NCBI GenBank assembly: GCA_001000675.1
Contig: LCHW01000001.1
Span: forward strand, 218,294-282,293
Direction: 5' to 3'
Source of the DNA: Candidatus Wolfebacteria bacterium GW2011_GWE2_44_13
GTDB lineage: Bacteria; Patescibacteriota; Minisyncoccia; UBA6257; UBA9933
Length of the DNA stretch: 64,000 nucleotides
Shown here: piece after piece, positions 1 through 64,000 of the stretch
Numbering within the stretch: position 1 is the stretch's first letter
Layout of the letters: each line of letters opens with the position of its first letter
Translations under genes and position numbers: made by a program
The notes under the pieces: generated by a model
Databases searched by the model: none
The model's input: the letters and a program-made list of their open reading frames with translations, nothing else
Told to the model about the DNA's origin: nothing

Positions 1-272
1 CTTCGGTGCTCGATAACGTGCCGCTTGTCGCTGCCGCGATTAAGATGTTCTCTGACGACATCATCCCTGCGATTTGGGTATTGCTCGCACTTACCGCGGG
101 CACAGGAGGTTCTATGCTCGTCGTGGGCTCTGCCGCGGGTGTTGCCGCAATGGGACAGGTCAAAGACCTTACATTCGGCTATTACTTCAAGGTAGCGACT
201 CTGCCAGCAGTACTCGGATTTATCGGGGGTGTTCTTACTTGGACTGTGATATACTATCTCATTATTGCATAG
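1..272 (+). CDS. C-terminal fragment of a polytopic membrane transporter (ion-transporter superfamily, ArsB/NhaD-like?); 5' end lies outside the window
   Basis: ORF is open to the window start. The fragment is strongly hydrophobic and Gly/Ala-rich, as in transporter C-termini. Stop at 270-272. Confidence 0.35.
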   Translation, partial: SVLDNVPLVAAAIKMFSDDIIPAIWVLLALTAGTGGSMLVVGSAAGVAAMGQVKDLTFGYYFKVATLPAVLGFIGGVLTWTVIYYLIIA

Positions 273-285
273 CATTGTTTTACTT

Positions 286-735
286 ATGACTCAAAAAATA
301 CAATTCAAAATCGTTACGCCAGAAGCTACGGTGTATGAAAACGAAATAGACCAAGCGACGTTGCCGTGTATTAGCGGACAGGTGACGATTTTGCCAGGGC
401 ATCGTTCTTATATCGCTGCATTGCAAGCGGGGGAATTAATGCTCAAAAAAAATGGCGAAGAAATTCACCTTGCAGTTTCTGGTGGATTTGTTGAATTTGT
501 AAATAATACGTTGGTAGTGCTTGCTGATACGGCAGAACGTGCCGAAGCGATTGATATCAAGCGCGCAGAAGAAGCTCGACAACGCGCAGAAGATTTGAAG
601 AAAGAAAAGGTTTCTGTAAGTGAAATGGAATATGCTAAGGTTGCTGCGGCAATCGAACGAGAGGCAGTGCGTATCCGTGTTGCAAAAAAGCATCACACGC
701 GCCGTGGATTGCATATCGAAAACGACGAACAATAA
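286..735 (+). CDS. atpC: F0F1 ATP synthase epsilon subunit
   Basis: Matches the epsilon beta-sandwich (KIVTPE...VYE...LPGH) plus the C-terminal helical hairpin. ATG at 286; the ORF-track start at 265 is a TTG. Confidence 0.8.
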   Translation: MTQKIQFKIVTPEATVYENEIDQATLPCISGQVTILPGHRSYIAALQAGELMLKKNGEEIHLAVSGGFVEFVNNTLVVLADTAERAEAIDIKRAEEARQRAEDLKKEKVSVSEMEYAKVAAAIEREAVRIRVAKKHHTRRGLHIENDEQ

Positions 736-740
736 TAAAA

Positions 741-770
741 ACCGTGCGCCTTGGGCGCACGGTTTTTTGC
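741..770 (+). terminator. Rho-independent terminator after atpC
   Basis: Stem ACCGTGCGCC/GGCGCACGGT followed by a T6 tract. Confidence 0.6.
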
Positions 771-776
771 CGTATT

Positions 777-802
777 GTCATTCCCGCGCAGGCGGGAATC
801 CA
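777..802. repeat. Small palindromic repeat unit (ATTCCCGCG-N4-CGCGGGAAT family), copy 1
   Basis: gtcattcccgcgcaggcgggaatcca. The same unit recurs at 1893, 23222, 23261, 53105 and 53194. Confidence 0.6.
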
Positions 803-857
803 TGAACCCTATTTCTGACGGTTTTTATTTTATATTAGTGGCAGTATACTAAAAGAT

Positions 858-1550
858 ATGAAGCGGCTATTATATTGGGCAAAAGATTATGTGCATATGG
901 CACGGCATGGGTTGGCTATGTATTTTTATTCCAAACCTCCGCAACAGTATATGGATTATGTGGTTGCGGGAAAATGCCCGATTATTATCCTCCCGGGTAT
1001 TTTGAGCCGATGGGCTTTTATGAAACCGCTTGCCGATATGCTTTCGCACGAAGGCCATTCAGTATATGTTGTACCAGCGCTAGGAAATAACTTATTGCAT
1101 ATAGAAGAATCTGCTCGTATTGTGCGCGCACTTATTAACGAGCATGATATTCGTGGCGCAGTTATTGTGGCACATAGTAAAGGAGGGCTTATCGGAAAGC
1201 AATACATGGAATTTTATAACGAAGATGAACGCGTTGTGGGAATGGTGAGCCTTGCCACGCCTTATACAGGTTCTGCTATGGCTCGTATCGTACCACATAA
1301 GGCGTTTACCGAGTTAGATCCGAAGAGTAAAGCCGTTGCGCAATTACGCTCACACACAAAAGCAAATGGGCGAATTATTTCTTTAATTCCTGAATTTGAT
1401 AATCATGTATGGGCAGAAAAAGGGAGTTGGCTTGAGGGAGCGTTTGATAATATTGTTCTTCCCGTACAAGGGCATCATGCAATCGTGTTTAGTCGTTATG
1501 CGGAAGCAGTTGTGCGGCAATCCATTGATCGGCTGTCTTCGGCGATATAG
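858..1550 (+). CDS. alpha/beta-hydrolase fold protein (lipase/esterase-like)
   Basis: Nucleophile-elbow-like AHSKGG motif. Length and layout fit the alpha/beta hydrolase fold. Confidence 0.55.
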   Translation: MKRLLYWAKDYVHMARHGLAMYFYSKPPQQYMDYVVAGKCPIIILPGILSRWAFMKPLADMLSHEGHSVYVVPALGNNLLHIEESARIVRALINEHDIRGAVIVAHSKGGLIGKQYMEFYNEDERVVGMVSLATPYTGSAMARIVPHKAFTELDPKSKAVAQLRSHTKANGRIISLIPEFDNHVWAEKGSWLEGAFDNIVLPVQGHHAIVFSRYAEAVVRQSIDRLSSAI

Positions 1551-1584
1551 ACGATGATTATTTTTTCTAAGAGGAGTATACTTA

Positions 1585-1878
1585 TTGGAGTATTCATCTA
1601 ACCGAATTTATTGTATATTCATGCTATTAGAATTTTATGGGACCGAATGCCCCCATTGCATACACATGAAGCCGCTCATCGAGCGACTGAAGGCCGAGGA
1701 ACATCTCGATGTTCAATCGCTGGAAATGTGGCATAACCCCGAGAATGCAGCGAAGATGAAAGAATACGATAAAGGGTTGTGCGGAGGTGTTCCGTTTTTC
1801 TTCAATACGGAAACAGGAAAGCATATTTGCGGAGGAACTGATTATGATACGTTGAAGCAATGGGCGATAGGGAAGTAA
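1585..1878 (+). CDS. thioredoxin/glutaredoxin-fold protein with CPHC active site
   Basis: YGTECPHC redox motif and a small thioredoxin-like size. The true start may be the Met at about 1621. Confidence 0.55.
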   Translation: MEYSSNRIYCIFMLLEFYGTECPHCIHMKPLIERLKAEEHLDVQSLEMWHNPENAAKMKEYDKGLCGGVPFFFNTETGKHICGGTDYDTLKQWAIGK

Positions 1879-1892
1879 TAGCCCCTATGTTT

Positions 1893-1918
1893 GTCATTCC
1901 CGCGGAGGCGGGAATCCA
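1893..1918. repeat. Small palindromic repeat unit, copy 2
   Basis: gtcattcccgcggaggcgggaatcca. Confidence 0.6.
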
Positions 1919-1996
1919 GAGCCCTTTTAACCTTAGCGATAAATCCATTCCCGTGGTATAATAAATCATATACACAGCATATAAATAATCATACTT

Positions 1997-2389
1997 ATGG
2001 AAACGAAAAAAGTTGTTCTTGTTGTCGATGATGTGCCGGAAATAATCGAAGTTATTGCTACGGTACTTGAGCGCGATCACATCGAAGCGCTTATTGCTAA
2101 TAGCGGACAAGAAGCGATTGCGATGGCTAAAGAGCACAAGCCAGACCTTATCTTGCTCGATTTTAAGATGCCAGATATGGATGGTGCAGAAACCTACGCA
2201 AAGCTCAAAGAGGATGATACAACAAAAGATATTAAAGTTGTATTCCTAACCGCCTTCGGCAATATTAAAAAGTTGGAGCTCGACCCAAAACTTATTGCGC
2301 TAATCGAACAGACCCCAATTATTCAAAAGGGGGGAGATATCGGTGAATTGCGTACGGAAATCAGAAAGCATCTCGGAATAACCGAATAA
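1997..2389 (+). CDS. stand-alone response regulator receiver (CheY-like) domain protein
   Basis: Acidic pocket DD, the phospho-acceptor motif LILLDFKMPDMDG and a conserved K. There is no output domain. Confidence 0.75.
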   Translation: METKKVVLVVDDVPEIIEVIATVLERDHIEALIANSGQEAIAMAKEHKPDLILLDFKMPDMDGAETYAKLKEDDTTKDIKVVFLTAFGNIKKLELDPKLIALIEQTPIIQKGGDIGELRTEIRKHLGITE

Positions 2390-2391
2390 AT

Positions 2392-2420
2392 AAAAAACAA
2401 CCCTCATGGGTTGTTTTTTT
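2392..2420. terminator. Bidirectional intrinsic terminator between convergent genes
   Basis: CAACCC-tcat-GGGTTG hairpin with A-run and T-run flanks. It overlaps the stop of the minus-strand gene. Confidence 0.55.
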
Positions 2421-3162
2421 GCTCCTCTTGCGTGTGTTGTTCCTCCGCTTCTTCTTTTCGTATAATTTTTTCCTCTTCCGCCTGGAGTGTTCCAAAGCCG
2501 AACATGAGAAATATTACAATACTCGCAAGGATGATGCCGAGTAGATTAATGAAAAACAGTGCAAACGATTCCGATATAATAACTGACGAAAGATTTCTAA
2601 TCCCAATCGCAGTGGCCGCAAGCGGCGGTAAGAGTGAAACGGTAATGGCTATACCTGGAATCGCGGGAGATAGATTCGGGCGCACCCATGCATACGCTGC
2701 TCCCGCTCCTGCAGCGAAGGCAATGAGAAATAGGTTTAGGTTCGGGTGAAACGAATTAATCAGTTCGTTGTCTTCGCTTGCAAATAAGAATGCGACGATA
2801 AGTGCAATGAAAATAACAAAGCCCAATGCTTTTAAGAGATGGGTAATAATCCACTTGAGACTTTTACCGCTTGCGGTGGTGATCGCAAGGCCAATTCCCA
2901 AGAGTGGAGAGAGGAGTGGGGCTAGAATCATTCCGCCAATTAAGATAACGATGCTGCCCTCGAGTAATCCAAGCGTTACAATTAGGGTTGATATCGAGAG
3001 CATGAAATAGAAGTCGATATCCGTCCTGCTTCCAGCGATTAGCTTCTCTATTGCTTGGCGAAGTTCAGTGTGTCCAGTTTTTAAAATAGGGTTAAACATA
3101 CTCGTAGTATAGCGTTTTTTAAGCTTCTCGAAAACCCTACTTTTAGCGTAAAAAGGTTGCAA
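2404..3162 (-). CDS. DUF389-like integral membrane protein
   Basis: Multi-TM protein with a Gly/Ala/Pro-rich hydrophobic core typical of DUF389/TIGR00341 proteins, and a charged C-terminal tail. Confidence 0.45.
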   Translation of the reverse strand: MQPFYAKSRVFEKLKKRYTTSMFNPILKTGHTELRQAIEKLIAGSRTDIDFYFMLSISTLIVTLGLLEGSIVILIGGMILAPLLSPLLGIGLAITTASGKSLKWIITHLLKALGFVIFIALIVAFLFASEDNELINSFHPNLNLFLIAFAAGAGAAYAWVRPNLSPAIPGIAITVSLLPPLAATAIGIRNLSSVIISESFALFFINLLGIILASIVIFLMFGFGTLQAEEEKIIRKEEAEEQHTQEEQKNNP

Positions 3163-3196
3163 AAATGATTAATTTCAGGCAATATTAAGAGCGTAT

Positions 3197-3270
3197 TGCC
3201 AGATCGTCTAATGGTAGGACAGCGGACTCTGAATCCGTCAATCTTGGTTCGAATCCAGGTCTGGCAGCCA
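3197..3270 (+). tRNA. tRNA-Gln (anticodon CTG)
   Basis: Manual cloverleaf fold: U1:A72 acceptor TGCCAGA/TCTGGCA, U8, D-stem GTCT/GGAC, anticodon stem GCGGA/TCCGT with loop CTCTGAA, T-arm CTTGG-TTCGAAT-CCAGG, discriminator G and an encoded CCA. Confidence 0.8.
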
Positions 3271-3379
3271 ATTTGAGCGCGGTTATCGCGCCCGATTTCA
3301 TTATGGGCCTTGAGCGCCCTAGATGCAATCTAACTTCATTCTTAATCAATTCGTTTTAGCACAAAATATACAATAAAAT

Positions 3380-4663
3380 ATGAACCTAGTATTTCCAACA
3401 GAAGGCGAGGTAATTGATTTCTTTACTGTCCATACTGGGTATCTTGATGTTCATCGCATTTCTGAATTACTAGTAACTCATCAGCATGCCAACCTCCAAG
3501 AAAGTGAATGGAAACATATATATAAAGTCTTACACAAGCTTAAATCGGAAGGTTATTTATTAGTACAGAATGAGGGCGGAGATATATATAGTGAAAAATT
3601 TTCATCTACTCCAGACAGGATAGAAAAATTTAACGAGAGGAAGGCGAAGGATAAGGAATTCTATACAAATAAAAATAAAAATAGGGCGGGTACGGTTAAT
3701 TTCGATTATTCTAATAACAACGGCATATATTTTATTGGAGATGCTGATTACTTATTTGGCATTAAATTCTCATCTGCTTCTCAGGACTCTATCCATGTAT
3801 ATAATGATCATACCACTATTGATTACATTGCCTTAATAAAAAATGTTACCAATTTTGATCAAATAAATTTTAATATAAAATACGATGGAACTTCTCGATC
3901 ACGGAGTCCTGAAGTTGGACAGATAGTTTTATTTAAAAATAAAAATGGTAGATACGCTCTGATTAAAATTGAAGATATTAAAGTTGAAAACCGTGGAGAT
4001 AAAAATGACGAGGTCACTTTTTCATTTAAAATTCTCGATGATAAATATCCTGACCTAATCGTGGGCGAAGAAAGGTTCTCGGGAAATTTTTCTCTAAGTA
4101 AAAAAAGCAAGACTGACCTTGACGATAGCGTTGTAAGTGGGGATAAAATTATCGCTATGGGGATAGCTCAAGATCCAGCAAGAGAATCTTGGTACAAAAT
4201 ATCGTGGCCTATTTTTAGAAAGTTGCCAAAAAAAATTTTAGTAAGCATAATTTTCGTATCTATTTCCATAATTTTATTATTTGTTTTTGATTTTAATTTG
4301 GATAGTGTACAAATTGGTCCGTTAGGTTTTGCGCCTCCCAAGGAACAGATCGAAGAGATTCCTAAAAATATACAGGGAGAGGCTAAATTAATCGCAGATT
4401 CAATAGTGATTACAGGGTGGGAAGATCCCGGCGATTACATTGGCTATCTTAGTCAAATATCTTCTTTCTATCAGCGACATCAAGACATATATCCCGCAGA
4501 AGCTGCTACTTACAAGAGGCAATTAGTTGAATGGCAGGATAAATTGCAAAGAATAAATAATTCAGGAAGTACGATTTACAATTCTGATTTTAGGGTTTTG
4601 GAAGGATTAGTTAACTCAGCTCAAAGCCAATTAAGAAAAATTTCTACAATTATTAATCCTTAA
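3380..4663 (+). CDS. hypothetical protein with a central TM segment, in an AT-rich island
   Basis: Long ORF whose GC is lower than its surroundings. It contains one hydrophobic helix. No family was recognised. Confidence 0.5.
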   Translation: MNLVFPTEGEVIDFFTVHTGYLDVHRISELLVTHQHANLQESEWKHIYKVLHKLKSEGYLLVQNEGGDIYSEKFSSTPDRIEKFNERKAKDKEFYTNKNKNRAGTVNFDYSNNNGIYFIGDADYLFGIKFSSASQDSIHVYNDHTTIDYIALIKNVTNFDQINFNIKYDGTSRSRSPEVGQIVLFKNKNGRYALIKIEDIKVENRGDKNDEVTFSFKILDDKYPDLIVGEERFSGNFSLSKKSKTDLDDSVVSGDKIIAMGIAQDPARESWYKISWPIFRKLPKKILVSIIFVSISIILLFVFDFNLDSVQIGPLGFAPPKEQIEEIPKNIQGEAKLIADSIVITGWEDPGDYIGYLSQISSFYQRHQDIYPAEAATYKRQLVEWQDKLQRINNSGSTIYNSDFRVLEGLVNSAQSQLRKISTIINP

Positions 4664-4751
4664 GAACATGGGTTGCCTTACGAATTTTACGAGGGCTGCG
4701 TGACAAATTTGCTTCGCAAATCTGTTTTATGTTGCGTATACTTATAAAAAA

Positions 4752-5129
4752 ATGAGATATTGTTCTGAATGTAAAAAAGAAAAGAAAGGCTTTTGGTGTG
4801 ATTTTTGTAAAAATAATACTGGTAATAATTTTGTATTAAAGATTGAGCCTAGTATTGTAAAGATACGCCTTCATCTGATAAGGATGACGCATAAGCGGCT
4901 GGGAGTTAAAAAGTTTTTATTCAGAGTCTTTGTTGGTTGGCAAGAAACGAAAGGGCTCGATTCGGTTAAATATCCAGAGGGGGTGTATATACATAGAACG
5001 GTAGATCGAGAGCATGATAAATACAAAGAAATTATTATAAGCGCTGAGACTGGTGAGATAACCAGAAATGTGAGCGAGCTACTTAGCCAACATATACCGA
5101 ATAAGCAAAAGCGGAATAGTGATAACTAA
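4752..5129 (+). CDS. hypothetical zinc-ribbon protein
   Basis: N-terminal CxxC-x10-CxxC motif. The region is AT-rich. Confidence 0.4.
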   Translation: MRYCSECKKEKKGFWCDFCKNNTGNNFVLKIEPSIVKIRLHLIRMTHKRLGVKKFLFRVFVGWQETKGLDSVKYPEGVYIHRTVDREHDKYKEIIISAETGEITRNVSELLSQHIPNKQKRNSDN

Positions 5130-5572
5130 TAAACTTTTCGCATTATTTTTAAAGCGCCCGAGGTACATCGACACGATATACTAAAATAGGTAGGAAAAGC
5201 CTTGCGGGGCCTAGCCGGTGGTGACTCTAACTCGACTTGGCCAGCACTTCGGCAAGCTCAGTACAAGCCATAAACATAAAGCCACTCCTTTGAGAGTGGT
5301 TTTGTGTTTATGGGAATAAAGGCATCCTTTTTATTTTAATAAAGTTGTCACATAGCTTCTTGGGTAGTACTATATGAGTAATAAGGGAAATTAATAGTAC
5401 CTGACCCCATTAATTTCGCTCGAGGTGCGTATTAAATAATATTAAAAAGATGCCTACTATTCTTCTAATATTTCTTTAGACAATATTCATCATTTATTGG
5501 ATTGGGCTTGCTCGAGGGAACAAGCGCACTCAATATCATAAGAAGGTCGCCATAGGAGGAGCCATTCCGCGG

Positions 5573-6007
5573 TTGGTTCTCATCGCACTAATCGTTCTGC
5601 TTTGGGTTATTCCCTTATTTTCAGGCTCAGTTTTCTTCTCGAATGAAATAAATACGGTCGTCGGTCTATTCCTTTGTATATGCGGATTGGGCTTTGCCGT
5701 GTGGGCTCGACGTACGCTCGGGACTAATTGGAGTGCGAACCCGGTCGAAGTCAAAGCGAAACATGTGTTTATAACTACTGGCCCGTACCGAATAGTCAGA
5801 CATCCAATTTATACGGGTGTCATTTTTGCACTTGCGGGTACTTTCCTAGTAGATAATAGATGGCGCACGCTTCTGTTGTTTATTATAGTATCTATTGGTA
5901 TGGTGCTGCGTTCCAGATTGGAAGATGAGCTTATGGCGCGACAGTTTCCTCAAGAATATCCTGGATATAAAAAGAGGGTACCAGCTTTGATTCCGGGAGT
6001 ATTTTAA
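5573..6007 (+). CDS. isoprenylcysteine carboxyl methyltransferase (ICMT)/phospholipid methyltransferase family membrane protein
   Basis: ITTGPYRIVRHPIYTG motif with hydrophobic helices. Starts at a TTG, with an AGGAGG site 14 nt upstream. No in-frame ATG exists upstream. Confidence 0.65.
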   Translation: MVLIALIVLLWVIPLFSGSVFFSNEINTVVGLFLCICGLGFAVWARRTLGTNWSANPVEVKAKHVFITTGPYRIVRHPIYTGVIFALAGTFLVDNRWRTLLLFIIVSIGMVLRSRLEDELMARQFPQEYPGYKKRVPALIPGVF

Positions 6008-6090
6008 ATTATGCATAAAAGGGGTCAGCCACCATTAATTGTGATTATTTGTGCTATACTATTCATCAATAAATAATAATAATCATCACT

Positions 6091-6324
6091 ATGGATACCG
6101 AAGAAGACGATATAATAATAAAAGATGCATATGGAACTGTTCTTGCGAACGGTGATGCGGTTATTTTGGTCAAAGACCTAAAGGTGAAGGGTTCGACTGT
6201 GACGCTGAAAAAAGGTACGAAGATCAAGAACATTCGGCTTACTGATGACGAAGCAGAGATCGAATGCAATTCTGATGCAGTAAAGGGGCTTGTGCTGCGG
6301 ACCGAATTTGTGAAGAAAGCATAA
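6091..6324 (+). CDS. PhnA C-terminal domain protein (YjdC/PhnA-like), lacking the N-terminal zinc ribbon
   Basis: Near-colinear match to the PhnA C-terminal domain (GD.V.L.KDLKVKGS...KNIRL...IEC...EFVKK). Confidence 0.75.
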   Translation: MDTEEDDIIIKDAYGTVLANGDAVILVKDLKVKGSTVTLKKGTKIKNIRLTDDEAEIECNSDAVKGLVLRTEFVKKA

Positions 6325-6486
6325 ACTTTTGAAATTAATGGGGTCAGCTACCATTAATAATTATGTAATAAGAACAGAAAAATCGCCACATGGCGATTTT
6401 TCTGTAAGAGGCATTGAAAGAAGACTGACTGTGCACACGTACTAGTATATAGAAGCCGTAAACCTATTCACGAACCATTTTCTTAT

Positions 6487-8265
6487 ATGCACTCTATTAA
6501 AGAATATTTTCTCGCCCATAAAATCATCTCAATCGTTACCCTTATCGTTGTAGTATTTGCGGGGTATTGGGGGTATGGCAAGCTTACTGACACAAGTGCA
6601 GAACCACGTTATGTAACGGCAGCGGTGGAAAAGGGGACTTTGATTACTTCGATTACTGGAACCGGCCAAGTTTCCGCATCTAACCAGGTGGAATTAAAAG
6701 CAAAAGCGTCTGGCGATATCACTACTATTGCGGTTGTTAATGGACAAGAGGTTAAGGTGGGAGCACTTATTGTGCAGCTTGATGCGCGCGATGCGCAAAA
6801 GGCCGTACGCGATGCAGAAGTCAATTTGCAAAGTGCAAAATTATCGCTCGAAAAGCTCCGACAGCCTGCGGATACGCTTTCTGTGATTCAGTCGGAAAAT
6901 GCGTTGGCACAGGCACAACAAACAAAGCAAAACGCAGAAGATGACATCAAGAAAGCATACGATGATGGCTTCAATGCGATAGCAAATACATTTCTTGATA
7001 TCCCAACGATTATGACTGGGCTAGATGATGTATTTTTTTATGCAACAATCGATAAGGGAATGCCAAATATTAGTTGGTATATCAACCAGACATCAATCCA
7101 GGTTGCAGGGGAGCGCGAAAAGGCGATGCAAAACCAAGATGATTTTTATGCGGGATATAATGCATCGAGAGCGGCGTACACAAAAAACTTTGATGCCTAT
7201 AAGGCAGCTTCGAGAACGTCGAGTACGCAAACAATAGAGGCACTCATAGACGAAACGTATATGACCACGCGAACGATTGCCGATACGGTAAAGGCGGGCA
7301 ACAACCTTATCGACTTTGTAAAAGATTCTTTGACAAGAAACAATGTGAACGCAACCATTCCGGCAACAGTGGATGCGCATAAGGCAACATTAAATACATA
7401 CACAGGAACAACAAACGCGCACTTACTCAGCCTGCTTGCATTAAAGAGCACACTCAAGAGCAGTAGGGATGCAATTATAAATGCAGATCGAACGATAGCA
7501 GAAAAGACTGAATATATCGCAGACCTTAAGTCGGGCACTGACCCGCTCGATTTACAGGCACAGGAGTTGACTGTCCGACAGCGGGAAAATGCTCTACTTG
7601 ATGCGCGCGAGAAATTGGCCGATTATTATCTCCGAGCGCCTTTTTCTGGAACTATCGCAACATTGTCGATAAAATCATCCGACTCGATATCCTCTGGGTC
7701 TTCTATTGCAACGCTCATTACAAAACAAAAGCTTGCCGAAATATCACTTAACGAAGTTGACGTCGCAAAAGTGAAGGTGGGTCAAAAGGCAACCTTGGCA
7801 TTTGATGCGGTAGAAGGGTTGAGTATTAGCGGAGCGGTTGCCGAAATAGATACAGTAGGTGCCGTTTCTCAGGGTGTTGTGACGTATGTGGTAAAGATTG
7901 GATTTGATACGCAAGATGAGCGAGTAAAACCAGGAATGAGCGTTAGCGCTGCAATTATCACGGAAATGAAATCGGATGTTCTTACGGTCCCTAACAGTGC
8001 AGTAAAGACGCAAGACGATATCAGCTATGTTGAAATGTTTGAAGCGCCGCTTGAAAACGCGACGGGAACACAAGGTGCGATATCCTTGGTCGCTCCACAG
8101 CGAAAAACGGTAACAATAGGAATATCAAACGACACCATGACCGAAATCGTTTCTGGGCTACAAGAAGGAGATCAGATTATTACGCGGACGATAACGTCTT
8201 CTAACACGACTACGCAAACTGCCCCGAGTATATTCTCGACCGGAGGTGCGCGAATGGGTCGATAA
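6487..8265 (+). CDS. efflux transporter periplasmic adaptor (HlyD/MacA-like membrane fusion protein)
   Basis: N-terminal TM, a lipoyl/beta-barrel signature (ITGTGQV...ELKAK.SG.I) and long coiled coils. It sits immediately upstream of the ABC ATPase and permease. Confidence 0.75.
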   Translation: MHSIKEYFLAHKIISIVTLIVVVFAGYWGYGKLTDTSAEPRYVTAAVEKGTLITSITGTGQVSASNQVELKAKASGDITTIAVVNGQEVKVGALIVQLDARDAQKAVRDAEVNLQSAKLSLEKLRQPADTLSVIQSENALAQAQQTKQNAEDDIKKAYDDGFNAIANTFLDIPTIMTGLDDVFFYATIDKGMPNISWYINQTSIQVAGEREKAMQNQDDFYAGYNASRAAYTKNFDAYKAASRTSSTQTIEALIDETYMTTRTIADTVKAGNNLIDFVKDSLTRNNVNATIPATVDAHKATLNTYTGTTNAHLLSLLALKSTLKSSRDAIINADRTIAEKTEYIADLKSGTDPLDLQAQELTVRQRENALLDAREKLADYYLRAPFSGTIATLSIKSSDSISSGSSIATLITKQKLAEISLNEVDVAKVKVGQKATLAFDAVEGLSISGAVAEIDTVGAVSQGVVTYVVKIGFDTQDERVKPGMSVSAAIITEMKSDVLTVPNSAVKTQDDISYVEMFEAPLENATGTQGAISLVAPQRKTVTIGISNDTMTEIVSGLQEGDQIITRTITSSNTTTQTAPSIFSTGGARMGR

Positions 8266-8268
8266 TAT

Positions 8269-8985
8269 ATGATCAAAATAGAAAACGTTACAAAAACATA
8301 TACAACGGGCGCGACTCCTTTTCAGGCGCTAAAAGGAGTAAGCTTTGAAATTAACGACGGAGAATTTGTCGCAATCATGGGCCCTTCGGGTTCTGGTAAA
8401 TCAACGTTAATGCATATCCTTGGTGCATTGGATACGCCGACTACGGGAAAATATATTCTTGATAGCAAGGACGTATCGCAATTGTCTGACGACGAGCTTG
8501 CGGACATTCGGAAAGACCGAATCGGATTTGTATTTCAATCGTTCAATTTGCTCCCTCGTGCGAGTGTATTGAGAAATGTAATGCTTCCGCTTATGTACGC
8601 AGGCATCGACCGCAAGGAGCGGGAACAACGAGCCCGCGTAGCGCTTAAGGCAGCGGGGTTGACCGAAGAACATTATGACCATCTTTCCAATCAGCTCTCG
8701 GGTGGACAAATCCAGCGTGTCGCCATTGCCCGCGCGTTGGTAAATAACCCATCACTCATTCTTGCGGACGAACCAACTGGAAACCTTGATTCGAAAACGG
8801 GAGAGATTGTAATCGACACATTTCAAAGATTAAATATTGAACACGGGCACACGATTATACTCATTACGCACGAACGAGAACTTGCTGAACACGCAGAACG
8901 TATCTTGTTTCTCAAAGACGGACAACTGGTCGAAGATACAAAAACGCACAAACGAAGAATTATTCACACCCATGACAACAGCTGA
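8269..8985 (+). CDS. ABC transporter ATP-binding protein (MacB/LolD family)
   Basis: Walker [10 protein letters not shown], signature LSGGQ, Walker B ILADEPT and an H-loop. Confidence 0.85.
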
Positions 8986-10195
8986 TATTTTTGAAGAAAC
9001 AATCGCAGCACTCTCAGGAAACAAGGTGCGATCGGGGCTTACGATGCTCGGTATTGTTATTGGTATTAGCTCCGTCATCGCGATGGTTGCTATCGGTCAA
9101 GGCGCACAAGGTTCGATTCAGTCGAGTATCCAATCGATTGGCTCAAACCTCGTACTTGTTATGCCAGGCCAACAGCGGGGAGCCGGTATGCAGGTCAGCA
9201 CAGGTAGAGGATCTGCTCGCTCGCTTACCCAAGATGATGCTGATGCAATTGGTGCAGAAGTAGCTCTTGCTCAGGCGGTTGCGCCCGAAATATCGTCCCG
9301 TTACCAAATAACCAGTAAGGGTAAGAATACAAATACCTCGGTTGTTGGTACGACCGCTGCATATCCTTCTGTGCGCAATGTCGAGATTGAACAAGGGTCG
9401 TTTATTACGGAGCAAAACATTCGTAGCTTATCAAAAGTTGCAGTACTCGGGCCAATAACGCGTGACGATTTATTTGGCGAAGATGCGGATGCGATTGGAC
9501 AAACGATTCGCATTAAGAATATTGAGTTTAAAGTTATCGGTGTCACAAAAGAAAAGGGTGGTAGTGGATTTAGTAATCCCGATGATACAATCTTTGTTCC
9601 TTTATCTAGTGCCCAGCGTTTTCTAGCAGGGGATACGTATGTGACAACAATCAGCGTACAAGCGGAAAGTGCTGATGCGATGACCGAAATACAACAACAG
9701 ATTACCGATCTTTTATTGGCTCGTCATAATATCGCGGATGCAACCCTAGCGGATTTTAGTATTATGAATCAGGCTGATATCATATCCACGGCCTCGAGCG
9801 TTACGCAAACCTTTACCATCCTCCTTGCGGCAATTGCGGGCATTTCGCTCGTAGTCGGCGGTATCGGCATTATGAACATGATGCTCACCACCGTCACTGA
9901 GCGCACACGAGAGATTGGACTGCGTAAGGCAATTGGCGCAAAGAGAAAAGATATTAGCGCTCAATTTCTTGTTGAAGCCGTCCTCCTGACCTTTATTGGC
10001 GGATCGATTGGAATTTTCCTTGGTTGGGCTGTATCGTTTGGAGTTTCCTATTTTAATCTTGTGCAAACACAAGTAACGCTCTCATCGGTCTTGCTTGCAT
10101 TCGGTGTTTCCGCAGGGATTGGCATTGTGTTTGGCTATTACCCAGCGCGTCGCGCAGCAAGTCTTAATCCAATCGAAGCGTTACGGTACGAATAA
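8972..10195 (+). CDS. ABC transporter permease (MacB-type, FtsX domain)
   Basis: N-terminal TM, a large periplasmic domain and a C-terminal FtsX 3-TM bundle. The ATG at 8972 overlaps the ATPase stop by 14 bp. The longer ORF-track start at 8837 is unlikely. Confidence 0.8.
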   Translation: MTTADIFEETIAALSGNKVRSGLTMLGIVIGISSVIAMVAIGQGAQGSIQSSIQSIGSNLVLVMPGQQRGAGMQVSTGRGSARSLTQDDADAIGAEVALAQAVAPEISSRYQITSKGKNTNTSVVGTTAAYPSVRNVEIEQGSFITEQNIRSLSKVAVLGPITRDDLFGEDADAIGQTIRIKNIEFKVIGVTKEKGGSGFSNPDDTIFVPLSSAQRFLAGDTYVTTISVQAESADAMTEIQQQITDLLLARHNIADATLADFSIMNQADIISTASSVTQTFTILLAAIAGISLVVGGIGIMNMMLTTVTERTREIGLRKAIGAKRKDISAQFLVEAVLLTFIGGSIGIFLGWAVSFGVSYFNLVQTQVTLSSVLLAFGVSAGIGIVFGYYPARRAASLNPIEALRYE

Positions 10196-10210
10196 ATTAT
10201 TATTACTTAT

Positions 10211-10663
10211 ATGACAAAGCAACAATTCAAAAAATATTTTCCCATTATCGTAATCATTGGTATTATCAGTGCTGGTTCCTTTTATGCGGGTATGCGCTAT
10301 GAACGCGGTGGATCTGATAGATTGGCGCAAAACAACGGCATGCTTTTGGCTCCTGCAGAACGGCAGGCACGAATGGCAAGCGGAGGATTGAATGGCGCAC
10401 AGCGCAATGTTGGTGCGAGAACGAATGGAGGGGGATTAGTTGCGGGAGAAATTATTGCGAAAGATGCTACGAGCATTACCGTTAAGCTTCGAGATGGGGG
10501 ATCTAAGATAGTATTCTTATCAAACACAACGAGTGTTATGAAGTCGACTAATGGATCAACTGAAGATTTAGTCATTGGCGCACAAGTAACGACTACAGGG
10601 ACTACAAATACTGATGGCAGCATTACAGCGCAATCCGTGCAACTTCGCACTGATATGCAATAA
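10211..10663 (+). CDS. hypothetical membrane-anchored secreted protein
   Basis: N-terminal TM anchor followed by a Gly/Thr-rich ectodomain. No family was recognised. Confidence 0.4.
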   Translation: MTKQQFKKYFPIIVIIGIISAGSFYAGMRYERGGSDRLAQNNGMLLAPAERQARMASGGLNGAQRNVGARTNGGGLVAGEIIAKDATSITVKLRDGGSKIVFLSNTTSVMKSTNGSTEDLVIGAQVTTTGTTNTDGSITAQSVQLRTDMQ

Positions 10664-10743
10664 GGATGCGCTGATAAAAAATAAATGGGATTAATGGTGC
10701 CTAGCCCATTAATCCCATTTATATTAGTCATGCAGAATATATC

Positions 10744-11265
10744 CTACTGGAGCTTTCCTAAGAAGATTTCTTTTCCGTTGACGCTTAGCCTACCCTCGCT
10801 TTGATGTTCCCAAAATTCGATTGTGCCATCGGTTGAGAGATAGCGCGCTCCACTGGCGCTTATTGCTTGTGCAAGTAAAATATTTTCATATCCCAAAGAA
10901 GGTGCATCGAGAATTGCAGTCCTTGTTTTAATGCGATATACAACGCGTACTGCATTTTTCCCATCAAAATAATCTCCAGTATTGTTCACTCCTACTACGA
11001 TGCAATCTCCTTGAAGAAGCGACCATTCTTCACAGATTGCTCCACCAGGGAACAGACATTCACCTAATTGTCCTTCGGGTGTATTTTTTATTTGGATTGT
11101 GCCTCCATTTTCTGTACAAAAGATTGACGCGGGGTTTGCTTGGGTAACTGCAGTTGAAGGAGGTGTATTTGTATCTTCGGGTGTGTTCATTTTTGCGATG
11201 AATACACGAAGACCGTATAATCCCGAGAGAATAACTACGACACTGATAAGTATTTTTTTGTCCAT
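10744..11265 (-). CDS. DUF333 (putative hemolysin-like) domain fused to an MliC-like lysozyme-inhibitor domain, secreted
   Basis: Signal-like N-terminus. DUF333 motif NPASIFCTENGG...GEC...GG.C.EW, followed by an MliC-like C-terminal beta-barrel (SGARYLSTDGTIEFWEH). Confidence 0.5.
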   Translation of the reverse strand: MDKKILISVVVILSGLYGLRVFIAKMNTPEDTNTPPSTAVTQANPASIFCTENGGTIQIKNTPEGQLGECLFPGGAICEEWSLLQGDCIVVGVNNTGDYFDGKNAVRVVYRIKTRTAILDAPSLGYENILLAQAISASGARYLSTDGTIEFWEHQSEGRLSVNGKEIFLGKLQ

Positions 11266-11418
11266 ACGTATAGTATATACCTTATATCCTTTGAATAGTG
11301 GGTTATTTTTGTGGATAACTTATTATTAAAACAGTACATTGTCTTGTATACTTTAATTAATGTCATAAAAAATAAAAATGACCGTTTATAAAATCAAATA
11401 ATAATTTTACTACCCGGT

Positions 11419-12573
11419 ATGTACAAAATAAAAAGTAAGACATTGATGGTGTGCGTGGCTATCCTTATCGTGATGACCCTCACGACTCCCGTAATTACCT
11501 ATGCTGCTTGGTGGAATCCCGTCTCCTGGTTTAAAGTTTTGGTTTCCAAGATTATACCTAAAAGAGAAAAGGCACCGGAAAAGCCCCAGCCTCAAGCTAC
11601 GGAAGATTCTGGTTTTAAAAACGCGTCATCTTCAAGCAGTACTCCCGAATATCAGGTAGCTACGGGTAATGATTATCCACAACAGAATAATACCGGCAGC
11701 TCGAATAATAGTAGCCAGAGCAATAGCCAGAATGCAAATTCGAATGCAACATACTATGATGAAACGCCCGAGTTCCATGTAGCTTCATCGAGCGGTGGAC
11801 AGTCTAGCTCGGCATGTCCAGATACGGGTCAGCCTATGTGCGGTACAAATGGAGTTACCTATAGAAATTATTGTGAGTTGCAAAGTGCAGGCGCTACTTA
11901 TAACTATGGTTCAGCGTGCGTACCGCCAGCGAATACAGGCTCTTCAACTGGCTCAGCCTCGGGCTCGAACTCAGAAACGTCAGTCGGGTATTCGACTGGT
12001 TCTAATGCAACTACAGATACAAATGCCAGCGCTGCTTCGACCACTGCTACGGGCAGTGCTTCCAATGTGAACACTAATACTACTACTGGGTCGGGAACAG
12101 CGACCACAGGTGGCTCAGGCGCCGAAGTGGTAACGTTTAGCTGTGGCTTGTCGGCCAATCCGAGCCAAGCGGTTAATCTAAGAAATAGGACGGGGAGCTA
12201 CGAGTATCGGCCAATTCCGGCAACCGTTGGAGCGGATATAAAATGGTACACAAATATAATAAATACTGGCCCAGATGATATGGGTGAATGGAAGTCGGAA
12301 AATATTGGCATCGGTACGCGATGTTATTCAACTGTATATTATCAAATCGATTTAAACAGCGATAACACATGGGATGTTACTATGAAAGGGGATATGGCTC
12401 AATTGCGCGCCACCGACCCAAACATGGTAGATCATTTTGCCATCAAAAATTCTTCTAGTTGGAAGGCTGTTGCTGGAAATCATGCGTGGAGAATTTGCGC
12501 CGATGGAGCAAATAAGATTGACGAAACGAACGAAACTGATAATTGCGTTGAAGGAACAATAGAAGTTAAATAA
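11419..12573 (+). CDS. secreted low-complexity (S/T/N/G-rich) protein with a Kazal-type protease-inhibitor-like domain
   Basis: Signal/TM N-terminus. Kazal-like signature CPDTGQPMCGTNGVTYRNYCELQSAG...YGSAC. Long Ser/Thr/Asn/Gly linkers. Confidence 0.5.
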   Translation: MYKIKSKTLMVCVAILIVMTLTTPVITYAAWWNPVSWFKVLVSKIIPKREKAPEKPQPQATEDSGFKNASSSSSTPEYQVATGNDYPQQNNTGSSNNSSQSNSQNANSNATYYDETPEFHVASSSGGQSSSACPDTGQPMCGTNGVTYRNYCELQSAGATYNYGSACVPPANTGSSTGSASGSNSETSVGYSTGSNATTDTNASAASTTATGSASNVNTNTTTGSGTATTGGSGAEVVTFSCGLSANPSQAVNLRNRTGSYEYRPIPATVGADIKWYTNIINTGPDDMGEWKSENIGIGTRCYSTVYYQIDLNSDNTWDVTMKGDMAQLRATDPNMVDHFAIKNSSSWKAVAGNHAWRICADGANKIDETNETDNCVEGTIEVK

Positions 12574-12582
12574 ATTTTAATC

Positions 12583-13128
12583 ATGCATAAAAATCTCATC
12601 ATCGGTATAGTGGCTATAGTAGGTATCGTTGCGGGTATTCTCTTCTTTTCATTGCAATCGGCCCCAGTAGACGAACAGGCGAATCAAAATGCTCCAGTCA
12701 AGCAAAACGATCAAGCCGCTGTTGTTCCTGGTGCAGATAGTAGTAATGCCAATATTGCTGTTTCTGAAAAACCTAACACAGCTAAGTTCGAAGAATATTT
12801 TGACGCTCTTTATTTGGCTAAAATAGCAAATAACGAAGTTTTGAATTACAGCGCCATACCTCAGGCATCGTTATCGTTTGTGGTTGGTAGGGATCAATTT
12901 TGTACGGTTGTCGAACCTAAAAAAATAATTTCAGCGGGAACATATGCCTCGGCTATATATAACGTTAATACGAAAACGTATGTAAAACCAAAAACCGTTT
13001 TTCCTGGAACGTTTGATCCAATGTTAAACGCTGGTTGTGGATCCATCCCAGCTCAAGTAGGGAAGTATGAATATAAAGCTTACCTTGGAAATACACTAGT
13101 TATGGTCCTTCCGTTTGAAATAAAATGA
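12583..13128 (+). CDS. hypothetical membrane-anchored protein
   Basis: N-terminal TM helix. No family was recognised. Confidence 0.4.
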   Translation: MHKNLIIGIVAIVGIVAGILFFSLQSAPVDEQANQNAPVKQNDQAAVVPGADSSNANIAVSEKPNTAKFEEYFDALYLAKIANNEVLNYSAIPQASLSFVVGRDQFCTVVEPKKIISAGTYASAIYNVNTKTYVKPKTVFPGTFDPMLNAGCGSIPAQVGKYEYKAYLGNTLVMVLPFEIK

Positions 13129-13171
13129 GGTAAAGGCGGAGTTAAATGGGTTTGATGTTTTTAAATTAATA

Positions 13172-13204
13172 TAATAAAAAAAGGCCCCGACAAGGGGCCT
13201 TTTG
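13172..13204. terminator. Bidirectional intrinsic terminator
   Basis: A8-AGGCCCC-gacaa-GGGGCC-TTTT, between convergent genes. Confidence 0.6.
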
Positions 13205-13228
13205 CGAAACTGCTTTTTGAAGCCAGGG

Positions 13229-13825
13229 TTATCTCCTGCGAAGTCCTGCGCTGCATTGGCGGGTGGTTGGGGGAGCGATGGGCCGATTGTGCTTTTCGTT
13301 GAATTTGCGGAGGAGCTTTTTCTCCTCCAGTAGACGATAGGCCTTTATTTGGCCATGCCCTACAAGGGCGTTTGTCTGGTTGCAACGGAATTTGCCGTTG
13401 CGCAACGGTTTAAATGTTAACCGCGGTGCTTTTGTCATGGGTACCCCTGATCGGTCGAGGGTGACCTCTTTGACCTTGTCCGCCACTCGCATTACGCGAG
13501 ATATTTCGATTACTGTGTTCCTGTAAAACACAGCCTGTATTCTTTCGACGCTGGGTGCTATGACGAGCTCTTCGAGCTCTCCGTCATCTCTCAGTAAACC
13601 TATTTCGTGAGCGAGGTCACAACAGGCGTAAAAATACAGTTGCGTGTTGAGCTCCTCCCCTTCGGAGGTAAAGACGTAGCGTATGAAACACGCTGTTTCC
13701 AGTACCTGCCGAGATGTCCCTTCGACGACCATCCTTTTAACCTCTGCGTAAAACCTTTTGAACGCTTCCTGAAACGAAGCGCATTCAGTGCCAACTGCCA
13801 TCATTGCAACAACCACCTGAAACAT
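13229..13825 (-). CDS. hypothetical protein in a locally GC-rich segment
   Basis: 198-aa ORF with no recognisable motifs. Its 3' portion is markedly more GC-rich than the surroundings. Coding status is uncertain. Confidence 0.3.
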   Translation of the reverse strand: MFQVVVAMMAVGTECASFQEAFKRFYAEVKRMVVEGTSRQVLETACFIRYVFTSEGEELNTQLYFYACCDLAHEIGLLRDDGELEELVIAPSVERIQAVFYRNTVIEISRVMRVADKVKEVTLDRSGVPMTKAPRLTFKPLRNGKFRCNQTNALVGHGQIKAYRLLEEKKLLRKFNEKHNRPIAPPTTRQCSAGLRRR

Positions 13826-13936
13826 GGGGCCTCCTTGTGCTCGGTTAGGGTTGAATTTATATGCCCGTCGGCGGGTTATTTGTTCTGCCTCATTTATACG
13901 ATGTATTGCTTAATATTGTCAATCTCCGCGAGAATT

Positions 13937-14626
13937 TTACTCGTTTGGTATTAGTGGATAATAACGAAGCTGGGCATACAACAGTTCGAGGCTGCTTTTT
14001 ATGAGCATTGCCGCATCGGGGTTGTCTATGCGAAAGAAAAACGCTTTTTTCCTTGAAAAAAATATTACTGAATCGCGAAATGCAACGAGGGTACATGTGC
14101 CGAGAATCGGTTCACCTGTAAAACGCGCTGCGCCGCTGCGCTGTTTAATGTGCGCACCTAATTCTTTACTGATAATCGATTGAAAAACTTTAAGCATTCC
14201 TGTGCTGCCAATACTTTTTAAAACAACGCCTTTTTTGGCAATTGCCTTTTGCCATTCGGGGAGGCCCTGTTCGTTTTTAAGGAGCCACTGTATCTCCTCG
14301 TCTGATTCTACGGAATAAACAACCTCTCCTCGTTGCAATGTAAGCACTTCAGAAAGAAGTGCTTTAATTTGTTCGCGGGGAGTCGTAGATTTTTCGGAAT
14401 ATTTTTGCAGTTGTGAAGATACTATTGAGTAGAGGAACCCCTGCTGTGCTACAAGTCCTTTTTCTTTTAGAGAAGTGGCGGAGTTATAAATACTTGTGCG
14501 CGCAAGGTTTACGGCTCGTGCTATTTCTGAAATAGATGCTTGTTTTTCTGCGGATAGTAAATAACGCAAAACCTTTTCTTCGGTTGGCGTTACGGCGAGA
14601 TAGGGGAAAGAGGGCTTATTGCGCAT
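13937..14626 (-). CDS. winged-helix (MarR/TrmB-like) transcriptional regulator
   Basis: N-terminal wHTH (EEKVLRYLL...ASISEIARAVNLARTSIYNSATSLKEKGLV). Start set at the Met at 14626 (MRNKP), which abuts a palindromic operator. Confidence 0.5.
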   Translation of the reverse strand: MRNKPSFPYLAVTPTEEKVLRYLLSAEKQASISEIARAVNLARTSIYNSATSLKEKGLVAQQGFLYSIVSSQLQKYSEKSTTPREQIKALLSEVLTLQRGEVVYSVESDEEIQWLLKNEQGLPEWQKAIAKKGVVLKSIGSTGMLKVFQSIISKELGAHIKQRSGAARFTGEPILGTCTLVAFRDSVIFFSRKKAFFFRIDNPDAAMLIKSSLELLYAQLRYYPLIPNE

Positions 14627-14631
14627 AGGGT

Positions 14632-14658
14632 AAATATGTACAAATATTGTACATATTT
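14632..14658. promoter_or_regulatory. Perfect 12-bp inverted repeat, putative operator, in a divergent promoter region
   Basis: AAATATGTACAA-ata-TTGTACATATTT (contains TGTACA twice). It overlaps the start codon of the wHTH regulator. Confidence 0.4.
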
Positions 14659-14728
14659 TTACAGTATCGTCAACCCATGGTTCAATACAATTATATACAT
14701 TAATGATCGGTTCCCGAATCAATACACT

Positions 14729-15796
14729 ATGAATCAATTTAAAAAATGGGCTCTATGGATTGCCACGGTTGTTATTATCGCTATCGGAGGATACCAAGCA
14801 TGGAGTAATTCTGCAGGAGTTATTTCAAAGGATTCAATTACAATAGGGTTTATTGGTCCGTTAACTGGTGAGAATGCTGCAATTGGGGAAGGCATAAAAA
14901 ATGCAATTGCGTTGTCTGCAAAAGATGTCGATGTGCGCGTTATTTACGAGGACGACCAGTTTGATGGCAAGAAAGGTATTGCTGCATATCAAAAATTGCG
15001 AACTATGGATAAGGTTGATGCGATTATCAATACAACGCCGACAGTTATTGACGCAATTACTCCGTTGTTGCAAGCTGACCCCATTGTCGTTATACAAATT
15101 GCAGAGCCTGAATTAAGTGGGGATGATACGATATTTCAAATTATGCCAAGCGGTGCGTCGCTCTATGCTCGATTGGGAGAGATGGCTCGAGAAGACTACG
15201 CTTCTTTTGCTTTTGTGCATCAAGAAGGAGCGGCTTTTGAAAAAGCTAAGAATTATTTCAAAAAAACGTACGAAAATCCAAGCGTTAAATTTAACGAATA
15301 TCGCATTGATGACAGTAAAGATTATCGAACCGTTATTGCGAAAATGAAACGCGATGGCGTTATAGCATATACGGTTATTGCTACGCCAAGCGTAGGGGTG
15401 CAATTTATTAAGCAGGTAAAAGAGCAAGGAGTCGGCTCTGTGTTGGTATGTAATGCTGATATGGAGGTTACGATAAGCGAATATCTAAAAGTGCTGCCAC
15501 AGGGCGTGTTTGAGGGGTGTAAATCGGCTATGTTCGCCGACAGAATGGCAGATAGTTTTAAAGTTGCGTATAAAAATGCGTATGGGGTTGATGCAGGATT
15601 TGCGACTGATTACGGATTTGATGCGGTGCGTATTATTAAAAATACATACGATACAGATAACGAAACATGGGTAAATGCCTTAAAGCATCTATTGTTCGAC
15701 GGAGCTTCGGGAAGAATTCAGTTTGACGATCTCGGCGTGCGTGTCCCTGAAATTGAAGAGCATGTGTTTAAAGATGGTGTGTTTGTGAAGAGGTAA
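14729..15796 (+). CDS. ABC-type substrate-binding protein (Peripla_BP_6/LivJ-like, amino-acid binding)
   Basis: Signal anchor followed by a type-I periplasmic binding fold (ITIGFIGPLTGENAAIGEGIKNAIALS). Start taken at MNQFKKW. Confidence 0.65.
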   Translation: MNQFKKWALWIATVVIIAIGGYQAWSNSAGVISKDSITIGFIGPLTGENAAIGEGIKNAIALSAKDVDVRVIYEDDQFDGKKGIAAYQKLRTMDKVDAIINTTPTVIDAITPLLQADPIVVIQIAEPELSGDDTIFQIMPSGASLYARLGEMAREDYASFAFVHQEGAAFEKAKNYFKKTYENPSVKFNEYRIDDSKDYRTVIAKMKRDGVIAYTVIATPSVGVQFIKQVKEQGVGSVLVCNADMEVTISEYLKVLPQGVFEGCKSAMFADRMADSFKVAYKNAYGVDAGFATDYGFDAVRIIKNTYDTDNETWVNALKHLLFDGASGRIQFDDLGVRVPEIEEHVFKDGVFVKR

Positions 15797-15844
15797 CGAG
15801 TTTATCCTATGGGTGGAATTAAAGAGGGCGAATATCTTGAATTT

Positions 15845-15875
15845 AAAAAAGCCCGCTTTCGCGGGCTTTTGTTGG
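15845..15875. terminator. Bidirectional intrinsic terminator
   Basis: AGCCCGC-tttc-GCGGGCT with A-run and T-run flanks. Confidence 0.6.
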
Positions 15876-15889
15876 TTACGTCGAAGCGG

Positions 15890-17674
15890 TTATTTTATTG
15901 TAAATAACAACAACCCCTTAATAAGGTTTATTGCATATCCTGTTTCTGATAACTCTCCGCCGATTCGTTCGATATGATATTTGAATGCGATTGCATCGTT
16001 TTCAAATACTATAATTATCTGGTCTTTTGGAACACTGCCTGTATTTGTTTTGCTTAATGTATTGAGAAATGCGTTGAGATTTTTTTCGGCGATAAGTACG
16101 CCACCCTTTGTCACTTCAAATGTATTTTTCGCTGTGTTTATTTTGAATTGATATTGTACGCCCGCAATTGTTTGCGTGGATTCCATGCCTTGATTTGGTA
16201 TGGCGTAATCAAATTGTGTTATTTGTGTGGCTTGTGTATTTACTTCGGAATTATAGTAGAAATTTTGCTGACCCGATGCCCAACTTTCGAGATAGGGTAG
16301 GCCGAACTTTTCCATAACCTGTTTCTTTTGCTCTTCACGATTTGCGGCGAGACTGGATAATACTTCTTTGCTGAATATTGGCGTAAGACTGTTTTTTCCG
16401 TGGGTGGTAATAAGATAGCTTGTGATGGCTCCTATTTCTTTTTTATCACCAAAAGAAACATCTGCGTCGCGTACCGCATGTATTCCGTCGTCAGCGAGAA
16501 TCCTATTTTTCACGAGTAGATTCTCAAGTCTGTTTTGCTGGCTTCTTTCAGAAATAGCCAACGCGCCGAGGGGGCCAAAGGATGATACAAGTGCGATAAG
16601 AAACAAGCTAACAGGGATTATTCGTAGATCCTTCTTTTTACTGATAAGAAAATAAGAAGACAAGGCTAAGAGCCAAAAGCCGGCTACCAACACATAATAT
16701 CTATTTTCTGTTATGCCGTACTGCGAAATGCGAAACCATAGCGCCCAGAAAAGCATGCCTATTTGGGGGATAAGCACCATGTGAAATATATCACCAGCTT
16801 TCCGTATCCATGCAATGACATTTCTTAGCGGATACAAGCATATGTATACGAGCATGCCGAGCACTGAAAATCCGAGAATCATATATGCGAGCGTGCCCAC
16901 GGGCCATTCCTGCGTTATGCCTATTCTAATTACATATGCATAGAGAATAAGGAAGTACAGGGATACAAGCGGTACAAACACATACTGGAGAAGTAAGCGC
17001 AGTTCTTTCGGGTATTCTGCGGATTCTATGGTGTGCCCAACATTTTGTGGTATGCGGGATAACAAGAATGCTGGTCCGAAAAAACTAAATAAAACAATCG
17101 CCATGTCTTGATACGCATGTTCGCTAATAGCTATAGTAAAAAGATGACCGATGGCTGATAGGGCAATAGAAACACCAGCTTGTGTTAAGGCTAGCCAAAT
17201 GATGGTTAACGCTATTGAGATGACGAGATAGGCATTAAAATACCATATTTTATCTGAAGCACTTTCGATTCTTTTCTTTATGTATGGTGCAAATGAAATT
17301 AAAAATACAAGACACAGCCCCCACAAAACAGAGCGAAGAATAATCGCATCTTCCGCTGTGTTAAGATCGGCAGGTAAGTAAGAATAATATCCGGCTAAAA
17401 GTCCAAAGCCTGCTAGGCTTATACTGGATCGGATTTTCTTGCTCCAGTTGTTTTGTTCGCACAAGAGAGTGATGGAGATAAAAAGCAAAAATCCTAATAT
17501 GGATGTAATAAGTATTTTTGCCAAAACTGCAGTATTGCCAACTTGATGGGCGAGTAAGAGCCCTGCGCTGACGGTTGCTATCGAAAATAGAAATGAAAAA
17601 GGAAACCGCCGAGCTGCGGTTTGTAGGCTCTCAATGAGTGATAGTATGGCGCGTAATTTTAGTATGTTTTTCAT
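15890..17674 (-). CDS. large polytopic membrane protein (DUF4153-like?) with a C-terminal extracytoplasmic domain
   Basis: At least 10 predicted TM helices and then a soluble C-terminal domain. No catalytic motifs were recognised. Confidence 0.45.
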   Translation of the reverse strand: MKNILKLRAILSLIESLQTAARRFPFSFLFSIATVSAGLLLAHQVGNTAVLAKILITSILGFLLFISITLLCEQNNWSKKIRSSISLAGFGLLAGYYSYLPADLNTAEDAIILRSVLWGLCLVFLISFAPYIKKRIESASDKIWYFNAYLVISIALTIIWLALTQAGVSIALSAIGHLFTIAISEHAYQDMAIVLFSFFGPAFLLSRIPQNVGHTIESAEYPKELRLLLQYVFVPLVSLYFLILYAYVIRIGITQEWPVGTLAYMILGFSVLGMLVYICLYPLRNVIAWIRKAGDIFHMVLIPQIGMLFWALWFRISQYGITENRYYVLVAGFWLLALSSYFLISKKKDLRIIPVSLFLIALVSSFGPLGALAISERSQQNRLENLLVKNRILADDGIHAVRDADVSFGDKKEIGAITSYLITTHGKNSLTPIFSKEVLSSLAANREEQKKQVMEKFGLPYLESWASGQQNFYYNSEVNTQATQITQFDYAIPNQGMESTQTIAGVQYQFKINTAKNTFEVTKGGVLIAEKNLNAFLNTLSKTNTGSVPKDQIIIVFENDAIAFKYHIERIGGELSETGYAINLIKGLLLFTIK

Positions 17675-17682
17675 AGACGCTT

Positions 17683-17889
17683 TTATTTAGTTTTATATTC
17701 CAAAATATCCCCTGGCTGACAATCCAAGGCTTTGCAAATTGCTTCTAATGTGGAGAGACGGATTGCTTTTGCCTTGCCATTTTTTAATATGGAAAGATTT
17801 GCCATGGTGATGCCTATTTTTTCTGCGAGTTCGGTGACGCTCATTTTTCTTTTAGCCATCACCACATCAATGTTTATTATAATTGCCAT
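17683..17889 (-). CDS. XRE-family helix-turn-helix transcriptional regulator (YozG-like, HTH_3)
   Basis: 68-aa HTH_3 protein (MSVTELAEKIGITMANLSILKNGKAKAIRLSTLEAICKALDCQPGDILEY). Confidence 0.8.
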   Translation of the reverse strand: MAIIINIDVVMAKRKMSVTELAEKIGITMANLSILKNGKAKAIRLSTLEAICKALDCQPGDILEYKTK

Positions 17890-17895
17890 AATTGT

Positions 17896-18381
17896 TTAAA
17901 CGGTTAAGTCGTTTTCTGATTTTATATCTATCGCGCTTTGTAACAACTTTTGCAGAACTGCAGCAAAGGTTGCAATAATAAGAGAAGCGAAAATAATAAT
18001 CAACCCAATTGCTACGAGACCTGGAGCATCATCTGCATCGGCGAGAGAGAACAAGAAAGGGAGTGTGCCTGTGTATATCGCGCTAATAGTTAATGCGCAA
18101 TACTTAATGGTCGTTAAAGCTTTTACGGACAATCCAGAAAAGGCTGTGTTTTTATCAATAAACCCTAATAACTTCAAGGCTTGGTACAGGGCGATGAAAA
18201 ACGGAATTGTCGTTATATACGCACCAATCAATACATAGCGCAAGTCAGCAAACTCTGGCTTTATTGATCCTACGTTTGCGAGCCATGGAAATAAAAAGAT
18301 GCATAGGGCGGCTACTGCGATTCCCATAAGAAAAATGGCGGTTCGTAGGAAAATTGTTGATCCACGTTTTGTGAGCTTCAT
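17896..18381 (-). CDS. small polytopic membrane protein (DUF2975-like), partner of the XRE regulator
   Basis: Four TM helices. It lies immediately upstream of and co-oriented with the 68-aa XRE gene, an arrangement that recurs across bacteria. Confidence 0.4.
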   Translation of the reverse strand: MKLTKRGSTIFLRTAIFLMGIAVAALCIFLFPWLANVGSIKPEFADLRYVLIGAYITTIPFFIALYQALKLLGFIDKNTAFSGLSVKALTTIKYCALTISAIYTGTLPFLFSLADADDAPGLVAIGLIIIFASLIIATFAAVLQKLLQSAIDIKSENDLTV

Positions 18382-18514
18382 AAATGGCTTTATATAGTAT
18401 TACTAGGTTATTTATCTATACAGTAATCCTTGATTTATCGTTTGTCAATATATTATTATTGTTATCCTTTGCTATTAAGCAACGAAACAGCCTTTATGGT
18501 ATCCTTATTTTATT

Positions 18515-19108
18515 ATGAAAAAAGAAGTATCTATTTTTCTTACCATCGCGGTAGTCGCTGTTATTGGCTATGGTATTGTGCAACTGTTGCCCGATAAAAC
18601 AGATGAGGGTGTGGTTAAAAAACAAGATATGTATGGCAACGCCGAACTTGGCTTTTCGTTTGTGTATCCGACTGGAGCGAACGGGTATGTATTAGAAGAA
18701 CGTGATCCATTAGACATTGAAGATATTGTTGTGCGGACGGTTACACTTATGCGCAGTGAAGATTATGCGAATATAAAAAATATACCTATCGGCAGTGAAG
18801 GACCACCTGTGATTAGTGTAATGGTTGTTAAAAATGATAAAAAACAACCACTCCGAACGTGGGCTGAGTCGGCTATAGCATTTAGTAATATTCATCTCAA
18901 AACTACTGACGTTGTTGAAACGACCATTGATGGGGTACAGGCGATTCGTTATATGGCTGACGGACTATATGCGTCGGATACTGTCGTAGTTATACATGGA
19001 GAATATACCTATGTTTTTACCGGACAATTTTTAGATGCACAATCGGACCTTCGAAACGATTTCCAACCATTACTTGATTCTGTGCGCTTTGTTCCAAAAA
19101 CAAATTAA
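18515..19108 (+). CDS. hypothetical secreted/membrane-anchored protein
   Basis: N-terminal TM/signal. No family was recognised. Confidence 0.4.
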   Translation: MKKEVSIFLTIAVVAVIGYGIVQLLPDKTDEGVVKKQDMYGNAELGFSFVYPTGANGYVLEERDPLDIEDIVVRTVTLMRSEDYANIKNIPIGSEGPPVISVMVVKNDKKQPLRTWAESAIAFSNIHLKTTDVVETTIDGVQAIRYMADGLYASDTVVVIHGEYTYVFTGQFLDAQSDLRNDFQPLLDSVRFVPKTN

Positions 19109-19120
19109 TTATTTACAACC

Positions 19121-19567
19121 ATGCCTGAAATAACATTTCAAAAAGCGACGATTGAGGATATTGATGCCTTTATCGCGATTGAACAAAAATCTGCACATTC
19201 GTATATGTATTCAAATTGTGCGGATAGGGAAGATGCCGAGGATGAGCTTAAAAATTGCGAGGTGTATTTTATTAAAAAAGATGGTGTGATTGTGGGGAGT
19301 ACAGAATACCAGATCAAAGAGCCCGGACATGCGTACATGAGCGGACTTGTTATCGACCCAGCTTTTCAAGGACAGGGCATTGCGAGAAAGGCGATCGAGT
19401 TTAAGCTTGAACAACTAAAGGACATGAAGCGAATCGATTTAGTAACCCATCCACATAACAGTAAGGTGATATGCATGTACCTTTCGTATGGATTTATTAT
19501 TGAGGCGTGGAAAGATAATTATTATGGCGATGGGCAGCCGAGGCTTGTGCTGGCGCTTAATCGATAA
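19121..19567 (+). CDS. GNAT family N-acetyltransferase
   Basis: Acetyl-CoA binding motif A (QGQGIARKA) within a GNAT-sized fold. Confidence 0.75.
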   Translation: MPEITFQKATIEDIDAFIAIEQKSAHSYMYSNCADREDAEDELKNCEVYFIKKDGVIVGSTEYQIKEPGHAYMSGLVIDPAFQGQGIARKAIEFKLEQLKDMKRIDLVTHPHNSKVICMYLSYGFIIEAWKDNYYGDGQPRLVLALNR

Positions 19568-19568
19568 T

Positions 19569-19597
19569 AAAAAAACCGTCTGAAACGGTTTTTTTAT
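19569..19597. terminator. Bidirectional intrinsic terminator
   Basis: A7-ACCGT-ctgaa-ACGGT-T7. Confidence 0.65.
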
Positions 19598-20052
19598 TAT
19601 GCGATTTTTAGTATTTCAAATTCGCGTTCTTTTGTGCCGACCATTCCTTTTGCGCGTTGTCCCACTGCCTTATTAAGAAAAAGTGCCCCTAGTGGAGATG
19701 CGTATGAAAGGGTCTGTTCTGTAAAGGTGATATGACTTCCGATGCGAAATGTTTTTTCTTCGCCTGTTTCGCTATCGCGTGCGGTAACGGTATGGCCGAT
19801 TGCTACGGCGGCGTTTGTTTTGGGGATAGCGATTATCGTGGCATTTCTGCGAATATGCTCAAGGTCTTGCAAGCGTTGCTCCAATAATCGTGCCTGTTGC
19901 TGGGCATTTTCAAAAGGGAAGTTATCGTGCCATGTTTCAGAAGATTGCGTTACGGCATTGCGCAATTCTGCTCCCGTTTCCTGTAATTTCACAATGGTTT
20001 CTTCGATATATGACTCAAGTATTTTTAGATCGTCTTCGAGAAAATAAGGCAT
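19597..20052 (-). CDS. greA: transcription elongation factor GreA
   Basis: N-terminal coiled coil (LT..G...L..EL) and a C-terminal FKBP-like domain. Start at the Met at 20052 (MPYFLEDD). The longer ORF-track start at 20124 would include leader repeats. Confidence 0.8.
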   Translation of the reverse strand: MPYFLEDDLKILESYIEETIVKLQETGAELRNAVTQSSETWHDNFPFENAQQQARLLEQRLQDLEHIRRNATIIAIPKTNAAVAIGHTVTARDSETGEEKTFRIGSHITFTEQTLSYASPLGALFLNKAVGQRAKGMVGTKEREFEILKIA

Positions 20053-20055
20053 ACC

Positions 20056-20169
20056 TTTATATAACGAAGTATGGTCTATAAAGTTACGCTTCGTCGGTGC
20101 TATTGATACGGAAATGAAATACATTTATACAACGAAGTATGACCTATGAAGTCACGCTTCGTCGGTGCC
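20056..20169 (-). repeat. Two tandem ~45-bp imperfect direct repeats, each a stem-loop (ACGAAG...CTTCGT), in the greA 5' leader
   Basis: Copies at 20056-20100 and 20125-20169 share about 40 of 45 positions. A third hairpin CGTCGGTG-N19-CACCGACG follows at 20159-20193. Confidence 0.5.
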
Positions 20170-20264
20170 GTGGAAAATAAAACGTCACCGACGCTCTGGC
20201 ACGTTGCACGCTCTTCCGCTCTCCGTATAAACGAATGGAGAGCGTTTCGCTAGCAACGCCCAAT

Positions 20265-20291
20265 TAAAAAAGGGGCAGCCGAAGCTGCCCC
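20265..20291 (-). terminator. Intrinsic terminator for the minus-strand 3D-domain gene
   Basis: GGGGCAGC-cgaa-GCTGCCCC. On the minus strand it is followed by a U-run. Confidence 0.6.
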
Positions 20292-20317
20292 ATTACGGTG
20301 CGTGGGGTCCCGTCCCA

Positions 20318-20758
20318 CTAAATCTTGTACATGACAATAGTCTTGTCGCTGCCTCGTCCCCAAGACTCCGCAGCTATTCGTCCAGCATCGCTTTCTCCGA
20401 CAAAAAAGTCAAAGCGGTGTCGGTTCTTGATTGCGCCTCCCTTGTCTTCGACCGTCCAAATGCCGAAGGATTTACCGTCTATGAAGACTCGGAACTTCGT
20501 GCCTACCGGATGGTAGGTTAAGTCGGCCGCGAGGTACCCAATGCGCGCCCGTTTCCCCGAATAGGTGATACCCGTTCCGTTGAGGTGGATATCACCTTGA
20601 TAAGAACCCGTCACATACCTCCGCTGCCCCTTTACGGGCTTATAATATGCGGTTGTGTCTGCGACAATGGGCTGTGGGGAATGTGCTGCCGTTGCGGTGC
20701 TTGTCGTATCTGTATAGCAAAATATTGCCAACAGTAGTACGACAATGTAAATCTTCAT
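20318..20758 (-). CDS. 3D-domain protein (MltA/YocH C-terminal-like, cell-wall associated)
   Basis: Signal peptide. 3D-domain signature (TYSGKRARIGYLAADLTYHPVGTKF...VEDKGGAIKNRHRFDFFV) with the three conserved Asp. Confidence 0.6.
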   Translation of the reverse strand: MKIYIVVLLLAIFCYTDTTSTATAAHSPQPIVADTTAYYKPVKGQRRYVTGSYQGDIHLNGTGITYSGKRARIGYLAADLTYHPVGTKFRVFIDGKSFGIWTVEDKGGAIKNRHRFDFFVGESDAGRIAAESWGRGSDKTIVMYKI

Positions 20759-20866
20759 TTCGTTGACCTCTCTTTCCGTGTGTAGTTGTAAAGGTGCTTA
20801 TATGAAAACAAAAACGGCTCTTGGGGAGCTGTTTTCGTTATTGAATCTACTATAGCAGGGAACGTA

Positions 20867-21796
20867 TTAATTGTCAACTTTCTTGATTGAAAGGTGTAAA
20901 TGCATTGGCTTTTTCCCCTCTATCTGGATTCGTTTGATGATAAGGGTGTTTTCCATTGAAACGTCCGCTTCGAGGATTTTGACCCGTTTTTCTTGCCCAA
21001 AGTGCATGTTGCAGAACGATGATGCTATGGTCCACGTCCCTGGCTCTGGATTAAGGGCACGAATCTTGCGTTCAATCTTGAGTGCAATATCACCTCCTTC
21101 TGTCCTTGCCCGCTCTATGTCGTGGATGTCGATAAACGCATCTTCAACGGTGTACTTTTTCGTGAGCGTTGCTTTTTCATGGTCTTGTTCCTTTGGCGTT
21201 ATTTTTCCTGCCACAAAGTCGGGGAGTACCGCAGCTAAGAGTTCGCCACCAATTTCGGAAAGCTTCTTTTCGAGTTGGATATAATTCATTGTCCCGATTT
21301 GCACTGTTTCTTGTGCAACGATTGGACCGTGATCCATTTTTTCATCTATCATAAACAAAGATACTCCGGTAATATCGACTCCATCGATGAGTGTAGTTTG
21401 TAGCGGAGATGCACCTCGATATATAGGAAGGAGTGATGGATGGATACCAATCGTGCCATGTTTTGGAATATCAAGAATGTTTTTCTTGAGTAATTTTCCA
21501 TAAGCGGCTACTACAAAAACATCGGCATCAAATGCCTTTAGTTGTTCTGCGAATGCGTCGTCGAGTACCTCTGGTTGTAAGAGTGGAATGTTAAGGGTTG
21601 GGTCTTGGAGCTGGTGTTCCAATACAAAAAGCTTTATTGCCGGAGGGGTGATAACTTTTTTACGCCCCACGGGTCTATCGGGGTTACATACGATTGCTGC
21701 GGGAATGATGCCGCGGTTGAGGAGTTTTTCGAGTGCATCGGCTGCAAATCCTGGAGTTCCGAAAAATATAAATGTAGGCTGGGAGGCGTTTTCCAT
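20867..21796 (-). CDS. fmt: methionyl-tRNA formyltransferase
   Basis: Formyl_trans_N motifs (IFFGTP, HPSLLPIYRGASPLQ) and a C-terminal Fmt domain. Confidence 0.85.
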   Translation of the reverse strand: MENASQPTFIFFGTPGFAADALEKLLNRGIIPAAIVCNPDRPVGRKKVITPPAIKLFVLEHQLQDPTLNIPLLQPEVLDDAFAEQLKAFDADVFVVAAYGKLLKKNILDIPKHGTIGIHPSLLPIYRGASPLQTTLIDGVDITGVSLFMIDEKMDHGPIVAQETVQIGTMNYIQLEKKLSEIGGELLAAVLPDFVAGKITPKEQDHEKATLTKKYTVEDAFIDIHDIERARTEGGDIALKIERKIRALNPEPGTWTIASSFCNMHFGQEKRVKILEADVSMENTLIIKRIQIEGKKPMHLHLSIKKVDN

Positions 21797-21838
21797 GTAT
21801 GGCGTTCTTTTCTGTTAATTGTATGGTATCATTATACC

Positions 21839-22276
21839 ATGAAATTTTTCATAGCGTCACCGTGGAAAAATAAGGAGCAGGTAGAGGAGCTTACCCAGGA
21901 ATTGGAGCAATTAGGGCACACTGCATATTCTTATGTGCAGAGCGGATCTAACCTGTTAACAGGAAAGCCTATTGAGGATGAAATGAAGGAATTTAGTCAG
22001 GCATTAACCAATTGGAAGATCGATGATCGCATTGGAAAAATTGCACAGTCTGAAATTCAGGCATTGCGAGAATCTGATATTGTTATTCTGCTCCTCCCTG
22101 CGGGAGATTCCTCGCACATGGAAGCGGGTATCGGATATGGAATGGGAAAGCGAATGGTGTTAATCGGACCAGTTGAAAAACCAGAAATCATCTATACATT
22201 GTTTAATCATGTGTATCTTGATATCAGTTCATTCTTGAAAGCATTTTCATTTGTTGAGCATAAAGATACTGCATAA
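21839..22276 (+). CDS. nucleoside 2-deoxyribosyltransferase-like protein
   Basis: Flavodoxin-like pattern of the NDT superfamily (ASPW...DIVILLLPAGDSSHMEAGIGYGMGKRMVLI). Start at the ATG at 21839. The longer ORF-track start overlaps fmt antisense. Confidence 0.45.
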   Translation: MKFFIASPWKNKEQVEELTQELEQLGHTAYSYVQSGSNLLTGKPIEDEMKEFSQALTNWKIDDRIGKIAQSEIQALRESDIVILLLPAGDSSHMEAGIGYGMGKRMVLIGPVEKPEIIYTLFNHVYLDISSFLKAFSFVEHKDTA

Positions 22277-22306
22277 AAATACCGCCCCATTGGGCGGTAT
22301 TTTTAT
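22277..22306. terminator. Bidirectional intrinsic terminator inside a 19-bp inverted repeat
   Basis: CTGCATAAAAATACCGCCC-catt-GGGCGGTATTTTTATGCAG. Confidence 0.65.
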
Positions 22307-22830
22307 GCAGTATCTTCTGTGTCAGATTCAACTGTTCCTTCGTGTAGGTTCTGTGCCTTGTCGATAAATACAATTCCGTTGAGATGATCAACTTCGTGTT
22401 GGAACACGCGTGCAATTAATCCAGTCGCGCGTATGGTTACGGCACGTTGGTGTTTATCAAATCCGGTAAGTACGATTTCTTTTGGACGGGTTACTGTGCC
22501 ATACGTATTAGGAACGCTGAGGCAGCCTTCCTCCATGGTAAACTGTTCTTTTGAAGGGCGTTCAATTTTTGGATTGAATATAGCATACCACTTTGGGCGG
22601 CCGTTTCTTTGTGGGATTCCTGCGACAAATAATTGCATGTCGAGCCCTACTTGGTTTGCGCTAAGCCCAACGCCATTTGCACGACGCATAATTGAGCGCA
22701 TGGTATTTACCAGTTCGCGAACTTCCTTCTCTGTATATTTTGAGAAATCAAAATTAGCCGGTCGTTTCCTGAGAAACTTTTCCTCCGACTTGTTGCTTAT
22801 CGTCCAAATTTGCTGATCGCTCGTTATCAT
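22303..22830 (-). CDS. def: peptide deformylase
   Basis: Motifs GVGLSANQVG, EGCLSVP and HEVDHLNG. Confidence 0.85.
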   Translation of the reverse strand: MITSDQQIWTISNKSEEKFLRKRPANFDFSKYTEKEVRELVNTMRSIMRRANGVGLSANQVGLDMQLFVAGIPQRNGRPKWYAIFNPKIERPSKEQFTMEEGCLSVPNTYGTVTRPKEIVLTGFDKHQRAVTIRATGLIARVFQHEVDHLNGIVFIDKAQNLHEGTVESDTEDTA

Positions 22831-23170
22831 GTTCCTTTTTTATAGGTGGTACCTTTTCTTTGCGTGGTTTCTTTTCTGTCGGTGCTTTTACTCCTTTTGG
22901 TGCTTTGGGTAGGGGGTAGCGCTCGTGCAATACCTTCATAAAATATGCACCTTTGTTCGCTATGCCCTTGCGGTCAGCCGTGTCTTTGGCAATCGACATC
23001 AAAATTGATTCGTCGTGCTGTTTCGCTAGCTTTATATAGAGCGCCTTATGCTTGGCATCTCCGAGTATCTGAGCAAGCTGGAGTCCGATATCTTGAAATT
23101 GCTTATATACATGGGATTTCTTACCCCGTGCCTTTAGTGTTTCTAGATAGTCTTTTGCGAACATTGACAA
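22754..23170 (-). CDS. hypothetical protein with a Lys-rich C-terminal tail, overlapping the def start by 77 nt
   Basis: 138-aa ORF. The N-terminal 90 aa look globular and the C-terminal part is low-complexity basic. The overlap with def makes its 3' end questionable. Confidence 0.3.
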   Translation of the reverse strand: MSMFAKDYLETLKARGKKSHVYKQFQDIGLQLAQILGDAKHKALYIKLAKQHDESILMSIAKDTADRKGIANKGAYFMKVLHERYPLPKAPKGVKAPTEKKPRKEKVPPIKKEHDNERSANLDDKQQVGGKVSQETTG

Positions 23171-23221
23171 TAGTATACATTTGTTCTCTAAATTTGTCTA
23201 GGGGCTGTACGGGTAAAATAT

Positions 23222-23285
23222 GTCATTCCCGCGGAGGCGGGAATCCACGGTATTTCATAGATTCCCGCCTCCGCGGGAATGACAA
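23222..23285. repeat. Inverted pair of the small palindromic repeat unit (copies 3a and 3b)
   Basis: gtcattcccgcggaggcgggaatcca, 13 nt, then attcccgcctccgcgggaatgacaa. The pair can form a 25-bp hairpin. Confidence 0.65.
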
Positions 23286-23337
23286 GGCAGGAGAGGCTAT
23301 TAGAAATCTACAAATAGAAATTGTATACTAAATATAC

Positions 23338-23754
23338 ATGTGGATTGTCTACGCACTACTATCAGCTATTGCAGCGGCGTTTGTCGCTATTTTTGCAAAG
23401 CTTGGATTAAAACAAATTGATACTGTTCTTGCGACGACCGTGCGCTCGATTATTATGGCCGCGTTTCTTGTCGGTGTGAGCTTGTGGTTACGAAAGTTTG
23501 ATGGATTTACGCCTACTTCATGGACAGGGCGTGAGTGGGGATTAATTGTTCTTGCGGGCATTAGCGGTGCAATATCATGGATATTTTATTTTATGGCATT
23601 GCGATCTGCTGATGCATCACGCGTTGCAGCAATTGATCGTACGAGCTTGGTATTTGTTGCATTGCTTGCCGTTGTTATTCTTGGTGAACATTTAACTACC
23701 AAAGCAATTTTAGGAATTGTCTGTATGGTTGTCGGTGCAATTTTGATAATATAA
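23338..23754 (+). CDS. EamA-like (DMT superfamily) small membrane transporter
   Basis: Four TM helices, EamA-domain-like and 138 aa. Confidence 0.55.
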   Translation: MWIVYALLSAIAAAFVAIFAKLGLKQIDTVLATTVRSIIMAAFLVGVSLWLRKFDGFTPTSWTGREWGLIVLAGISGAISWIFYFMALRSADASRVAAIDRTSLVFVALLAVVILGEHLTTKAILGIVCMVVGAILII

Positions 23755-23757
23755 AAA

Positions 23758-23790
23758 AGAGCGGCCCCGAGAAGGGGCCGCTTTTGGTTT
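23758..23790. terminator. Bidirectional intrinsic terminator
   Basis: AGCGGCCCC-gagaa-GGGGCCGCT-TTT. Confidence 0.65.
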
Positions 23791-23805
23791 ATGCGTGGCG
23801 AGGGG

Positions 23806-24222
23806 CTAGTCGCCGGAGTCGTCATCGTTCCATTCGTAGGCCTCCTGAATGGCTTTGTGTAGCGGAGGGAGGTCGAGAATGCGTTTGTCCGTCATGTCCA
23901 CTTCCTCGTATGTTCGAAGTATTCCGTCTTGTTCTTCGGGCTGAAATAAATCGAGCAGCTCTTGTTTGCGGGTATGCCGATAGGGCGAAAACCCTACAAA
24001 CGCTGCCATGATGATCCACTTACTTTCGAAATCATCATGGCAATCGCACTGCTTGATCAATTCCAGGAGTTTTGTTGCAGACGCTTCGGTTCCGACAAGC
24101 GCGATCCATACTGCGGCCGCTGTTGCCGTCGCCTCATCGGTTGCTTCGCTAAAGATCTGCTCGAGTAGCGCCATGCGACTCTCGAGTGCGCGTGCCACGG
24201 CTTGCTCAATTTGAATGTTCAC
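23806..24222 (-). CDS. hypothetical acidic protein
   Basis: ORF with an acidic C-terminus. No family was recognised. Confidence 0.4.
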   Translation of the reverse strand: MNIQIEQAVARALESRMALLEQIFSEATDEATATAAAVWIALVGTEASATKLLELIKQCDCHDDFESKWIIMAAFVGFSPYRHTRKQELLDLFQPEEQDGILRTYEEVDMTDKRILDLPPLHKAIQEAYEWNDDDSGD

Positions 24223-24300
24223 AATCTGGACTCCTTTCGTTCTGGGGTTAATGGATAATAGCTAGCTTCTTTATATAATACTTTTTTATAGGTGTCAAAA

Positions 24301-24330
24301 AAATAACCGCCCGAAGGCGGTTATTTTTGA
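24301..24330 (-). terminator. Intrinsic terminator of the glycosyltransferase gene
   Basis: ATAACCGCC-cgaa-GGCGGTTAT flanked by A and T runs. Confidence 0.6.
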
Positions 24331-26064
24331 TTAGTCTATGATCACTACATGTGCTTGGGGAGGGGTGCTTTTTTCTTGCTCGGAAAGAACGTAGAAAATG
24401 TTTTTTGCGCGCTGCTTTTCTGGAGTAAACGAATCGGTTATAAACATAACCGTCTGCGTTGACATTGGTAGTCCGCGCACGTCTGTTCCTCCCGCCCGGA
24501 CGAACACATACTTAGGGGTTTCGATAGGAAGTTCGTTGAGCTCGTGTCCAATGTCGACATACTTTTGTGTAAATGCACCGAAGGTGTTTGGATCCTTTGC
24601 CCATTTATGAAAATAGATGAAATATGCTTCTGTAGGAAGGAGTACGAAGAGAATGACTGTAAATATTGTGACAAGTATCTCTTTTACATGTGACCACGTT
24701 GATTCAGGGTCAGCTCCTTTTGCAAACGCTACTAATTTTTCGTAGATCCAAATGCCTCCCGCGCCCGCAAGAATAAATACGGGAGGAATCATAAGAATGG
24801 CGCGTAGTGCATGTGGAATGCCTTCGTTTGAAATGACAACTGGAAGCATTGCTACTAATAGCCATGCAAGCGGGATGAGTCTTGAAAGCGGGGATGGACG
24901 TTCGACAGAAGAAGGAGGCGTCGTGGCATCTATTGGCGTATCTTCATTGAACGCCGTTCCTTTAAATAAATTAAGGAAGAACATCCACGCAACATACACT
25001 GCGGCAATAAATCCGCACAGGAACATGATACCTACTGGCCAGAACAATTCTGCGCGTCCTGCAAGGTTATGGCGCCAGTTCATATCTCCTTGTACATAGA
25101 ACATGCCAATGGTTTTCCCGACGTTCAGCACGAGTTCAACAATAGGATGCTCCATACTGAATATGGAAATCTGGCTCGTGCGACCAAGAAAATCTTCTGG
25201 AGTTGCGATAAAGTGCCACGCAAGGGGAAGTACTGCAAACAGTGCGCATACAACAAAGATGGTAAATGCACGGAGCAGTTCTTTGCGCGCGTCTTTCATA
25301 GCGATATACCAATACATAAACATGGCGACTGGTATGAGTGGCATGATGCGATAGGCAATATAACTATTGAATCCAAGCCCAAATATAAACCCAGCTGCAC
25401 CGGTGAATAACAACGTATAAAGATTCAACCCCCAATAGGTTTTTTCTTTTGGCATAGCAAAAACAGAGGGAGCTCCTAGCTCGAGCTTAACGGTGGTTGC
25501 TTGTTGGCGTGTCTTGAATTCGTCGAGCTTGCGCGCAATCATGAGCGTAAGATACGTGCCCCATGTCATAAAGAAGGGAGCCATGATTGCACGAAATCCG
25601 ATACGTGAAAAGTTGATATGCCAAAAGGATGTTGCAATAAGAAATGCGGCAAGAAGCGCAATCTTTTCGTGGCGCTGCAACGTTGTTTCAAATCCGTCTT
25701 CCTTGTGTGTCTTTCTTGCAGGGAGAAAGAGCTCTCGCGCGAGAAAATATACTCCAAGAACCGTAAAAATTCCAAAGAGTGCGCTTACTCCGCGGAGTGC
25801 TCCAGGTACATTACCAAACAGCGCAATTGAAATCGCTTGAATATTGATAAAGAATCCCTCGCGCCCATTATTCTCAGGATAAAATGTTTTGAATTGTCCT
25901 GTGGATAATGCTTCAAGTGCATTGTTGCCATTCATTGCCTCGTCGGGATAGAGCCCTGGAGGTGTTCCGTTAATATTGTAGAGCCTTAGGAAAGAGGCTA
26001 TAATAATAATACTGAATAGGAGTAATGCAGCTAACCGTTTTGGATTTGTAAATAAGGTTGCCAT
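24331..26064 (-). CDS. glycosyltransferase family 39/83 (PMT/ArnT-like) integral membrane protein
   Basis: At least 10 TM helices. The first extracytoplasmic loop carries a DE motif (LYPDEAMNG). The architecture resembles PMT/ArnT. Confidence 0.55.
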   Translation of the reverse strand: MATLFTNPKRLAALLLFSIIIIASFLRLYNINGTPPGLYPDEAMNGNNALEALSTGQFKTFYPENNGREGFFINIQAISIALFGNVPGALRGVSALFGIFTVLGVYFLARELFLPARKTHKEDGFETTLQRHEKIALLAAFLIATSFWHINFSRIGFRAIMAPFFMTWGTYLTLMIARKLDEFKTRQQATTVKLELGAPSVFAMPKEKTYWGLNLYTLLFTGAAGFIFGLGFNSYIAYRIMPLIPVAMFMYWYIAMKDARKELLRAFTIFVVCALFAVLPLAWHFIATPEDFLGRTSQISIFSMEHPIVELVLNVGKTIGMFYVQGDMNWRHNLAGRAELFWPVGIMFLCGFIAAVYVAWMFFLNLFKGTAFNEDTPIDATTPPSSVERPSPLSRLIPLAWLLVAMLPVVISNEGIPHALRAILMIPPVFILAGAGGIWIYEKLVAFAKGADPESTWSHVKEILVTIFTVILFVLLPTEAYFIYFHKWAKDPNTFGAFTQKYVDIGHELNELPIETPKYVFVRAGGTDVRGLPMSTQTVMFITDSFTPEKQRAKNIFYVLSEQEKSTPPQAHVVIID

Positions 26065-26222
26065 ACTTCAGGTGAGTAGATGTAATTAATGAACTGCTTG
26101 ATGATGAGTTTAGTAATACTCACGTTTGCATTACATGTAATTGCGCGTACTCTTATGAATAGTTAGGTTGTTACATATAAGTATATAGGAAGTCATCGTT
26201 TTTTAACATAACACAATTTCTT

Positions 26223-26660
26223 ATGGCAGAAGAAACAACAAACCAAGTTTTAATTTCTCCGGAAAACACAGTTGCAAAAATGCATCCGCATCCTTTTGCA
26301 TATATTACCTATTACCTTGGAGGATTATTTATATTCCTTGTTTCTTATTGGTATGGATATTTGTATACGGCGGTGGGATTGCTCGTAATGATTGTGAGTG
26401 AGCTGCTTCGTCGTGCCGATACATTTTATATTTTAAATGAAGGTGTTGCGCGCAACTTTTCTCTTTTCTCGACGCGCCATATTTTTACGGGATACGATAA
26501 CATTCGTACGGTAACAGTATCACAAGGCCCCATTAATCGTATATTAGGAGTTGGCGATATCACGCTCATCACCTCTGGGCTTGAGGAGGGGACGATTCAA
26601 TTTACTGGGGTTAAGAAACCAGCTGAAGTAGCTAAGCTCATTCAAGACCGTCTTGTATAA
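26223..26660 (+). CDS. bacterial PH-domain (bPH_2/YdbT-like) membrane protein
   Basis: Two TM helices followed by a bPH-like C-terminal domain (GDITLITSG...QF). Confidence 0.45.
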   Translation: MAEETTNQVLISPENTVAKMHPHPFAYITYYLGGLFIFLVSYWYGYLYTAVGLLVMIVSELLRRADTFYILNEGVARNFSLFSTRHIFTGYDNIRTVTVSQGPINRILGVGDITLITSGLEEGTIQFTGVKKPAEVAKLIQDRLV

Positions 26661-26677
26661 CGCACACTGTACTATTT

Positions 26678-27091
26678 ATGGATAATCAGAATTTTGAAGC
26701 AGCAACACCAGAGACAAGCCAAATCGAATCGGATCTTAATCGTGTCAAGCAAGCTGTGCATGAACAAACAGGAGGAAGTGCAACGCCCGAAGTAACGGAG
26801 CGCGCGTTGGTGCGTCAGTCGTTGCAACCCATGGTTAATATAGCTAGTACTCCTGCTCCGACGCAGCAGACGCACGCGGCAGCGGATGACGCGATGCTCC
26901 CTGAATATCTAAAGGATGCTTCACCGGAAATAAAAGATCGTGTTGAGCGGCTTGTTGAAGATGCTTTTGCAAATGGCGTTGAGCACGCTGCTATTGCTGC
27001 GCAAGCATTTGGACCGTTTGTTGTAGATGCATTGCATGATGCGCTTTCGGATCGATTTTATGAGGAGTTGCAAAAACGAAAATTCGTCTAA
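26678..27091 (+). CDS. hypothetical protein
   Basis: ORF only. No motifs were recognised. Confidence 0.4.
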   Translation: MDNQNFEAATPETSQIESDLNRVKQAVHEQTGGSATPEVTERALVRQSLQPMVNIASTPAPTQQTHAAADDAMLPEYLKDASPEIKDRVERLVEDAFANGVEHAAIAAQAFGPFVVDALHDALSDRFYEELQKRKFV

Positions 27092-27122
27092 TATGCAACA
27101 CATGACACTGGCCGACTACTGT

Positions 27123-27203
27123 GTTGTGGGTCCCCATTACCTCAGTCGAAGCACTACTGTGCATCTTCCTCGCTAATGCTCCCACGCCTTGTATTCGACT
27201 CAG
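27123..27203 (+). promoter_or_regulatory. Conserved 5' element E1, upstream of the VirD4/TraD-like ATPase gene
   Basis: About 92% identical to 33418-33498. Both copies end exactly 39 bp before their downstream ATG. A terminal stem GTGGG/CCCAC can form. Confidence 0.55.
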
Positions 27204-27241
27204 TCTCATGTGTTGTATAGGTTTGTTAGTATCTTATTTAT

Positions 27242-29617
27242 ATGAATATATTTCTCATACTCCTTTCTATTGCCATTGCACTCCTTATTGTTATCGGTGT
27301 GCTGTATTTTTTTGTGCGACGAAAGGCGAATAGAGTGCGCATGCAACAAGCGCTTGATTTACACCTATTGTTGCTTCGCTTCCCGCGCATTCAGCGTGCT
27401 GATCAGGAAAAGAAGGACTTTAAAGATGAGATTAATCTTTCTGCGCAGTTGTACAGCACACTCCTTGGATTGAAAGTTCCGTTTGCGCTTGAAACTGCAG
27501 TACATCACGTGGGAGAAGAAATTCATTTTTATGTTGGCGTACCTAAGGGTGCGCTTGATCCAGTTCGTCGACAAATAGAGGGCTTGTTTAAAGATGTGCA
27601 AGTTGAGCCGGCTGACGATTACAATATATTTAATTCTACGGGTGTGAGTGCGGGTATGTATGTAAAACAGCATTATCCATACGCACTCCCTATCCGTACG
27701 TATCAAGAAGCGAATATCGATACATTCTCATCTATTCTCAGTGGATTTTCTAAGGTAAGTGAAATAGGTGAGGGAGCTGCATTGCAAGTTATCGTGCGCC
27801 CTGTTCCTGAATCTTCGAAAAAAACAGTGTTCAAAATGATTGGACAACTGCGACAAGGTGAAAAATTTGAGGACGTGCTTCGTGCTGATAGCGCATTGGG
27901 TGATATACAAAAAGCGCTCGTGGGTAAAAAAGAAGAAACCGTGGGAACTCCCGAGCAACCACGCACGGTGAATGAGGATGCCGTAAAGGCGCTCGAATCA
28001 AAGATTTCTAAGCCACTTGTATTTGCAAACGTGCGTGTTGTTACTTCTGCTATAAATACATTACAGGCAGAAGATATGTTAAGCGGTATTACGCATGGGT
28101 TTGCACAATTTGCCGCCCCTTTCCGACAAGAATTGCGCATTGCTAAGCCAAAACAATTACAAAAGTTTCTTCGGCAGTATTCGTTCCGCGAGTTTGACCA
28201 AGACACTGCTATTTGCTTGAACACAGAAGAAGTTGCGAGCTTATTTCATATGCCTACATCGTCACTCGAAGTTCCGCGTATTAAAATGTTGGAATCACGC
28301 GAATCGCCACCTCCAGAGAATTTGCCAAACGAGGGCACGCTTATCGGGGAGAGCTCTTTCCGTGGTGATGTGAAGAAAATATTTCTTACGCCACAAGACC
28401 GCATGCGCCATGTGTATGCCATTGGTCAAACGGGTACCGGTAAGTCTACCTTGCTTGTGCAGATGGCACTCGAAGATATTAAACAAGGCAAGGGTGTTTG
28501 TATTATCGATCCACACGGAGAGCTTGTTGATAAAACGCTGAGCCTCATCCCTGAACATCGCTATGATGATGTTATTGTGTTTGACCCAGCCGACATTGCA
28601 ACGCCGATGGGATTGAATATGCTCGAATACGATTTTAATAGACCTGAACAAAAGTCCTTTATTGTTGATGAGCTCTACAATATTATGGATAAGTTGTACG
28701 ACATGAAGACGTCGGGTGGTCCGATGTTTGAGTTGTATATGAAAAACGCTATTTTGTTGCTTATGGAAGATGCACGTAATGAGCCAGCAACAATCATGGA
28801 AATTCAACGGTTATTTACCGATGACGCGTTCCGTGAACGAAAGCTTGCGCGTATTCATAATCCTGTGGTTATTGATTTCTGGGAAAAGGAAGCTGCTAAA
28901 TCGACAGGAGAACATTCATTAGCAAACATGTCTTCCTATATTACGTCTAAGTTCAACGTGTTTACGACAAATGATTTTATGCGCCCGATTATCGGACAAA
29001 CGCAATCGTCGTTTAATTTTCGACAGGCAATGGATGAGGGGAAGATTTTGTTGGTGAGCTTGTCAAAAGGAAAAATCGGCGATTTTAACATGGGATTGCT
29101 TGGTATGATTATTGTTGGAAAAATATTGATGGCTGCATTGTCGCGTACGGATATTCCTGAGCATGAACGAAGGGAGTTTAATTTGTATCTTGACGAATTC
29201 CAAAATTTTTCTACGGATGCAATTTCTACGATATTTTCTGAAGCCCGTAAATATGCACTCAGCCTTACGGTTGCGCATCAATATGTAGGGCAGATGACAG
29301 ATAAGATAAAGGCGTCGGTGTTTGGTAACGTTGGATCAAAAATTATTCTTCGCGTTGGTATGGACGATGCAGAAGTGTTTGAAAAAGATCTTATGCCTAC
29401 GTTTACGAAAAATGATTTGGTAAACTTAAAAGCAGGACAGGCATATGCGAAGCCACTTATTAATGGGCAAGTAGTGCGGCCGTTTAACATACAGCTATTT
29501 AATGTGCAGTGGGGCGACCGAGGGCTTGTAGATAAATTGCGCGAGCTTTCTCGTTTGAAATATGGAAAGGATCGGGATAGTGTCGAGGGAGATATTTTGC
29601 GAAGATTACGATTATGA
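27242..29617 (+). CDS. TraD/TrwB/VirD4-like coupling-protein-type P-loop ATPase (T4SS DNA-transfer family) with an N-terminal TM anchor
   Basis: N-terminal TM. Walker A HVYAIGQTGTGKST, then GVCIIDPHGE and Walker B LYLDEFQNF. The 791-aa size fits. The exact subfamily is uncertain and HerA/FtsK-like alternatives are not excluded. Confidence 0.5.
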   Translation: MNIFLILLSIAIALLIVIGVLYFFVRRKANRVRMQQALDLHLLLLRFPRIQRADQEKKDFKDEINLSAQLYSTLLGLKVPFALETAVHHVGEEIHFYVGVPKGALDPVRRQIEGLFKDVQVEPADDYNIFNSTGVSAGMYVKQHYPYALPIRTYQEANIDTFSSILSGFSKVSEIGEGAALQVIVRPVPESSKKTVFKMIGQLRQGEKFEDVLRADSALGDIQKALVGKKEETVGTPEQPRTVNEDAVKALESKISKPLVFANVRVVTSAINTLQAEDMLSGITHGFAQFAAPFRQELRIAKPKQLQKFLRQYSFREFDQDTAICLNTEEVASLFHMPTSSLEVPRIKMLESRESPPPENLPNEGTLIGESSFRGDVKKIFLTPQDRMRHVYAIGQTGTGKSTLLVQMALEDIKQGKGVCIIDPHGELVDKTLSLIPEHRYDDVIVFDPADIATPMGLNMLEYDFNRPEQKSFIVDELYNIMDKLYDMKTSGGPMFELYMKNAILLLMEDARNEPATIMEIQRLFTDDAFRERKLARIHNPVVIDFWEKEAAKSTGEHSLANMSSYITSKFNVFTTNDFMRPIIGQTQSSFNFRQAMDEGKILLVSLSKGKIGDFNMGLLGMIIVGKILMAALSRTDIPEHERREFNLYLDEFQNFSTDAISTIFSEARKYALSLTVAHQYVGQMTDKIKASVFGNVGSKIILRVGMDDAEVFEKDLMPTFTKNDLVNLKAGQAYAKPLINGQVVRPFNIQLFNVQWGDRGLVDKLRELSRLKYGKDRDSVEGDILRRLRL

Positions 29618-29958
29618 TTGTGCCAAACATTATTGCAGACAAATATTTACGGGTAGTACTCGCTGTCAGCTTTGCACTACACAGTGTTATTACCGTACTG
29701 ATGTTAGTAAAGTTTTTGTCGCGACGCGAATCGATTGTGCTTCATTTTGATGTATATCGGGGGATCGATTTTGTGGGTGGGCGCGTTGACTTGATCGGGA
29801 TACTTTTTTCCGGATTTATTATGATTGCACTCAATTTTTTACTTGCCGATTTTCTTTATACACGCGATCGATTCTTTGCGTATGTGCTTTCTTTTGCGAG
29901 TCTGTTACTTGCAATACTGTTCGCCATTTTAATGGTGATTATTTACTCAATTAATTAA
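29614..29958 (+). CDS. small membrane protein, translationally coupled to the ATPase
   Basis: ATGA start/stop overlap with the ATPase gene. Three TM helices. Confidence 0.4.
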   Translation: MIVPNIIADKYLRVVLAVSFALHSVITVLMLVKFLSRRESIVLHFDVYRGIDFVGGRVDLIGILFSGFIMIALNFLLADFLYTRDRFFAYVLSFASLLLAILFAILMVIIYSIN

Positions 29959-29969
29959 TGCGCAAGCGA

Positions 29970-30731
29970 TTATGCCTTTGCAATAACGAGTGCAAGGATT
30001 TGCTTTGCCCCTGCTCGTTTTAACGTACGTGCCGCTTCTGAGAGGGTTGCTCCTGAGGTTGAAACATCATCTATTAAGATGATGTTTTTATTACGAACAG
30101 CATCGGGGCGAGGAATTGCAAACGCGCCATGCATACGTGCAAAGCGTTCGGCATGCGTTTTTTCTTTTGCCTGCGGGTCGTTATTAATGCATTTAACCAG
30201 CAACTCATCGTATGGAAAATGCATGGCATGGGCAAATGCTTGTGCAATATACGCCGATTGATTAAATCCTCGTGTATGCTCCTTGCTTGTGTGTAGGGGG
30301 ATAGGGACGATGATTGGATTGGTAGTGAATATGCGAGGTTGCGGATCGAGCCCTTGCGCATACGTAATAAGAAGAAGCGAAAGCGTTTTTGTGAGGGCGT
30401 GTACTTTTTCGTATTTGCATTGATGAATACAACTACGGACAATGGGGTCGCTGTACTGTGCTGCTGCGCCAAGGAGATAGGGGAATTGAGCAGACAATTT
30501 TTCACTATGATTACAGGTGCGCTTGTTGTTTGCGATGCGCGCGGTACAAATAGGGCATATGAGCGCACTATTTTTAATAATCGCCTGATAACATGGTTTA
30601 CAAATTGGTTCGACTCCGGAATCGAGATATACTTCGCACTGTGCGCAGAGCGGAGGGAAAAGAATGTCGAGTGCGATGCGCGACATGCGTGTACTGAGCG
30701 AAAAGAGATGGTTTAATTTTCCATTTTTCAT
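29970..30731 (-). CDS. comFC: ComF family protein (ComFC-like phosphoribosyltransferase with a double zinc ribbon)
   Basis: N-terminal CxxC...CxxC zinc ribbons and a C-terminal PRTase motif NIILIDDVSTSGATL. The start may lie at 30731 or 30773. Confidence 0.7.
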   Translation of the reverse strand: MKNGKLNHLFSLSTRMSRIALDILFPPLCAQCEVYLDSGVEPICKPCYQAIIKNSALICPICTARIANNKRTCNHSEKLSAQFPYLLGAAAQYSDPIVRSCIHQCKYEKVHALTKTLSLLLITYAQGLDPQPRIFTTNPIIVPIPLHTSKEHTRGFNQSAYIAQAFAHAMHFPYDELLVKCINNDPQAKEKTHAERFARMHGAFAIPRPDAVRNKNIILIDDVSTSGATLSEAARTLKRAGAKQILALVIAKA

Positions 30732-30789
30732 GATTCTATAGTATAGTATATGATATAGCGTTTTAGAACGCATTTATTTTATTGTCATT

Positions 30790-31869
30790 ATGTTCGGAAT
30801 GAAATTATTCGGCTCATCTTCATATCTTGGTGTCGATATCGGCACGACATCTATTAAAATTGTTGAGATAGGGAAGGGGAGTTCCGGCCCGGAATTACAA
30901 AATTACGGTATTTTAGAGAGCTATGGGCACTTGGAGCGCGTGAATAACGCTATTCAAACGAGCTCGCTTAAAATTATGGAAGCGGATACAATCCAGCTTC
31001 TTAAGACACTTATTGCACGTTCGAATTTTAAATCAAAAGAAGTCATCGCTTCCATTCCCTCTTTTGCTGTTTTCATTACGTTATTTGAGATACCGCAAAT
31101 GAAAGATGCTGACATTGCTAAAGCAATGCAGTTTCAAATTGGGCAATATATTCCACTTCCTATTACCGAGGTTTCTATCGATTGGCTTAAAGTGGGTGAA
31201 CGTCAAGATGAGCAGGGCTTTGTGAAAGAGCAAATATTACTCGTTTCTATTCCAAATGAAACTGTTGATAAGTATCGACGTATTTTTTCTGCGGCTGGAT
31301 TGAATTTGCGAGCCATTGAAATAGAAAGCTTGTCGTTGTTGCGCGCTATTTCGGATGCATCAATGCCTCCAACGCTGATTGTGGATATTGGTTCGCGTTC
31401 AACAAACATTGCCGTCGTTGATAAGGGTAACTTGCGCTATAACTATCAGACTGATATGTCGAGTGCAGGTATTACGCAGGCGTTGGCAGGAGGGCTTGGG
31501 GTAAAAATTCGGCGTGCGGAAAAATTAAAACGAGAGCGCGGAATTCTTGGTGGCTCTGAATCGGAGCTATCCACATTGATGATACCGTTTGTTGATGCTA
31601 TACTTAATGAAGTAAAGCGTGCAAAAATAAAGTATGAACAAAGTTTCGGCAACGTCATTACGCAAGTTATTCTTGTGGGTGGTGGCGCGAAGATGCCGGG
31701 GATTGTTCCGTATGCGCAGGAGCAGCTTGGACTTCCGGTTATGATTAGTAATCCGTTTCTTAAAATACATTATCCTCCGTCAATTGAGCCTATTGTTCGG
31801 GATCTTGGCCCAACATTTGCTACTGCTATCGGTCTTGGAATTAAAGAATTTACGGACGGCTCTCTTTAA
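30790..31869 (+). CDS. pilM: type IV pilus assembly protein PilM
   Basis: Actin-like ATPase fold (LGVDIGTTSIKIVEI...). It leads the pilM-N-O series. Confidence 0.8.
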   Translation: MFGMKLFGSSSYLGVDIGTTSIKIVEIGKGSSGPELQNYGILESYGHLERVNNAIQTSSLKIMEADTIQLLKTLIARSNFKSKEVIASIPSFAVFITLFEIPQMKDADIAKAMQFQIGQYIPLPITEVSIDWLKVGERQDEQGFVKEQILLVSIPNETVDKYRRIFSAAGLNLRAIEIESLSLLRAISDASMPPTLIVDIGSRSTNIAVVDKGNLRYNYQTDMSSAGITQALAGGLGVKIRRAEKLKRERGILGGSESELSTLMIPFVDAILNEVKRAKIKYEQSFGNVITQVILVGGGAKMPGIVPYAQEQLGLPVMISNPFLKIHYPPSIEPIVRDLGPTFATAIGLGIKEFTDGSL

Positions 31870-31946
31870 ACGGAGTTGTAAGATCGTATCGCACAAAATA
31901 ATTTCGCCTACCATTTGTATTACATAGCTCTTATCTCTTAATTATT

Positions 31947-32495
31947 ATGCCTTATACACAATCAGCCCTACAAACTGAATTATCACGACAGCGCGAAGCT
32001 GCTGCCGGATGGCCTTGGCGATTAATGACCCTATCGGTTATCGTACTTCTTGCGGTGGTTGCCGTATATCTGGGTATGCGTTTTGGGTTTGAAGAGGCGT
32101 ATTTAAAAGGGGCTCTAGCCGATGAAGAAGCTACGTATGCAGCGACGTTTAAATCGGTAAGTCCTGAAGATCAAAAAAGGGTTTTCGATTTCTATTCTCA
32201 ACTCAGTAATATTGATACGCTGTTGAAAAAGCAGGGGAAGGTTACTCCGTACGCTGTAATTATTGAGCAAAATACGCTTAACGCAATTACATTCTCGAAT
32301 CTAGATATTAAAACAAGCGATACTGCTATTGTCGCGGTTATTGTCGGCAGAACGGCAACATACTCATCGATTGTGCAACAGTTAGGGTTGTTTAAAGCTG
32401 CTCCTGATGTTTCTGATGTAAAGCTGCTTGGTGCTCGGTTTGTTAATCCGACCGATGGCATTAATTTTTCTATCCAGATAACCTTTGATCGATAA
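31947..32495 (+). CDS. pilN: PilN-like type IV pilus assembly protein
   Basis: Single N-terminal TM plus a periplasmic domain. Its position after pilM fits. Confidence 0.5.
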   Translation: MPYTQSALQTELSRQREAAAGWPWRLMTLSVIVLLAVVAVYLGMRFGFEEAYLKGALADEEATYAATFKSVSPEDQKRVFDFYSQLSNIDTLLKKQGKVTPYAVIIEQNTLNAITFSNLDIKTSDTAIVAVIVGRTATYSSIVQQLGLFKAAPDVSDVKLLGARFVNPTDGINFSIQITFDR

Positions 32496-32501
32496 TCCCT
32501 T

Positions 32502-33086
32502 ATGAAATATCTCTCAAAACGATTTGCTAGCATCCTCCTTTCATTTGCTTTTTTTGCGGCGTCACTTGTTGTGTATGCCAATTTAATTCAGCCGACCTAC
32601 GATAACATTAAGGTGGAGCAGGGGAAGCTTATTGCTGCGCAGCAAAAAAATAGCGAATATACGAATGTTTTCACACGCTTAAAACAAGTTTCTACTAATT
32701 TCCAACAATCACCGGAATTACAAAATAGGGTCTCGATGGCATTTCCACTTGATGCGAACGTTTCAGATTCAATGAATCAAATTTCCGCAGTTGCTTTAGC
32801 GAATGGACTCACTATTGCATCAATTGATATTACGAGTGCTCCTGTTATTCCGACTGTTACTAAAAAAGCTGGCGACATTTCCTTTATAAAAGGAACAGGC
32901 GTTCTTAAGAATGCTATTGTTGTAGCAGGAACATACGAAGAAATAAAAGCATTTTTGCAAGGCGTTGAAACGGGTGTGCGTATCGCAAATATTAAGCTTG
33001 TGCGACTCACTCGATCTGCAAATCCGGCTACGCCGGAAATAATTAACGCAAGCGTCGAAATAGAAACCTATTATCAGGCTAAATAA
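32502..33086 (+). CDS. pilO: PilO-like type IV pilus assembly protein
   Basis: N-terminal TM, a coiled coil and a periplasmic domain. Its position after pilN fits. Confidence 0.5.
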   Translation: MKYLSKRFASILLSFAFFAASLVVYANLIQPTYDNIKVEQGKLIAAQQKNSEYTNVFTRLKQVSTNFQQSPELQNRVSMAFPLDANVSDSMNQISAVALANGLTIASIDITSAPVIPTVTKKAGDISFIKGTGVLKNAIVVAGTYEEIKAFLQGVETGVRIANIKLVRLTRSANPATPEIINASVEIETYYQAK

Positions 33087-33095
33087 CTATTACTT

Positions 33096-33389
33096 ATGGC
33101 AATTGTACTTGAAGGAGAAAAAAAGAATATTGATTGGAGTTTTGCGCTCGGGACAGTGGTTGTAGTTGGTATCGTTGGAGCCTCTATAATCTATTTGTTT
33201 TTTGTGAGCCCAGAAACAGTGCAACAACTCACGACTCCTGAGCAACGCACGTTGAGCGAGTTTTCAAAAACTTCTTTTAAGCCTGAAGAAATTTTAAATA
33301 GTGCTGCGTTTCAGGAACTGCGAACTGTGGCGCCGCTTACGAGCCCGACGGAAGAGGAGGTGGGGAAAATAAACCCTTTCCTTCCTTAA
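33096..33389 (+). CDS. small single-TM protein, possibly a PilP-like accessory component
   Basis: 97 aa with one TM helix. It sits last in the pilMNO sub-cluster. Confidence 0.35.
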   Translation: MAIVLEGEKKNIDWSFALGTVVVVGIVGASIIYLFFVSPETVQQLTTPEQRTLSEFSKTSFKPEEILNSAAFQELRTVAPLTSPTEEEVGKINPFLP

Positions 33390-33417
33390 AATTTTCTACG
33401 GCTGGTGCACTCCTTCG

Positions 33418-33498
33418 TTGTGGGCCCCCATTACCTCGGTCGAAGCACTATCGTGCATCTTCCTCGCTAATGCTCCCACGTCTTGTATTGCACTCAAG
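33418..33498 (+). promoter_or_regulatory. Conserved 5' element E2, upstream of pilB
   Basis: A paralogous copy of 27123-27203, with identical 39-bp spacing to the start codon. Confidence 0.55.
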
Positions 33499-33536
33499 CG
33501 TAAAAAATTTCTCAACTTTATTTTCGAACGAACTTT

Positions 33537-35276
33537 ATGGACAACAAAACACTCATTGACGCATTAATTCAAGATGGGCTCCTCGGAGAAATCGAAGGGC
33601 GTAAGGTGCTGCAAGAAGCGGCGCTTGCGCGTCGGCAAGTAGATGAGTTGATTTACGAACAGCGTTTAGTTGATGAAGAACAGCTTGCCATGGAAAAGGG
33701 CAAGCTTTTGAATGTGCCCTATCGAAAAATAGATCCACAAGAAATTCTCGATGATACGCTTAAACTGTTCCCAGAAGAAACAGTGCGTAACTATAAAGTT
33801 ATTCCGATCAGTATTAAGGATGACATGTTAGTGGTGGGGATGATTAACCCAGATGATGCACAGGCCCAGGAGGCGCTTAAATTTATTGCAAAGCAGCGTC
33901 GATTAAATTTGGGAGCATATATTATTACTCAAGCATTGTGGGAGCTTGTTTTACGTCGTTATTCTCCGTATCGAAGTCTTATTGACGAAGCGGTGAAGGC
34001 GAGCACATCACTTGCATCGAAAAATACTGGACCAACACAAGTTGTGCGGCTCGAAGAAAATAAGGGAGCAAGTGCTGACGAAACGCCTATTATCCGTATT
34101 GTATCGACCACACTTAAAGAGGCAGTTTGGGAAAAGGCTTCGGATATCCACATAGAACCACAACGCAATCGTGGGCGTATTCGCTTTCGTATTGACGGTG
34201 AGTTGCGGGAAGTTTCTTCGTTTCCGCTTGTTCTGCACGCATCGATTGTTTCTCGTATTAAAATTCTTGCGAACTTAAAGATAGACGAAACGCGTATTCC
34301 GCAAGACGGACGTTTTCGAACCGTGCTCTTTGGGCGCGATATCGATTATCGTGTTGCTACGTTTCCAACTCCTGTAGGGGAGAAGGTTGTTATCCGTGTG
34401 CTTGACCCATCGACTGGTTTGAAAGGCCTTGAAGATCTTGGATTACGCGGTAAAAATTTACAAACCGTAAAAACAGGGATTGAAAAACCATACGGCGTTA
34501 TTTTGATTACTGGTCCTACGGGATCTGGAAAAAGTACGACACTGTATGCATTGATGCAATTGCTAAATAAAGAAGACATTAACATTGTTAGTCTTGAAGA
34601 TCCAGTTGAATATTACATGGATGGATTAAACCAATCGCAGGTAAAGCCTGAAATCGGATATGACTTCGCCTCTGGTTTGCGACAAATTCTTCGACAAGAT
34701 CCAGATGTTATCATGGTAGGAGAAATCCGCGATGAAGAAACTGCGGGGCTTACTATCCAGGCTGCGTTAACCGGACATATTGTGCTTTCCACATTACACA
34801 CGAACAATTCGGTTGGCGTTATTCCGCGTCTTATGGATATGAAGGTACAGCCGTTTCTTATTCCTGCAGCACTTAACATTATGCTTGCACAGCGATTAAT
34901 AACGCGTTTGTGCCAACAATGCCGTGTGAGTGACGTTGCGTCGCCACAAGTTACAGAAGTTATTAGCCGTGAACTCGCACAGCTATCTCCAGAAATTCGC
35001 AGTGCGTATCCTGCTCAAGGACCCTATTCAGTATTCCATTCTCCAGGATGTGAAGCGTGTAAGGGGAAAGGAGTTTCAGGGCGCCTCGCAGTATTTGAGG
35101 TTATGATCATGACTCCTGAATTGGAAAAGGTTATCAATGAAGGCGCAACCGAAGCCTCGATTCTTGCGGAAGCTCGCCGACAAGGTATGGTTACGATGCA
35201 CCAAGACGGTATTCTTAAGGCGCTTGAAGGTTTGGTTTCAATTGAAGAAGTTTTGCGAGAGACCGTTGAAATGTGA
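33537..35276 (+). CDS. pilB: type IV pilus assembly ATPase PilB (GspE family)
   Basis: N-terminal GSPII_E_N domain, Walker A GPTGSGKST, Asp/His boxes and the tetracysteine motif CxxC...CxxC. Confidence 0.85.
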   Translation: MDNKTLIDALIQDGLLGEIEGRKVLQEAALARRQVDELIYEQRLVDEEQLAMEKGKLLNVPYRKIDPQEILDDTLKLFPEETVRNYKVIPISIKDDMLVVGMINPDDAQAQEALKFIAKQRRLNLGAYIITQALWELVLRRYSPYRSLIDEAVKASTSLASKNTGPTQVVRLEENKGASADETPIIRIVSTTLKEAVWEKASDIHIEPQRNRGRIRFRIDGELREVSSFPLVLHASIVSRIKILANLKIDETRIPQDGRFRTVLFGRDIDYRVATFPTPVGEKVVIRVLDPSTGLKGLEDLGLRGKNLQTVKTGIEKPYGVILITGPTGSGKSTTLYALMQLLNKEDINIVSLEDPVEYYMDGLNQSQVKPEIGYDFASGLRQILRQDPDVIMVGEIRDEETAGLTIQAALTGHIVLSTLHTNNSVGVIPRLMDMKVQPFLIPAALNIMLAQRLITRLCQQCRVSDVASPQVTEVISRELAQLSPEIRSAYPAQGPYSVFHSPGCEACKGKGVSGRLAVFEVMIMTPELEKVINEGATEASILAEARRQGMVTMHQDGILKALEGLVSIEEVLRETVEM

Positions 35277-35362
35277 TAGAATGCATGTAATAGATTCCGT
35301 GTGGCACGATACAATATTTCGTTTAGGCCCATGCGACAATACACAATACATATATTATTTTT

Positions 35363-36436
35363 ATGGATTACAAACAACAGCTAAACGATTTACTTCTCGC
35401 TACCGCAAAACAAAATGCTTCCGATCTTCATATTGGTGTTGGTAAATATCCAATGCTTCGTATTGATGGATTGTTGATTCCGCTCCAAAAAGATGGAGTG
35501 GTTACTCCTGAAGCTGCAACTGGCTTAATTACTGAATTGCTAACGCCACAGCAACTTGAAGTTGTTGATAAAAATCGAGAAATAGATTTTTCGTATACCT
35601 ACGAAGATAAGGCGCGATTTCGTGTAAACGTTTTTTACCAACGGGGTTTTATGGCTGCTGCGTTGCGCTTGATTCCTGCGGATGCGCGAACTATTGAAGA
35701 TCTTGGCTTGCCACCTATTTTGCATGATTTCACGAAACTGTCACAAGGGTTTGTGTTAGTGGTAGGACCTGCAGGACATGGAAAATCTACGACACTCGCT
35801 GCGCTTATTGATGAAATCAACCATGCGCGCACGGAGCATATTATTACTATCGAAGATCCTGTTGAGTATATGTTTGTGCAGGATAAATCAATTGTTTCTC
35901 AACGTGAAGTTTTGAGTGACACGCCCGATTTTCATACCGCGCTGAAGTCGCTACTTCGACAAGATCCTGACGTTGTTATGATTGGAGAAATGCGCGATAA
36001 AGAATCTATTGCCATTGCTATGACTGCGGCAGAAACAGGACATCTTGTATTTTCTACATTACACACAAACTCCGCAGCACAAACCATCGACCGTATCATT
36101 GATAGTTTCCCGCCTGATCAACAGAGCCAAGTTGCTTCACAGTTAGCCGCTACGTTAGTAGGTATTGTTTCGCAGCGATTAGTTCCACGTGTTGATGGAG
36201 GACGCGTTCCTGCGTGTGAAATCATGATTGTGAACTCAGCTATCCGGAACCTTATTCGCGAGCGAAAGGCGTATCAGATCGACCTTGTCATCGAAACCTC
36301 TATGCAGGAAGGTATGACAACCTTAAACAGGGCGCTTTCTACATTGGTGCGTAGTAGGCAGATAGCACTGGAAGAAGCCGAACTATACTCATTGAATGCA
36401 AGTGAGTTGCGCATACTTATCGAGCGTGTAACGTGA
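35363..36436 (+). CDS. pilT: twitching-motility/retraction ATPase PilT
   Basis: About 357 aa, lacking the N-terminal GSPII_E_N extension. Walker A GPAGHGKST and the PilT His box. Confidence 0.85.
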   Translation: MDYKQQLNDLLLATAKQNASDLHIGVGKYPMLRIDGLLIPLQKDGVVTPEAATGLITELLTPQQLEVVDKNREIDFSYTYEDKARFRVNVFYQRGFMAAALRLIPADARTIEDLGLPPILHDFTKLSQGFVLVVGPAGHGKSTTLAALIDEINHARTEHIITIEDPVEYMFVQDKSIVSQREVLSDTPDFHTALKSLLRQDPDVVMIGEMRDKESIAIAMTAAETGHLVFSTLHTNSAAQTIDRIIDSFPPDQQSQVASQLAATLVGIVSQRLVPRVDGGRVPACEIMIVNSAIRNLIRERKAYQIDLVIETSMQEGMTTLNRALSTLVRSRQIALEEAELYSLNASELRILIERVT

Positions 36437-36557
36437 GAAAGCTCGTAAGCTCGTAAGAAAAGAAGCTTGTAAGCAAATACAGACAGAGGTGGCGCGCCGC
36501 GTACTTCACTCACTGCATGCGTTTTACAGGAGGGAATTTAGTTGGAAAATCATACTC

Positions 36558-37769
36558 ATGAAATTTAAATACCAAGCAAGAAATAAAGACGGGGAACTGC
36601 AGGTTGGGTTCGTCGAGTCATATTCGCAAAACGGTGCGGCGGATGTTTTGGTATCACATGGCCTATATGTATTGAGTCTCGAAAATGAATCAAAGGATAA
36701 TTTCTTTGATAAGTTTTTGGCCATGTTTAAGCATGTTTCGTTGACCGATCTCATGATCTTTACGCGACAATTTGCAACGCTTATGGAGGCAAAGGTTTCC
36801 CTTGGAGACTCTATGAAAAATCTCCAAAAGCAAACGCGTAGTGCGATGATGAAAGAGGTAATTTATGAAATCGGTACGGATGTTGATAGCGGCTTGTCGT
36901 TATCGCAGGCACTTGAGCGACAAAAAGACGTTTTTTCTGAATTCTATGTCAGCATGATTCGATCCGCGGAAATAACAGGCCGGCTCGAAGAGGCTATTAT
37001 TTATCTTGCCGAATATATTGAAAAGCAGAAGCTGTGGCGTTCCCGCATTATCAACGCATTGATTTATCCGGCAATTCTTGTGGCCATGTTTCTTGGTATT
37101 GTGGTACTTATGGTCACAATGATCTTGCCGAATATTAAGCCAATCTTAATAGAAGCGGGTGATCTTCCTTGGTACACCGATGTGGTGCTTAACGGAGGTG
37201 ATTTTATTATTGCGTGGTGGTGGATTGCTATTATTGTTATCATTCCTGCAGTCATGTTTTTTCTTGAATATATCCGCAGTGATGAGGGAAAGGTTGTTGT
37301 TGATGAGGTGTTGTTGCGAACGCCGGTGTTTGGGTCGCTTTTTTCAAAAATGTATATCGCACGCTTTGCGGAGTCGCTCGGCATTCTTGTGAAGGGCGGT
37401 ATTCCTATTGCGCAAGCACTCGAAATTACGTCGCGTTCAATTGGGAGTAGCGTGTTTCAAGATATTCTCCATGATGTAAGTGATCGAGTTCGAGGAGGAG
37501 AGCTGCTTTCTGCTGCTCTTGAACGCTATGAGTACTATTTCCCTTCGCTGGTGAGTCAGATGATTGCTATTGGTGAAACAACAGGGCGACTTGAAGAATT
37601 GTTAGGACGTATTGCTATTTTCTATACCCGTGACGTTGATGATATGATGAGTCGGCTTGGTGAGTTGGTGCAGCCACTTATCATCGCAATCATTGGTGTG
37701 TTTGTTGGGTTCTTGTTTGCTTCTATCCTTGTTCCGATATATAATTTAGTTAAGTCGTTTGGCGGATAG
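36558..37769 (+). CDS. pilC: type IV pilus platform protein PilC (GspF family)
   Basis: Two T2SSF repeats with three TM segments. Start at MKFKYQ. Confidence 0.8.
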   Translation: MKFKYQARNKDGELQVGFVESYSQNGAADVLVSHGLYVLSLENESKDNFFDKFLAMFKHVSLTDLMIFTRQFATLMEAKVSLGDSMKNLQKQTRSAMMKEVIYEIGTDVDSGLSLSQALERQKDVFSEFYVSMIRSAEITGRLEEAIIYLAEYIEKQKLWRSRIINALIYPAILVAMFLGIVVLMVTMILPNIKPILIEAGDLPWYTDVVLNGGDFIIAWWWIAIIVIIPAVMFFLEYIRSDEGKVVVDEVLLRTPVFGSLFSKMYIARFAESLGILVKGGIPIAQALEITSRSIGSSVFQDILHDVSDRVRGGELLSAALERYEYYFPSLVSQMIAIGETTGRLEELLGRIAIFYTRDVDDMMSRLGELVQPLIIAIIGVFVGFLFASILVPIYNLVKSFGG

Positions 37770-37818
37770 TCCAAATGTATTTAATAGATATATTTAAAAT
37801 TAAAAAAAATAATCGTTT

Positions 37819-38268
37819 ATGAAATCACAGCTTTCTCAAAAAGGCAGCGCCTTGAGCCTGTCGAAAGGTTTTACACTCGTCGAAATGTTGATCGTTATTG
37901 CGATCATCGCAATTCTCGCATCTGTTTCTTTGGTCAGCGTTAGTGGCGTGCGTCAGTCTGCTCGCGATACAAAGCGTGTGTCCGATATCAACAAGATTCA
38001 GCAACAGCTTGAAGTATACTATTCACGAACTGGGAAGTATCCAACTGCTATCACTGATATTGAGGATTTTATTAATACAAAAGATCCGATTGGGGAATTA
38101 TATGAATATAGTGTTTATAATGGCGATCAGAGCTATGTCGTCGGTATTATGTTGGAAGGGGGAAGCTCGGCAACTGAAGAATCGAACGAAATAGACACTC
38201 TTCCTTCTGGAGCTGCACTTAGTAGTGTAGATTGTAACAATACCCTTGGTTTCTGCGTTGGTAACTAA
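37819..38268 (+). CDS. pilA: type IV pilin (major pilin candidate) with a class III prepilin signal
   Basis: The leader ends KG|FTLVEMLIVIAIIAILA (N-methylation motif with Glu5). Confidence 0.7.
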   Translation: MKSQLSQKGSALSLSKGFTLVEMLIVIAIIAILASVSLVSVSGVRQSARDTKRVSDINKIQQQLEVYYSRTGKYPTAITDIEDFINTKDPIGELYEYSVYNGDQSYVVGIMLEGGSSATEESNEIDTLPSGAALSSVDCNNTLGFCVGN

Positions 38269-38285
38269 TATTTATTTTATATACC

Positions 38286-39188
38286 GTGGATTACTTCCTG
38301 TATCTTTGTTTAGCCGTTTTCGGCCTAATCTTTGGAAGCTTTCTCAACGTTGTAACTATTCGATATAACCCCGACAAGGGGTTTTCGAATATTTATTCCT
38401 TGGGCGGGCGCTCCCATTGCCCTCATTGTCACAAGCAACTTACGTGGTACGAGCTTGTGCCTGTTTTTAGTTTTCTCTTTTTACTTGGCAAGTGTCGCCA
38501 TTGTGGGCATCGTATATCGTTTCAATATCCTGTTGTTGAATTATTGACATCGGCAATTTTTGTTACTGTTCCTTTATACGTTGCACATTTTTCGCGTATG
38601 TTTTTCTGGAGCGCTGATCTTTCGTACGGCTCATGGTTATTTTCCGCGCTCGCTGCCCTGTGGACGGCTGTGTTTGTACTATTTCTTATTCTCGCAGTCA
38701 TTGATTTGAAGCACATGATTATTCCTGATTCGATTAATATTGCGTTGGCATTTATTGGAGTCGCTATTGCCGGAGTAACACAATGGCTACATGGATTCGA
38801 TGCTATTCACGGATCATTTTTGCGTCATTACGCAATGATTTTCGGGTTGCGTGAATCTATTTGGACGAACCATCTATTCGCTGCATGTATTGGACTCCTA
38901 TTTTTTGGAAGTATTATCGTGTTGAGTAAAGGGCGTGCTATGGGGTGGGGCGATTTTAAATTAGCGGGTGCACTGGGCCTTATCTTTGGGTGGCCAGATA
39001 TCGTGCTTGTCCTAATGTTCTCGTTTATTATTGGCTCGATTATTTCTATTGGTCTTATGTTGCGTGGTCGCAAGACCATGAAAGATGCGGTTCCGTTTGG
39101 GCCGTTTTTGGTGTTAGGGGCAATAACTGTTTTTTTCTTTGGATTTCAATTGATGTCCCTATATTTTGACCTGTTCGGTGTGGTATAA
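38286..39188 (+). CDS. pilD: prepilin peptidase PilD (A24 family)
   Basis: N-terminal tetracysteine Zn motif (CPHC...CRHC) and a DiS_P_DiS peptidase core with the catalytic Asp residues. Confidence 0.8.
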   Translation: MDYFLYLCLAVFGLIFGSFLNVVTIRYNPDKGFSNIYSLGGRSHCPHCHKQLTWYELVPVFSFLFLLGKCRHCGHRISFQYPVVELLTSAIFVTVPLYVAHFSRMFFWSADLSYGSWLFSALAALWTAVFVLFLILAVIDLKHMIIPDSINIALAFIGVAIAGVTQWLHGFDAIHGSFLRHYAMIFGLRESIWTNHLFAACIGLLFFGSIIVLSKGRAMGWGDFKLAGALGLIFGWPDIVLVLMFSFIIGSIISIGLMLRGRKTMKDAVPFGPFLVLGAITVFFFGFQLMSLYFDLFGVV

Positions 39189-39195
39189 TGGATGC

Positions 39196-39780
39196 ATGGT
39201 ATTATTCGTCAAGCAATATATTCGAAAGAGAAAATCTCACAGCGATGGGGGGTTTACGCTTATCGAGATGACGATTGTAATTGGCCTTGTTGTGACACTA
39301 TCTATAGCCGCTACTGTTTTTAATAAATCAATTGCGCAACAAATTCTTGTTTCGCGAGAGCATGCAAAGGTAGTCGCTTTTTTTGTTCGAGCACGTTCTG
39401 CCGGACTTACAATTCCTAAAACTGATACTACCATTGAGCTTGTTTGTGCGTATGGTGTGCATATTGATGCCGCAACGCGCGCGATAACATTATTTAAAGA
39501 TTTAGGTACGCTTGGCGGAGCATGTGATTCAGCGGATCATCTATATACGATGGATGCCGAAAAAATAGACCAGACTATTTTAGACCCATTGGTATCTGTA
39601 ACGGCTAGCAATATTACAAATATCGTATTTATCCCTCCTTTTGGTGACGTTATTATTTCTGACGGAGGATTAGAGTATAGTTCGGCTACGGTTACGGTTT
39701 CGGGTGTTGTAACAAATCTTTCTCGTGGCGTGAAAGTAAATACGTTTGGGCAAATTACTGAATTTACACCGATACCATGA
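39196..39780 (+). CDS. minor pilin/pseudopilin with a prepilin signal
   Basis: Signal ...DGG|FTLIEMTIV. ATG at 39196. Confidence 0.55.
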   Translation: MVLFVKQYIRKRKSHSDGGFTLIEMTIVIGLVVTLSIAATVFNKSIAQQILVSREHAKVVAFFVRARSAGLTIPKTDTTIELVCAYGVHIDAATRAITLFKDLGTLGGACDSADHLYTMDAEKIDQTILDPLVSVTASNITNIVFIPPFGDVIISDGGLEYSSATVTVSGVVTNLSRGVKVNTFGQITEFTPIP

Positions 39781-40283
39781 AGCAACGACATATTAAAAAA
39801 ACAAGCGGATTTTTGCTTATCGAAGCCATGGTTGCTATGAGTGTGCTACTCACGAGCGTAATGGGTGTTTTTATATTAATGTCACAATCAATTAAACTGA
39901 CGCGCACCTTGAACGATCAATATGTCGCAACGTATCTTGCGGGAGAAGGAATTGAGATTGCAAAGAATATTCTTGATGCAAGCGTTGTTGCTGACCCTGC
40001 GGCATGGAATGTTAACAATAACTTTCATCAGAATGGATGTTATGCGCTTGATTATGCTAGTAATGTGCTTGCCGATTCGTGCTCGGATATGCCACTGAGC
40101 TTTAATGGAACGAACTACGGATACTCGGTTGGGGGAGAAACGAGTTCGTTTGTGCGAAAAGTTAACCTTGCCTTAGTTATGGACGGCTCTACGCAAATAG
40201 GTGTTCGGGTAACGTCTACTGTTACGTGGGCAGGAGGAACGCGAACATTTGCACTGGAAGATGTATTTTATGCATGGCTCTAA
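39777..40283 (+). CDS. minor pilin/pseudopilin (PilV-like)
   Basis: Signal ...TSG|FLLIEAMVAM. Its start overlaps the previous stop by 4 bp. Confidence 0.55.
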   Translation: MKQRHIKKTSGFLLIEAMVAMSVLLTSVMGVFILMSQSIKLTRTLNDQYVATYLAGEGIEIAKNILDASVVADPAAWNVNNNFHQNGCYALDYASNVLADSCSDMPLSFNGTNYGYSVGGETSSFVRKVNLALVMDGSTQIGVRVTSTVTWAGGTRTFALEDVFYAWL

Positions 40284-40288
40284 TTGAT

Positions 40289-40954
40289 ATGAACAGCAAT
40301 AAAAACAAACAATTACATACCGTGCGTAGGGAGGGCTTTACGCTCGTAGAGATGATTGTTGCCTTTGGCATCTTTACTATTTTTATCACGGTCGCCGCAG
40401 GAAGTTTTGTGCGGTCGGTGCGCATTCAGCGTGTATCGTTGCAGCTTATGGCTATTAACGACAACATGGCAATTACGATGGAACAAATGATGCGTGAGAT
40501 GCGTGTCGGGTATAATTTTTGTACGGCAGAGTCTATCCCTAATACGCTAAGCGCAACTGTGCAATCGCAATGTGCTTTCATGATCCCCGGGCAGGAAATT
40601 CAATTTTTTAAAAAGGGCGATGTTCCTGTTCGGTATCGAAGAACTGCATCAGGGAGTATTCAAAAAGGTGTTGGAGTAGCGGAGGACGAGCCAATTGATG
40701 TATGTGCGGAAGGAGAGTCTGTCGACGGAATTTGTTACCGAACGATTACCGCAGAAAATACCGATGTTATGGGGGCTAATTTTCAAGTATTGCATAATGA
40801 TGTTGAGATTGGATTGCTGTATCCGCCCCGTATTGTATTAAGCTTTTCAATTACAAGTACTGACCCATTAGTAAAAACAATGACTTCCCCAATCACTATC
40901 CAAACGACAATTAGTGCGCGTTGCGGAAAGCAATCGTGTCCTGCGGATAACTAA
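40289..40954 (+). CDS. minor pilin/pseudopilin (PilW-like)
   Basis: Signal ...REG|FTLVEMIVAFG. ATG at 40289. Confidence 0.55.
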   Translation: MNSNKNKQLHTVRREGFTLVEMIVAFGIFTIFITVAAGSFVRSVRIQRVSLQLMAINDNMAITMEQMMREMRVGYNFCTAESIPNTLSATVQSQCAFMIPGQEIQFFKKGDVPVRYRRTASGSIQKGVGVAEDEPIDVCAEGESVDGICYRTITAENTDVMGANFQVLHNDVEIGLLYPPRIVLSFSITSTDPLVKTMTSPITIQTTISARCGKQSCPADN

Positions 40955-40979
40955 ATGACAGATATAGTAATGCGTAACC

Positions 40980-41384
40980 ATGAAATTATCCCACTCAAAA
41001 TTTAAGAATCAGCGAGGACAGGCTATGATTTTGACCGTGCTCGTACTTTCGAGTATTGTGCTTTCTCTCTCTGCTATTGGCGGCTATTTAATGATGGTTC
41101 GATTACGAGTAAGTACTGATATCGGCAACACGATGCGCGCAATTTATATTGCAGATGCGGGGCTTGGATGCGAAGCATACAATCATTTTAAAAATGCGGA
41201 TGCTCCCGGGTTTTGCGCTCCTGGCACTGAACGAAATACATTTACGTTTGACGGAACGGTTGCGGATGCACCAAGCTTTTATCACGAAACAGAAACAATT
41301 TCTGCTGGTGTAGATTCCCGTATCAACGCAAAAGGGTATGCACGAACAGCAAGTCGCTCGTTACATCTCGAGTTCGGGTTTTAA
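40980..41384 (+). CDS. PilX-like minor pilin
   Basis: PilX N-terminal-like segment QRGQAMILTVLVLSSIVLSL. Confidence 0.45.
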   Translation: MKLSHSKFKNQRGQAMILTVLVLSSIVLSLSAIGGYLMMVRLRVSTDIGNTMRAIYIADAGLGCEAYNHFKNADAPGFCAPGTERNTFTFDGTVADAPSFYHETETISAGVDSRINAKGYARTASRSLHLEFGF

Positions 41385-41442
41385 CGAGAACTATACATAG
41401 AGTAGGTTTATTGAACCCGCCCAGACTGTCTCGCTAGGCGGG

Positions 41443-41582
41443 ATTTATCCCCACACCAATCATCGATTGCGAAGCAGTATTAAAGACGTCTTATGAAAGG
41501 CAGTTTTTATTATTATACGGTGCTGGGGTGTGTAATAATAACTTCGAAATGATTATCGATAATTGGTGTGGGGATTTATTTT
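41443..41582 (+). promoter_or_regulatory. leuS leader bounded by a 23-bp long-range inverted repeat
   Basis: ATTTATCCCCACACCAATCATCGAT (41444-41468) is the reverse complement of ATCGATAATTGGTGTGGGGATTT (41556-41578). A hairpin CCCGCC-N15-GGCGGG sits upstream. Confidence 0.3.
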
Positions 41583-41637
41583 GGGGGTAAAATGGGATAT
41601 AGTTATATACATCATATAACCAGCTAGCGACATTATT

Positions 41638-44463
41638 ATGCAATTCAAAAACGTTGAAAAAAAGTGGAGAGCCGTTTGGGAGAAAGAGGGAATATACACC
41701 GTTAAAGATTCTGTCCCTGGCAAGAAGAATTTTTATAGTATGGTCATGTTTCCGTATCCATCTGGCAACCTGCATATTGGCCATTGGTATAACTTTGGTC
41801 CTGCGGATGTTTTTGCGCGTTTTAAGCGCATGACAGGGTTTAACGTCTTCTCCCCAATCGGATTTGATGCGTTTGGATTGCCTGCAGAAAATGCGGCTAT
41901 TAAAAATGGCATACATCCAAAAACGTGGACGTATAAAAATATTAAAACAATGACTGCTCAACTAGAGCAGATGGGCACGATGTATGATTGGGAGCGACGT
42001 GTTGTTACCGCTGACCCCGAATATTATAAATGGACGCAATGGATGTTTTTGCAGTTGTTTCATGCAGGACTTGCGTATCGCACAAAAGCGAAAGCAAATT
42101 GGTGTCCGAAAGATCATACTGTATTGGCAAATGAACAAGTTATTGATGGAAAGTGTGACCGATGTGGTACGGAAGTTGTACAGCGAAATATTGATCAGTG
42201 GCTTTTTAAAATTACTGACTACGCAGAGCGATTGCTGCAAGATCTTGAAGGGCTGGATTGGCCTGAAAAAACAAAGACCATGCAACGCAATTGGATTGGA
42301 AAATCCGAAGGCGTTACTATTAATTTCCCCCTCGTAACAAGCGAGGCAGTTGCGGTTGTCGATACTATGAAATTTAACCCATCGCTTGTGTCTTTGGTAC
42401 TTTCGGGAGAAAAATATATTAGCTATCGCTTAGAACCTAAACATATAAAGGTAGGGGATGTTTGCGGTTTAGTGCACGCGGGGACAAAAAAGCAGTTTGC
42501 ACTTGCCCGCATTACGGGAGTGGAAAAGCGCACCATGGGTGAGCTATCCGAACAAGAAGTTGGACACGAAAAATTTGCAAATCGCAAAGCGATGTACACA
42601 ACATATGCGAAGTACTACGGGAAGCCGGTTACAAATACTACGGATGTCTGGGTGTATACGTTCGAATGCATGCCTGAATCTGTTGCGGTGTTTACTACTC
42701 GAGTGGATACTATTTATGGATGTACGTATGTTGTTGTTGCGCCGGAACATGCATTAATTGAATCGTTTAAACAGCAAATCGAAAATTATAAAGCGGTTGC
42801 GACGTATGTAACTAAGTCGCGTAAAAAATTGGAGCGTGAGCGAATTATTGAAGAAAAAGAAAAGACAGGCGTTCGACTGCAGGGCGTTTCTGCAATCAAC
42901 CCATTTACGGGAGAAAGCGTTCCTGTGTTTGTTGCCGATTATGTGTTAGGGGGATATGGAACGGGTGCGGTCATGGCCGTTCCTGCACACGATGAACGTG
43001 ATTTTATATTTGCAAAACAATTTTCATTACCAATCAAAACGTCGATTGTTAATGCAAAAAAAGATGTGTCTGCTGGTTGCATGATGGACGATGGAACGCT
43101 CGTTGATTCGGAAGCATTTACGGGTATGGATTCAGCTACTGCGCGTACTCAGATGACGGCATGGCTCGAACAACAGAAGATGGGTGCGGGGAAAGTTAAT
43201 TATAAGCTACGTGATTGGCTTATTTCTCGTCAGCGCTATTGGGGATCGCCTATCCCGCTTGTATTTTGTGAACATTGCAAACAACGTATTGCAAGCGGTG
43301 ATTATAAGAAAGGGGAATTTACACAAGGAGAGCTATCCAACCCAGGATGGGTTGGCGTTGCGTCGGAAGCACTTCCCGTGCTTTTGCCATTAGTGAAGGA
43401 ATATTTACCGACTGAAGATGGTAAGTCGCCGTTGGCACATTCTAAGTCGTTTATGCGCGCTACGTGCTCAAAATGTGGCGGTAAAGGTATGCGAGAAACA
43501 GATACTATGGATACATTCGTGTGCTCTTCGTGGTACTATTTGCGCTATCCCGATCCGCAGAATGCAAAACAATTTGCGGATAAGAAAAAGCTCGCAGCGT
43601 GGCTGCCTGCCGATATGTATGTTGGTGGAGCGGAACATTCCGTTTTGCACCTTCTCTACGCACGCTTTTTTACGAAGGCACTGTATGATTTGAAGCATGT
43701 GCCATTTAAAGAACCGTTTGCTGCGTTGCGACACCAAGGGATGATTCTTGGACCTGATGGGCAGAAGATGTCGAAATCAAAAGGTAATGTGATTGATCCG
43801 GATGAGCTTGTTGGTACATTTGGTGCTGACGCAGTGCGTATGTACCTTTGTTTTATGGGTCCGTATGATCAAGGGGGAGCGTGGCAGCCAGGGGGAATGG
43901 TTGGTATTGCTCGATTTTTGCAACGCGTAGAGTCTCTGTACACTACGAATGCAAAAGATAGCGTGTGCAAAAAACCAAGCACCGCAGTCAATCCTTTGAA
44001 GAAGGTAATGCATCAGACGATAAAGAAAGTTACCGAAGATATTGCTGATTTTCATTTTAATACCGCAATAAGTTCGTTGATGATTTTACTCAATACGATG
44101 GATGAATATCGAGAACATCTTGATGGTGAGGTGCTCGAACAGTTCCTCTTATTGTTAGCGCCATTTGCACCTTATATTGCAGAGGAGTTATATCGAGAAG
44201 CGTTGGGACAAAAGAAATCGATTCACTTGGCATTGTATCCGAAATACAATCCTCATTTTACTGTGGAAAATGAATTCGATCTTGTTGTCCAAATTAATGG
44301 CAAGGTTCGTGATACTATTCGAGTGCCGAAAGGTATTACGCAAGAGCGAGCACGTGAGCTTGCGCTTACTTCGAAAAAAGTATTTGCCGTTGCTCCAGGT
44401 ATGCAGGTGCGAAAGGTTATCTTTGTGCCTGATCGATTGATTAATCTTGTTGTTGAATTATGA
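41638..44463 (+). CDS. leuS: leucyl-tRNA synthetase with a ~105-aa ASCH (YqfB-like) domain inserted at the start of the CP1 editing domain
   Basis: HIGH motif (HIGH is HIGHW here), a KMSKS-like motif (KMSKSKGN), the CP1 editing motif (TTRVDTIYGCTYVV) and the anticodon-binding domain. The inserted segment (aa ~233-349) aligns with YqfB-type ASCH domains. Confidence 0.9.
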   Translation: MQFKNVEKKWRAVWEKEGIYTVKDSVPGKKNFYSMVMFPYPSGNLHIGHWYNFGPADVFARFKRMTGFNVFSPIGFDAFGLPAENAAIKNGIHPKTWTYKNIKTMTAQLEQMGTMYDWERRVVTADPEYYKWTQWMFLQLFHAGLAYRTKAKANWCPKDHTVLANEQVIDGKCDRCGTEVVQRNIDQWLFKITDYAERLLQDLEGLDWPEKTKTMQRNWIGKSEGVTINFPLVTSEAVAVVDTMKFNPSLVSLVLSGEKYISYRLEPKHIKVGDVCGLVHAGTKKQFALARITGVEKRTMGELSEQEVGHEKFANRKAMYTTYAKYYGKPVTNTTDVWVYTFECMPESVAVFTTRVDTIYGCTYVVVAPEHALIESFKQQIENYKAVATYVTKSRKKLERERIIEEKEKTGVRLQGVSAINPFTGESVPVFVADYVLGGYGTGAVMAVPAHDERDFIFAKQFSLPIKTSIVNAKKDVSAGCMMDDGTLVDSEAFTGMDSATARTQMTAWLEQQKMGAGKVNYKLRDWLISRQRYWGSPIPLVFCEHCKQRIASGDYKKGEFTQGELSNPGWVGVASEALPVLLPLVKEYLPTEDGKSPLAHSKSFMRATCSKCGGKGMRETDTMDTFVCSSWYYLRYPDPQNAKQFADKKKLAAWLPADMYVGGAEHSVLHLLYARFFTKALYDLKHVPFKEPFAALRHQGMILGPDGQKMSKSKGNVIDPDELVGTFGADAVRMYLCFMGPYDQGGAWQPGGMVGIARFLQRVESLYTTNAKDSVCKKPSTAVNPLKKVMHQTIKKVTEDIADFHFNTAISSLMILLNTMDEYREHLDGEVLEQFLLLLAPFAPYIAEELYREALGQKKSIHLALYPKYNPHFTVENEFDLVVQINGKVRDTIRVPKGITQERARELALTSKKVFAVAPGMQVRKVIFVPDRLINLVVEL

Positions 44464-44612
44464 CAAAATATATCGGCGTAATTATCGCATGGATCATTAT
44501 CCTTGGTATTGCACTCTATATTGTGCGTCACTACGCAGATTTTCTTGGCGGGTTTTCTACTGCGCAGGATGCAATAAACGCAGGAGGGATATTTGATAAA
44601 TACTTCAAGTAA
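44460..44612 (+). CDS. possible 50-aa small membrane protein overlapping the leuS stop
   Basis: ATGA overlap with the leuS stop. One hydrophobic helix. Below the ORF-track size cutoff, so speculative. Confidence 0.25.
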   Translation: MTKYIGVIIAWIIILGIALYIVRHYADFLGGFSTAQDAINAGGIFDKYFK

Positions 44613-44650
44613 GCAATAAAAAAGCGACCGTGGGGCCGCTTTTTTATTGC
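44613..44650. terminator. Bidirectional intrinsic terminator (leuS / htrA convergent)
   Basis: GCAATAAAAAAGCGACCG-tgg-GGCCGCTTTTTTATTGC, a long imperfect hairpin with A/T runs. Confidence 0.6.
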
Positions 44651-45718
44651 TTACTTTTTTTCCGCTAATTTTGGCGATAACGTGTATAATTTTTTCTTAC
44701 GCATGACCGTGAGATTTATTGTGTCTCCGACTGTATAGTTTTCTAACAGTTCTCCAAGCGTTTTCTTTTGAGTTATTTGTTCTGCATTGCATTCGAGAAT
44801 CAAATCATGATCTTTGAGGCCGGCAATTGCTGCAGGACTTTTATCGATAATGCTTTTCATGTACGCATTGGGGCTAATAACAAGCGCACCATAATCGACA
44901 GGAAGCTTTAGCTTTTCTTGGATCTTTTCGTTGATAGTAATGTAATGCACACCAAGAAATGGTTGTCGAATTCTTCCGTACAACTGTAGGTCGGCAAGAT
45001 CCTTTATAAGCGTATTAATGGGAAGTGCAAACCCGATATTTTGTGCGCCTTGAATAATAGCAACGTTAATACCGATTACTTTTCCTGCGCTATTGATTAA
45101 TGGTCCGCCGGAATTTCCAGGGTTGATTGCTGCATCAGTTTGAATAAGCCCGTGAATTTCTTGTACAGGAGAGTGTAGGTCTATTTGTGCCGTAATTGCA
45201 CGCGAAAGGCCAGAGATAATTCCCTTGGAAACGGTGTTTTGAAACATACCTAAAGCATTTCCTACGGTGATAACTGGTTCACCCAGTTCAAGATGCGCTG
45301 AATCGCCTAATGTAAGGAACGGAAAGGCTCCTGGACCCTTTATTTTTAAAATAGCAATGTCACTCAAGGGGTCACGCGCTAGTATGGTTGCGGGATATAT
45401 TGTCCCATCGTTTGTTATAACGGTATAGAAGTTCTTTGTTTCGCTAACGATATGTCGGTTACTTACGACAATGCCTGATGGATCAACAATAAAGCCAGAG
45501 CCATTACCAACTTTAAGCAAGCCATTTTTATCGGTCTGTTGCTTCAAAAAGCCAAGTTCGCGGCGCTTGAGCCATAGGGGGATTTTGGGAAACTGTTCAG
45601 CCTCTTTTTCGATTTCCCCGAATTTTTTCGATACAACGATTGTTACTGTTGCTGGTATGACTTTTTTGACCACCGATACGAAATTGTCTGTGTGTTCCAT
45701 ATGCATATATTGTAGCAT
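44651..45718 (-). CDS. htrA: HtrA/DegP-family serine protease with a PDZ domain
   Basis: Catalytic triad context (HIV...D...GNSGGPL) and a C-terminal PDZ. Confidence 0.8.
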   Translation of the reverse strand: MLQYMHMEHTDNFVSVVKKVIPATVTIVVSKKFGEIEKEAEQFPKIPLWLKRRELGFLKQQTDKNGLLKVGNGSGFIVDPSGIVVSNRHIVSETKNFYTVITNDGTIYPATILARDPLSDIAILKIKGPGAFPFLTLGDSAHLELGEPVITVGNALGMFQNTVSKGIISGLSRAITAQIDLHSPVQEIHGLIQTDAAINPGNSGGPLINSAGKVIGINVAIIQGAQNIGFALPINTLIKDLADLQLYGRIRQPFLGVHYITINEKIQEKLKLPVDYGALVISPNAYMKSIIDKSPAAIAGLKDHDLILECNAEQITQKKTLGELLENYTVGDTINLTVMRKKKLYTLSPKLAEKK

Positions 45719-45794
45719 GAAGTGAGTTTACTCGGAACAGAGAATATATATTTTAATATTGGCATAACCTTTCTAACAAGGTATACTTCACCAT

Positions 45795-46670
45795 ATGAAT
45801 ATTCGGCGGCCGACCGATTTGCAAAAAAAGCGCGACAAGCGCGATACGAGAAAAAAATACATCGCTGCTGGTATCGGTGTTGCTTTTTTACTGGTGACTA
45901 TCGGCTTAGTGGTTACTGTGAAACAATCATCACTATTTCGCGTACAAGAAATAACAATTTCAGGTGTTCCTTCGGCATATGGAGCACAAGTGCGGAGCGC
46001 TCTCGAAGCCTTTGCTTACGAACATTCATTTTTGGCGAAATTTTTGGGCGTTGAAAATATACTTGCATGGGATGGTAATCCAAAAGAATTTCTTGCCGCA
46101 AATCCTCAATTTAGACTATTGCATGTTCAGAAAGATTATATCCATCGAGCAATTGCAATTACGGTTGATGGTCGCGAAAAATTTGGTGTTTGGTGCGGGG
46201 CCGCTGATGACAACGAGAATATTGTTCCCGCAGAAGGTATTGCAACCACAACCAACGAAGTTACTATTCAGGATGAGCCTTTACATGAATGCTATTGGTT
46301 TGATCGCGATGGGGTGTTGTTTGCTAAGGCGCCTCAAGTGCAAAGCGAGCTGTTTAATCGTGTGTATGATTCTACGGGGCGCGTACTTACATTGCGGGAC
46401 GCAATTCTCCCTGATAAGCTACTTGCTAATTTAATGCGCGTGTTTACCTTGCTCGATGTTGCTCAAATAAATACAAAAACTGTTTTTATTCGCGATATTG
46501 CGCTAGAAGAAGTCGATACGAGCTCACTTTCCGACCCGCGCATTATGTTTAGCTTGCGCTCTGACCCAACATTTTCGTTAAGCGCTATCAATGCGTTAAA
46601 ACAATCAGGAGATTGGGATCGTCTTGAATATGTCGATTTTAGGGCAGAAAACAGGGCTTCTTATCGGTAA
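45795..46670 (+). CDS. ftsQ: FtsQ/DivIB-like cell division protein (POTRA domain)
   Basis: Basic cytoplasmic N-terminus, a single TM and a POTRA-like segment (FRVQEITISG). Confidence 0.4.
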   Translation: MNIRRPTDLQKKRDKRDTRKKYIAAGIGVAFLLVTIGLVVTVKQSSLFRVQEITISGVPSAYGAQVRSALEAFAYEHSFLAKFLGVENILAWDGNPKEFLAANPQFRLLHVQKDYIHRAIAITVDGREKFGVWCGAADDNENIVPAEGIATTTNEVTIQDEPLHECYWFDRDGVLFAKAPQVQSELFNRVYDSTGRVLTLRDAILPDKLLANLMRVFTLLDVAQINTKTVFIRDIALEEVDTSSLSDPRIMFSLRSDPTFSLSAINALKQSGDWDRLEYVDFRAENRASYR

Positions 46671-46737
46671 TGCGCTTAATTACCGACGCGTTTCTTAAAG
46701 TGGTTTAAGTGTGTTACTATAGAGTAATTATAGTCCT

Positions 46738-48432
46738 ATGGAAGGAAATATTTTTTTACAAATAAGCGCATTGTTGGCATTGACCGTATCTATTGCGTTT
46801 TTTGTGCGTCTTTTGAAACAGCCACTCATTGTTGCGTATATTATTGCCGGTATTGTAGCGGGGCCACTCTTTTTTAACTTATTGCACGGGGGTAAGGAGC
46901 TGTATGAGGTTTTTGCGCAATTTGGCGTTATCCTCCTCCTTTTTATTATCGGACTTAACTTAAATTTTAGTCATCTAAAAAGCATTGGGAAGGTTTCGTT
47001 TATAACAGGAATGGGGCAGATTATTTTTACGGTCATTATCGGAACGCTTATTTTGTTGGCACTGCATATGCCACTCGTAACTGCGCTTTATTTAGCAATC
47101 GCTATAACATTTTCGAGTACGATTATTATCATGAAGTTGCTGAGCGATAAGAAAGAAACAGAAACTATTTACGGAAAATATACGATCGGCCTCATGCTGG
47201 TCCAAGATGTTGTTGCGGTAGTTATATTGGTTGCAATTGGCTTCTTACGATACGAGGGCGCACTTATGGATTCTTTAGGGATTTTGATTTTTAAGATAGC
47301 TATTATCGGGGCACTTATCGTTGCCGCTGCAAAGTATCTTCTGCCTAAATTATTAGACCAAGTTTCTTATTCTAGTGAGCTGCTGTTTATTTTTACAATC
47401 GCGTGGTGCTTTGGTGTTTCGAGCTTGGTTTTTCTTTCTGGATTTTCCATTGAAATGGGTGCAATTGCTGCAGGCCTTTCTCTCGGCGCCTCGCCCTATC
47501 AGCCGGAAATTGCAAGTCGTATTAAGCCGCTGCGGGACTTTTTCCTTGTTATATTTTTTGTTGTGTTGGGTGGTGAGATGGCCTTTGCTAGTACAAGTGC
47601 CATATGGCTTCCAGGAATTATCCTTTCACTCTTTATCTTGATTGGGAACCCTATTATCTTATTCCTACTCTTTAGAAGTCTTAAGTTTACGCGAAGGAAT
47701 AGTTTCTTAGCGGGAGTAACGGCGGCGCAGGTGAGTGAATTTGGGTTTGTTATCTTATTTACTGGAGAACAGATGGGGCATCTTTCTGGCACAGAGCTTC
47801 CTGTCTTTACTATTGTTGCGCTCCTTACCATCTTTTTCTCCTCATATCTTATTATGTATAGTGAGCGAGTTTATAATTTCCTACTCCCATTCTTTGCGTT
47901 ATTTGGTAAAGATAAATATTTGCAGGAGAACCAAGTTCCTGCGATATACGATGCGTGGATTGTTGGGTATCACCGCATTGGACGAAGAGTTTGTGATGCG
48001 TTGTCGGAGAAAAAGGTTCCCTTTGCAGTGGTTGATTTTGATCCATCCGCAATAAAGTCATTGCGTCGTCAAAAAATACCATCTTTTTTTGGAGACATTG
48101 CAGATATTGAATTTGTACAAGACTTACCTTTGGTGAATAGTAAATTAGTATTAATCACTATCCCATCTACTGACGATCAAATCGTGCTTATCAATCATTT
48201 GCGCAATGCGAAAAGTACAGCATTGATAATCGCCAATGCGGAGCAACACGCAAATATGCATATTCTCTATCAAGCAGGTGCCGATTACGTCATGATGCCG
48301 CACATGGTGGGAGGGGATTGGATTGCCGATATTATAAAAACAAAAGAGTGGATCCCCGAAACATTCGATGAACTTAAGGCTGATCAAAGAAAGCAAGATC
48401 GAACACTTGGACTTGGAAAACAGATTGCATAA
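46738..48432 (+). CDS. monovalent cation:proton antiporter (CPA2, KefB-like) with a C-terminal RCK/TrkA-N domain
   Basis: Na_H_Exchanger TM core followed by a Rossmann-like TrkA-N domain (VGYHRIGRRVCDAL). Confidence 0.75.
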   Translation: MEGNIFLQISALLALTVSIAFFVRLLKQPLIVAYIIAGIVAGPLFFNLLHGGKELYEVFAQFGVILLLFIIGLNLNFSHLKSIGKVSFITGMGQIIFTVIIGTLILLALHMPLVTALYLAIAITFSSTIIIMKLLSDKKETETIYGKYTIGLMLVQDVVAVVILVAIGFLRYEGALMDSLGILIFKIAIIGALIVAAAKYLLPKLLDQVSYSSELLFIFTIAWCFGVSSLVFLSGFSIEMGAIAAGLSLGASPYQPEIASRIKPLRDFFLVIFFVVLGGEMAFASTSAIWLPGIILSLFILIGNPIILFLLFRSLKFTRRNSFLAGVTAAQVSEFGFVILFTGEQMGHLSGTELPVFTIVALLTIFFSSYLIMYSERVYNFLLPFFALFGKDKYLQENQVPAIYDAWIVGYHRIGRRVCDALSEKKVPFAVVDFDPSAIKSLRRQKIPSFFGDIADIEFVQDLPLVNSKLVLITIPSTDDQIVLINHLRNAKSTALIIANAEQHANMHILYQAGADYVMMPHMVGGDWIADIIKTKEWIPETFDELKADQRKQDRTLGLGKQIA

Positions 48433-48490
48433 TTACTAATGCATAAAGAGAGGTTTATGGAGCTAAAAACGAACGCACTGCGTTCGTTTT

Positions 48491-49078
48491 TTAATCTGTT
48501 GCTGGGGTATTACGTATAACCGCAATACTGAAATTGTAAGGGATATCATTCCATTCCGCTGCATGGTCTACGCCAACGCGCTTCTTTTTCTCGATGTGTT
48601 CCGCAGGAATTTCGATGTCTCGATCCTCGAGCCATAACCCGTTTTCTTGTATTGCTTGTAACGCATTGAATGAATCGTCAATTTTAAGAAATTGCGTAAT
48701 TGTTTCTGGTCCATCAATATGCTCCAACTCTCCGGTTGGCAAAAGTACGAGTGCGCTTCGTATCAATACTGCGGCGGGATAGTCCTTAGGGCCGGTTACG
48801 ATATGGAGCATCCACCGCATGTCATAGGTAAGATGCGTGTGGAGTATGCCTGCTTCTGCAAACATGGGCTCGTTATGTTCCGCGCGTCCTTCGTATGCAC
48901 GAGATGCTTTATCCTCGGGTCCTTCATACGCTTCTACTTCGGTAATCATAAGCGTCCATTGATGACCGTTATGTTCTCGGATAAGAAATTTGCCCAGAAG
49001 CTCTTGCGCTACAACAGGAGCGGGTCGATTAAGAAAATCATGCTGTAATACGCGTGTCATATGTGTATCGTACAACAA
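48491..49078 (-). CDS. mpg: DNA-3-methyladenine glycosylase (Mpg/AAG family)
   Basis: Pattern VAQELLGKFLI...ITEVEAYEGPEDKASRAY is typical of the AAG fold. Confidence 0.75.
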   Translation of the reverse strand: MLYDTHMTRVLQHDFLNRPAPVVAQELLGKFLIREHNGHQWTLMITEVEAYEGPEDKASRAYEGRAEHNEPMFAEAGILHTHLTYDMRWMLHIVTGPKDYPAAVLIRSALVLLPTGELEHIDGPETITQFLKIDDSFNALQAIQENGLWLEDRDIEIPAEHIEKKKRVGVDHAAEWNDIPYNFSIAVIRNTPATD

Positions 49079-49084
49079 AAAAAC

Positions 49085-49110
49085 CTCCCGATAAAGAAGG
49101 GAGGCTTTTC
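49085..49110 (-). terminator. Intrinsic terminator downstream of hsp20
   Basis: CCTCCC-N9-GGGAGG followed by a U-run on the minus strand. Confidence 0.55.
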
Positions 49111-49112
49111 TG

Positions 49113-49547
49113 TTATTTTTTAGTACTTACCTTGCTTGGCTTTCTGTTGCGTGCGATCACCTTTACGGTCTTTTGTGCCACGTGCTTTGCTTTGGGCATG
49201 GTAATCGTAAGGATGCCATTTTCGCATGTCGCTTCTATTTTATTCTCCTGCACGGGTGCCGGTAGGCGAATCATTCGCTCGAATGAACCCCTTCGGATTT
49301 CTTTTCTCCAATACCCCTTATCTTTCTCCTCTTTTTGTTTTTGCGAAGTTCCTGAGACATGCAAGATACCGTCTTTAACCGACACCTCAATCTTATCCGC
49401 ATCAATCCCCGGGACATGCATTTCTGCGACGATGGCAGCACCCTTTTCGTACATATCCATTGAAGGGCGTGTTATACCGTACTCGAGTTCTTCTCCCTCA
49501 AAAAATCGATCTATATCAAACAATGACTGGTATGGAAGTAGCGTCAT
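49113..49547 (-). CDS. Hsp20/alpha-crystallin family small heat-shock protein
   Basis: Alpha-crystallin domain (...EVSVKDGILHVSG...GSFERMIRLP...NGILTITMPK). Confidence 0.8.
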   Translation of the reverse strand: MTLLPYQSLFDIDRFFEGEELEYGITRPSMDMYEKGAAIVAEMHVPGIDADKIEVSVKDGILHVSGTSQKQKEEKDKGYWRKEIRRGSFERMIRLPAPVQENKIEATCENGILTITMPKAKHVAQKTVKVIARNRKPSKVSTKK

Positions 49548-49632
49548 ATGTGTTGTGTTAGAGCTAATAATGAAGTCGACCTTTTTTCTTTAGTATAATT
49601 ATACTATAATCGTTATAACAACAACATAAACC

Positions 49633-50184
49633 ATGTCCACCCCTTCCGATCAATCGCATCCGCTTGTTGCCGCACTCGAGGCGTTATTGTTTGTGCATGG
49701 CGATCCATTGGAAGTTAAAAAGATCGCTTCGGTTCTTAAGACTACTGAGCAAGAGGTTGAGGCTGCAATTAGTGGACTCATAGAATATTTACAGCAGGCA
49801 GAGCGTGGCTTGATGCTTGTACGACAGGAGTCTCGTGTGCAGCTTGCTACGAAGCCCGCCTTTTCTTCGCTTGTTGAATATTTAGTAAAAGATGAATTTG
49901 AGGAAAAGTTAACCCCTGCTGCCCTGGAGACACTTTCTCTTATTGCGTATCTTGGCCCTATCTCCCGCGCTCGCGTGGATTATTTACGTGGCGTTAACTC
50001 ATCCTATTCAGTGCGCAATTTGTTAATGCGAGGACTTGTTGAAAAATCTACGGATCCGCAGACACCGCATGTTGTTGCATATCGTGTGAGTTTTGATTTA
50101 TTGAAGCATCTAGGAGTTTCTTCAATCGAAGACCTCCCTGATTATCAAAAATATAAAGCCATTACTGCAGACGCCGAGGCGTAA
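49633..50184 (+). CDS. scpB: segregation and condensation protein B
   Basis: Tandem wHTH ScpB motifs (LEALLFV..DPL...LETLSLIAYLGPISRARVDYLRGVNS). Confidence 0.8.
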   Translation: MSTPSDQSHPLVAALEALLFVHGDPLEVKKIASVLKTTEQEVEAAISGLIEYLQQAERGLMLVRQESRVQLATKPAFSSLVEYLVKDEFEEKLTPAALETLSLIAYLGPISRARVDYLRGVNSSYSVRNLLMRGLVEKSTDPQTPHVVAYRVSFDLLKHLGVSSIEDLPDYQKYKAITADAEA

Positions 50185-50211
50185 TAGTGTGGATTTTGAG
50201 GTTTCTGTACA

Positions 50212-50236
50212 TAAAAACCGCTTAGGCGGTTTTTTG
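50212..50236 (+). terminator. Intrinsic terminator after scpB
   Basis: AAAACCGC-ttag-GCGGTTTT-TT. Confidence 0.65.
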
Positions 50237-50396
50237 CCCCGTAGTAGATATTCGCTTTGCTCGCTTGTAGGCGAGCGCAAAACATGCCTGTTTTGCAGAG
50301 CGAATATTTACTACAGGGTTTTGATTATCAGGGATTCTTTTGCTAGAATGGGCATAGTGTGGGGTAGGAAGTACCCCCTTATTACTTAGTCTATAA

Positions 50397-51389
50397 TTGT
50401 GTATGAGAAAGAGTCGCATTATCTTACTTACGTTATTTATTTCATTATCTTTCGCAGCTTTTCAAGCAATGGGAGAAGAGGGAAATCAATATACTGTTGA
50501 TCAAACCGCTATCGTAAAAGATAGTTTTTCCGATACTATCCCCGAATGGTCCCCAATCATTATTACCGAGGGCAGTGTTTCTGAGGTTGTTTCGCAACCC
50601 ACTTTCGCTACAGGGGGAGTAGCTGCAACATCGAGCGAAAAGCAGGTATGTGGCTTTGGAGTGGGTGCGCGCGAAGGGTTGGTGAGCTACTTAAATACCG
50701 ACACTACGTTGTTTGATCGTAAAACGGAGGGCCGTTGGCCAATCGCTTCTATCACTAAGTTGATGACAGCAATCGTTGCTACTGAATTGGAGATGGAAAA
50801 GCAGACTATTGAAATTACAGAAGCTATGCGTGCAACCGAAGGAGAGGCGGGGAATTTTAAAACAGGGGAGCGTGTTAGTGGAACCGATTTGCTTGTGAGC
50901 ATGCTATTAGTGTCAAGCAATGATGCTGCTGAAGCATTTGCACAGACGTATGGCCGAGATGCCTTCGTGCGAAGAATGAATGCAAAAGCACAGGAACTTC
51001 GTATGCACAATACGCATTACGCTGATCCCTCTGGATTATCCCCGATGAATCAATCGACTCCAAATGATTTGTATACATTAGCGGGATATCTGTATACTGC
51101 ACATCCTGATTTGCTAAAGATTACGCAACAGAAAAAGGCGACCATCACTGATCTCGCTACGAATCGTAAGCGCGTGCTCGCTACCATTAATGAATTTGCA
51201 GGACAAGCTCTTTTTGCTAATTCTGGCAGAGTAACTTTTGTTGGAGGAAAAACTGGTTATATTGCTGAAGCAGAAGGGAACGGAAATTTGTTAACCGTAT
51301 TCACGTATAATAAACAACCATTCGTTATTGTGGTGCTCGGAAGCCCTGATCGATTTGGTGAAACACGAACACTACTCAAATGTATTTAA
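50397..51389 (+). CDS. D-alanyl-D-alanine carboxypeptidase (peptidase S11, PBP5/6-like)
   Basis: Signal anchor plus the SxxK (ASITK), SxN (SSND) and KTG (KTGY) motifs. Confidence 0.75.
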   Translation: MCMRKSRIILLTLFISLSFAAFQAMGEEGNQYTVDQTAIVKDSFSDTIPEWSPIIITEGSVSEVVSQPTFATGGVAATSSEKQVCGFGVGAREGLVSYLNTDTTLFDRKTEGRWPIASITKLMTAIVATELEMEKQTIEITEAMRATEGEAGNFKTGERVSGTDLLVSMLLVSSNDAAEAFAQTYGRDAFVRRMNAKAQELRMHNTHYADPSGLSPMNQSTPNDLYTLAGYLYTAHPDLLKITQQKKATITDLATNRKRVLATINEFAGQALFANSGRVTFVGGKTGYIAEAEGNGNLLTVFTYNKQPFVIVVLGSPDRFGETRTLLKCI

Positions 51390-52459
51390 CACACGCATTT
51401 CTTATTGTAAAAATTCTCAGCTTCTTTATGGCATCATTTCTTGTTGCTATTTTATTAGCTCCGATACTCATCCATTTTTTGTATAAATATAAAGCATGGA
51501 AAAAGAAGCCAAAGGAAAAATCTATTGGTGGATATGATACGCCCGTGTTTCAAAAGTTTCACGCAAAAAAAGAAGTTTCTACTCCGCGCATGGGCGGTAT
51601 CTTAATTTGGGGGACCGTGCTGGTTATCGCAATAATCGATTTTATTCTTGTGCGCATTCTGCCGCATCCGTTATCCGAGCAAGTTGATTTCTTGAGTCGA
51701 TCACAAACATGGCTTCCATTATTCACACTCATAGCTGCATCATTGCTTGGGCTCGTGGATGATATTATGACGGTTCGCAATAGCGGAAATTATGTGAGCG
51801 GAGGATTGCGATTTAAGTGGCGGCTCGCTATTGTTTCTTTAATCGCACTTGTGGGTGCGTGGTGGTTCCATTTTAAACTTGGATGGAGCACGCTCTACAT
51901 TCCTTTTTACGGAAATCTTGAAATCGATGGATTGTATATGGTGCTCTTCGTGTTAACTATGCTCGCTACATTTTCGAGTGGCGTGGTGGATGGATTGGAT
52001 GGATTAGCTGCGGGAGTTATGATTCCGATTTTCACTGCGTTTGGAATTATTGCATATTCGCGCGGACTCTACGATCTAGTCACCTTTATCGTTATTATCG
52101 TGGGTGTGCTGTTTACGTATCTTTGGTATAACGTACCTCCCGCAAAATTTTACATGGGAGAGACGGGTATCCTCGGTCTTACGGCAGTGCTTGCAGTTAT
52201 TGCGTTTCTCACGAACTCAGTTTTCTTCCTTCCTATTATCGGCATCGTACTCGTAATCGAATCACTCTCGGTTATCATACAGCTTGTGTCGAAAAAATTG
52301 CGCAATGGGAAAAAAGTATTTATCGCTGCTCCCATCCATCATCACTTCGAAGCACTTGGTTGGAGTGAGAGTCAGATCACGATGCGCTTCTGGTTGGTTT
52401 CTGGAGTGTTCTCTGGCATTGGATTGATTCTGTATTTTTTGAGTAAGTTCTTGTATTGA
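51380..52459 (+). CDS. mraY: phospho-N-acetylmuramoyl-pentapeptide transferase
   Basis: MraY motifs TPRMGG, LGLVDD, DGLDGLA and PIHHHFE. The start may be 51380 or the Met at 51428. Confidence 0.85.
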   Translation: MYLTHAFLIVKILSFFMASFLVAILLAPILIHFLYKYKAWKKKPKEKSIGGYDTPVFQKFHAKKEVSTPRMGGILIWGTVLVIAIIDFILVRILPHPLSEQVDFLSRSQTWLPLFTLIAASLLGLVDDIMTVRNSGNYVSGGLRFKWRLAIVSLIALVGAWWFHFKLGWSTLYIPFYGNLEIDGLYMVLFVLTMLATFSSGVVDGLDGLAAGVMIPIFTAFGIIAYSRGLYDLVTFIVIIVGVLFTYLWYNVPPAKFYMGETGILGLTAVLAVIAFLTNSVFFLPIIGIVLVIESLSVIIQLVSKKLRNGKKVFIAAPIHHHFEALGWSESQITMRFWLVSGVFSGIGLILYFLSKFLY

Positions 52460-52460
52460 T

Positions 52461-52493
52461 AAAAAACAGACCCTTTGGGGTCTGTTTTTTTGG
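52461..52493. terminator. Bidirectional intrinsic terminator
   Basis: A6-CAGACCC-tttg-GGGTCTG-T7. Confidence 0.65.
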
Positions 52494-52496
52494 TCC

Positions 52497-52955
52497 TTAT
52501 ATTTCTATCCCTTTGGTACGATAGTAGTCCGAAAGATGTTGCTTGAGGTCAGCCCTTTCTTGCTCGTTTTCTATAATGTGGAATGCTATGGTAACTTGTT
52601 CTAGCTTGGCGCGTACCTCTGGGAAAGGGGATGATGTATTAACTCCTACAACCGTTTCAAGAATGTGCTTGCGCATATTGGTGGTTGACCCAATAGTGAA
52701 TGGCTTACCGGCGCAGAGCATGACATAGACCCCTGGCTTTGCGTCGAGGGCAAAGACTGTTTTTAGGGATAAGTTTGCGATCCCTTGAGGGGAGCGTCCG
52801 ATATCGAGATACCCATTTTTGCGTAATTGATCGATATGGTAGGAAACTGTGTTTGTCGAAGCCACCCCTATTTGGCGGGCAATCTCTCGAAAAGAAGGAA
52901 GTACTCCGCCGTTCTTTTCATATAGCTCTACGATTTGCTTTTGAGGTTTTGTCAT
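52497..52955 (-). CDS. LexA-type DNA-binding domain fused to a GIY-YIG nuclease domain
   Basis: The N-terminus matches the LexA wHTH (LT.KQ..V...........PSFREIARQIGVASTNTVSYHIDQLRKNGYL). The C-terminus has GIY-YIG hallmarks (GVYVM...KPFTIGSTTNMRKHILE). There is no S24 peptidase domain. Confidence 0.55.
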   Translation of the reverse strand: MTKPQKQIVELYEKNGGVLPSFREIARQIGVASTNTVSYHIDQLRKNGYLDIGRSPQGIANLSLKTVFALDAKPGVYVMLCAGKPFTIGSTTNMRKHILETVVGVNTSSPFPEVRAKLEQVTIAFHIIENEQERADLKQHLSDYYRTKGIEI

Positions 52956-53104
52956 TGGATTATATTTAGAACACGATTAGAACATTTAAATGCGACATGA
53001 TATAAGGCTCCTTATTTGTTTATAGAACAAGTATAGAACGCTTTGGATGTTTGGTCAACTGGTTTGCGGTTCTTTGTTTAGATGTATATATTAACAAGGA
53101 CTTA

Positions 53105-53130
53105 GATTCCGGCTTCCGCCGGAATGACAA
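53105..53130. repeat. Small palindromic repeat unit (GC variant ATTCCGGCG), copy 4a
   Basis: gattccggcttccgccggaatgacaa. It is inverted relative to copy 4b. Confidence 0.6.
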
Positions 53131-53193
53131 TACAAAAATACAGCACAAAGATAAGCATCCATATTTTAAGAGGAAGGTTGAGCTCCTTCGTGT

Positions 53194-53219
53194 GTCATTC
53201 CGGCGGAGGCCGGAATCCA
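53194..53219. repeat. Small palindromic repeat unit, copy 4b
   Basis: gtcattccggcggaggccggaatcca. With 4a it brackets a 63-bp AT-rich spacer. A partial unit also occurs at 53521-53535. Confidence 0.6.
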
Positions 53220-53280
53220 GTACAATAAGAACATGAAATAATATTACGTATATATCCTTGCGAGTAAGCGCAACGGTACA

Positions 53281-53517
53281 TTGTATATAGGCGTGACCAA
53301 TGATTTAAAGAGGCGAGGGTATAAGCATAAAGAAAAACTGGTAAAAGGGTTTACGAAAGTGTATAGCGTGGACAAGCTGGTTTATTTTGAAATGACAGAA
53401 AATATAACAAGCGCAATCGAAAGAGAAAAGCGGTTAAAGGAGTGGAATAGAAAGTGGAAATTAAAGTTAATTGAAAAAGAAAATCCCGAATGGAAAGATT
53501 TATATGGGATGCTCTAA
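53281..53517 (+). CDS. small GIY-YIG nuclease family protein (UPF0213/COG2827-like), N-terminus apparently truncated
   Basis: Motifs YIGVTNDLKRR...H...K...E. The family-typical residues YYVYILASKRNGTL are encoded in-frame upstream from 53242, but they follow a stop and have no ATG/GTG/TTG start. The only available start is the TTG at 53281. Confidence 0.55.
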   Translation: MYIGVTNDLKRRGYKHKEKLVKGFTKVYSVDKLVYFEMTENITSAIEREKRLKEWNRKWKLKLIEKENPEWKDLYGML

Positions 53518-54029
53518 CCTGGATTCCGGCCGGAGTTTATCCATGAACCATGGGGGTGAGCTTGTCGAACCATTGCCGAGCGGGCTCAAAGTGACAATAC
53601 AAGAACATAGAGCAAATCCCACTGTTGTAAGATTCTGACCTCCCTGCTAATCGACAGGGAGGCGCCAAAAATGACGATGGGGGCGGTCGTCCACCACCGT
53701 CATTTTCGGGAGGGTTTTGAGGTTCGTTCTTGTCGAGCAATGTGTTACTGGAATTAATTTCTAGGGTTGCTGGGTCGTGTAAAAATGGATTTTCCTATTG
53801 TGCGAGTAACGTAAGTCGCGTATACTTAAAGAAGTATTTTATACGTGGGTAATAAAAATAAATAAAGATCGAGCCTTCCTCTTGCGCGGAAACAATCGAT
53901 ACGCTTGCTCTCCTGCGATACTCTTGCGTGCATCGTTGAGCAATTATAGAAAATCTGTCATCTCCTGTTGCGAGATTATTTTTTGTTTTTATCTCTGTAT
54001 AATAAATTCTTATGTCCGTGCGTTTGCCT

Positions 54030-54073
54030 ACTTAGCACAAAGTCTCTCCTTCTCTGGAGAGACTTTGTGCTAA
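54030..54073. repeat. Perfect 19-bp inverted repeat hairpin (6-nt loop)
   Basis: CTTAGCACAAAGTCTCTCC-ttctct-GGAGAGACTTTGTGCTAAG. It abuts the duplicated tRNA-Gly fragment. Confidence 0.7.
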
Positions 54074-54079
54074 GTGTAT

Positions 54080-54326
54080 GAGCGGGTAAAGGGAAGCGCC
54101 TACAAGTCTTGTCTCGCCCTGCCTACCGGCAGGCAGGCGTCGCTCAACAAGCTCGCAGGCCGCCCCTGACTTGGCGTTGCTAGCGAGCGAAGTGAGCGTG
54201 CAACGTGCCGAAATGCCGGCGGAATATAGGGTTATAGTGAAGCCGGCCGCGATACGTCCTGCTGGACGCATATCGCTGCGGTCTTCGATTCCCTACACGA
54301 GTGAAGCAGTTCACTCGTTTTACCCG
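54080..54326. other. GC-rich (~60%) 250-bp structured element bounded by inverted copies of the tRNA-Gly 3' end. It is probably an integration scar, a miniature element or an unidentified ncRNA.
   Basis: Left end gagcgggtaaagggaa is identical to 54367-54382 of the adjacent tRNA gene. The right end ttcgattccct[23-nt hairpin]tttacccgc is the same tRNA 3' end in the opposite orientation. The interior contains several perfect hairpins. Confidence 0.5.
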
Positions 54327-54330
54327 CAAA

Positions 54331-54366
54331 CATAATAAAGCCCCAAAGGGCTTTATTATGTTTTTT
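54331..54366. terminator. 16-bp perfect palindromic hairpin flanking tRNA-Gly
   Basis: AAACATAATAAAGCCC-caaa-GGGCTTTATTATGTTT followed by T6. Confidence 0.5.
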
Positions 54367-54367
54367 G

Positions 54368-54438
54368 AGCGGGTAAAGGGAATCGAACCCTCGCTTCAAC
54401 CTTGGGAAGGTTGCGCACTACCACTATGCAATACCCGC
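54368..54438 (-). tRNA. tRNA-Gly (anticodon CCC)
   Basis: Manual cloverleaf fold on the minus strand: acceptor GCGGGTA/TACCCGC, D-stem GCAT/GTGC, anticodon stem CAACC/GGTTG with loop TTCCCAA, T-arm GAGGG-TTCGATT-CCCTT and discriminator U. CCA is not encoded. Confidence 0.8.
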
Positions 54439-54497
54439 TGTTCGGATGCTATATTAAGCTTTTGTATTATACGAAAAGAATAGGGGTTACCGCAACC

Positions 54498-55328
54498 TTA
54501 TTTGTTTGTATACGGGAAAGGCACTATCGTATCTCCATTGCGAATAGGAGTTTCTTCGAGTAGTTTTTTGCGAAGGTTTATTGCCTCGTGTAAAAAATCG
54601 ATAACCTCGGCGTTATTGGAATCGATGAGTGCCGTTAGCTCTTCAAGTTTTGTATTAAAGGTGGCGGAATCCGATTGTGTTATTACATTACCCTCGCTTG
54701 TTTGAATATATAACTCGGCAAGCTCTGGTTTGTTTGCGTGTATCGGATATGCTAAATAATCGACTGACCCCGTTATTGTATTAAGAAATCGAATTGATAA
54801 TGTGGTTTGCTTTGGGTGAAATGCTCTTTCAAAATATTGCGCACGAGTTAAGTCGTGAGTGCATGGGTTGCTTATGTTTATTGTAAATGTGTCGATGCGG
54901 TTTTGATATGGCCAACTTTTTGTAATAGTGATTAAGTCCTTTTGCCTACGGAGAGTTAGGATGCTTTTCTCGCCGCGGGTAATTGGAAATGAGTCTGCAG
55001 AATAGCTGTTCACTATTGTGCTTATATCGATTGGTTCGCAATGCATAAGATAGGGATCTACTAAGAATAGTTTTTCTTGTATAGGGCAAAGAACTGAACG
55101 ATGTCGGCCATTAATCATGTCTTCTACGAGATAGGCCTTAGAGAAGCCTGCGGCAATTAACGTATTGCGCAGAGAACGTGCCTGTTCATAACAATTTGAT
55201 CCGAATTTTTTAGACGGACGTTGTCCATCGAGAATATAGAGTGAAGCTGCCGAGCTGTATTGGAACGATAGTGAGTCGATTAGAATTTGCCTTAATTTCT
55301 GGAATTCCATATGCGCATACCATAGCAC
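54498..55328 (-). CDS. hypothetical protein with a possible Cys-His-Asp hydrolase/transferase triad (NAT/transglutaminase-like fold?)
   Basis: C(GSNCYEQA), H (31 aa later) and D (15 aa later). This spacing resembles arylamine N-acetyltransferase/transglutaminase-like cysteine enzymes. The assignment is weak. Confidence 0.35.
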   Translation of the reverse strand: MLWYAHMEFQKLRQILIDSLSFQYSSAASLYILDGQRPSKKFGSNCYEQARSLRNTLIAAGFSKAYLVEDMINGRHRSVLCPIQEKLFLVDPYLMHCEPIDISTIVNSYSADSFPITRGEKSILTLRRQKDLITITKSWPYQNRIDTFTINISNPCTHDLTRAQYFERAFHPKQTTLSIRFLNTITGSVDYLAYPIHANKPELAELYIQTSEGNVITQSDSATFNTKLEELTALIDSNNAEVIDFLHEAINLRKKLLEETPIRNGDTIVPFPYTNK

Positions 55329-55409
55329 TGCTGCGCAAAAAGGGGAATACCGCCGCTGGTATTTTGGGGTGCTTTTTGCTATACTTCGATATACACATAA
55401 GCGCCATAA

Positions 55410-57449
55410 ATGGCCTTTTATTTTCGAAGTATGGCAAAAAAAGCAGAAAACATCGAAGAATTACCTCAAGAGGAGAAAGAAGTAAAGAAGGTCGCTACTA
55501 AAAAAGGAGACGATCCTATTGATAACCGTGGAAATGCTTCCTATAGCGCCAAGGATATTCAGGTACTCGAAGGTTTAGAGCCTGTGCGTAAGCGCCCAGG
55601 TATGTATATCGGTTCAACGGGGTCGCAAGGGTTGCACCATCTTATTTGGGAAGTGTTCGACAACTCGCTCGACGAGGCTATGGCAGGATATGCCAAGCAC
55701 ATTACGGTAGAGCTTGGAAAGGATGGGTCTGTTACGGTGTCCGATGATGGACGTGGTATCCCTGTCGACATTCATCCGAAGACGAAAAAGTCTGCGCTTG
55801 AAACAGCCGCAACAACCTTGCACGCAGGAGGAAAATTTGATGGCGATTCGTATAAGGTATCTGGTGGTTTGCACGGGGTAGGACTTTCGGTTGTAAACGC
55901 GCTTTCCACATGGATGAAGATAGAAGTGTGCAAAGATGGTTCGAAGTATATGCAGGAGTACCGAATCGGTAAGCCGTTAGCTGATGTTAAAAAAATTGGC
56001 AAAGCTGAGCGAGGAAACGGAACAAAGGTTACGTTCAAGCCAGATGATACTATTTTTTCTACTCTTGAATTTGAGCGAAAAGAAATTGTCGGGCACTTGC
56101 GCCAGCAGGCGTTTCTTACTAAGGGTATCCGCATTGAAATTATCGATAGTCGAGAAGATGTGCCTTTTTACTACTCGTTCTATTTTGAAGGAGGACTTGT
56201 TTCATTTGTACAATATGTGAATAGCAGTCATACCCCCGTACATAAAGAGGTTTTTTATGTACATCGCAGCTACGAAGATATCGATGTTGAAACGGCATTT
56301 ATTTATAACGACGATCCCGATGCGCGTGAATTGAGCTTTGCAAACAATATTTATACACCTGACGGTGGTATGCATGTTACCGGTTTTCGCACTGCTTTGA
56401 CTCGTGTATTAAATGACTTTGCTCGAAGCAACAATGCAATAAAAGGATCAGATGAAAACCTAACAGGTGACGATGTGCGCGAGGGCATCACCGCAATTAT
56501 TTCTGTAAAATTGCGCGACCCACAATTTGAAGGACAGACAAAAGCTCGCCTTGGAACGCCTGCAGCACGCGGCGCAGTTGAATCTGTTGTATCGGAAGGT
56601 CTTAAAGAATATTTTGAAAAATATTCAAACGATGCAAAGGCAATCATTGAAAAATGTATGCTTGCGCAGAAAGCTCGTAAAGCTGCAAAGGCTGCAAAAG
56701 AAACCGTATTGCGTAAGGGAATGCTCGAGGGCATGACCTTGCCAGGAAAGCTTTCAGATTGCTCGAGCCGCAAAGCCGCTGACTCGGAACTCTATATTGT
56801 TGAGGGAGATTCCGCAGGAGGAAGTGCAAAGCAGGGAAGAGATCGCCGCTTTCAAGCCATTCTTCCTTTGAAGGGAAAGATTTTAAACGTTGAACGAGCC
56901 CGTTTGGATAAGATGCTTGTTAACAATGAAATCAAGTCATTGGTTATTGCATTGGGCACTGCTATTTCGGATAGCTTTGATATCGAGAAGTTGCGCTACC
57001 ATAAGGTTATCCTTATGACCGACGCCGATGTTGACGGTGCGCACATCAGAACATTGTTGCTAACATTGTTTTATCGATATTTCCGACAAATTATTGAAGG
57101 AGGATTTTTGTATATTGCACAACCACCATTGTTCCGATTACAGATTGGAAAGGATGTTCGCTACGTGTATACTCCTGAGCAGAAAGATACCGCAATCGCA
57201 GAAATGACTGCAGGGAAAAAAGGTGAAGCGAATGTTAATGTGCAGCGCTATAAGGGTCTTGGAGAAATGAACCCTGACCAGCTGTGGGAAACGACCATGA
57301 ACCCTGAATTTCGAACTCTATTGCAAGTCGCTATCGATGATGCACAAGAGGCAGATCGATTGTTTGAAATCTTAATGAGTGACGAGGTTGCCCCGAGAAA
57401 ACAATTCATCCAGTCAAAAGCTACTCTTGTAAAAAATCTCGACATCTAA
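55410..57449 (+). CDS. gyrB: type IIA topoisomerase ATPase subunit, DNA gyrase subunit B (ParE not strictly excluded)
   Basis: GHKL ATPase motifs (EVFDNSLDEAMAGY, GGLHGVGLSVVNALS), a TOPRIM domain (EGDSAGGSA), PLKGKILNVE and C-terminal GyrB motifs. Confidence 0.8.
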   Translation: MAFYFRSMAKKAENIEELPQEEKEVKKVATKKGDDPIDNRGNASYSAKDIQVLEGLEPVRKRPGMYIGSTGSQGLHHLIWEVFDNSLDEAMAGYAKHITVELGKDGSVTVSDDGRGIPVDIHPKTKKSALETAATTLHAGGKFDGDSYKVSGGLHGVGLSVVNALSTWMKIEVCKDGSKYMQEYRIGKPLADVKKIGKAERGNGTKVTFKPDDTIFSTLEFERKEIVGHLRQQAFLTKGIRIEIIDSREDVPFYYSFYFEGGLVSFVQYVNSSHTPVHKEVFYVHRSYEDIDVETAFIYNDDPDARELSFANNIYTPDGGMHVTGFRTALTRVLNDFARSNNAIKGSDENLTGDDVREGITAIISVKLRDPQFEGQTKARLGTPAARGAVESVVSEGLKEYFEKYSNDAKAIIEKCMLAQKARKAAKAAKETVLRKGMLEGMTLPGKLSDCSSRKAADSELYIVEGDSAGGSAKQGRDRRFQAILPLKGKILNVERARLDKMLVNNEIKSLVIALGTAISDSFDIEKLRYHKVILMTDADVDGAHIRTLLLTLFYRYFRQIIEGGFLYIAQPPLFRLQIGKDVRYVYTPEQKDTAIAEMTAGKKGEANVNVQRYKGLGEMNPDQLWETTMNPEFRTLLQVAIDDAQEADRLFEILMSDEVAPRKQFIQSKATLVKNLDI

Positions 57450-57480
57450 TTAAGAATGCATTTTGTCAACAAATCGTTGC

Positions 57481-57548
57481 GTTGCGGGTCCCCAGTGCTT
57501 CGGTTGCCGTATTGATAATACGTCGCCCTTGCACTGTTCCCGCGCCTT
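57481..57548 (+). promoter_or_regulatory. Divergent third member (E3) of the E1/E2 element family, upstream of secE-nusG-rplK
   Basis: Same 68-nt length. Ends GTTGCGGGTCCCCA...TTCCCGCGCCTT are conserved and the middle is divergent. The terminal stem GCGGG/CCCGC covaries with GTGGG/CCCAC of E1/E2. Confidence 0.3.
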
Positions 57549-57671
57549 ATGCTTTATTCGACAAAATGTATTCTCACCGCATTGCTGGCTAATGTGTGCT
57601 AACCATATAAAACCTTGCATTTTACTGGGGTTTAGTGTATGGTAATTACTGTCTAACATATTATATATATT

Positions 57672-57857
57672 ATGGTTTCACGTCTTACTTCCTATTTCAG
57701 AGAATCACAACTCGAACTCAAGCGGGTTAATTGGCCTACTCGACAAGAAACGGTGCGGTTAACGAGCATGGTTATTGGACTTTCGCTTATATTTGCCGTA
57801 TTTTTGGGCATTTTGGATATGGTATTTAACTATATTCTTGTTCAATACTTCATCTAA
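57672..57857 (+). CDS. secE: preprotein translocase subunit SecE
   Basis: 61 aa with a single C-terminal TM helix. Its position upstream of nusG fits. Confidence 0.7.
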   Translation: MVSRLTSYFRESQLELKRVNWPTRQETVRLTSMVIGLSLIFAVFLGILDMVFNYILVQYFI

Positions 57858-57912
57858 AAAGTCGCTCATCGCATTCGCTCGCTTCATTGCAAGCGCGTAA
57901 TTTCTATCAATT

Positions 57913-58506
57913 ATGACTGAAACATCATCACATCAAACTCCAGAAAAAAAGGCTGAAAAGAAGGAGCTTTCTCAGAAGGGGGAGCGACACTGGTACGCGG
58001 TACACACCTATTCGGGTTATGAGGATGCCGTTGCGCGTTACTTGAAACAGCGTGTTGATTCCTTGGAAATGGACGATAAGATATTCAACGTCGTCGTTCC
58101 AAAGGAAAAAAGCATTAAGATAAAAAACGGAAAGCGAAAGGAGTCTGAAGAAAAAATATATCCTGGTTATGTACTTGTTGATATGGTCATGAGTGAAGAC
58201 TCATGGTATGTTGTCCGCAATACACCACGCGTTACCGGTTTCGTTGGATCTGATTCTACTGAGCCAACACCATTGTCAAAAGAAGAAGTAGATTTCCTCA
58301 TTGCTCGCATGGAGGGCGGTGAAAAGAAAATTAAATTGGATTATGTGGTAGGAGAATCGGTAAAGATTTCAGATGGTCCATTTAAAGATTACGAAGGAAA
58401 GATAAGTGAAATTGATCAAGAACACGCAAAAATAAAGGTGCTTGTACCGATCTTCGGACGAGAAACTGCTGTCGAGCTTGATTCCTTGCAGTTGCAAAAA
58501 ATATAA
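57913..58506 (+). CDS. nusG: transcription termination/antitermination factor NusG
   Basis: NGN domain (WYAVHTYSGYE) and a C-terminal KOW motif (VGESVKISDGPFKDYEGKI). Confidence 0.85.
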   Translation: MTETSSHQTPEKKAEKKELSQKGERHWYAVHTYSGYEDAVARYLKQRVDSLEMDDKIFNVVVPKEKSIKIKNGKRKESEEKIYPGYVLVDMVMSEDSWYVVRNTPRVTGFVGSDSTEPTPLSKEEVDFLIARMEGGEKKIKLDYVVGESVKISDGPFKDYEGKISEIDQEHAKIKVLVPIFGRETAVELDSLQLQKI

Positions 58507-58527
58507 ACATCAGTACAATACACGAAT

Positions 58528-58953
58528 ATGGCAAAAGCAATCAAAACAATAGTAAAGCTCCAGATCCCTGGTGGCGCAGCAAACCCTGCTCCTCCGATTG
58601 GTCCGGCACTTGGTCAGCACGGCGTAAACATTGCGCAGTTCTGTCAGCAATTCAACGAGGCAACTAAGGATATGGTAGGCACTATCATTCCTGCAGAAAT
58701 CAGCATCTATGAAGATCGAACCTTCGACTTCAAGTTGAAGACTCCTCCTGCATCTGACTTGTTGCGTAAAGCAGCAGGCGTTACAAAAGGATCTGCAAAC
58801 CCGTTGAAAATCAAAGTAGGAACTGTTACCGAGGCACAGGTACGCGAGATCGCGCAGCGTAAGATGGAAGATCTTAACACCGAGAATGTTGAACAGGCCG
58901 CTAAGATTATCAAAGGTGCAGCCCGATCAATGGGAATCGAGATTAAAGAATAA
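58528..58953 (+). CDS. rplK: 50S ribosomal protein L11
   Basis: Near-canonical L11 sequence ([26 protein letters not shown]). Confidence 0.9.
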
Positions 58954-58963
58954 GGAAGCTATG

Positions 58964-58992
58964 AAAAAGAGGCGGAAACGCCTCTTTTTTGC
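58964..58992 (+). terminator. Intrinsic terminator after rplK (rplA does not follow)
   Basis: AGAGGCG-gaaa-CGCCTCT-T6. Confidence 0.65.
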
Positions 58993-59007
58993 TATACTAA
59001 ATTTATT

Positions 59008-59739
59008 ATGGATATCAAGAAGAAAACAGTTTTTATTACTGGTGCCGCATCGGGTATCGGACTGGAGACTGCTAAAAAATTTATACAAGAAGGCGCAAAC
59101 GTAACCATCTATTCTCGGGGAACCAATAAAATTCCCGAAGATGCATTCCCGGCTGATCGCGTATTAATTTGCGAAGGAGATGTGTGTGACCGAGATGCTG
59201 TGGGACGATCGGTAAATGCAACAATGAAAAAGTTTGGCTCGCTCGATGTTCTTATTAATAATGCGGGCGTTGCACAGAGAAAGCGATTTGAAGATATGCT
59301 CGAAGAGGAATGGAACAAGATGCTCAATGTGAATTTGTGTGGAATGTTCATCGTTACGCAGGAAGCACTTAAGGCTATGGTTACAGGAGCTCCAGAGCGC
59401 CACCATGATGGGTGTATTGTTAACCATAAATGCATCATTAATATTTCATCGGGAGCTGGGCTGTTCGGCATCCCCGAACTTTCGATTTATTCAGCAACAA
59501 AAGGTGCTATCATCGCCTTCACGCAGGCGTTGTCAGGCGAGTTGGTCCAGTCGGGGATTGAGGTTATTGCCGTTACCCCAGGGTCTGTCGGGACTGACAT
59601 GTTCAAGGACTTGTTTAAGGGAAAGGAAGCCCACCACACCCCCGCAGATGTCGCTGAGGTGCTCTACAAGACGGCCATTGGGGAAATGAAGCCCGATAGT
59701 CGCCTAATCGTCGACACGTTCTATCACGAGCGGGTTTGA
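59008..59739 (+). CDS. SDR-family oxidoreductase (short-chain dehydrogenase/reductase)
   Basis: TGAASGIG cofactor motif, NNAG, and the catalytic S...YSATK. Confidence 0.8.
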   Translation: MDIKKKTVFITGAASGIGLETAKKFIQEGANVTIYSRGTNKIPEDAFPADRVLICEGDVCDRDAVGRSVNATMKKFGSLDVLINNAGVAQRKRFEDMLEEEWNKMLNVNLCGMFIVTQEALKAMVTGAPERHHDGCIVNHKCIINISSGAGLFGIPELSIYSATKGAIIAFTQALSGELVQSGIEVIAVTPGSVGTDMFKDLFKGKEAHHTPADVAEVLYKTAIGEMKPDSRLIVDTFYHERV

Positions 59740-59740
59740 A
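59698..59740 (+). repeat. 43-bp perfect direct repeat, copy 1 (3' end of the SDR gene)
   Basis: agtcgcctaatcgtcgacacgttctatcacgagcgggtttgaa. It is identical to 60221-60263. Confidence 0.8.
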
Positions 59741-60230
59741 AAGGAACAATATGAAAAACGAAATTGAACGAAAATTTTTTGTTAAGGAAATGACAGATCT
59801 TTCCGGCGCGCAGCCCCTTCATTATGAGCGTTATTTTCTGGATCGTGGGAATGGAAAAGAAGTTAGAATTTCTAAAATAAACGATTCATATATTTATGAA
59901 GAAAAATCTGAGTTATCCGAGTTAGAACGAACCCGCGATAAAAAAGAAATAACAAAAGAAGAATTTTATAAATTGAAGGAAAATGCTTCTGAGGGTCTTA
60001 TCCGTGACCGCTATAGCTTTTCTTCGAACCCCGATATTGTTATTCAGGTGTATCATGGGCGGTTTGAAGGGCTAGTTTGCGCTGAAGTTGAATTTGATTC
60101 TGCGGAAGCTGCAAACGCATTTTCTCCGTTGTCTTGGATGGGTAGAGAAATGACTGGGTTGCCAATTGCACGTGATGCTCGACTTATTGAGTTGAGTAGC
60201 GAAGAATTTAAAAAATATTTAGTCGCCTAA
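59736..60230 (+). CDS. CYTH-domain protein (triphosphate tunnel metalloenzyme / class IV adenylate cyclase-like)
   Basis: N-terminal EIERKF (ExExK) motif and a CYTH-sized 164 aa. The gene is bracketed by the 43-bp direct repeats. Confidence 0.6.
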   Translation: MKRNNMKNEIERKFFVKEMTDLSGAQPLHYERYFLDRGNGKEVRISKINDSYIYEEKSELSELERTRDKKEITKEEFYKLKENASEGLIRDRYSFSSNPDIVIQVYHGRFEGLVCAEVEFDSAEAANAFSPLSWMGREMTGLPIARDARLIELSSEEFKKYLVA

Positions 60231-60263
60231 TCGTCGACACGTTCTATCACGAGCGGGTTTGAA
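60221..60263 (+). repeat. 43-bp perfect direct repeat, copy 2 (3' end of the CYTH gene)
   Basis: Identical to 59698-59740. It retains a ghost of the SDR C-terminal reading frame (SRLIVDTFYHERV*). Confidence 0.8.
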
Positions 60264-60265
60264 GT

Positions 60266-60727
60266 ATGAATAAAACTGCGTTTGTAAAAATATCGGGGGA
60301 TTTGATTTCTCGTGAAGATGTTCTCGATTGGATTCGTGTTCTTACGCAGGATTATTTTGTGGTTGTTTGTTCTGGTGGCGGTACGCAAATTAACAAAGCA
60401 TTTGAAGAACGAGGAATCCCCGTGGTATTCGGTCCACTTGGCAGGGAGATTGAACGGTTTGAGGATCGTCAGTTTGCGCGCGAAATTTTGGAAAAGAATC
60501 AGGCGGAAATTCAAGATCTATTACAGGCAAAACAGATACAAGCGACTGTTGTAATTCCCGTACTCGATATTGGTTCTGTACTATGCCATATAAACGGGGA
60601 TGTCTATGTATTGGCGGCATATCTTGGATTTGATGCATTGTACGTACTCACCTTGGAAGATCGAGTTGCGAAAAAGACAGAGGAATTTAAAATGTATCCG
60701 AAGGTAACGGTAGTGGGGTTTGACTAA
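60266..60727 (+). CDS. amino-acid-kinase-fold (AAK) protein, short form
   Basis: N-terminal KISGDL...VVVCSGGG, typical of the carbamate/uridylate/isopentenyl-phosphate kinase fold. At 153 aa it is atypically short. Confidence 0.45.
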   Translation: MNKTAFVKISGDLISREDVLDWIRVLTQDYFVVVCSGGGTQINKAFEERGIPVVFGPLGREIERFEDRQFAREILEKNQAEIQDLLQAKQIQATVVIPVLDIGSVLCHINGDVYVLAAYLGFDALYVLTLEDRVAKKTEEFKMYPKVTVVGFD

Positions 60728-60793
60728 TAGATAATTACTGTGCCATAGTGTCGGCAGCTGCTTATTTAAAATCCCTAAAAGAAGGAGGTCGGT

Positions 60794-61216
60794 ATGCACG
60801 TTTTTGCACATCCGTTGACCCAGTGCCTTGTGTGCGCTGTGGGGTTTGGGATCTGGCCGATATTGCGGCAGTATTATGGGCTGCCTGTTGGCTTGGCGAT
60901 GAGTATCATGAGTGTGGTGCAGTTTTTTGTAGTACTCGGGTTCTCTAATTTTTCTCCAGCTCCGTTGGTGCAGGGCACTGTTCTGTTTGTGCTGTTCGGA
61001 GCTATTCCGAGCGGAGTTGCCATCTTTTGCTACGGGCTATTGCTTGACCAGGGAAAGGGTGTTGTCACGACATGGCTTCCTGTAATGGCGGTAATGGTCC
61101 CCATTGTTATGGTAATTGGCGGCGTGCTGTTGCTCGGCGAAACGATGACCATGCAAAAAATAATAGGAGTTGGTGTCGCGTGCTACAGCATTTACTTGTT
61201 GAGTACCTCCCCGTAA
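60794..61216 (+). CDS. EamA-like small membrane protein (DMT superfamily)
   Basis: Four TM helices and EamA-like at 140 aa. Confidence 0.45.
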   Translation: MHVFAHPLTQCLVCAVGFGIWPILRQYYGLPVGLAMSIMSVVQFFVVLGFSNFSPAPLVQGTVLFVLFGAIPSGVAIFCYGLLLDQGKGVVTTWLPVMAVMVPIVMVIGGVLLLGETMTMQKIIGVGVACYSIYLLSTSP

Positions 61217-61225
61217 TCATTCGGA

Positions 61226-61264
61226 AAATAAAAACGCCTCGACTTCGGTCGAGGCGTTATTTTT
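61226..61264. terminator. Bidirectional intrinsic terminator
   Basis: AACGCCTCGAC-ttcg-GTCGAGGCGTT flanked by A and T runs. Confidence 0.65.
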
Positions 61265-61269
61265 ACACA

Positions 61270-62013
61270 TTACGCATCAGTTTTTCGAATGGTGATATCG
61301 GAGAATCCTTCGCTTTGCTCTACATGAATATGTTGATCGCGGAGTAGATGCAAGAGTGCAAGAAAGAGAACAACAACTTCTTTCTTTGATTTTTCACTAA
61401 TAAGATGTCCAAAACTTTTTATTCCGCTGGTTACTTTTGTTAAAATTTCTTCGATCTTCTCCTCGAGTTTTATGATTGTGTTCTCTACCTTTTTAAATTC
61501 CAGTACTGCTTGCTTGAGGGTTTCAAACACAGTCGCCATTGCTCCTTGCATTGCAGTAGGCGTAACTTCTGGAGACGGATAGAAAATAGTAGGACGACCA
61601 AGGAGTAGTGGGCGAGCAATACACGTCTGGTCTCGCTCATAGAGCTCTTTGATGTGTACCATAGCGGGCTTAAATTGATGGTAGAACTTGAGCCGATGTT
61701 CGAGATCTTTAATATCCTCCTCTTCCTCTGTGGATAATTCGAGTGATGGAAGCAACGCCTTTGATTTAATGAGAAGGAGGCGAGAGGCGATTGCTACGAA
61801 GTCCGAAAGAAAGCGAATCTCTGCTTCGTTGCGCTCTTTTCCAGCACTGTTCATTTCTTGCACAAATTTCAAAAAATCATCAGTTACTAGTGCGAGACTG
61901 ACTTGTGTGATTTCTAATTTACGCGCCTCGATCATTTCAAGAAGCGTTTCAATGGGGCCGGTAAATTGTGCATTTTTTATTTGATACATTGCAATAGAAA
62001 AACATGAGACCAC
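61270..62013 (-). CDS. scpA: segregation and condensation protein A
   Basis: Kleisin ScpA N-terminal motifs (F.GPIETLLEMIEARKLEITQVSLALVTDDFL) and a C-terminal winged helix. Confidence 0.8.
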   Translation of the reverse strand: MVSCFSIAMYQIKNAQFTGPIETLLEMIEARKLEITQVSLALVTDDFLKFVQEMNSAGKERNEAEIRFLSDFVAIASRLLLIKSKALLPSLELSTEEEEDIKDLEHRLKFYHQFKPAMVHIKELYERDQTCIARPLLLGRPTIFYPSPEVTPTAMQGAMATVFETLKQAVLEFKKVENTIIKLEEKIEEILTKVTSGIKSFGHLISEKSKKEVVVLFLALLHLLRDQHIHVEQSEGFSDITIRKTDA

Positions 62014-62022
62014 TAACAGCTA

Positions 62023-63282
62023 TTATAACTCTTTTTTATCGAATAGTGTTGTTAGGGGATCAACGTAGCCGTATTCGCCAGGGTGCCCCGGTACGTATCC
62101 ATAGCACGCATGCGGTTCGCCGGTTGTTTTAAGTGTGCACGCAGTATCGCCTTCTGGATTTTCTAGTACTGGCTTTGTCTTTAATTCAAAGTGAAGATGG
62201 ATGTCATCTGGATTTTGGCTTGCACATCCGTCGGTACCAACTTTCCAATTATTCTGACAGCCGTAGGCGCTGTTGCCAACCGTACCAAGGGCAGACCCTT
62301 TTTCTATTTGTGCGCCTTCTGTCGCGGTCGTCGCAATGGATGCAAGATGTGCGTATACGCCATACAATGTTTTCCCTTCGATTATGTGCTCAACAATAAC
62401 TGTTGCGCCCATGCCATGGTCTGCCCCATCATTTTGTTGTACTTTTACTACTATCCCGTCGGTGATGGCGTATGCATTGAGGTCGATTGCATCTCTATTG
62501 GCAGAAAAATCGACACCGGTGTGTTCGTCGTAATCGAGCATGAGTTTGTCGAGATTACCAGAATAATTCCACGCACTACGTAGCGGACTATTAAAACGTT
62601 GGCGAATCCAAAATTGATCCAAGGCGACGGGTGATTGGAGACCCTCTTTCTCGCTTAATCCATGCGTTGTCTTGTAGATAATTAATTGATCGCCGCGTTT
62701 GAGAAATTCGAATAAGCGTTTTGCAACTTCAGTTTCAAACCGTAGACACCCGCCACTGAATTTTGAGGTTACTTTGGTGCCGTCATCATAAAAAGGGATT
62801 TCATGCATAAAGAAATCCTCCGTAATTTGAATTGCGTACGGCATATTTACAGGGAACAGGGAAGAGCGATGTTTTTCTCTCATAACCCCTACACGAAAAT
62901 ATCCTGTTGGCGTTTGAAACCATACTCCTTCTGGCGATTGATAGGCGACCGGTAGAATTTCTACAATCTTGCCGTTTTCGAAAAGAATCGCTTTTTGTGT
63001 GGTTAGATCGATTTGCAATCCTTTTTGTTCGGTCAATTTAGGCGCTTCAAAACAATATTGCTTGTCAGCCTCATTTTTGAATACAAGCGTTTCCGCACAA
63101 ACATTGGGACGTGTATCTGACGGCACCATGAACGGTAGTTGTTTTGAAAGCTCGGCCACTTGTGAGTGCGCGGGGAGTTGCGTAGGAGGTTCGGGGTAAA
63201 CCGCTTTGCCAATATTCCATCCACCCCAAAAAAGGAGCGGAGAAGCGACAAGGATTCCGGCGGTTGTTTTGAGGGGTTGCAT
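62023..63282 (-). CDS. M23 family metallopeptidase (LytM-like) with an N-terminal domain
   Basis: Signal anchor. M23 motifs HTGVDF...D and HLHFE near the C-terminus. Confidence 0.75.
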   Translation of the reverse strand: MQPLKTTAGILVASPLLFWGGWNIGKAVYPEPPTQLPAHSQVAELSKQLPFMVPSDTRPNVCAETLVFKNEADKQYCFEAPKLTEQKGLQIDLTTQKAILFENGKIVEILPVAYQSPEGVWFQTPTGYFRVGVMREKHRSSLFPVNMPYAIQITEDFFMHEIPFYDDGTKVTSKFSGGCLRFETEVAKRLFEFLKRGDQLIIYKTTHGLSEKEGLQSPVALDQFWIRQRFNSPLRSAWNYSGNLDKLMLDYDEHTGVDFSANRDAIDLNAYAITDGIVVKVQQNDGADHGMGATVIVEHIIEGKTLYGVYAHLASIATTATEGAQIEKGSALGTVGNSAYGCQNNWKVGTDGCASQNPDDIHLHFELKTKPVLENPEGDTACTLKTTGEPHACYGYVPGHPGEYGYVDPLTTLFDKKEL

Positions 63283-63296
63283 CAGTGTAATTGTTC

Positions 63297-64000
63297 TTAT
63301 TTCTCTATTTGAATTGAATGAATATATTTCTCGTTCGTGAAATATATCGAACTATTTTCTGCGATGTATCGATAATCGGTGAACCCTGTAAGTACGTTGA
63401 ATACGTTAAGCGGTTTCCGATCATCTAATTCCGTTAAGAACAGTTCATTTGGATATTCTACAAACAGGTGGTAGGAATCCGCATACCATTGTATTGAGTG
63501 AATCAATTCTTTTTGCGCAAGTGTAATTGAGATACTGTCGCCCTCTTTTTTGCGAATATCCCCATTAAACTCTTCGATGAATTGAATTGTTATCGTGCCG
63601 TTTTGTTGCACTATTGCGAGCTTCTTTCCATCGGGAGAGAAGGTGAATGATTTTACGCCTTCGGCGATGCGGGTGAGCACCTCTGTTTTTGGGGTAAAGA
63701 GAAACAACCCATTTTTAACATCGGTAAATGCAATTGCGCCTCCACTGCCCGTTGTTCCGATTGCGGTTATGTACGTTGTGGTCGCGATTTGTTTGTTTAA
63801 TCCGTCGAGCGCAGTTTGTGTTTTAAATATAAGATTAAGAGAAGAAACTTCTTGGCGATGTTCCTTGGTTGTTTGCACGCTGATAATCGTCGAGTCTTTC
63901 ATTCCCCATGTTACGACTGATCCTTTTGCTAATGATTCGATACTCTTCTTTTCTGAATCAAAGAGTTTAAAGCCCGCGCTGTCTTCGATAATAAATTGCG
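63297..64000 (-). CDS. PD40/TolB-like beta-propeller repeat protein; 5' end beyond the window
   Basis: FSPDGKKLA-type PD40 repeat. The reading frame stays open upstream of the Met at 63902 through to the window edge. Confidence 0.4.
   Translation of the reverse strand, partial: QFIIEDSAGFKLFDSEKKSIESLAKGSVVTWGMKDSTIISVQTTKEHRQEVSSLNLIFKTQTALDGLNKQIATTTYITAIGTTGSGGAIAFTDVKNGLFLFTPKTEVLTRIAEGVKSFTFSPDGKKLAIVQQNGTITIQFIEEFNGDIRKKEGDSISITLAQKELIHSIQWYADSYHLFVEYPNELFLTELDDRKPLNVFNVLTGFTDYRYIAENSSIYFTNEKYIHSIQIEK

What the first reader, a model, noticed from the sequence alone, without database searches (positions are those of the whole stretch)
52497..52955. Fusion of a LexA DNA-binding domain to a GIY-YIG nuclease domain
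The N-terminal 65 residues match the LexA winged-helix DNA-binding domain in nearly every conserved position. The C-terminal half is not the S24 autopeptidase. It carries GIY-YIG nuclease hallmarks instead (GVYVM, KPFTIGSTTNMRKHILE). The result would be a sequence-targeted nicking or cleaving enzyme, or an SOS-box-binding nuclease. The protein is not self-cleaving, so it cannot derepress the way LexA does. It is encoded divergently from a standalone small GIY-YIG gene and a field of palindromic repeats. It may be a nuclease targeted to LexA-box-like sites, or a regulator of the neighbouring mobile-DNA remnants.
Basis: partly seen in the sequence, partly recalled or inferred. Interest (0 to 1): 0.55.

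Follow-up and report, generated by a model that had tools for sequence, protein, structure and literature searches.

The report
LexA-type repressor with dead nuclease domain
A small gene of a Candidatus Wolfebacteria genome joins a LexA-type DNA-binding domain to a UvrC-like GIY-YIG domain that has lost its catalytic residues, so it most likely represses its own promoter through conserved GTTC-N7-GTTC direct repeats and does not cut DNA.

Summary

The nuclease reading does not hold. In 27 family members the invariant Arg is never Arg (H/D/S/F). The metal-binding Glu is Lys in 21 and Glu in only 1. The UvrC-lineage Asn is never present. The YIG Tyr is Thr in this protein. Both domains are still under strong purifying selection (dN/dS about 0.03-0.13).

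Two GTTCTA-N5-GTTCTA direct repeats (= GTTC-N7-GTTC, the alphaproteobacterial LexA-box geometry) lie upstream of the gene. The distal one encloses the -10 hexamer. These hexamers account for 23 of the 29 invariant columns in six aligned upstream regions. The repeat recurs in 11 lineages, down to 34% protein identity. In about 265 kb examined it occurs nowhere else.

Best reading: an autoregulated repressor restricted to Wolfebacteria, with a pseudo-nuclease C-terminal domain whose role (oligomerisation or sensing) is unknown. Databases call it "LexA repressor". It is a new variant of a known kind and moderately interesting.

The parts
52497..52955 (-). Gene for the 152-aa LexA-wHTH / pseudo-GIY-YIG protein (stop codon 52497-52499)
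   Evidence: ORF list. Identical to public proteins KKT43671.1 / EKD24429.1 (P0060). 14 close homologues of 151-153 aa.
52773..52955 (-). N-terminal LexA-type winged helix-turn-helix, residues 1-61 (Pfam match on residues 2-52)
   Evidence: PF01726, 34.2 bits against a cut-off of 23.7. The model has three helices plus a wing strand. Foldseek matches the LexA-DNA complex 3jso at probability 0.97.
52500..52772 (-). C-terminal UvrC-like GIY-YIG fold with a degenerate active site, residues 62-152. Equivalences to UvrC: Y77=Y19, T87=Y29, S90=K32, H97=R39, K138=E76, I150=N88.
52967..52983 (-). Proximal operator GTTCTAATCGTGTTCTA (GTTCTA-N5-GTTCTA direct repeat). Its downstream end lies 12 bp before the ATG, so it is in the 5' leader.
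   Evidence: Exact motif match. Invariant hexamers in the alignment of six upstream regions. Present in orthologous loci.
53023..53039 (-). Distal operator GTTCTATACTTGTTCTA. It encloses the predicted -10 hexamer.
   Evidence: The start-to-start distance to the proximal operator is exactly 56 bp in the window and in all five Wolfebacteria orthologue loci.
53030..53058 (-). Sigma-70-like promoter: TTGACC (53058-53053), 17 nt spacer, TATACT (53035-53030)
   Evidence: Promoter scan, 10 of 12 matches. The same arrangement, with the -10 hexamer starting at +4 of a GTTCTA, is seen in L005, L006, L008 and L001.
52461..52491 (.). Bidirectional terminator-like hairpin (AAAAAA-CAGACCC-tttg-GGGTCTG-TTTTTTT) between the convergent mraY-like gene, which ends at 52459, and this gene
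   Evidence: Read directly from the sequence. The terminator scan did not list it.

Best explanation
The gene encodes a small transcriptional repressor that controls at least its own promoter.

DNA binding. The N-terminal LexA-type winged helix recognises GTTCTA hexamers arranged as direct repeats with an 11-bp period. GTTCTA-N5-GTTCTA equals GTTC-N7-GTTC, the geometry known for alphaproteobacterial LexA boxes. Its half-site is the GTTC of the Gram-positive GAAC-N4-GTTC box.

Repression. One repeat pair encloses the -10 hexamer, so a bound protein would occlude RNA polymerase. A second pair lies in the leader just before the start codon.

C-terminal domain. It descends from a UvrC/Cho-type GIY-YIG nuclease domain but has lost the residues that bind the catalytic metal and stabilise the transition state. 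It is therefore a pseudo-nuclease. It is kept under purifying selection for a non-catalytic job. The most likely job is holding neighbouring protomers together on the direct repeats, or receiving a signal that releases the repressor.

What is shown and what is inferred. Shown here: the architecture, the fold, the homology, the loss of catalytic residues, the conservation and exclusive location of the repeats, and their overlap with the promoter. Inferred: that this protein is the one that binds the repeats, that binding represses, and what the C-terminal domain does.
For: Architecture and fold.

Loss of catalytic residues: three independent alignments give the same register. It is anchored by the hydrophobic pattern of the arginine helix and by L141/Y145/R146/K148 = UvrC L79/Y83/R84/K86.
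- Across 27 distinct family sequences, the R39-equivalent is H13/D10/S3/F1.
- The E76-equivalent is K21/A2/R1/E1/H1/L1.
- The N88-equivalent is never N.
- The GIY Tyr is Y22/F4/C1.
- PMC3045582 names the invariant Arg and the metal-anchoring Glu as the core of GIY-YIG catalysis.

Selection: pS about 0.4-0.8 against pN 0.02-0.25. dN/dS is 0.03-0.30 for the N-terminal domain and 0.08-0.14 for the C-terminal domain where computable.

Operators:
- Two exact sites lie in the window, against an expectation of 0.23 even allowing one mismatch.
- The four hexamers supply 23 of the 29 invariant columns in the alignment of six upstream regions. Synonymous sites in the coding sequence are near saturation.
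- The pair recurs in front of family genes in 11 lineages down to 34% protein identity, in different genomic contexts.
- In about 265 kb (window plus loci), every exact match lies no more than 90 bp upstream of a family gene on the same strand. The one exception is L028, where it lies upstream of insertions placed in front of the gene.
- The -10 hexamer lies inside the repeat in most loci. In L007 it lies directly upstream of the repeat, and in L020/L021/L023/L026 the repeat abuts the ATG.

The GTTC-N7-GTTC direct repeat is a documented LexA-box type (PMC8565304; PMC4951493).
Against: - No binding or expression data exist. Another factor, such as a canonical LexA encoded elsewhere in the genome, could be what binds the repeats.
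- The catalytic-residue mapping rests on sequence alignment. I could not superpose the model on UvrC coordinates.
- Y77, G89 and E133 are retained, and His97/Lys138 are themselves conserved. An unorthodox active site cannot be formally excluded. Hpy188I already replaces the YIG Tyr by Lys (PMC3045582).
- Only 64 kb of the genome was visible, so the regulon beyond the gene itself is unknown.
- The repeat is absent or reduced to single hexamers in the most distant members (L011, L012, L013, L025, L027).
Confidence: 0.65

Rival explanations
1. First reader's reading. The protein is an active, sequence-targeted GIY-YIG nickase or nuclease that the LexA-type domain delivers to GTTC repeats.
For: The GIY-YIG fold and homology are real. 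The GIY Tyr (Y77), the hairpin Gly (G89) and a conserved Glu (E133) are present in this protein. I-TevI shows that a GIY-YIG enzyme tethered to a DNA-binding domain can act at defined sites (own knowledge).
Against: The invariant Arg is never present and the metal-binding Glu is present in only 1 of 27 family members. The UvrC-lineage Asn is never present. The GIY Tyr is Phe or Cys in 5 members. E133 aligns with UvrC E71, not the catalytic E76. The only sites found are in the gene's own promoter, and cleavage there would be self-destructive.
Confidence: 0.06
2. A non-proteolytic SOS-like repressor. The dead UvrC-type domain senses DNA damage. It could, for instance, dock on UvrB-DNA pre-incision complexes or on distorted or single-stranded DNA. 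That would pull the LexA-type domain off GTTC-N7-GTTC boxes, replacing RecA-stimulated self-cleavage.
For: The DNA-binding domain and the operator geometry are LexA-like. The C-terminal domain is specifically UvrC-like rather than like the neighbouring small GIY-YIG genes. It is under purifying selection although catalytically degenerate. The gene is autoregulated in the way lexA is.
Against: No repair gene with the box was found, although no repair gene was seen in the window at all. In UvrC the UvrB contact is made by a separate domain that is absent here (own knowledge). The flanking genes concern cell wall and division (mraY, S11 peptidase, scpB, gyrB; in distant relatives a receiver domain, an ABC transporter and mraZ) rather than repair.
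Confidence: 0.1
3. A regulator or immunity factor for small mobile GIY-YIG elements. The pseudo-nuclease domain or the operators are functionally tied to the small GIY-YIG genes that repeatedly sit next to this gene.
For: Small GIY-YIG ORFs lie within about 1.2 kb of the family gene in 5 of about 16 distinct loci, and only one weak hit lies elsewhere in about 186 kb of unique sequence. In L028, two GIY-YIG ORFs flanked by inverted repeats sit exactly between the operator and the regulator's ATG, so they would be co-transcribed from the regulated promoter.
Against: The closest orthologues (L001, L003, L005, L006) have no small GIY-YIG gene nearby, yet they keep the gene and both operators. The positions and orientations of the small genes vary. 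The long intergenic region upstream may simply tolerate insertions. The C-terminal domain is not similar to the small GIY-YIG proteins.
Confidence: 0.08
4. The GTTCTA repeats are operators of a different regulator, and this gene is merely one of its targets. The protein itself would bind some other sequence.
For: GTTC-based direct repeats are bona fide boxes for canonical LexA in some phyla. A paper on Patescibacteria is cited for a direct-repeat LexA motif but could not be read.
Against: The repeats travel with the gene through different genomic contexts and are found nowhere else in about 265 kb. That pattern is what autoregulation predicts.
Confidence: 0.1

Closest known systems
LexA (PF01726 wHTH + PF00717 S24 peptidase), especially alphaproteobacterial LexA, which binds GTTC-N7-GTTC direct repeats
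   Same: LexA-type winged helix above the Pfam threshold. Operators in its own promoter. GTTC half-site, and a direct-repeat geometry identical to the alphaproteobacterial box.
   Different: No S24 domain, no conserved Ala-Gly bond and no Ser/Lys dyad, so RecA-stimulated self-cleavage is impossible. It scores far below the lexA equivalog cut-off. No SOS gene was seen under its control.
N-terminal GIY-YIG domain of UvrC / Cho (PDB 1ycz)
   Same: Best structural and sequence match, including the helix before the GIY strand, the GVY...IG hairpin, E71 and the L-x3-Y-R-x-K tail.
   Different: R39, E76, N88 and K32 are all replaced, and in this protein Y29 as well. There is no UvrB-binding, RNase H-like or HhH domain. 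The protein ends right after the GIY-YIG fold.
I-TevI homing endonuclease acting as autorepressor (own knowledge; Edgell et al. 2004, not checked here)
   Same: A GIY-YIG domain tethered to a sequence-specific DNA-binding domain occupies an operator over its own promoter without cutting it.
   Different: I-TevI is catalytically active and has the opposite domain order (nuclease N-terminal). It uses a different DNA-binding domain and is encoded in a mobile intron.
Non-canonical LexA of Bacteroidetes (PMC8565304)
   Same: An SOS-type repressor family made by domain swapping within the LexA scheme.
   Different: It is the mirror image. Bacteroidetes keep the S24 peptidase and swap the DNA-binding domain. 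Here the LexA DNA-binding domain is kept and the peptidase is replaced.
LexA_DNA_bind-only and tandem LexA_DNA_bind proteins from metagenomes (P0020, P0021, P0025, P0031, P0038, P0043)
   Same: LexA-type wHTH without an S24 peptidase.
   Different: These carry one to four wHTH copies and no GIY-YIG-like domain.

Membership tests
LexA repressor (TIGR00498; PF01726+PF00717) | N-terminal LexA-type winged helix-turn-helix | tested here: met
   PF01726, residues 2-52, 34.2 bits against a cut-off of 23.7. Foldseek match to the LexA-DNA complex 3jso, probability 0.97.
LexA repressor (TIGR00498; PF01726+PF00717) | C-terminal S24 peptidase domain with Ser-Lys dyad | tested here: not met
   No PF00717 hit at E<=10. 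The C-terminal fold is alpha/beta GIY-YIG, not the S24 beta-barrel.
LexA repressor (TIGR00498; PF01726+PF00717) | Conserved Ala-Gly scissile bond in a linker | tested here: not met
   The only A-G dipeptide (A82-G83) lies in the turn of the GIY-YIG hairpin. It reads AN, AD, NG or DG in homologues.
LexA repressor (TIGR00498; PF01726+PF00717) | Whole-protein score above the NCBIfam equivalog cut-off | tested here: not met
   28.8 bits against 110.95, N-terminal part only.
LexA repressor (TIGR00498; PF01726+PF00717) | LexA-box-type operators in its own promoter (autoregulation) | tested here: met
   Two conserved GTTC-N7-GTTC direct repeats, one over the -10 hexamer. Binding itself was not tested.
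LexA repressor (TIGR00498; PF01726+PF00717) | RecA-dependent induction and control of DNA-repair genes | not testable with these tools
   Only 64 kb of the genome plus flanks of homologous loci was visible. No repair genes were seen in the window.
GIY-YIG nuclease superfamily (PF01541) | GIY-YIG fold: hairpin, arginine helix, linker strand, glutamate helix | tested here: met
GIY-YIG nuclease superfamily (PF01541) | Detectable sequence homology | tested here: met
   Family profile against UvrC E 3.5e-5. hhalign 94.9%, E 4.4e-8. However, the query alone gives no Pfam hit. 7 of 17 members give sub-threshold PF01541 hits, best E 2.2e-4.
GIY-YIG nuclease superfamily (PF01541) | GIY tyrosine (proposed general base) | tested here: met
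   Y77 in this protein. Y22/F4/C1 across the family.
GIY-YIG nuclease superfamily (PF01541) | YIG tyrosine | tested here: not met
   T87 in this protein. Y12/F7/H5/T2/L1 across the family.
GIY-YIG nuclease superfamily (PF01541) | Invariant arginine of the arginine helix | tested here: not met
   H97 aligns with UvrC R39. H13/D10/S3/F1 across the family, never Arg. The feature is defined in PMC3045582.
GIY-YIG nuclease superfamily (PF01541) | Metal-anchoring glutamate of the glutamate helix | tested here: not met
   K138 aligns with UvrC E76. K21/A2/R1/E1/H1/L1 across the family.
GIY-YIG nuclease superfamily (PF01541) | [quoted passage not shown] | tested here: not met
   I150 aligns with N88. 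Never Asn in 27 sequences. The feature is described in PMC1564403.
GIY-YIG nuclease superfamily (PF01541) | Metal-dependent DNA cleavage | not testable with these tools
   Needs biochemistry.
UvrC / Cho excinuclease | UvrB-binding, RNase H-like and HhH domains after the GIY-YIG domain | tested here: not met
   The protein ends at residue 152, directly after the GIY-YIG fold.

The most novel reading that the evidence does not exclude
This Wolfebacteria family is a LexA substitute that works without proteolysis. The catalytically dead UvrC-type domain would act as the damage sensor, recognising distorted or single-stranded DNA or the UvrB pre-incision complex. Its engagement would release the LexA-type domain from GTTC-N7-GTTC boxes. 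That would be a new kind of SOS switch in a reduced-genome lineage.
Probability: 0.1. Interest if true: 0.8.

Novelty: new variant of a known kind. Interest (0 to 1): 0.5.

Why it matters
All known SOS-type repressors (LexA, HdiR, UmuDAb and the Bacteroidetes non-canonical LexA) keep the S24 self-cleaving domain and vary the DNA-binding domain. This family does the reverse. It keeps a LexA-type DNA-binding domain and a LexA-type box, and replaces the peptidase with an inactivated DNA-repair nuclease domain.

Three consequences follow:
- Public annotations ('LexA repressor') are wrong in a way that would mislead reconstructions of the SOS response in Candidate Phyla Radiation bacteria.
- It is a clean example of a pseudo-nuclease recruited into a transcription factor. 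The operator is sharply defined and easy to test by gel shift and reporter assay.
- If the dead UvrC domain proves to be a damage sensor, it would reveal a non-proteolytic route to DNA-damage-responsive gene control.

Tried and rejected
- **Cryptic S24 peptidase in the C-terminus.** Rejected: no Pfam hit and a different fold.
- **C-terminal domain derived from the neighbouring small GIY-YIG gene type.** Rejected: hhalign probability 3%, against 95% for UvrC.
- **Wider regulon.** No further GTTCTA-N5-GTTCTA site, even with one mismatch, in the 64-kb window. None away from family genes in about 200 kb of related loci. Ten large window ORFs scanned with Pfam include no repair genes.
- **Closest S24-bearing LexA found by the DNA-binding domain (P0032).** Its upstream region has no GTTC repeats and is GC-rich, so it is uninformative.
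- **AlphaFold-database fold search.** The library was not available.
- **The Patescibacteria SOS paper (Sanchez-Osuna 2017).** Not held. I know only that later papers cite it for a direct-repeat LexA motif.
- **Rfam scan of 52400-55500.** Found only tRNA-Gly.
- **PHROGs.** wHTH hits only; nothing for the C-terminal domain.
- **Literature searches** for LexA + GIY-YIG, Wolfebacteria + LexA, and the 2006 GIY-YIG phylogenomic survey. No description of this architecture.
- **A 10-codon upstream ORF over the proximal operator in the window.** It is not conserved in orthologues (by eye), so I treat it as chance.

Full report
**1. Is it there?**

It is identical to public proteins KKT43671.1 and EKD24429.1. 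It is 99% identical to KKR12738.1 of Candidatus Wolfebacteria bacterium GW2011_GWC2_39_22. These entries are annotated 'LexA repressor', 'LexA repressor DNA-binding domain-containing protein' or 'hypothetical protein'.

- Pfam LexA_DNA_bind matches residues 2-52 with 34.2 bits, above the 23.7 cut-off.
- The NCBIfam lexA equivalog scores 28.8 against a cut-off of 110.95 and covers only the N-terminus.
- No S24 peptidase match appears at any threshold.

**2. The C-terminal half**

The query alone gives no Pfam GIY-YIG hit, and phmmer against the PDB gives only E about 0.9 to UvrC. The family as a whole settles the question.

- An AlphaFold model built on 14 homologues (pLDDT 84.4, pTM 0.62) shows helix 64-69, strands 75-81 and 84-91, helices 94-103 and 112-116, strand 121-127 and helix 131-147.
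- The Foldseek top eight hits are all UvrC GIY-YIG domains, probability 1.00.
- A profile of the family's C-terminal domain (alignment A2) hits UvrC in the PDB at E 3.5e-5 over 83 columns.
- hhalign against UvrC residues 1-93 gives 94.9% probability, E 4.4e-8.
- Seven of 17 family C-terminal domains give sub-threshold PF01541 hits, and no other family recurs.

So the fusion of a LexA-type wHTH to a GIY-YIG domain is real. The GIY-YIG domain is specifically UvrC/Cho-like. It does not resemble the small GIY-YIG ORF next door (hhalign probability 3%).

**3. Is it a nuclease?**

HMMER, hhalign and an independent MAFFT alignment give the same register. The register is anchored in two ways. The hydrophobic pattern of the arginine helix lines up (M94/I98 = UvrC L36/L40). 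The tail motif also lines up (L141-x3-Y145-R146-x-K148 = UvrC L79-x3-Y83-R84-x-K86).

PMC3045582 defines the catalytic core as the GIY Tyr, the nearly universal YIG Tyr, an invariant Arg on the 'arginine helix', and a Glu on the 'glutamate helix' that anchors the single metal ion. [quoted passage not shown]

| UvrC residue | This protein | 27 distinct family sequences |
|---|---|---|
| Y19 (GIY Tyr) | Y77 | Y22 / F4 / C1 |
| Y29 (YIG Tyr) | T87 | Y12 / F7 / H5 / T2 / L1 |
| K32 | S90 | S16 / E7 / Y1 / Q1 / A1 / T1 |
| R39 (invariant Arg) | H97 | H13 / D10 / S3 / F1, never Arg |
| E76 (metal-binding Glu) | K138 | K21 / A2 / R1 / E1 / H1 / L1 |
| N88 | I150 | never Asn |

The conserved E133 aligns with UvrC E71, not with E76.

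The replacement residues are themselves conserved: Asp or His at position 97 and Lys at position 138. The D97 forms look like a charge-swapped filling of the former active site, but that is my inference.

Both domains are under strong purifying selection. pS is 0.4-0.8 against pN of 0.02-0.25. dN/dS is 0.03-0.30 for the N-terminal domain and 0.08-0.14 for the C-terminal domain where it can be computed. The domain is therefore functional, but almost certainly not as a canonical nuclease.

**4. The operator**

Read in the gene's orientation, the upstream region contains GTTCTAtacttGTTCTA (53039-53023) and GTTCTAatcgtGTTCTA (52983-52967). With up to one mismatch, these are the only two matches in the 64-kb window, against an expectation of 0.23.

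- The same two pairs occur, exactly 56 bp apart, in front of the orthologues in L001, L003, L005/L017/L018 and L006/L019.
- In an alignment of six upstream regions, 23 of the 29 invariant columns belong to the four hexamers. Synonymous sites in the adjacent coding sequence are near saturation.
- The pair also precedes much more distant family members. L008 (34% identity) has two pairs. L007 (48%) has one pair with an N6 spacer. In L020, L021, L023 and L026 (38-41%) it reads GTTCTATAATTGTTCTATG or GTTCTATAAATGTTCTATG. There it contains a -10-like hexamer (TATAAT, or TATAAA in L023) and abuts the start codon, which points to a leaderless transcript.
- The genomic contexts differ between these lineages.
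- In about 265 kb (window plus all loci), every exact match lies within 90 bp upstream of a family gene on the same strand. The single exception is L028, where it precedes insertions placed in front of the gene.
- The best sigma-70-like promoter in the window is TTGACC-17-TATACT (53058-53030). Its -10 hexamer lies inside the distal repeat. The same relation holds in L001, L005, L006 and L008. In L007 the -10 lies directly upstream of the repeat.

GTTCTA-N5-GTTCTA equals GTTC-N7-GTTC, the direct-repeat LexA box of the Alphaproteobacteria. GTTC is also the half-site of the GAAC-N4-GTTC box of Firmicutes and Actinobacteria (PMC8565304; PMC4951493).

The simplest reading is negative autoregulation by promoter occlusion. 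Protomers would sit one helical turn apart on the same face of the DNA.

**5. Context and distribution**

- In the close Wolfebacteria group the gene is monocistronic. It lies between gyrB (divergent, across a long intergenic region) and a convergent mraY - S11 peptidase - scpB block.
- A bidirectional terminator-like hairpin at 52461-52491 separates it from mraY.
- In more distant members the gene is followed, co-directionally and closely, by a receiver-domain protein, an ABC ATPase, a MacB/FtsX-type permease, and then mraZ-rsmH.
- The family is small. Among 1.84 billion representative proteins, only six reach E<=1e-10 (five are full-length relatives), plus one stand-alone C-terminal domain, P0027.
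- Every member that carries an organism name is Candidatus Wolfebacteria.
- Genome and metagenome scans added 2 and 12 further full-length loci.

**6. Comparison with known systems**

The protein works like a LexA-type autorepressor at the DNA-binding end. It fails the defining LexA features: no S24 domain, no scissile bond, and a score below the equivalog cut-off.

It is a structural and evolutionary member of the GIY-YIG superfamily, UvrC branch. It fails four of the five catalytic-residue tests.

The closest functional analogy I know is I-TevI repressing its own promoter without cutting it (own knowledge, not checked here). The closest evolutionary analogy is the Bacteroidetes non-canonical LexA (PMC8565304), which is the mirror-image swap.

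I found no description of this architecture in the held literature. One relevant paper, Sanchez-Osuna et al. 2017 on the Patescibacteria SOS network, could not be read.

**7. Verdict**

- The nuclease interpretation is not supported.
- The regulator interpretation is supported, in the specific form of an autoregulated repressor that binds GTTC-N7-GTTC.
- The role of the pseudo-nuclease domain is the open and interesting question. It could be oligomerisation on direct repeats, damage or partner sensing, or a link to the small GIY-YIG elements that cluster beside the gene.
- Novelty: new variant of a known kind.
- Interest: 0.5.

Noticed in passing
window 53233-53517 (+): The neighbouring small GIY-YIG gene reads MK*YYVYILASKRNGTLYIGVTNDLKRR..., with an in-frame TAA at codon 3 (53239-53241). 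The canonical GIY strand lies after the stop. The first start codon after it (TTG at 53281) would remove that strand. It is therefore probably a pseudogene or an unusual start.
   Followed up: partly
window 53100-53149, 53193-53217, 53517-53616: Self-complementary repeats of the type TGTCATTCCGGC-loop-GCCGGAATC flank the small GIY-YIG ORF. Two are direct copies and one is inverted. Similar GTCATTCC...GGAATC hairpins lie upstream of family genes in L012, L013 and L020. They have no Rfam family.
   Followed up: partly
L028 2316-2919 (also L025 35-342): Two small GIY-YIG ORFs sit exactly between the operator GTTCTATAATTGTTCTA and the regulator's ATG. Each is bounded by terminal inverted repeats (2332-2347 / 2600-2615, 16 nt, 100%; 2619-2641 / 2897-2919, 23 nt, 91%). 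Short duplicated flanks (TTCTA; TATG) border them. Relatives L021 and L026 show the empty site. These look like very small mobile units carrying only a GIY-YIG gene.
   Followed up: partly
window 53242-53514; L007 5462-5725; L013 5076-5381; L020 5178-5465; L025/L028: Small GIY-YIG ORFs lie within about 1.2 kb of the family gene in 5 of about 16 distinct loci. Only one weak hit lies elsewhere in about 186 kb of unique sequence. The cause could be insertion-site preference, a permissive intergenic region, or a functional link; this is unresolved.
   Followed up: partly
window 54079-54098 and 54366-54385; tRNA-Gly(CCC) 54367-54438 (-): A 20-nt direct repeat (95% identical) copies the 3' end of tRNA-Gly 287 bp away, as at an attachment-site scar. 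Perfect hairpins lie nearby at 54030-54075 (20-bp stem) and 54328-54363 (16-bp stem).
   Followed up: no
window 54498-55328 (-): A 276-aa ORF between tRNA-Gly and gyrB has no Pfam match at E<=1e-5. It is absent from the corresponding gyrB-regulator spacer of L001.
   Followed up: no
window 41638-44463 (+): The leucyl-tRNA synthetase carries an ASCH domain (PF04266, residues 244-344, E 7.4e-8) inserted just before the editing domain.
   Followed up: no
L020 4316-4334, L021 1804-1822, L023 1043-1061, L026 424-442: In these distant family members the operator contains a -10-like hexamer (TATAAT; TATAAA in L023), and its last base is the A of the ATG. This implies a leaderless mRNA whose start site lies inside the operator.
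   Followed up: partly
proteins P0020, P0021, P0025, P0031, P0038, P0043 (metagenomes, not in the window): These proteins consist of two to four tandem LexA_DNA_bind domains without an S24 peptidase. That is another way to read direct repeats with LexA-type winged helices.
   Followed up: no
L008 5516-8497, L011 1435-4455, L013 4503-8414: In distant family members the regulator gene is followed in the same direction by a stand-alone receiver domain, an ABC ATPase and a MacB/FtsX-type permease. The mraZ-rsmH start of the division cluster comes next in L011 and L013. This may be an operon under the same operator.
   Followed up: no

Follow-up and report, generated by a model that had tools for sequence, protein, structure and literature searches.

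What is the short GC-rich sequence that separates an intact tRNA-Gly gene from a second copy of that gene's own 3' end? The question arises in the window, the 64-kb stretch of a Candidatus Wolfebacteria (CPR) chromosome analyzed here, which comes from an uncultured groundwater bacterium. The original prediction took the sequence for an integration scar, either a decayed or miniature element or an unrecognized tRNA-like ncRNA. We see an even chance that positions 54079-54327 are a member of a small family of non-coding, GC-rich and hairpin-rich insertion units at the tRNA-Gly 3' end or terminator of Wolfebacteria, which would be non-autonomous and site-specific and whose fold would matter.

Anatomy of the unit and its setting

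The locus comprises the following features, together with a related hairpin elsewhere in the window.

53281-53517: GIY-YIG ORF upstream of the unit (PF01541, E = 3e-12)
53810-54011, plus strand: orphan upstream region of an ancestral plus-strand tRNA-Gly gene, recognized by alignment with the upstream regions of tRNA-Gly(+) in L008, L010 and L014
54030-54075, no strand: distal hairpin with 20-nt arms (54030-54049 and 54056-54075), 100% complementary, and a 6-nt loop
54079-54095, minus strand: left end of the unit, repeating 17 nt of the tRNA-Gly 3' end exactly, with two trailer bases; found by repeat search
54096-54283, no strand: GC-rich body that folds into several hairpins, perfect or nearly so, and is conserved in L148 and L167
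54118-54137, no strand: 20-nt hairpin CCTGCCTACCGGCAGGCAGG, a nested micro-insertion in the window copy only (a gap in the L148 and L167 alignments)
54168-54247, no strand: nested 80-nt repeat module, with hairpin GGCGTTGCTAGCGA..GAGCGTGCAACGTGCC and then hairpin GCCGGC..GCCGGC
54284-54327, plus strand: right end of the unit, an inverted tRNA 3'-end copy interrupted by a hairpin (TTCGATTCCCT..TTTACCCGC)
54328-54366, no strand: proximal AT-rich hairpin with 16-bp arms and an A-tract/T-tract on both sides, between the unit and the tRNA gene
54367-54438, minus strand: intact tRNA-Gly(CCC) gene (ARAGORN; Rfam tRNA, 65.8 bits)
20198-20260, minus strand: solitary second copy of the module's first hairpin, directly after a terminator

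The left end belongs to a direct repeat, TGAGCGGGTAAAGGGAA, in which the 17 bases of 54079-54095 recur exactly at 54366-54382, the second copy being the 3' end of tRNA-Gly(CCC); over a longer span (54079-54098 vs 54366-54385), 19 of 20 bases match. The exact copy of the tRNA 3' end that had been predicted was confirmed, at 17 rather than 16 nt. When chance was gauged from 120 unrelated genomes carrying the same tRNA 3' 23-mer (Pelagibacter and other taxa), a second copy of even the 12-mer core was found in none of them (8-kb locus, both orientations).

The left-end copy is inverted with respect to the right end. There, TTCGATTCCCT (54284-54294), which is 100% complementary to 54377-54387, is split from TTTACCCGC (54319-54327) by AC and a perfect 9-bp hairpin, ACGAGTGAA-GCAG-TTCACTCGT (54297-54318). 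The inverted copy and its hairpin are present as predicted, except that the hairpin measures 22 nt instead of 23 and the copy ends at 54327 instead of 54326. The terminal inverted repeats (54080-54095 vs 54284-54327) pair over 14-16 bp with the 22-nt hairpin between them, as the ends of a MITE do. Similarly, the perfect palindrome expected beside the element exists with slightly longer arms (20 nt, not 19). This distal hairpin sits where a terminator-like hairpin would, beside the displaced tRNA end, and the same position is occupied by a hairpin in L148, L167 and the sister genome, in the last case with another sequence. The proximal hairpin, which has counterparts in L148, L167 and L014, is terminator-like in either direction; a simple terminator scan made no call on it, and a scan of 53400-54700 for sigma-70 promoters and terminators found none.

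The ~190 bp between the two tRNA-end copies stand out in composition: the GC content over 54075-54299 was 0.61-0.63 compared with a window mean of 0.427, in agreement with the predicted GC-rich segment, and this was the sole part of the 64 kb that exceeded 0.57 in 200-nt windows. When the fold of 54078-54328 was compared with shuffled sequences, z was -7.0 for the minus strand and -4.9 for the plus strand, and 0 of 200 shuffles were as good. Further, the tRNA-Gly gene and 54284-54366 form a 115-nt imperfect palindrome (DNA fold of 54278-54392, -42.8 kcal/mol, z = -13).

Upstream of the unit, a -10-like TATAAT (53998-54003, plus strand) lies inside the orphan upstream region, which now faces the element and no longer a tRNA. 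The window's unit occupies a tRNA-Gly(CCC) site that is linked to gyrB. Here, the whole tRNA unit (54012-55372) differs between near-identical genomes by replacement or divergence and has the opposite orientation to that of outgroups, so that the predicted recombination hotspot is a fair description. The GIY-YIG gene named in the same prediction is indeed upstream, but a link to the unit was rejected, because the gene was missing near every other copy of the unit and of the module. The region 53500-54600 was 100% identical in five loci from three data sets (L001/L137, L136/L139 and L138), all of which held the insert; the sequence is therefore not an assembly artefact. As a separate observation, contigs from 2012 stop on either side of the unit, which breaks assemblies.

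Recurrence, empty sites and conservation

Two other Wolfebacteria, L148 and L167, carry homologues of 54079-54327. A full-length one was found in L148 (identical in L152 and L155), beside a different isoacceptor gene, tRNA-Gly(UCC), at a gatB/parB locus that is non-orthologous to the tRNA-Gly(CCC) locus of the window. The order of parts is that of the window: hairpin, 3'-end copy, body, inverted copy with the same 22-nt hairpin, hairpin and tRNA. At the gatB/parB locus of L167 the unit is present without the 80-nt module. The left-end copies in L148 and L167 match the 3' end of each genome's own tRNA-Gly(UCC), and the right end is kept in both with compensatory changes.

The length polymorphism that an insertion at the tRNA-Gly 3' end predicts was found. 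Two related genomes, L166 and L168, have empty tRNA-Gly(UCC) sites, in which the terminator hairpin directly abuts the tRNA. At the gyrB-linked tRNA-Gly(CCC) locus, the more distant relatives L008 and L010 have no insert, and L014 has an unrelated insert of approximately 190 bp with its own direct repeat. The sister genome GWC2_39_22 (L005) is approximately 99% identical to the window until 54011, where identity drops abruptly; it keeps the displaced 3'-end copy, which is followed by an unrelated 930-bp insert with an HD-like gene. Filled and empty alleles at orthologous sites, as expected of a tRNA-targeting integrative element, were present at both loci. Also as in such elements, a direct repeat flanks the insert together with one intact tRNA gene; integration into a tRNA gene in general leaves one complete and one partial tRNA copy as direct repeats (PMC9897764). 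The repeat is longest in L148 (24 nt), followed by L167 (18 nt), the window and L014 (17 nt each) and L005 (16 nt). The inner boundary of identity always falls in the T-loop, at C56 in L148, G57 in L014, A58 in L167, U59 in the window and U60 in L005, a pattern that is reportedly (Williams 2002) typical of integrase-type tRNA integration.

The inverted T-arm piece, the hairpin and the tRNA 3' end form a palindrome in four inserts (window, L148, L167 and L014), 104-121 nt long and with a DNA fold z of -6 to -14. In all four, this junction palindrome is foldable as a single strand, as an integron attC is. The L014 insert is non-homologous to the unit, yet it builds the same palindrome, which therefore points to a feature of the DNA.

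Only one unit was found per large contig, such as one in the 64-kb window and one on the 647-kb L148 contig, and we saw neither the many copies that characterize MITEs in these two stretches nor a transposase among the window ORFs scanned. The unit is thus not a high-copy MITE. In contrast, the nested 80-nt module occurs alone in other intergenic GC-rich repeats. Its pattern was detected at 14 metagenome loci (seven distinct sequences) and two window sites, with a variable inner hairpin. The module only, and not the unit, resembles REP/BIME in being a short GC-rich imperfect palindrome at many intergenic sites; no RAYT-type (Y1 HUH) transposase was found among the window ORFs scanned.

The unit is 87% identical between the window and L148, 87% between the window and L167 and 93.5% between L148 and L167. 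Elsewhere, L148 and L167 are far apart: gatB is 78% identical, 4-fold sites 48% (saturated) and neutral spacer 52%. Conservation of the unit is far above neutral, unpaired columns included. Across the three copies, 97.4% of stem cells are paired and six pairs are changed on both sides, a level reached by 2 of 500 shuffles, and slid controls were 32-41% paired. The covariation evidence is thin, because it comes from three copies only. The predicted decayed scar is not supported: the unit is well conserved compared with neutral sites and its stems carry compensatory changes. Further, it recurs at another tRNA-Gly gene and is missing from other genomes, and we therefore regard it as a small conserved insertion element of an uncatalogued kind.

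The flanking hairpins make the boundaries of the unit ambiguous. The window's proximal hairpin resembles the distal, presumably ancestral, terminator of L014. The distal hairpins of L148 and L167 are 89% alike compared with 78% for the proximal ones, against a background in which A and T tracts make all terminator-like hairpins 60-78% alike. These sequence likenesses suggest that the tRNA's own terminator may separate the gene from the unit, and that the displaced end may be a terminal repeat rather than an attR.

Neither an enzyme nor a mobile form of the unit was found. Among the 49 window ORFs scanned, there were no integrase, reverse transcriptase or transposase domains; the predicted lack of an integrase was thereby upheld. 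The loci around L148 likewise had no integrase, transposase or RT domain, the neighboring genes in L155 had no integrase domain, and no RT domain such as a retron would have was encoded by the ORFs next to the window, L148 and L155 copies. The unit itself holds no integrase gene of the kind that an integrase-type element carries, no ORF is conserved across it, and a protein database search with its longest frame gave no homologue. BLASTN of phage and plasmid collections, one of the checks proposed at the outset, gave no match, and four pattern scans of viral contigs (conserved 20-25-mers or the module pattern) gave 0 matches; no free, circular, phage-borne or plasmid-borne copy was found in these collections and scans. 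Among the neighboring proteins, a 276-aa protein of the window found no relative in a scan of the genome collection, its homology with the 247-aa insert gene of the sister genome was rejected on comparison, and neither had a Pfam match.

We infer a recombinase supplied in trans, because the unit encodes nothing. In the insertion-unit reading, the last ~16-20 nt of tRNA-Gly stand at both ends of the unit in inverted orientation to each other: the outer copy is a direct repeat of the gene's 3' end, and the inner one makes a palindrome of ~110 nt with the terminator-like hairpin and the 3' end of the gene. Site-specific recombination somewhere between the T-loop and the 3' end of the tRNA gene would insert the unit, and its conserved fold, whether in DNA or in RNA, would be needed for recombination or maintenance. 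The body would have gained smaller palindromic repeats, namely the 80-nt module and the 20-nt hairpin. In the window lineage, the whole tRNA unit also lies inverted relative to the old promoter.

Competing explanations

The main rival of an insertion unit is that a structured, tRNA-linked non-coding RNA is encoded here, on the tRNA strand or on the opposite strand, which we consider unlikely but worth serious attention. Selection on pairing, together with conserved unpaired columns, would suit a host RNA gene equally. Read on the tRNA strand, the unit has the topology of a tRNA: such an RNA would begin with a 5' GCGGGUA acceptor strand, followed by one hairpin and a T-stem-like helix with the GC-rich domain in place of its loop; the UUCCCUUUACCCGCUCA end and then a terminator-like hairpin would complete its 3' part. 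It would be co-transcribed with tRNA-Gly or made just after it, possibly being handled by tRNA-processing enzymes. On the opposite strand, its 5' end would be perfectly antisense to the tRNA-Gly 3' end, and in the window it would be driven by the orphan promoter. The strong fold (z = -7.0), the six compensatory pairs with 97% pairing in three copies and the conservation far over neutral, unpaired columns too, are as an RNA gene would have them. So are the tRNA-Gly gene that is always adjacent, the terminator-like hairpins on both flanks and the orphan -10 box upstream on the plus strand. Further, an acceptor-like 8-bp helix carries the tRNA-Gly bases G1-C72, C2-G71, G3-C70 and U73, which we take to be tRNA-Gly identity elements.

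Several results speak against an RNA gene. The closing helix drifts uncompensated (TTTATCCGC in L148 and TTTAACCCGC in L167), the unit is patchy and absent from close relatives at both loci, and the 80-nt module and the 20-nt hairpin are tolerated whether present or absent. Wobble and mismatch counts single out neither strand (counting G-U vs A-C in three copies, the plus strand has roughly 4 wobbles with 5 mismatches and the minus strand 3 of each), a conserved promoter was not identified, and the palindrome is common to the non-homologous L014 insert. No known family accounts for the unit either. With the covariance models of Rfam 15, only the tRNA exceeded the threshold in the window, and nothing credible appeared over 54076-54366 even at E <= 10; the L148 and L167 copies likewise matched no family. 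ARAGORN found no tmRNA and made no tRNA call on the unit. The Rfam comparison, another check proposed at the outset, hence left the unit unexplained by a known RNA, and tmRNA, retron, intron and riboswitch readings were rejected, since gathering and permissive E-values alike gave only tRNA.

A second alternative, to which we give little credence, is that the locus is not mobile and holds the debris of local rearrangements: inversion of the tRNA and terminator, fold-back (palindrome-primed) copying of the 3' end and colonization by REP-like repeats. In both the window and the sister genome, the tRNA unit is indeed inverted relative to the conserved region upstream of it, and the two tRNA units are replaced or diverged between flanks that are ~99% identical. 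The inverted copy lies exactly across a palindromic hairpin from the tRNA end, and the module is a dispersed repeat that occurs independently elsewhere. However, the same sequence of ~170-250 bp, with 87-93% identity and the same ends and hairpins, is found at a second, non-orthologous locus that has empty-site alleles. Independent local accidents are therefore an unfit explanation for a homologous body.

To the remnant of a larger integrase-carrying island or prophage, as originally predicted, we likewise give little credence: the tRNA 3'-end direct repeat with its T-loop boundary is a classical signature and the sister genome has a gene-bearing insert at the same junction, but a remnant should decay at the neutral rate, whereas the three copies keep 87-93% identity across divergent genomes, carry compensatory changes in their stems, have no detectable fragment of coding sequence and show no likeness to phage, plasmid or viral contigs.

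Comparison with known systems and implications for CPR bacteria

Islands and prophages that target tRNA genes use tyrosine integrases, and their CIME-type derivatives are integrase-less, att-flanked and cis-mobilizable. Like them, the insertion unit follows the 3' end of an intact tRNA gene, and this end recurs as a direct repeat of 16-24 nt that starts inside the T-loop; orthologous sites either hold an insert or lack one, and relatives carry different inserts at the same tRNA site. In contrast to these elements, it is only ~170-290 bp long with no gene and no integrase nearby, its body is conserved and structured rather than decaying, and an extra inverted copy of the tRNA end makes a long palindrome with the gene.

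Integron attC sites and the folded attP of CTX phage are substrates of tyrosine recombinases that act as folded single strands. The topology of the unit is that of an integron cassette and its attC: direct repeat, cargo, inverted copy, variable hairpin and direct repeat at the target. Like attC and the CTX attP, it has an imperfect palindrome with an extrahelical element and is non-autonomous, with its enzyme elsewhere. However, its target is a tRNA gene rather than attI or dif, and its "cargo" is non-coding. No GTTRRRY R-box core was found at the junctions and no integron integrase among the window ORFs scanned, nor was an integron array seen.

MITEs and REP/BIME repeats resemble the unit in their small size, non-coding sequence, terminal inverted repeats and marked capacity to form hairpins, and the 80-nt module shares their dispersed intergenic distribution. 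The full unit differs from them in that each large contig had one copy, strictly at tRNA-Gly. Its terminal repeats consist of sequence from the gene that it targets, no short target-site duplication is clear, and it has no known partner transposase. As in tRNA-like RNAs (the tRNA-like domain of tmRNA, YrlA and viral TLS), an acceptor-like helix with tRNA-Gly bases closes a larger structured domain, and the unit adjoins tRNA genes. It has no T-loop and no D-loop analogue and is not recognized by ARAGORN or Rfam models.

A broader reading, which we find rather doubtful, is that Wolfebacteria (CPR) have a cassette-like insertion system at tRNA-Gly with a folded hairpin site, or else a new class of structured RNA derived from tRNA-Gly. 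The site of such a cassette system would consist of the inverted copy, the terminator hairpin and the direct copy, which together would rebuild the duplex of the T-arm and acceptor end, by analogy with integron attC or the attP of CTX phage. Gene-less units, and perhaps gene cassettes such as the HD-like gene of the sister genome, would be swapped by a host-encoded recombinase.

CPR bacteria have tiny genomes, and to our knowledge few mobile elements have been described in them. Automatic island finders would misread the unit as a pseudo-tRNA fragment or an "island scar". A conserved, gene-less and highly structured unit that recurs specifically at tRNA-Gly genes and has empty-site alleles is direct evidence either of active site-specific insertion in this lineage or of an unrecognized tRNA-linked RNA. 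If the palindrome that it forms with the gene's own 3' end is the recombination substrate, the range of folded-hairpin recombination sites would grow beyond integrons and Xer-exploiting phages to include tRNA targets, and the turnover of integrase-less DNA at tRNA genes would be explained.

The element beside tRNA-Gly(CCC)

Exact protein look-ups assigned the window to Candidatus Wolfebacteria, which belongs to the Candidate Phyla Radiation (CPR); its GyrB is KKT43673/EKD24326, from the ACD_81 groundwater MAG. The locus is chromosomal, in the order D-Ala-D-Ala carboxypeptidase, MraY-like transferase, LexA-like repressor, short GIY-YIG ORF, element, tRNA-Gly, 276-aa ORF, gyrB, secE and nusG. 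The repeat, inverted copy, palindrome and GC-rich segment described in the original prediction were confirmed, with coordinates slightly corrected as follows.

Features of the element and its tRNA gene (window positions)
54030-54075: perfect palindrome, 20-nt arms
54079-54095: displaced tRNA 3'-end copy, 17-mer TGAGCGGGTAAAGGGAA, exact direct repeat of 54366-54382
54284-54294: inverted tRNA-end copy, first part, TTCGATTCCCT
54297-54318: perfect 22-nt hairpin, which with a preceding AC splits the inverted copy
54319-54327: inverted tRNA-end copy, second part, TTTACCCGC
54328-54363: AT-rich hairpin, 16-bp arms
54367-54438, minus strand: tRNA-Gly(CCC) (ARAGORN; Rfam 65.8 bits)

When extended to 20 nt, the direct repeat is identical at 19 of 20 positions. 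No second copy of its 12-mer core was detected near the tRNA in any of 120 unrelated genomes sharing the identical tRNA 3' 23-mer. The GC content over 54075-54299 is 0.61-0.63 (window mean, 0.427), and this is the sole part of the 64 kb that exceeds 0.57 in 200-nt windows. Compared with shuffles, the segment folds with z = -7.0 (minus strand) and -4.9 (plus strand). Further, positions 53500-54600 were 100% identical among five loci from three data sets. Breaks flank the element in the ACD_81 assembly of 2012 and in several contigs from Logan (L141/L142 stop at window 53989; L003 begins at 54366); these 375 bp, rich in hairpins and repeats, fragmented those short-read assemblies.

The element matched no Rfam family at any threshold, and ARAGORN called no tmRNA on it. 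No conserved ORF spans the unit, no protein-database relative was found, and neither BLASTN against phage and plasmid collections nor pattern scans of viral contigs revealed any similarity. In line with the original prediction, no integrase domain occurred in the 49 window ORFs scanned or in the neighbours of the homologous loci L148/L155; transposase and RT domains were likewise absent from both sets. In the paper library searched, none of the papers dealt with Wolfebacteria, tRNA and mobile elements together.

Upstream, the GIY-YIG frame (window 53235-53517) reads ATG AAA TAA and continues in frame with YYVYILASKRNGTLYIGVTN, placing a stop at codon 3. Because the GIY motif is missing its beginning in the product of the gene callers (74-78 aa), this ORF may be a pseudogene. 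Elsewhere in the window, a 427-aa ORF (3380-4663, plus) directly downstream of tRNA-Gln (3197-3270) matched nothing in Pfam, with E as permissive as 0.5.

Variation at the tRNA-Gly(CCC) locus

The sister genome GWC2_39_22 (L005-L007) is ~99% identical to the window up to 54011. Between flanks that are both ~99% identical, the whole tRNA-Gly unit (window 54012-55372; L005 2746-4048) was replaced or diverged to species level; the differences extend to the hairpin, to the insert and to whether the 276-aa ORF (54498-55328) is present. The tRNA itself and the 15-nt displaced end are identical. The sister retains a hairpin, the displaced copy GAGCGGGTAAAGGGA and the identical minus-strand tRNA, and between displaced copy and tRNA it carries 930 bp of unrelated insert, in which a 247-aa protein with an HD motif is encoded.

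In more distant Wolfebacteria, tRNA-Gly(CCC) lies on the plus strand, immediately 3' of a conserved upstream region. The homologous region is still visible in the window at 53810-54011, with conserved blocks TATACTTAAAGAAGTATTTTAT and TTCCTCTTGCGCGGAA and a -10 TATAAT at 53998-54003. Compared with these relatives, the lineage of window and sister therefore has its tRNA unit inverted, and an orphan promoter region is left aimed into the element. Two relatives, L008 and L010, have no insert at this tRNA, and in a third, L014, a non-homologous insert of ~190 bp precedes both 17 nt of displaced tRNA end and a hairpin like window 54328-54363. The comparison of the tRNA-Gly flank that the original prediction had proposed thus met relatives with no insert or with unrelated inserts.

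Neighbouring genes also vary. Some Wolfebacteria encode, between tRNA-Gly and gyrB, a 242-276-aa protein with no Pfam match (window 54498-55328, minus; L014 3653-4381). The sister genome has no such gene, and L008 and L010 have a 202-aa ORF at this position; the gene is thus a variable accessory one of the tRNA-Gly hotspot. GyrB (1079-1099 aa) carries an intein (PF14890) in relatives L008, L009, L012 and L013 (locus coordinates 3315-6614), and has none in the window, L005, L010 and L014.

Homologues, conservation and nested repeats

A metagenome scan with a sub-motif common to the element, window 20198-20260 and L008 returned 14 loci. L148 (identical to L152 and L155) belongs to another Wolfebacteria according to its GatB (P0027). 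Here the homologue is full-length and adjoins tRNA-Gly(UCC), in the interval from gatB to a parB-like gene. The order is that of the window: hairpin, tRNA 3'-end copy (a 24-nt direct repeat of its own tRNA), GC-rich body, inverted copy (TTAGATTCCCCAC, 22-nt hairpin, TTTATCCGC), hairpin and tRNA. At orthologous gatB loci, L167 contains the unit and L166 and L168 are empty sites, with a terminator hairpin abutting the tRNA; the gatB locus of the window's own species has no tRNA-Gly. The element is an insertion with empty-site alleles and a member of a conserved family, which is tied to tRNA-Gly genes and occupies two loci that are not orthologous.

From left copy through inverted copy, identity is 87% for window-L148 and window-L167 and 93.5% for L148-L167. 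For the latter pair, identity is 78% in gatB as a whole, 48% at its 4-fold sites and 52% in the spacer on the parB side; 54079-54327 is the sole stretch conserved at 87-93% across loci. Compensatory changes maintain the stems (ACGAGTG/CACTCGT to GCGAGTG/CACTCGC; CGTCC/GGACG to CGCTC/GAGCG or CGCCC/GGGCG; CTTGT/ACAAG to CTTGC/GCAAG; a closing-helix pair from A-T to G-C). RNAalifold predicted 70 pairs with six double changes for the plus strand; for the minus strand the figures were 66 and four. In the plus-strand structure, 97.4% of cells are paired, compared with 32-41% in slid controls, and only 2 of 500 shuffles matched the observed covariation. Unpaired columns are approximately as conserved as paired ones. 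The evidence indicates that the element's pairing is under constraint; coming from three sequences, it suggests this without proving it.

The serious rival explanation is a gene for a structured RNA linked to the tRNA; it is compatible with mobility, and we consider it possible if rather unlikely; wobble and mismatch counts in the three sequences favour neither strand. The original prediction is partly supported: the empty-site alleles agree with an insertion at tRNA-Gly, and a decayed island remnant is very doubtful, as the unit is conserved. Local rearrangement debris, which would leave the homologous body at the second locus unexplained, is very doubtful.

The unit also contains nested repeats. 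The window copy has a private 20-nt hairpin (54118-54137) relative to L148 and L167, and an 80-nt module (54168-54247) is common to window and L148 and absent from L167. The first hairpin of the module, GGCGTTGCTAGCGA..GTGCAACGTGCC enclosing a variable inner hairpin, is also found by itself in further GC-rich intergenic repeats on several Wolfebacteria contigs, at sites adjoining neither tRNAs nor GIY-YIG genes. One solitary copy (window 20198-20260) and a terminator adjoin two tandem ~62-nt copies (20060-20180, minus; gcaccgacgaagcgt.actt..atacttcgtt.tataaa) upstream of ORF 19597-20124. In L008 (1257-2307) and L010 (2730-3710), the LexA-to-tRNA spacer of ~1 kb is full of GC-rich hairpin modules ending ..GGCGAGCTCCGCCGGGGT.ACA, one of which holds the module of window 54168-54247. 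An inverted pair of hairpin repeats, GTCATTCCGGC..GCCGGAATC, lies upstream of the GIY-YIG ORF (window 53105-53129 and 53193-53217), and its 25-mer recurs at several intergenic sites in L010 and L011. Just past the ORF is the motif cctggattccggccggagtttatcc (53519-53543), also found near module copies in L147 and L158. Taken together, the 25-mers and this motif seem to represent another family of dispersed repeats in Wolfebacteria.

Recurrent palindrome and proposed mode of insertion

An imperfect palindrome of 104-121 nt recurs in the window, in L148 and L167, and in L014 with its non-homologous insert. It is composed of the tRNA gene 3' end, the hairpin next to it and an inverted T-arm piece, which in the window, L148 and L167 includes the acceptor strand. 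Its DNA-fold z-scores are -6 to -14. No inverted T-arm piece was found in the HD-gene insert of the sister. The palindrome resembles the folded attP of CTX-phage. Its topology also matches that of an integron cassette together with attC, a site that undergoes recombination while folded as a single strand (PMC3458562). The data allow that the palindrome may be an integron-attC-like folded recombination substrate at tRNA-Gly.

Direct repeats start within the T-loop in all five inserts (positions 56 to 60), reportedly a signature of integrase-type integration into tRNA genes. The general outcome is one complete and one partial tRNA copy (PMC9897764). The flank GGGAAAWTGCAATAAAAC, common to the empty L166 and to L148, favours classical integration, which would lie inside the tRNA end. 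The window proximal hairpin resembles the L014 distal terminator, and the L148 and L167 hairpins are 89% alike distally and 78% proximally; these likenesses favour a unit that would sit just beyond the tRNA's own terminator. We propose that integrase-type integration into the tRNA-Gly 3' end produced the element. Any enzyme would have to act in trans, because the unit encodes nothing. The element is best read as a miniature insertion unit, structured and lacking an integrase, that sits at tRNA-Gly genes of a CPR lineage.

Follow-up and report, generated by a model that had tools for sequence, protein, structure and literature searches.

A family of imperfect hairpins in Patescibacteria, apparently uncatalogued, that abuts the stop codons of co-oriented genes

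The window analysed here (the whole stretch of 64 kb) carries on its forward strand a gyrB gene (ORF 55410-57449, with GyrB Pfam domains) whose TAA stop codon occupies 57447-57449, followed on the same strand by secE (57672-57857, 61 aa) and then nusG (57913-58506). The spacer between gyrB and secE holds a 68-nt sequence, E3 (57481-57548), and downstream of it a secE promoter-like site at 57615-57643 (+ strand; TTGCAT, 17 nt, TATGGT). A generic promoter scan did not call this site and we argue for it from sequence conservation alone, as it is conserved in relatives both with and without the element. Two related 68-nt sequences lie on the same strand as E3, namely E1 (27123-27190) and E2 (33417-33484). 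With its flanks, E1 sits 1 nt past the stop of a 137-aa ORF (26678-27091) and 22 nt before a gene for a TraG/VirD4-like ATPase (starting at 27242), and E2 overlaps the stop of a 97-aa ORF (33096-33389) and ends 26 nt before pilB (33537), again all on the + strand. The PilB protein of the window is identical to that of an uncultured bacterium (ACD_81C00137G0001), and the named relatives of its NusG and PilB are Candidatus Wolfebacteria.

The initial annotation had taken E3 for a divergent third member of a family of structured elements, conserved at its two ends but unrelated to E1 and E2 in between. Direct reading of the sequence confirmed that the E3 core measures exactly 68 nt, as do the cores of E1 and E2; it opens with GTTGCGGGTCCCCA and closes with TTCCCGCGCCTT. 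With Y allowed at two positions, the 5' 14-mer matches the window only at 27123, 33417 and 57481, always on the + strand, and the 3' motif repeats at the matching distance from it in all three copies. The conserved ends are therefore real in that both motifs recur at a fixed spacing, although the 3' consensus TYCCC that had been given for them fits E3 only, E1 and E2 reading CTCCC. When the window was shuffled 100 times with dinucleotides preserved, the pair of end motifs, 42 nt apart, did not appear once; shuffles together with the covariance-model scores given below rule out chance similarity among E1, E2 and E3.

Folded with their flanks, E1, E2 and E3 each form one long imperfect hairpin. 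The 68 nt are not the whole element but the core of a hairpin of ~122-128 nt. The complete hairpin of E3 spans 57453-57574 (+ strand, 122 nt), so that its first paired base follows the gyrB stop after 3 nt, with an MFE of -46.7 kcal/mol (z = -6.2 versus shuffles). That of E1 spans 27092-27219 (+ strand; -47.5 kcal/mol, z = -4.4) and that of E2 33389-33510 (+ strand; -35.9 kcal/mol, z about -4). The outermost 15-20 bp are wholly different in sequence among the three, yet paired in each. In E3, all on the + strand, the 5' arm of the outer stem (57453-57477, comprising P1 at 57453-57469 and P1b at 57471-57477) pairs with the 3' arm at 57549-57574. Inside it, P2, the 'closing stem' of the initial annotation, joins (U)GCGGG at 57483-57488 to CCCGC(G) at 57539-57544, the covarying helix P3 joins CAGTGC at 57493-57498 to GCACTG at 57531-57536, and the apical stem-loop P4 at 57508-57522 closes a 3-nt loop with CGTATT and AATACG. 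The core thus runs in the order GUUG, P2, C-rich loop, P3, pyrimidine loop and apical P4 before the strand returns to GCGCCUU, and E3 forms all five nested helices of the family. Across the family, the outer stem has ~25 nt per arm and is unconstrained in sequence while its pairing and length are conserved. Next come a small internal loop (..GU / CCUU), the G+C-rich P2 (UGYGGG / CCCRCG) and a loop rich in C; P3 then leads into an internal loop that is conserved and rich in pyrimidines (CUC(R)GUC.. / ..CUCC(U)UCG), and a short apical hairpin with the consensus GUAY...RUAC completes the structure.

To find further copies, we scanned 185,579 species genomes with the pattern GTTGNGGGNCCCCA-N30-60-TNCCCNCGNCTT. 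Ten matches were obtained, six of them labelled CPR (Paceibacterota, Saccharibacteria, Wolfebacteria, Kaiserbacteria and two Nomurabacteria). Another, L008, lies on a ~1-Mb chromosome labelled Gammaproteobacteria, which we suspect to be CPR as well. These seven share complementary flanking arms and, in the stretch that the pattern left free, the interior CTCAGTC..CGTA[loop]TACGCCTCCTTCG, whereas the other three matches, which are high in GC, have none of this in common. The same pattern retrieved 24 further loci from metagenomes and, as regards a phage origin, found no exact match in viral contigs. Among all the scan matches, a first covariance model (R1) separated members, at 78-135 bits, from chance matches, at no more than 16 bits, and scored E3 at 118 bits. 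A second model (R2) was built from 24 members with no sequence from the window and run over the window with filters off. It scored E3 at 95.1 bits (E = 8e-26), E1 at 89.8 and E2 at 88.9, the next score in the 64 kb being 15.4. Since a model free of window sequences ranks E3 top of the three, E3 is not the divergent member it had been taken for but a typical one, and E1 and E2 form a sub-type. Nor is its interior unrelated, as had been claimed: TTCGGTTGCCGTAT...ATACGTCGCCCTTG matches the family consensus, with ~70% identity to L001, whose interior type E3 shares (TTCGGTCGTCGTAT..ATACGCCTCCCTCG), while E1 and E2 are of the L003 type. The full set comprised 30 members, consisting of the three window copies, 17 retrieved with the pattern (in which the end motifs are fixed by construction) and 10 found through synteny plus the covariance model. 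The length of the model match was 136-141 nt in 30/30. The positions that are truly constant, judged on the 10 synteny-plus-model members, are GUUGC.., GGG/CCC and GCGCCUUG; the 'CCCCA' loop varies among these members (CCCAG, CCCUA, CCUAA, CCCUG).

Covariation was counted with the 30 members, labelled Wolfebacteria, Nomurabacteria, Kaiserbacteria and Saccharibacteria, aligned to the model. Standard pairs filled 91.8% of cells compared to 65.6% when partners were shuffled (0/500 shuffles reached 91.8%) and 31-48% in slide controls in which partners were moved by 1-3 columns. Changes on both sides were found in 30 of 35 pairs, including all 21 pairs of the outer stems (P1/P1b), which the search pattern did not constrain, and all four pairs of P3 (helix 4). 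The compensatory change that the initial annotation had noted, from GTGGG:CCCAC in E1 and E2 to GCGGG:CCCGC in E3, is indeed real: as the second pair of P2, 25 members have C-G and five have U-A, the latter from several unrelated loci, and beyond it P2 is G-C nearly throughout. At its base, P2 invariably carries a U.G when read on the + strand (30/30), and two copies in which P2 has otherwise changed to GCUG.C/G.CAGC still keep it. Covariation is very strong and extends to stems that the search left free, which bears out the earlier view of a selected, structured family.

We then compared the family with known RNAs and repeats. In Rfam 15, only two tRNAs reached the gathering score over the whole window. 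With E values up to 10, no family overlapped the E3 region on either strand, the lone match lying downstream at 57600-57698 (AfaR, 16.6 bits against 100), and E1 drew only far sub-threshold matches, the best being rncO (17 bits, where the gathering score is 43). tRNA-Trp is often found upstream of secE; a tRNA identity for E3 was rejected as neither ARAGORN nor Rfam gave a cloverleaf, ARAGORN finding in the window only tRNA-Gln (3197-3270) and tRNA-Gly (54367-54438), neither at an element. Integron attC sites were dismissed because GTTGCGG and GTTGTGG fail the RRR positions, sit inside the hairpin and have no complementary box opposite. SRP RNA, 5S rRNA, group II intron domain V, K-turns and hammerhead or hairpin ribozymes were dismissed by eye. 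RsaE and RoxS of Gram-positive bacteria, each encoded by a separate gene that has a promoter and terminator of its own, pair with Shine-Dalgarno sequences. The hairpin family resembles them in presenting unpaired C-rich motifs (CCCC, CCUCC) on a stable hairpin, but it has no evident promoter and the inspected genes of the window show no obvious Shine-Dalgarno motif. Likewise, the conserved internal loops, covarying helices, multiple copies and lack of a consistent gene association recall orphan structured motifs and small self-cleaving ribozymes listed by Rfam, such as the twister-sister and RAGATH hairpins, whereas the family matches no Rfam 15 family on either strand. A full-text search of the literature found no description of such a CPR non-coding RNA family, and none was found in a paper on 224 motifs (PMC5737381). 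Apparently, therefore, the E3 family represents uncatalogued imperfect hairpins of Patescibacteria (CPR).

The position of the members relative to genes was informative. At most loci of the 30-member set, the stem starts 0-10 nt past the stop of a gene on the same strand, while the distance to the next gene ranges from 5 to >300 nt. According to our tally from gene maps, elements between tandem genes are co-oriented with them in 24 cases and opposed in one (L026, atpA-atpG), and those elsewhere lie between convergent genes in five cases and between divergent genes in none. The neighbouring genes are diverse and include gyrB, murB/secA, secY, secG, rplU, rpoB, pnp and atpA as well as pilC/pilin, pilT, an ABC permease and transketolase. 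Such a distribution speaks against the interpretation offered originally, in which the element would be a cis-regulatory 5' leader or an operon marker for the pilus-motor genes and secE-nusG-rplK. It is true that a same-strand gene follows each copy in the window (traG-like, pilB, secE), and that the pilus cluster of relatives contains additional copies, at pilT-pilC among other junctions, so the link to pilus genes stands, but it is not exclusive. The family abuts the stop of the co-oriented upstream gene rather than the start of the downstream one, the next gene is on the opposite strand in six of the first 20 members, and the downstream genes are functionally unrelated, that is, the elements do not occupy the 5' UTR of any consistent gene class. 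E3 itself begins next to the gyrB stop and upstream of the secE promoter-like site, which conflicts with a role as secE leader.

The gyrB-secE junctions of relatives, retrieved together with those of the pilus cluster via NusG and PilB homologues, point the same way. In one relative (L039, NusG 94%), the gyrB TAA is followed after 5 nt by TTGCAT-17-TATGGT-aattactgtctaac, the same promoter-like block that follows E3, and there is no element; in another (L038, NusG 81%) the spacer is 84 nt and again without element, and L040-L049 leave no space for one. In L035 and L037 (NusG 85%), a diverged member scoring 78 bits occupies the junction and is followed by the same promoter block. E3 is thus located upstream of the secE promoter, and the junction can do without it, as L039 has the promoter but no element. 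We consider the leader interpretation highly improbable.

Relatives also differ in the pilus/T4SS cluster. The E2 site is filled in all those examined, with scores of 24-64 bits, the copy in L050 (24 bits) being visibly in decay, and the E1 site is filled in L053. The pilT-pilC junction holds a copy in L050, L051 and L053 but is empty in the window, and so is the bPH-ORF junction, which is filled in L053; L051 has a member after a 226-aa ORF. Every one of these copies is co-oriented with the genes. The pilB-pilT spacers of L051 and L053 were rejected as members, as what they contain is a promoter-like region plus a hairpin that does not belong to the family. No target-site duplication was detected on comparing filled with empty junctions, and no residual hairpin or repeat was found in the empty ones (L039, L038, and pilT-pilC and bPH-ORF of the window), so insertion into a pre-existing terminator hairpin was discarded. 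A TGCATTTT repeat that flanks E3 was set aside as a target duplication, being absent from L035 and probably due to chance. Cores and outer stems seem to have had separate histories. Between E1 and E2, the 68-nt cores show five differences (84-93% identity), but the outer arms no more than 42-48% identity; over 94 nt, E2 matches E1 at 84% and same-site copies in relatives at only 55-63%, whereas the 5' outer arm of E2 has 74% identity to the arm in L050. Judging by these identities, the E1 and E2 cores appear to be recent copies of one another, and a core may have been replaced by gene conversion or re-insertion while the local outer stem was retained. At least five copies occur in one Wolfebacteria lineage (L003, in the 984-kb genome CP011209.1, and L053a-d, on contigs with the same PilB protein). 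As their mutual identity is just 59-75%, homogenisation must be occasional. The benefit per site must be small, since corresponding junctions are empty in relatives and the L050 copy is decaying.

This gain and loss raises the question of whether the family is a mobile repeat. ERIC (IRU) and REP/BIME sequences are imperfect palindromes of ~35-130 bp that lie in transcribed spacers between genes, frequently just past stops, and when co-transcribed they may affect mRNA stability or processing. Accordingly, the hairpins could be a duplicative or selfish palindromic DNA element of the REP/REPIN, ERIC or Correia kind, spread via a single-stranded DNA hairpin or gene conversion and tolerated in spacers, with the orientation bias arising because the purine-rich orientation (GGAGG) is harmful in sense transcripts or because insertion is strand-specific. 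Several copies per genome, variable occupancy among close relatives at gyrB-secE, pilT-pilC and bPH-ORF, the decaying copy and the apparent recent copying between the E1 and E2 cores are all what such an element would leave behind, and the strand that folds better, as described below, is not the one on which transcription would be expected. The family nevertheless shows no sequence similarity to ERIC or REP, its copy number is low, and within-genome copies are mostly ~65-75% identical, unlike those of an active repeat family. The conserved termini, terminal repeats and target duplications of MITE, REP and ERIC elements were not found, and neither a transposase nor a RAYT-type gene is present among the element-flanking genes scanned against Pfam. 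Moreover, outer stems that are wholly different in sequence but always paired at a conserved length indicate selection on structure rather than copying, and the inner core is conserved across CPR lineage labels with compensatory changes while the outer arms are free. We therefore regard a selfish palindrome as a serious alternative but one on the unlikely side.

Terminators offer another comparison. Ordinary bidirectional terminators of the window (A-tract, GC-stem, T-tract) likewise overlap stop codons, from which it follows that abutment to a stop is a normal site for 3'-end structures. The hairpins resemble intrinsic terminators in their location, which is at or over the stop codon and ahead of the next promoter, with some of them between convergent genes. 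They are, however, 4-5x longer, lack a U-tract, have conserved loops and occur in several copies within apparent operons (at pilT-pilC, and ahead of pilB and of the traG-like gene). A canonical intrinsic terminator was rejected for E1, E2 and E3, where generic scans, which gave no informative promoter at the elements either, showed no terminator-like site and where, as in the other members, the 3' flank has no T-run. Because ordinary terminators coexist with the family and because this T-run is missing, the family fills a 3'-end niche without being the default terminator. In its lifestyle it is closest to ERIC/REP-type palindromes and in its position to terminators, but it lacks the conserved termini and target duplications of the former and the U-tract of the latter.

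Which strand is functional deserves particular attention. The reverse complement folds better in 20/20 members tested (summed -1207 versus -997 kcal/mol), and alifold gave -54.0 for the minus strand versus -46.8 for the plus strand. The consensus helices alone are, however, of near-equal energy (-27.7 versus -28.8), so the asymmetry comes from the loops. Unpaired positions on the + strand are 71% pyrimidine (C 576, U 509, G 255, A 189), which is unusual for a functional RNA, and mismatches are Y.Y in 37 cases versus R.R in 15. The GC skew of the element is -0.16 versus +0.10 for the window. With regard to replication strand as a possible source of the orientation, the window's skew holds throughout, so that the elements are read on the G-rich strand, while the short loci vary in skew and gene strand is a confounder there. 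Read from the minus strand, the inner loop would be C-G, G.A, A.G, G-C, G.A, A.G, G.U, C-G, with two tandem G.A/A.G pairs. It could thus be the minus strand that functions, as a structured antisense RNA of ~125 nt or as a single-stranded DNA hairpin. Besides the more stable fold, this would accommodate loops that are purine-rich there, as is usual in structured RNAs, and the G.U pairs of the outer arms, of which there are 41 on the minus and 14 on the plus strand. In the alignment based on the covariance model, however, the wobble asymmetry of the outer stems is weak (18 G.U versus 27 A.C), and the invariant U.G of the plus strand would become C.A. No conserved -10, -35 or other promoter-like motif precedes the minus-strand hairpin in the 70 nt examined (21 members aligned), and operon-internal copies leave no room for an antisense promoter, the next start codon being just ~17-30 nt away. 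For the same reason, the sense mRNA is the only transcript likely to cover these copies. A functional minus strand is in our view distinctly unlikely, and we tentatively favour a sense (+) RNA with unusually pyrimidine-rich loops, because of the short distance to the next start and the lack of a conserved minus-strand promoter.

As the family covaries and hugs the stops of co-oriented genes, and as E3 precedes the secE promoter, we tentatively interpret it, at somewhat less than an even chance, as a co-transcribed 3' or intercistronic RNA hairpin that is recognised by a factor, defines mRNA 3' ends and insulates neighbouring units. The mRNA of the upstream gene would carry the element as a 3'-terminal or intercistronic tail, which would fold into a rod. 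The long outer helix, of ~20 bp or more, would suit dsRNA nucleases such as RNase III. The base-paired stalk and the pyrimidine-rich loops could then be bound by a hypothetical trans-acting factor, be it an RNase III-like dsRNA nuclease, a loop-specific RNA-binding protein or both. The outcome may be definition of the mRNA 3' end through processing ('punctuation'), protection against 3'-exonucleases or factor-assisted termination, and adjacent units of transcription and translation would be insulated, with no regulation of secE from a 5' leader. More speculatively, a ribosome terminating at the abutting stop might melt the lower stem and so couple the state of the element to upstream translation.

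A catalytic variant of such punctuation, in which the hairpin would be a new, putative self-cleaving ribozyme or other catalytic RNA cutting between cistrons, was also weighed. The distribution of twister, hammerhead and pistol ribozymes resembles that of the hairpin family, whose copies, several to a genome, are found next to unrelated genes and are co-oriented with genes; conserved nucleotides are confined to the internal loops and the helices around them covary freely. No Rfam ribozyme family matched the E1 and E3 regions at E values up to 10, though, and the sense loops are pyrimidine-rich whereas the cores of known small ribozymes rely on purines. The molecule is also rod-like and has no evident junction or pseudoknot. 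A ribozyme thus appears very unlikely.

To conclude, we describe here an intergenic hairpin element that is conserved in structure and has some chance of representing a truly novel class of functional RNA. The Patescibacteria (CPR) make up a very large and mostly uncultured share of bacterial diversity, and a strongly covarying element of ~125 nt, absent from Rfam 15 and with a core common to several CPR labels, provides a new entry point to them as well as a testable handle on how transcripts are delimited and processed in reduced genomes. Its evolution is unusual, combining a conserved core and a free outer stem with whole-element gain and loss and with copying of cores between sites. There is also a practical use in annotation, as gene callers place spurious small ORFs on the elements (for example a 40-aa call at L050 4169-4291), and even if the family were only a tolerated repeat it would still serve well as a marker when CPR genomes are compared at the level of strains. 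A bolder possibility, which we think unlikely, is that such a novel class would be confined to Patescibacteria and perhaps ancient, with the conserved loops as the site for a dedicated factor or as a catalytic core, and would serve to cut or cap polycistronic mRNAs between genes. If true, these tiny genomes would possess a sequence-specific 'punctuation' of their own, notably in the type IV pilus cluster and in core housekeeping operons.

Among the members of the hairpin family (imperfect hairpins of about 122-128 nt with a conserved core) in the window and at loci from other genomes and metagenomes, only one runs opposite to the tandem genes that flank it. This member, at 1929-2068 of locus L026, between atpA and atpG, is also the only case in which the purine-rich strand would lie in the sense transcript. 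At locus L050, the element at the site corresponding to E2, the copy upstream of pilB, spans 4153-4289, and the gene caller used by the source had predicted an ORF of 40 aa (4169-4291) over it. The prediction is probably spurious and due to the lack of annotation of the hairpin structure.

Palindromic repeats of a separate family, TGTCATTCCCGCGGAGGCGGGAATC and its variants, bear no relation to the hairpin family. Copies were found in the window at 23221-23284 and 53105-53217, and elsewhere in locus L051 (~3345-3375 and ~8140-8170) and in the flank of locus L012. In the window, one pair borders a small GIY-YIG-like ORF (~53230-53520) on its upstream side, and in relatives there are copies that directly follow hairpin-family members.

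The spacers between pilB and pilT were 156-193 nt long in relatives (L053, 11741-11896; L051, 1937-2129) compared to 86 nt in the window. Those of L053 and L051 share a conserved GGAATATGGTATACTAAT block that is promoter-like with an extended -10. The L051 spacer additionally forms a strong hairpin (z = -4.8) that is not a member of the family.

A further long hairpin, with a length of about 130 nt, occurs in the window at 41447-41575, between the ORFs at 40980-41384 and 41638-44463, with arms ATCCCCACACCAATCATCGAT and ATCGATAATTGGTGTGGGGAT set 87 nt apart. Its sequence is unrelated to the hairpin family, and R2, the covariance model of the family built without window sequences, gave only 10 bits (E = 8) nearby, at the adjoining 41607-41720. 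Canonical bidirectional intrinsic terminators, consisting of an A-tract, a G+C stem and a T-tract, were found at 737-767, 6374-6405, 19564-19600, 22263-22316, 44607-44656, 54328-54363 and 61227-61264; the stems of that at 22263-22316 overlap the stop codons of the ORFs on both sides. The organism therefore has ordinary terminators in addition to the hairpin family.

Beside the tRNA-Gly gene (54367-54438, minus strand), a stretch of ~250 nt (54076-54330) starts with GAGCGGGTAAAGGGAAGCGCC, which is nearly identical to the 3' end of this tRNA. The stretch may be a second tRNA gene with an intron (cf. PMC13011429); ARAGORN called nothing there, and scanning against Rfam at permissive settings gave no call either.

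The leaders of secE, nusG, rplK, pilB and the traG-like gene in the window are A+T-rich, and no recognisable Shine-Dalgarno motif precedes these inspected starts (57672, 57913, 58528, 33537 and 27242, respectively). This bears on any reading of the CCUCC of the hairpin family as an anti-Shine-Dalgarno mimic.
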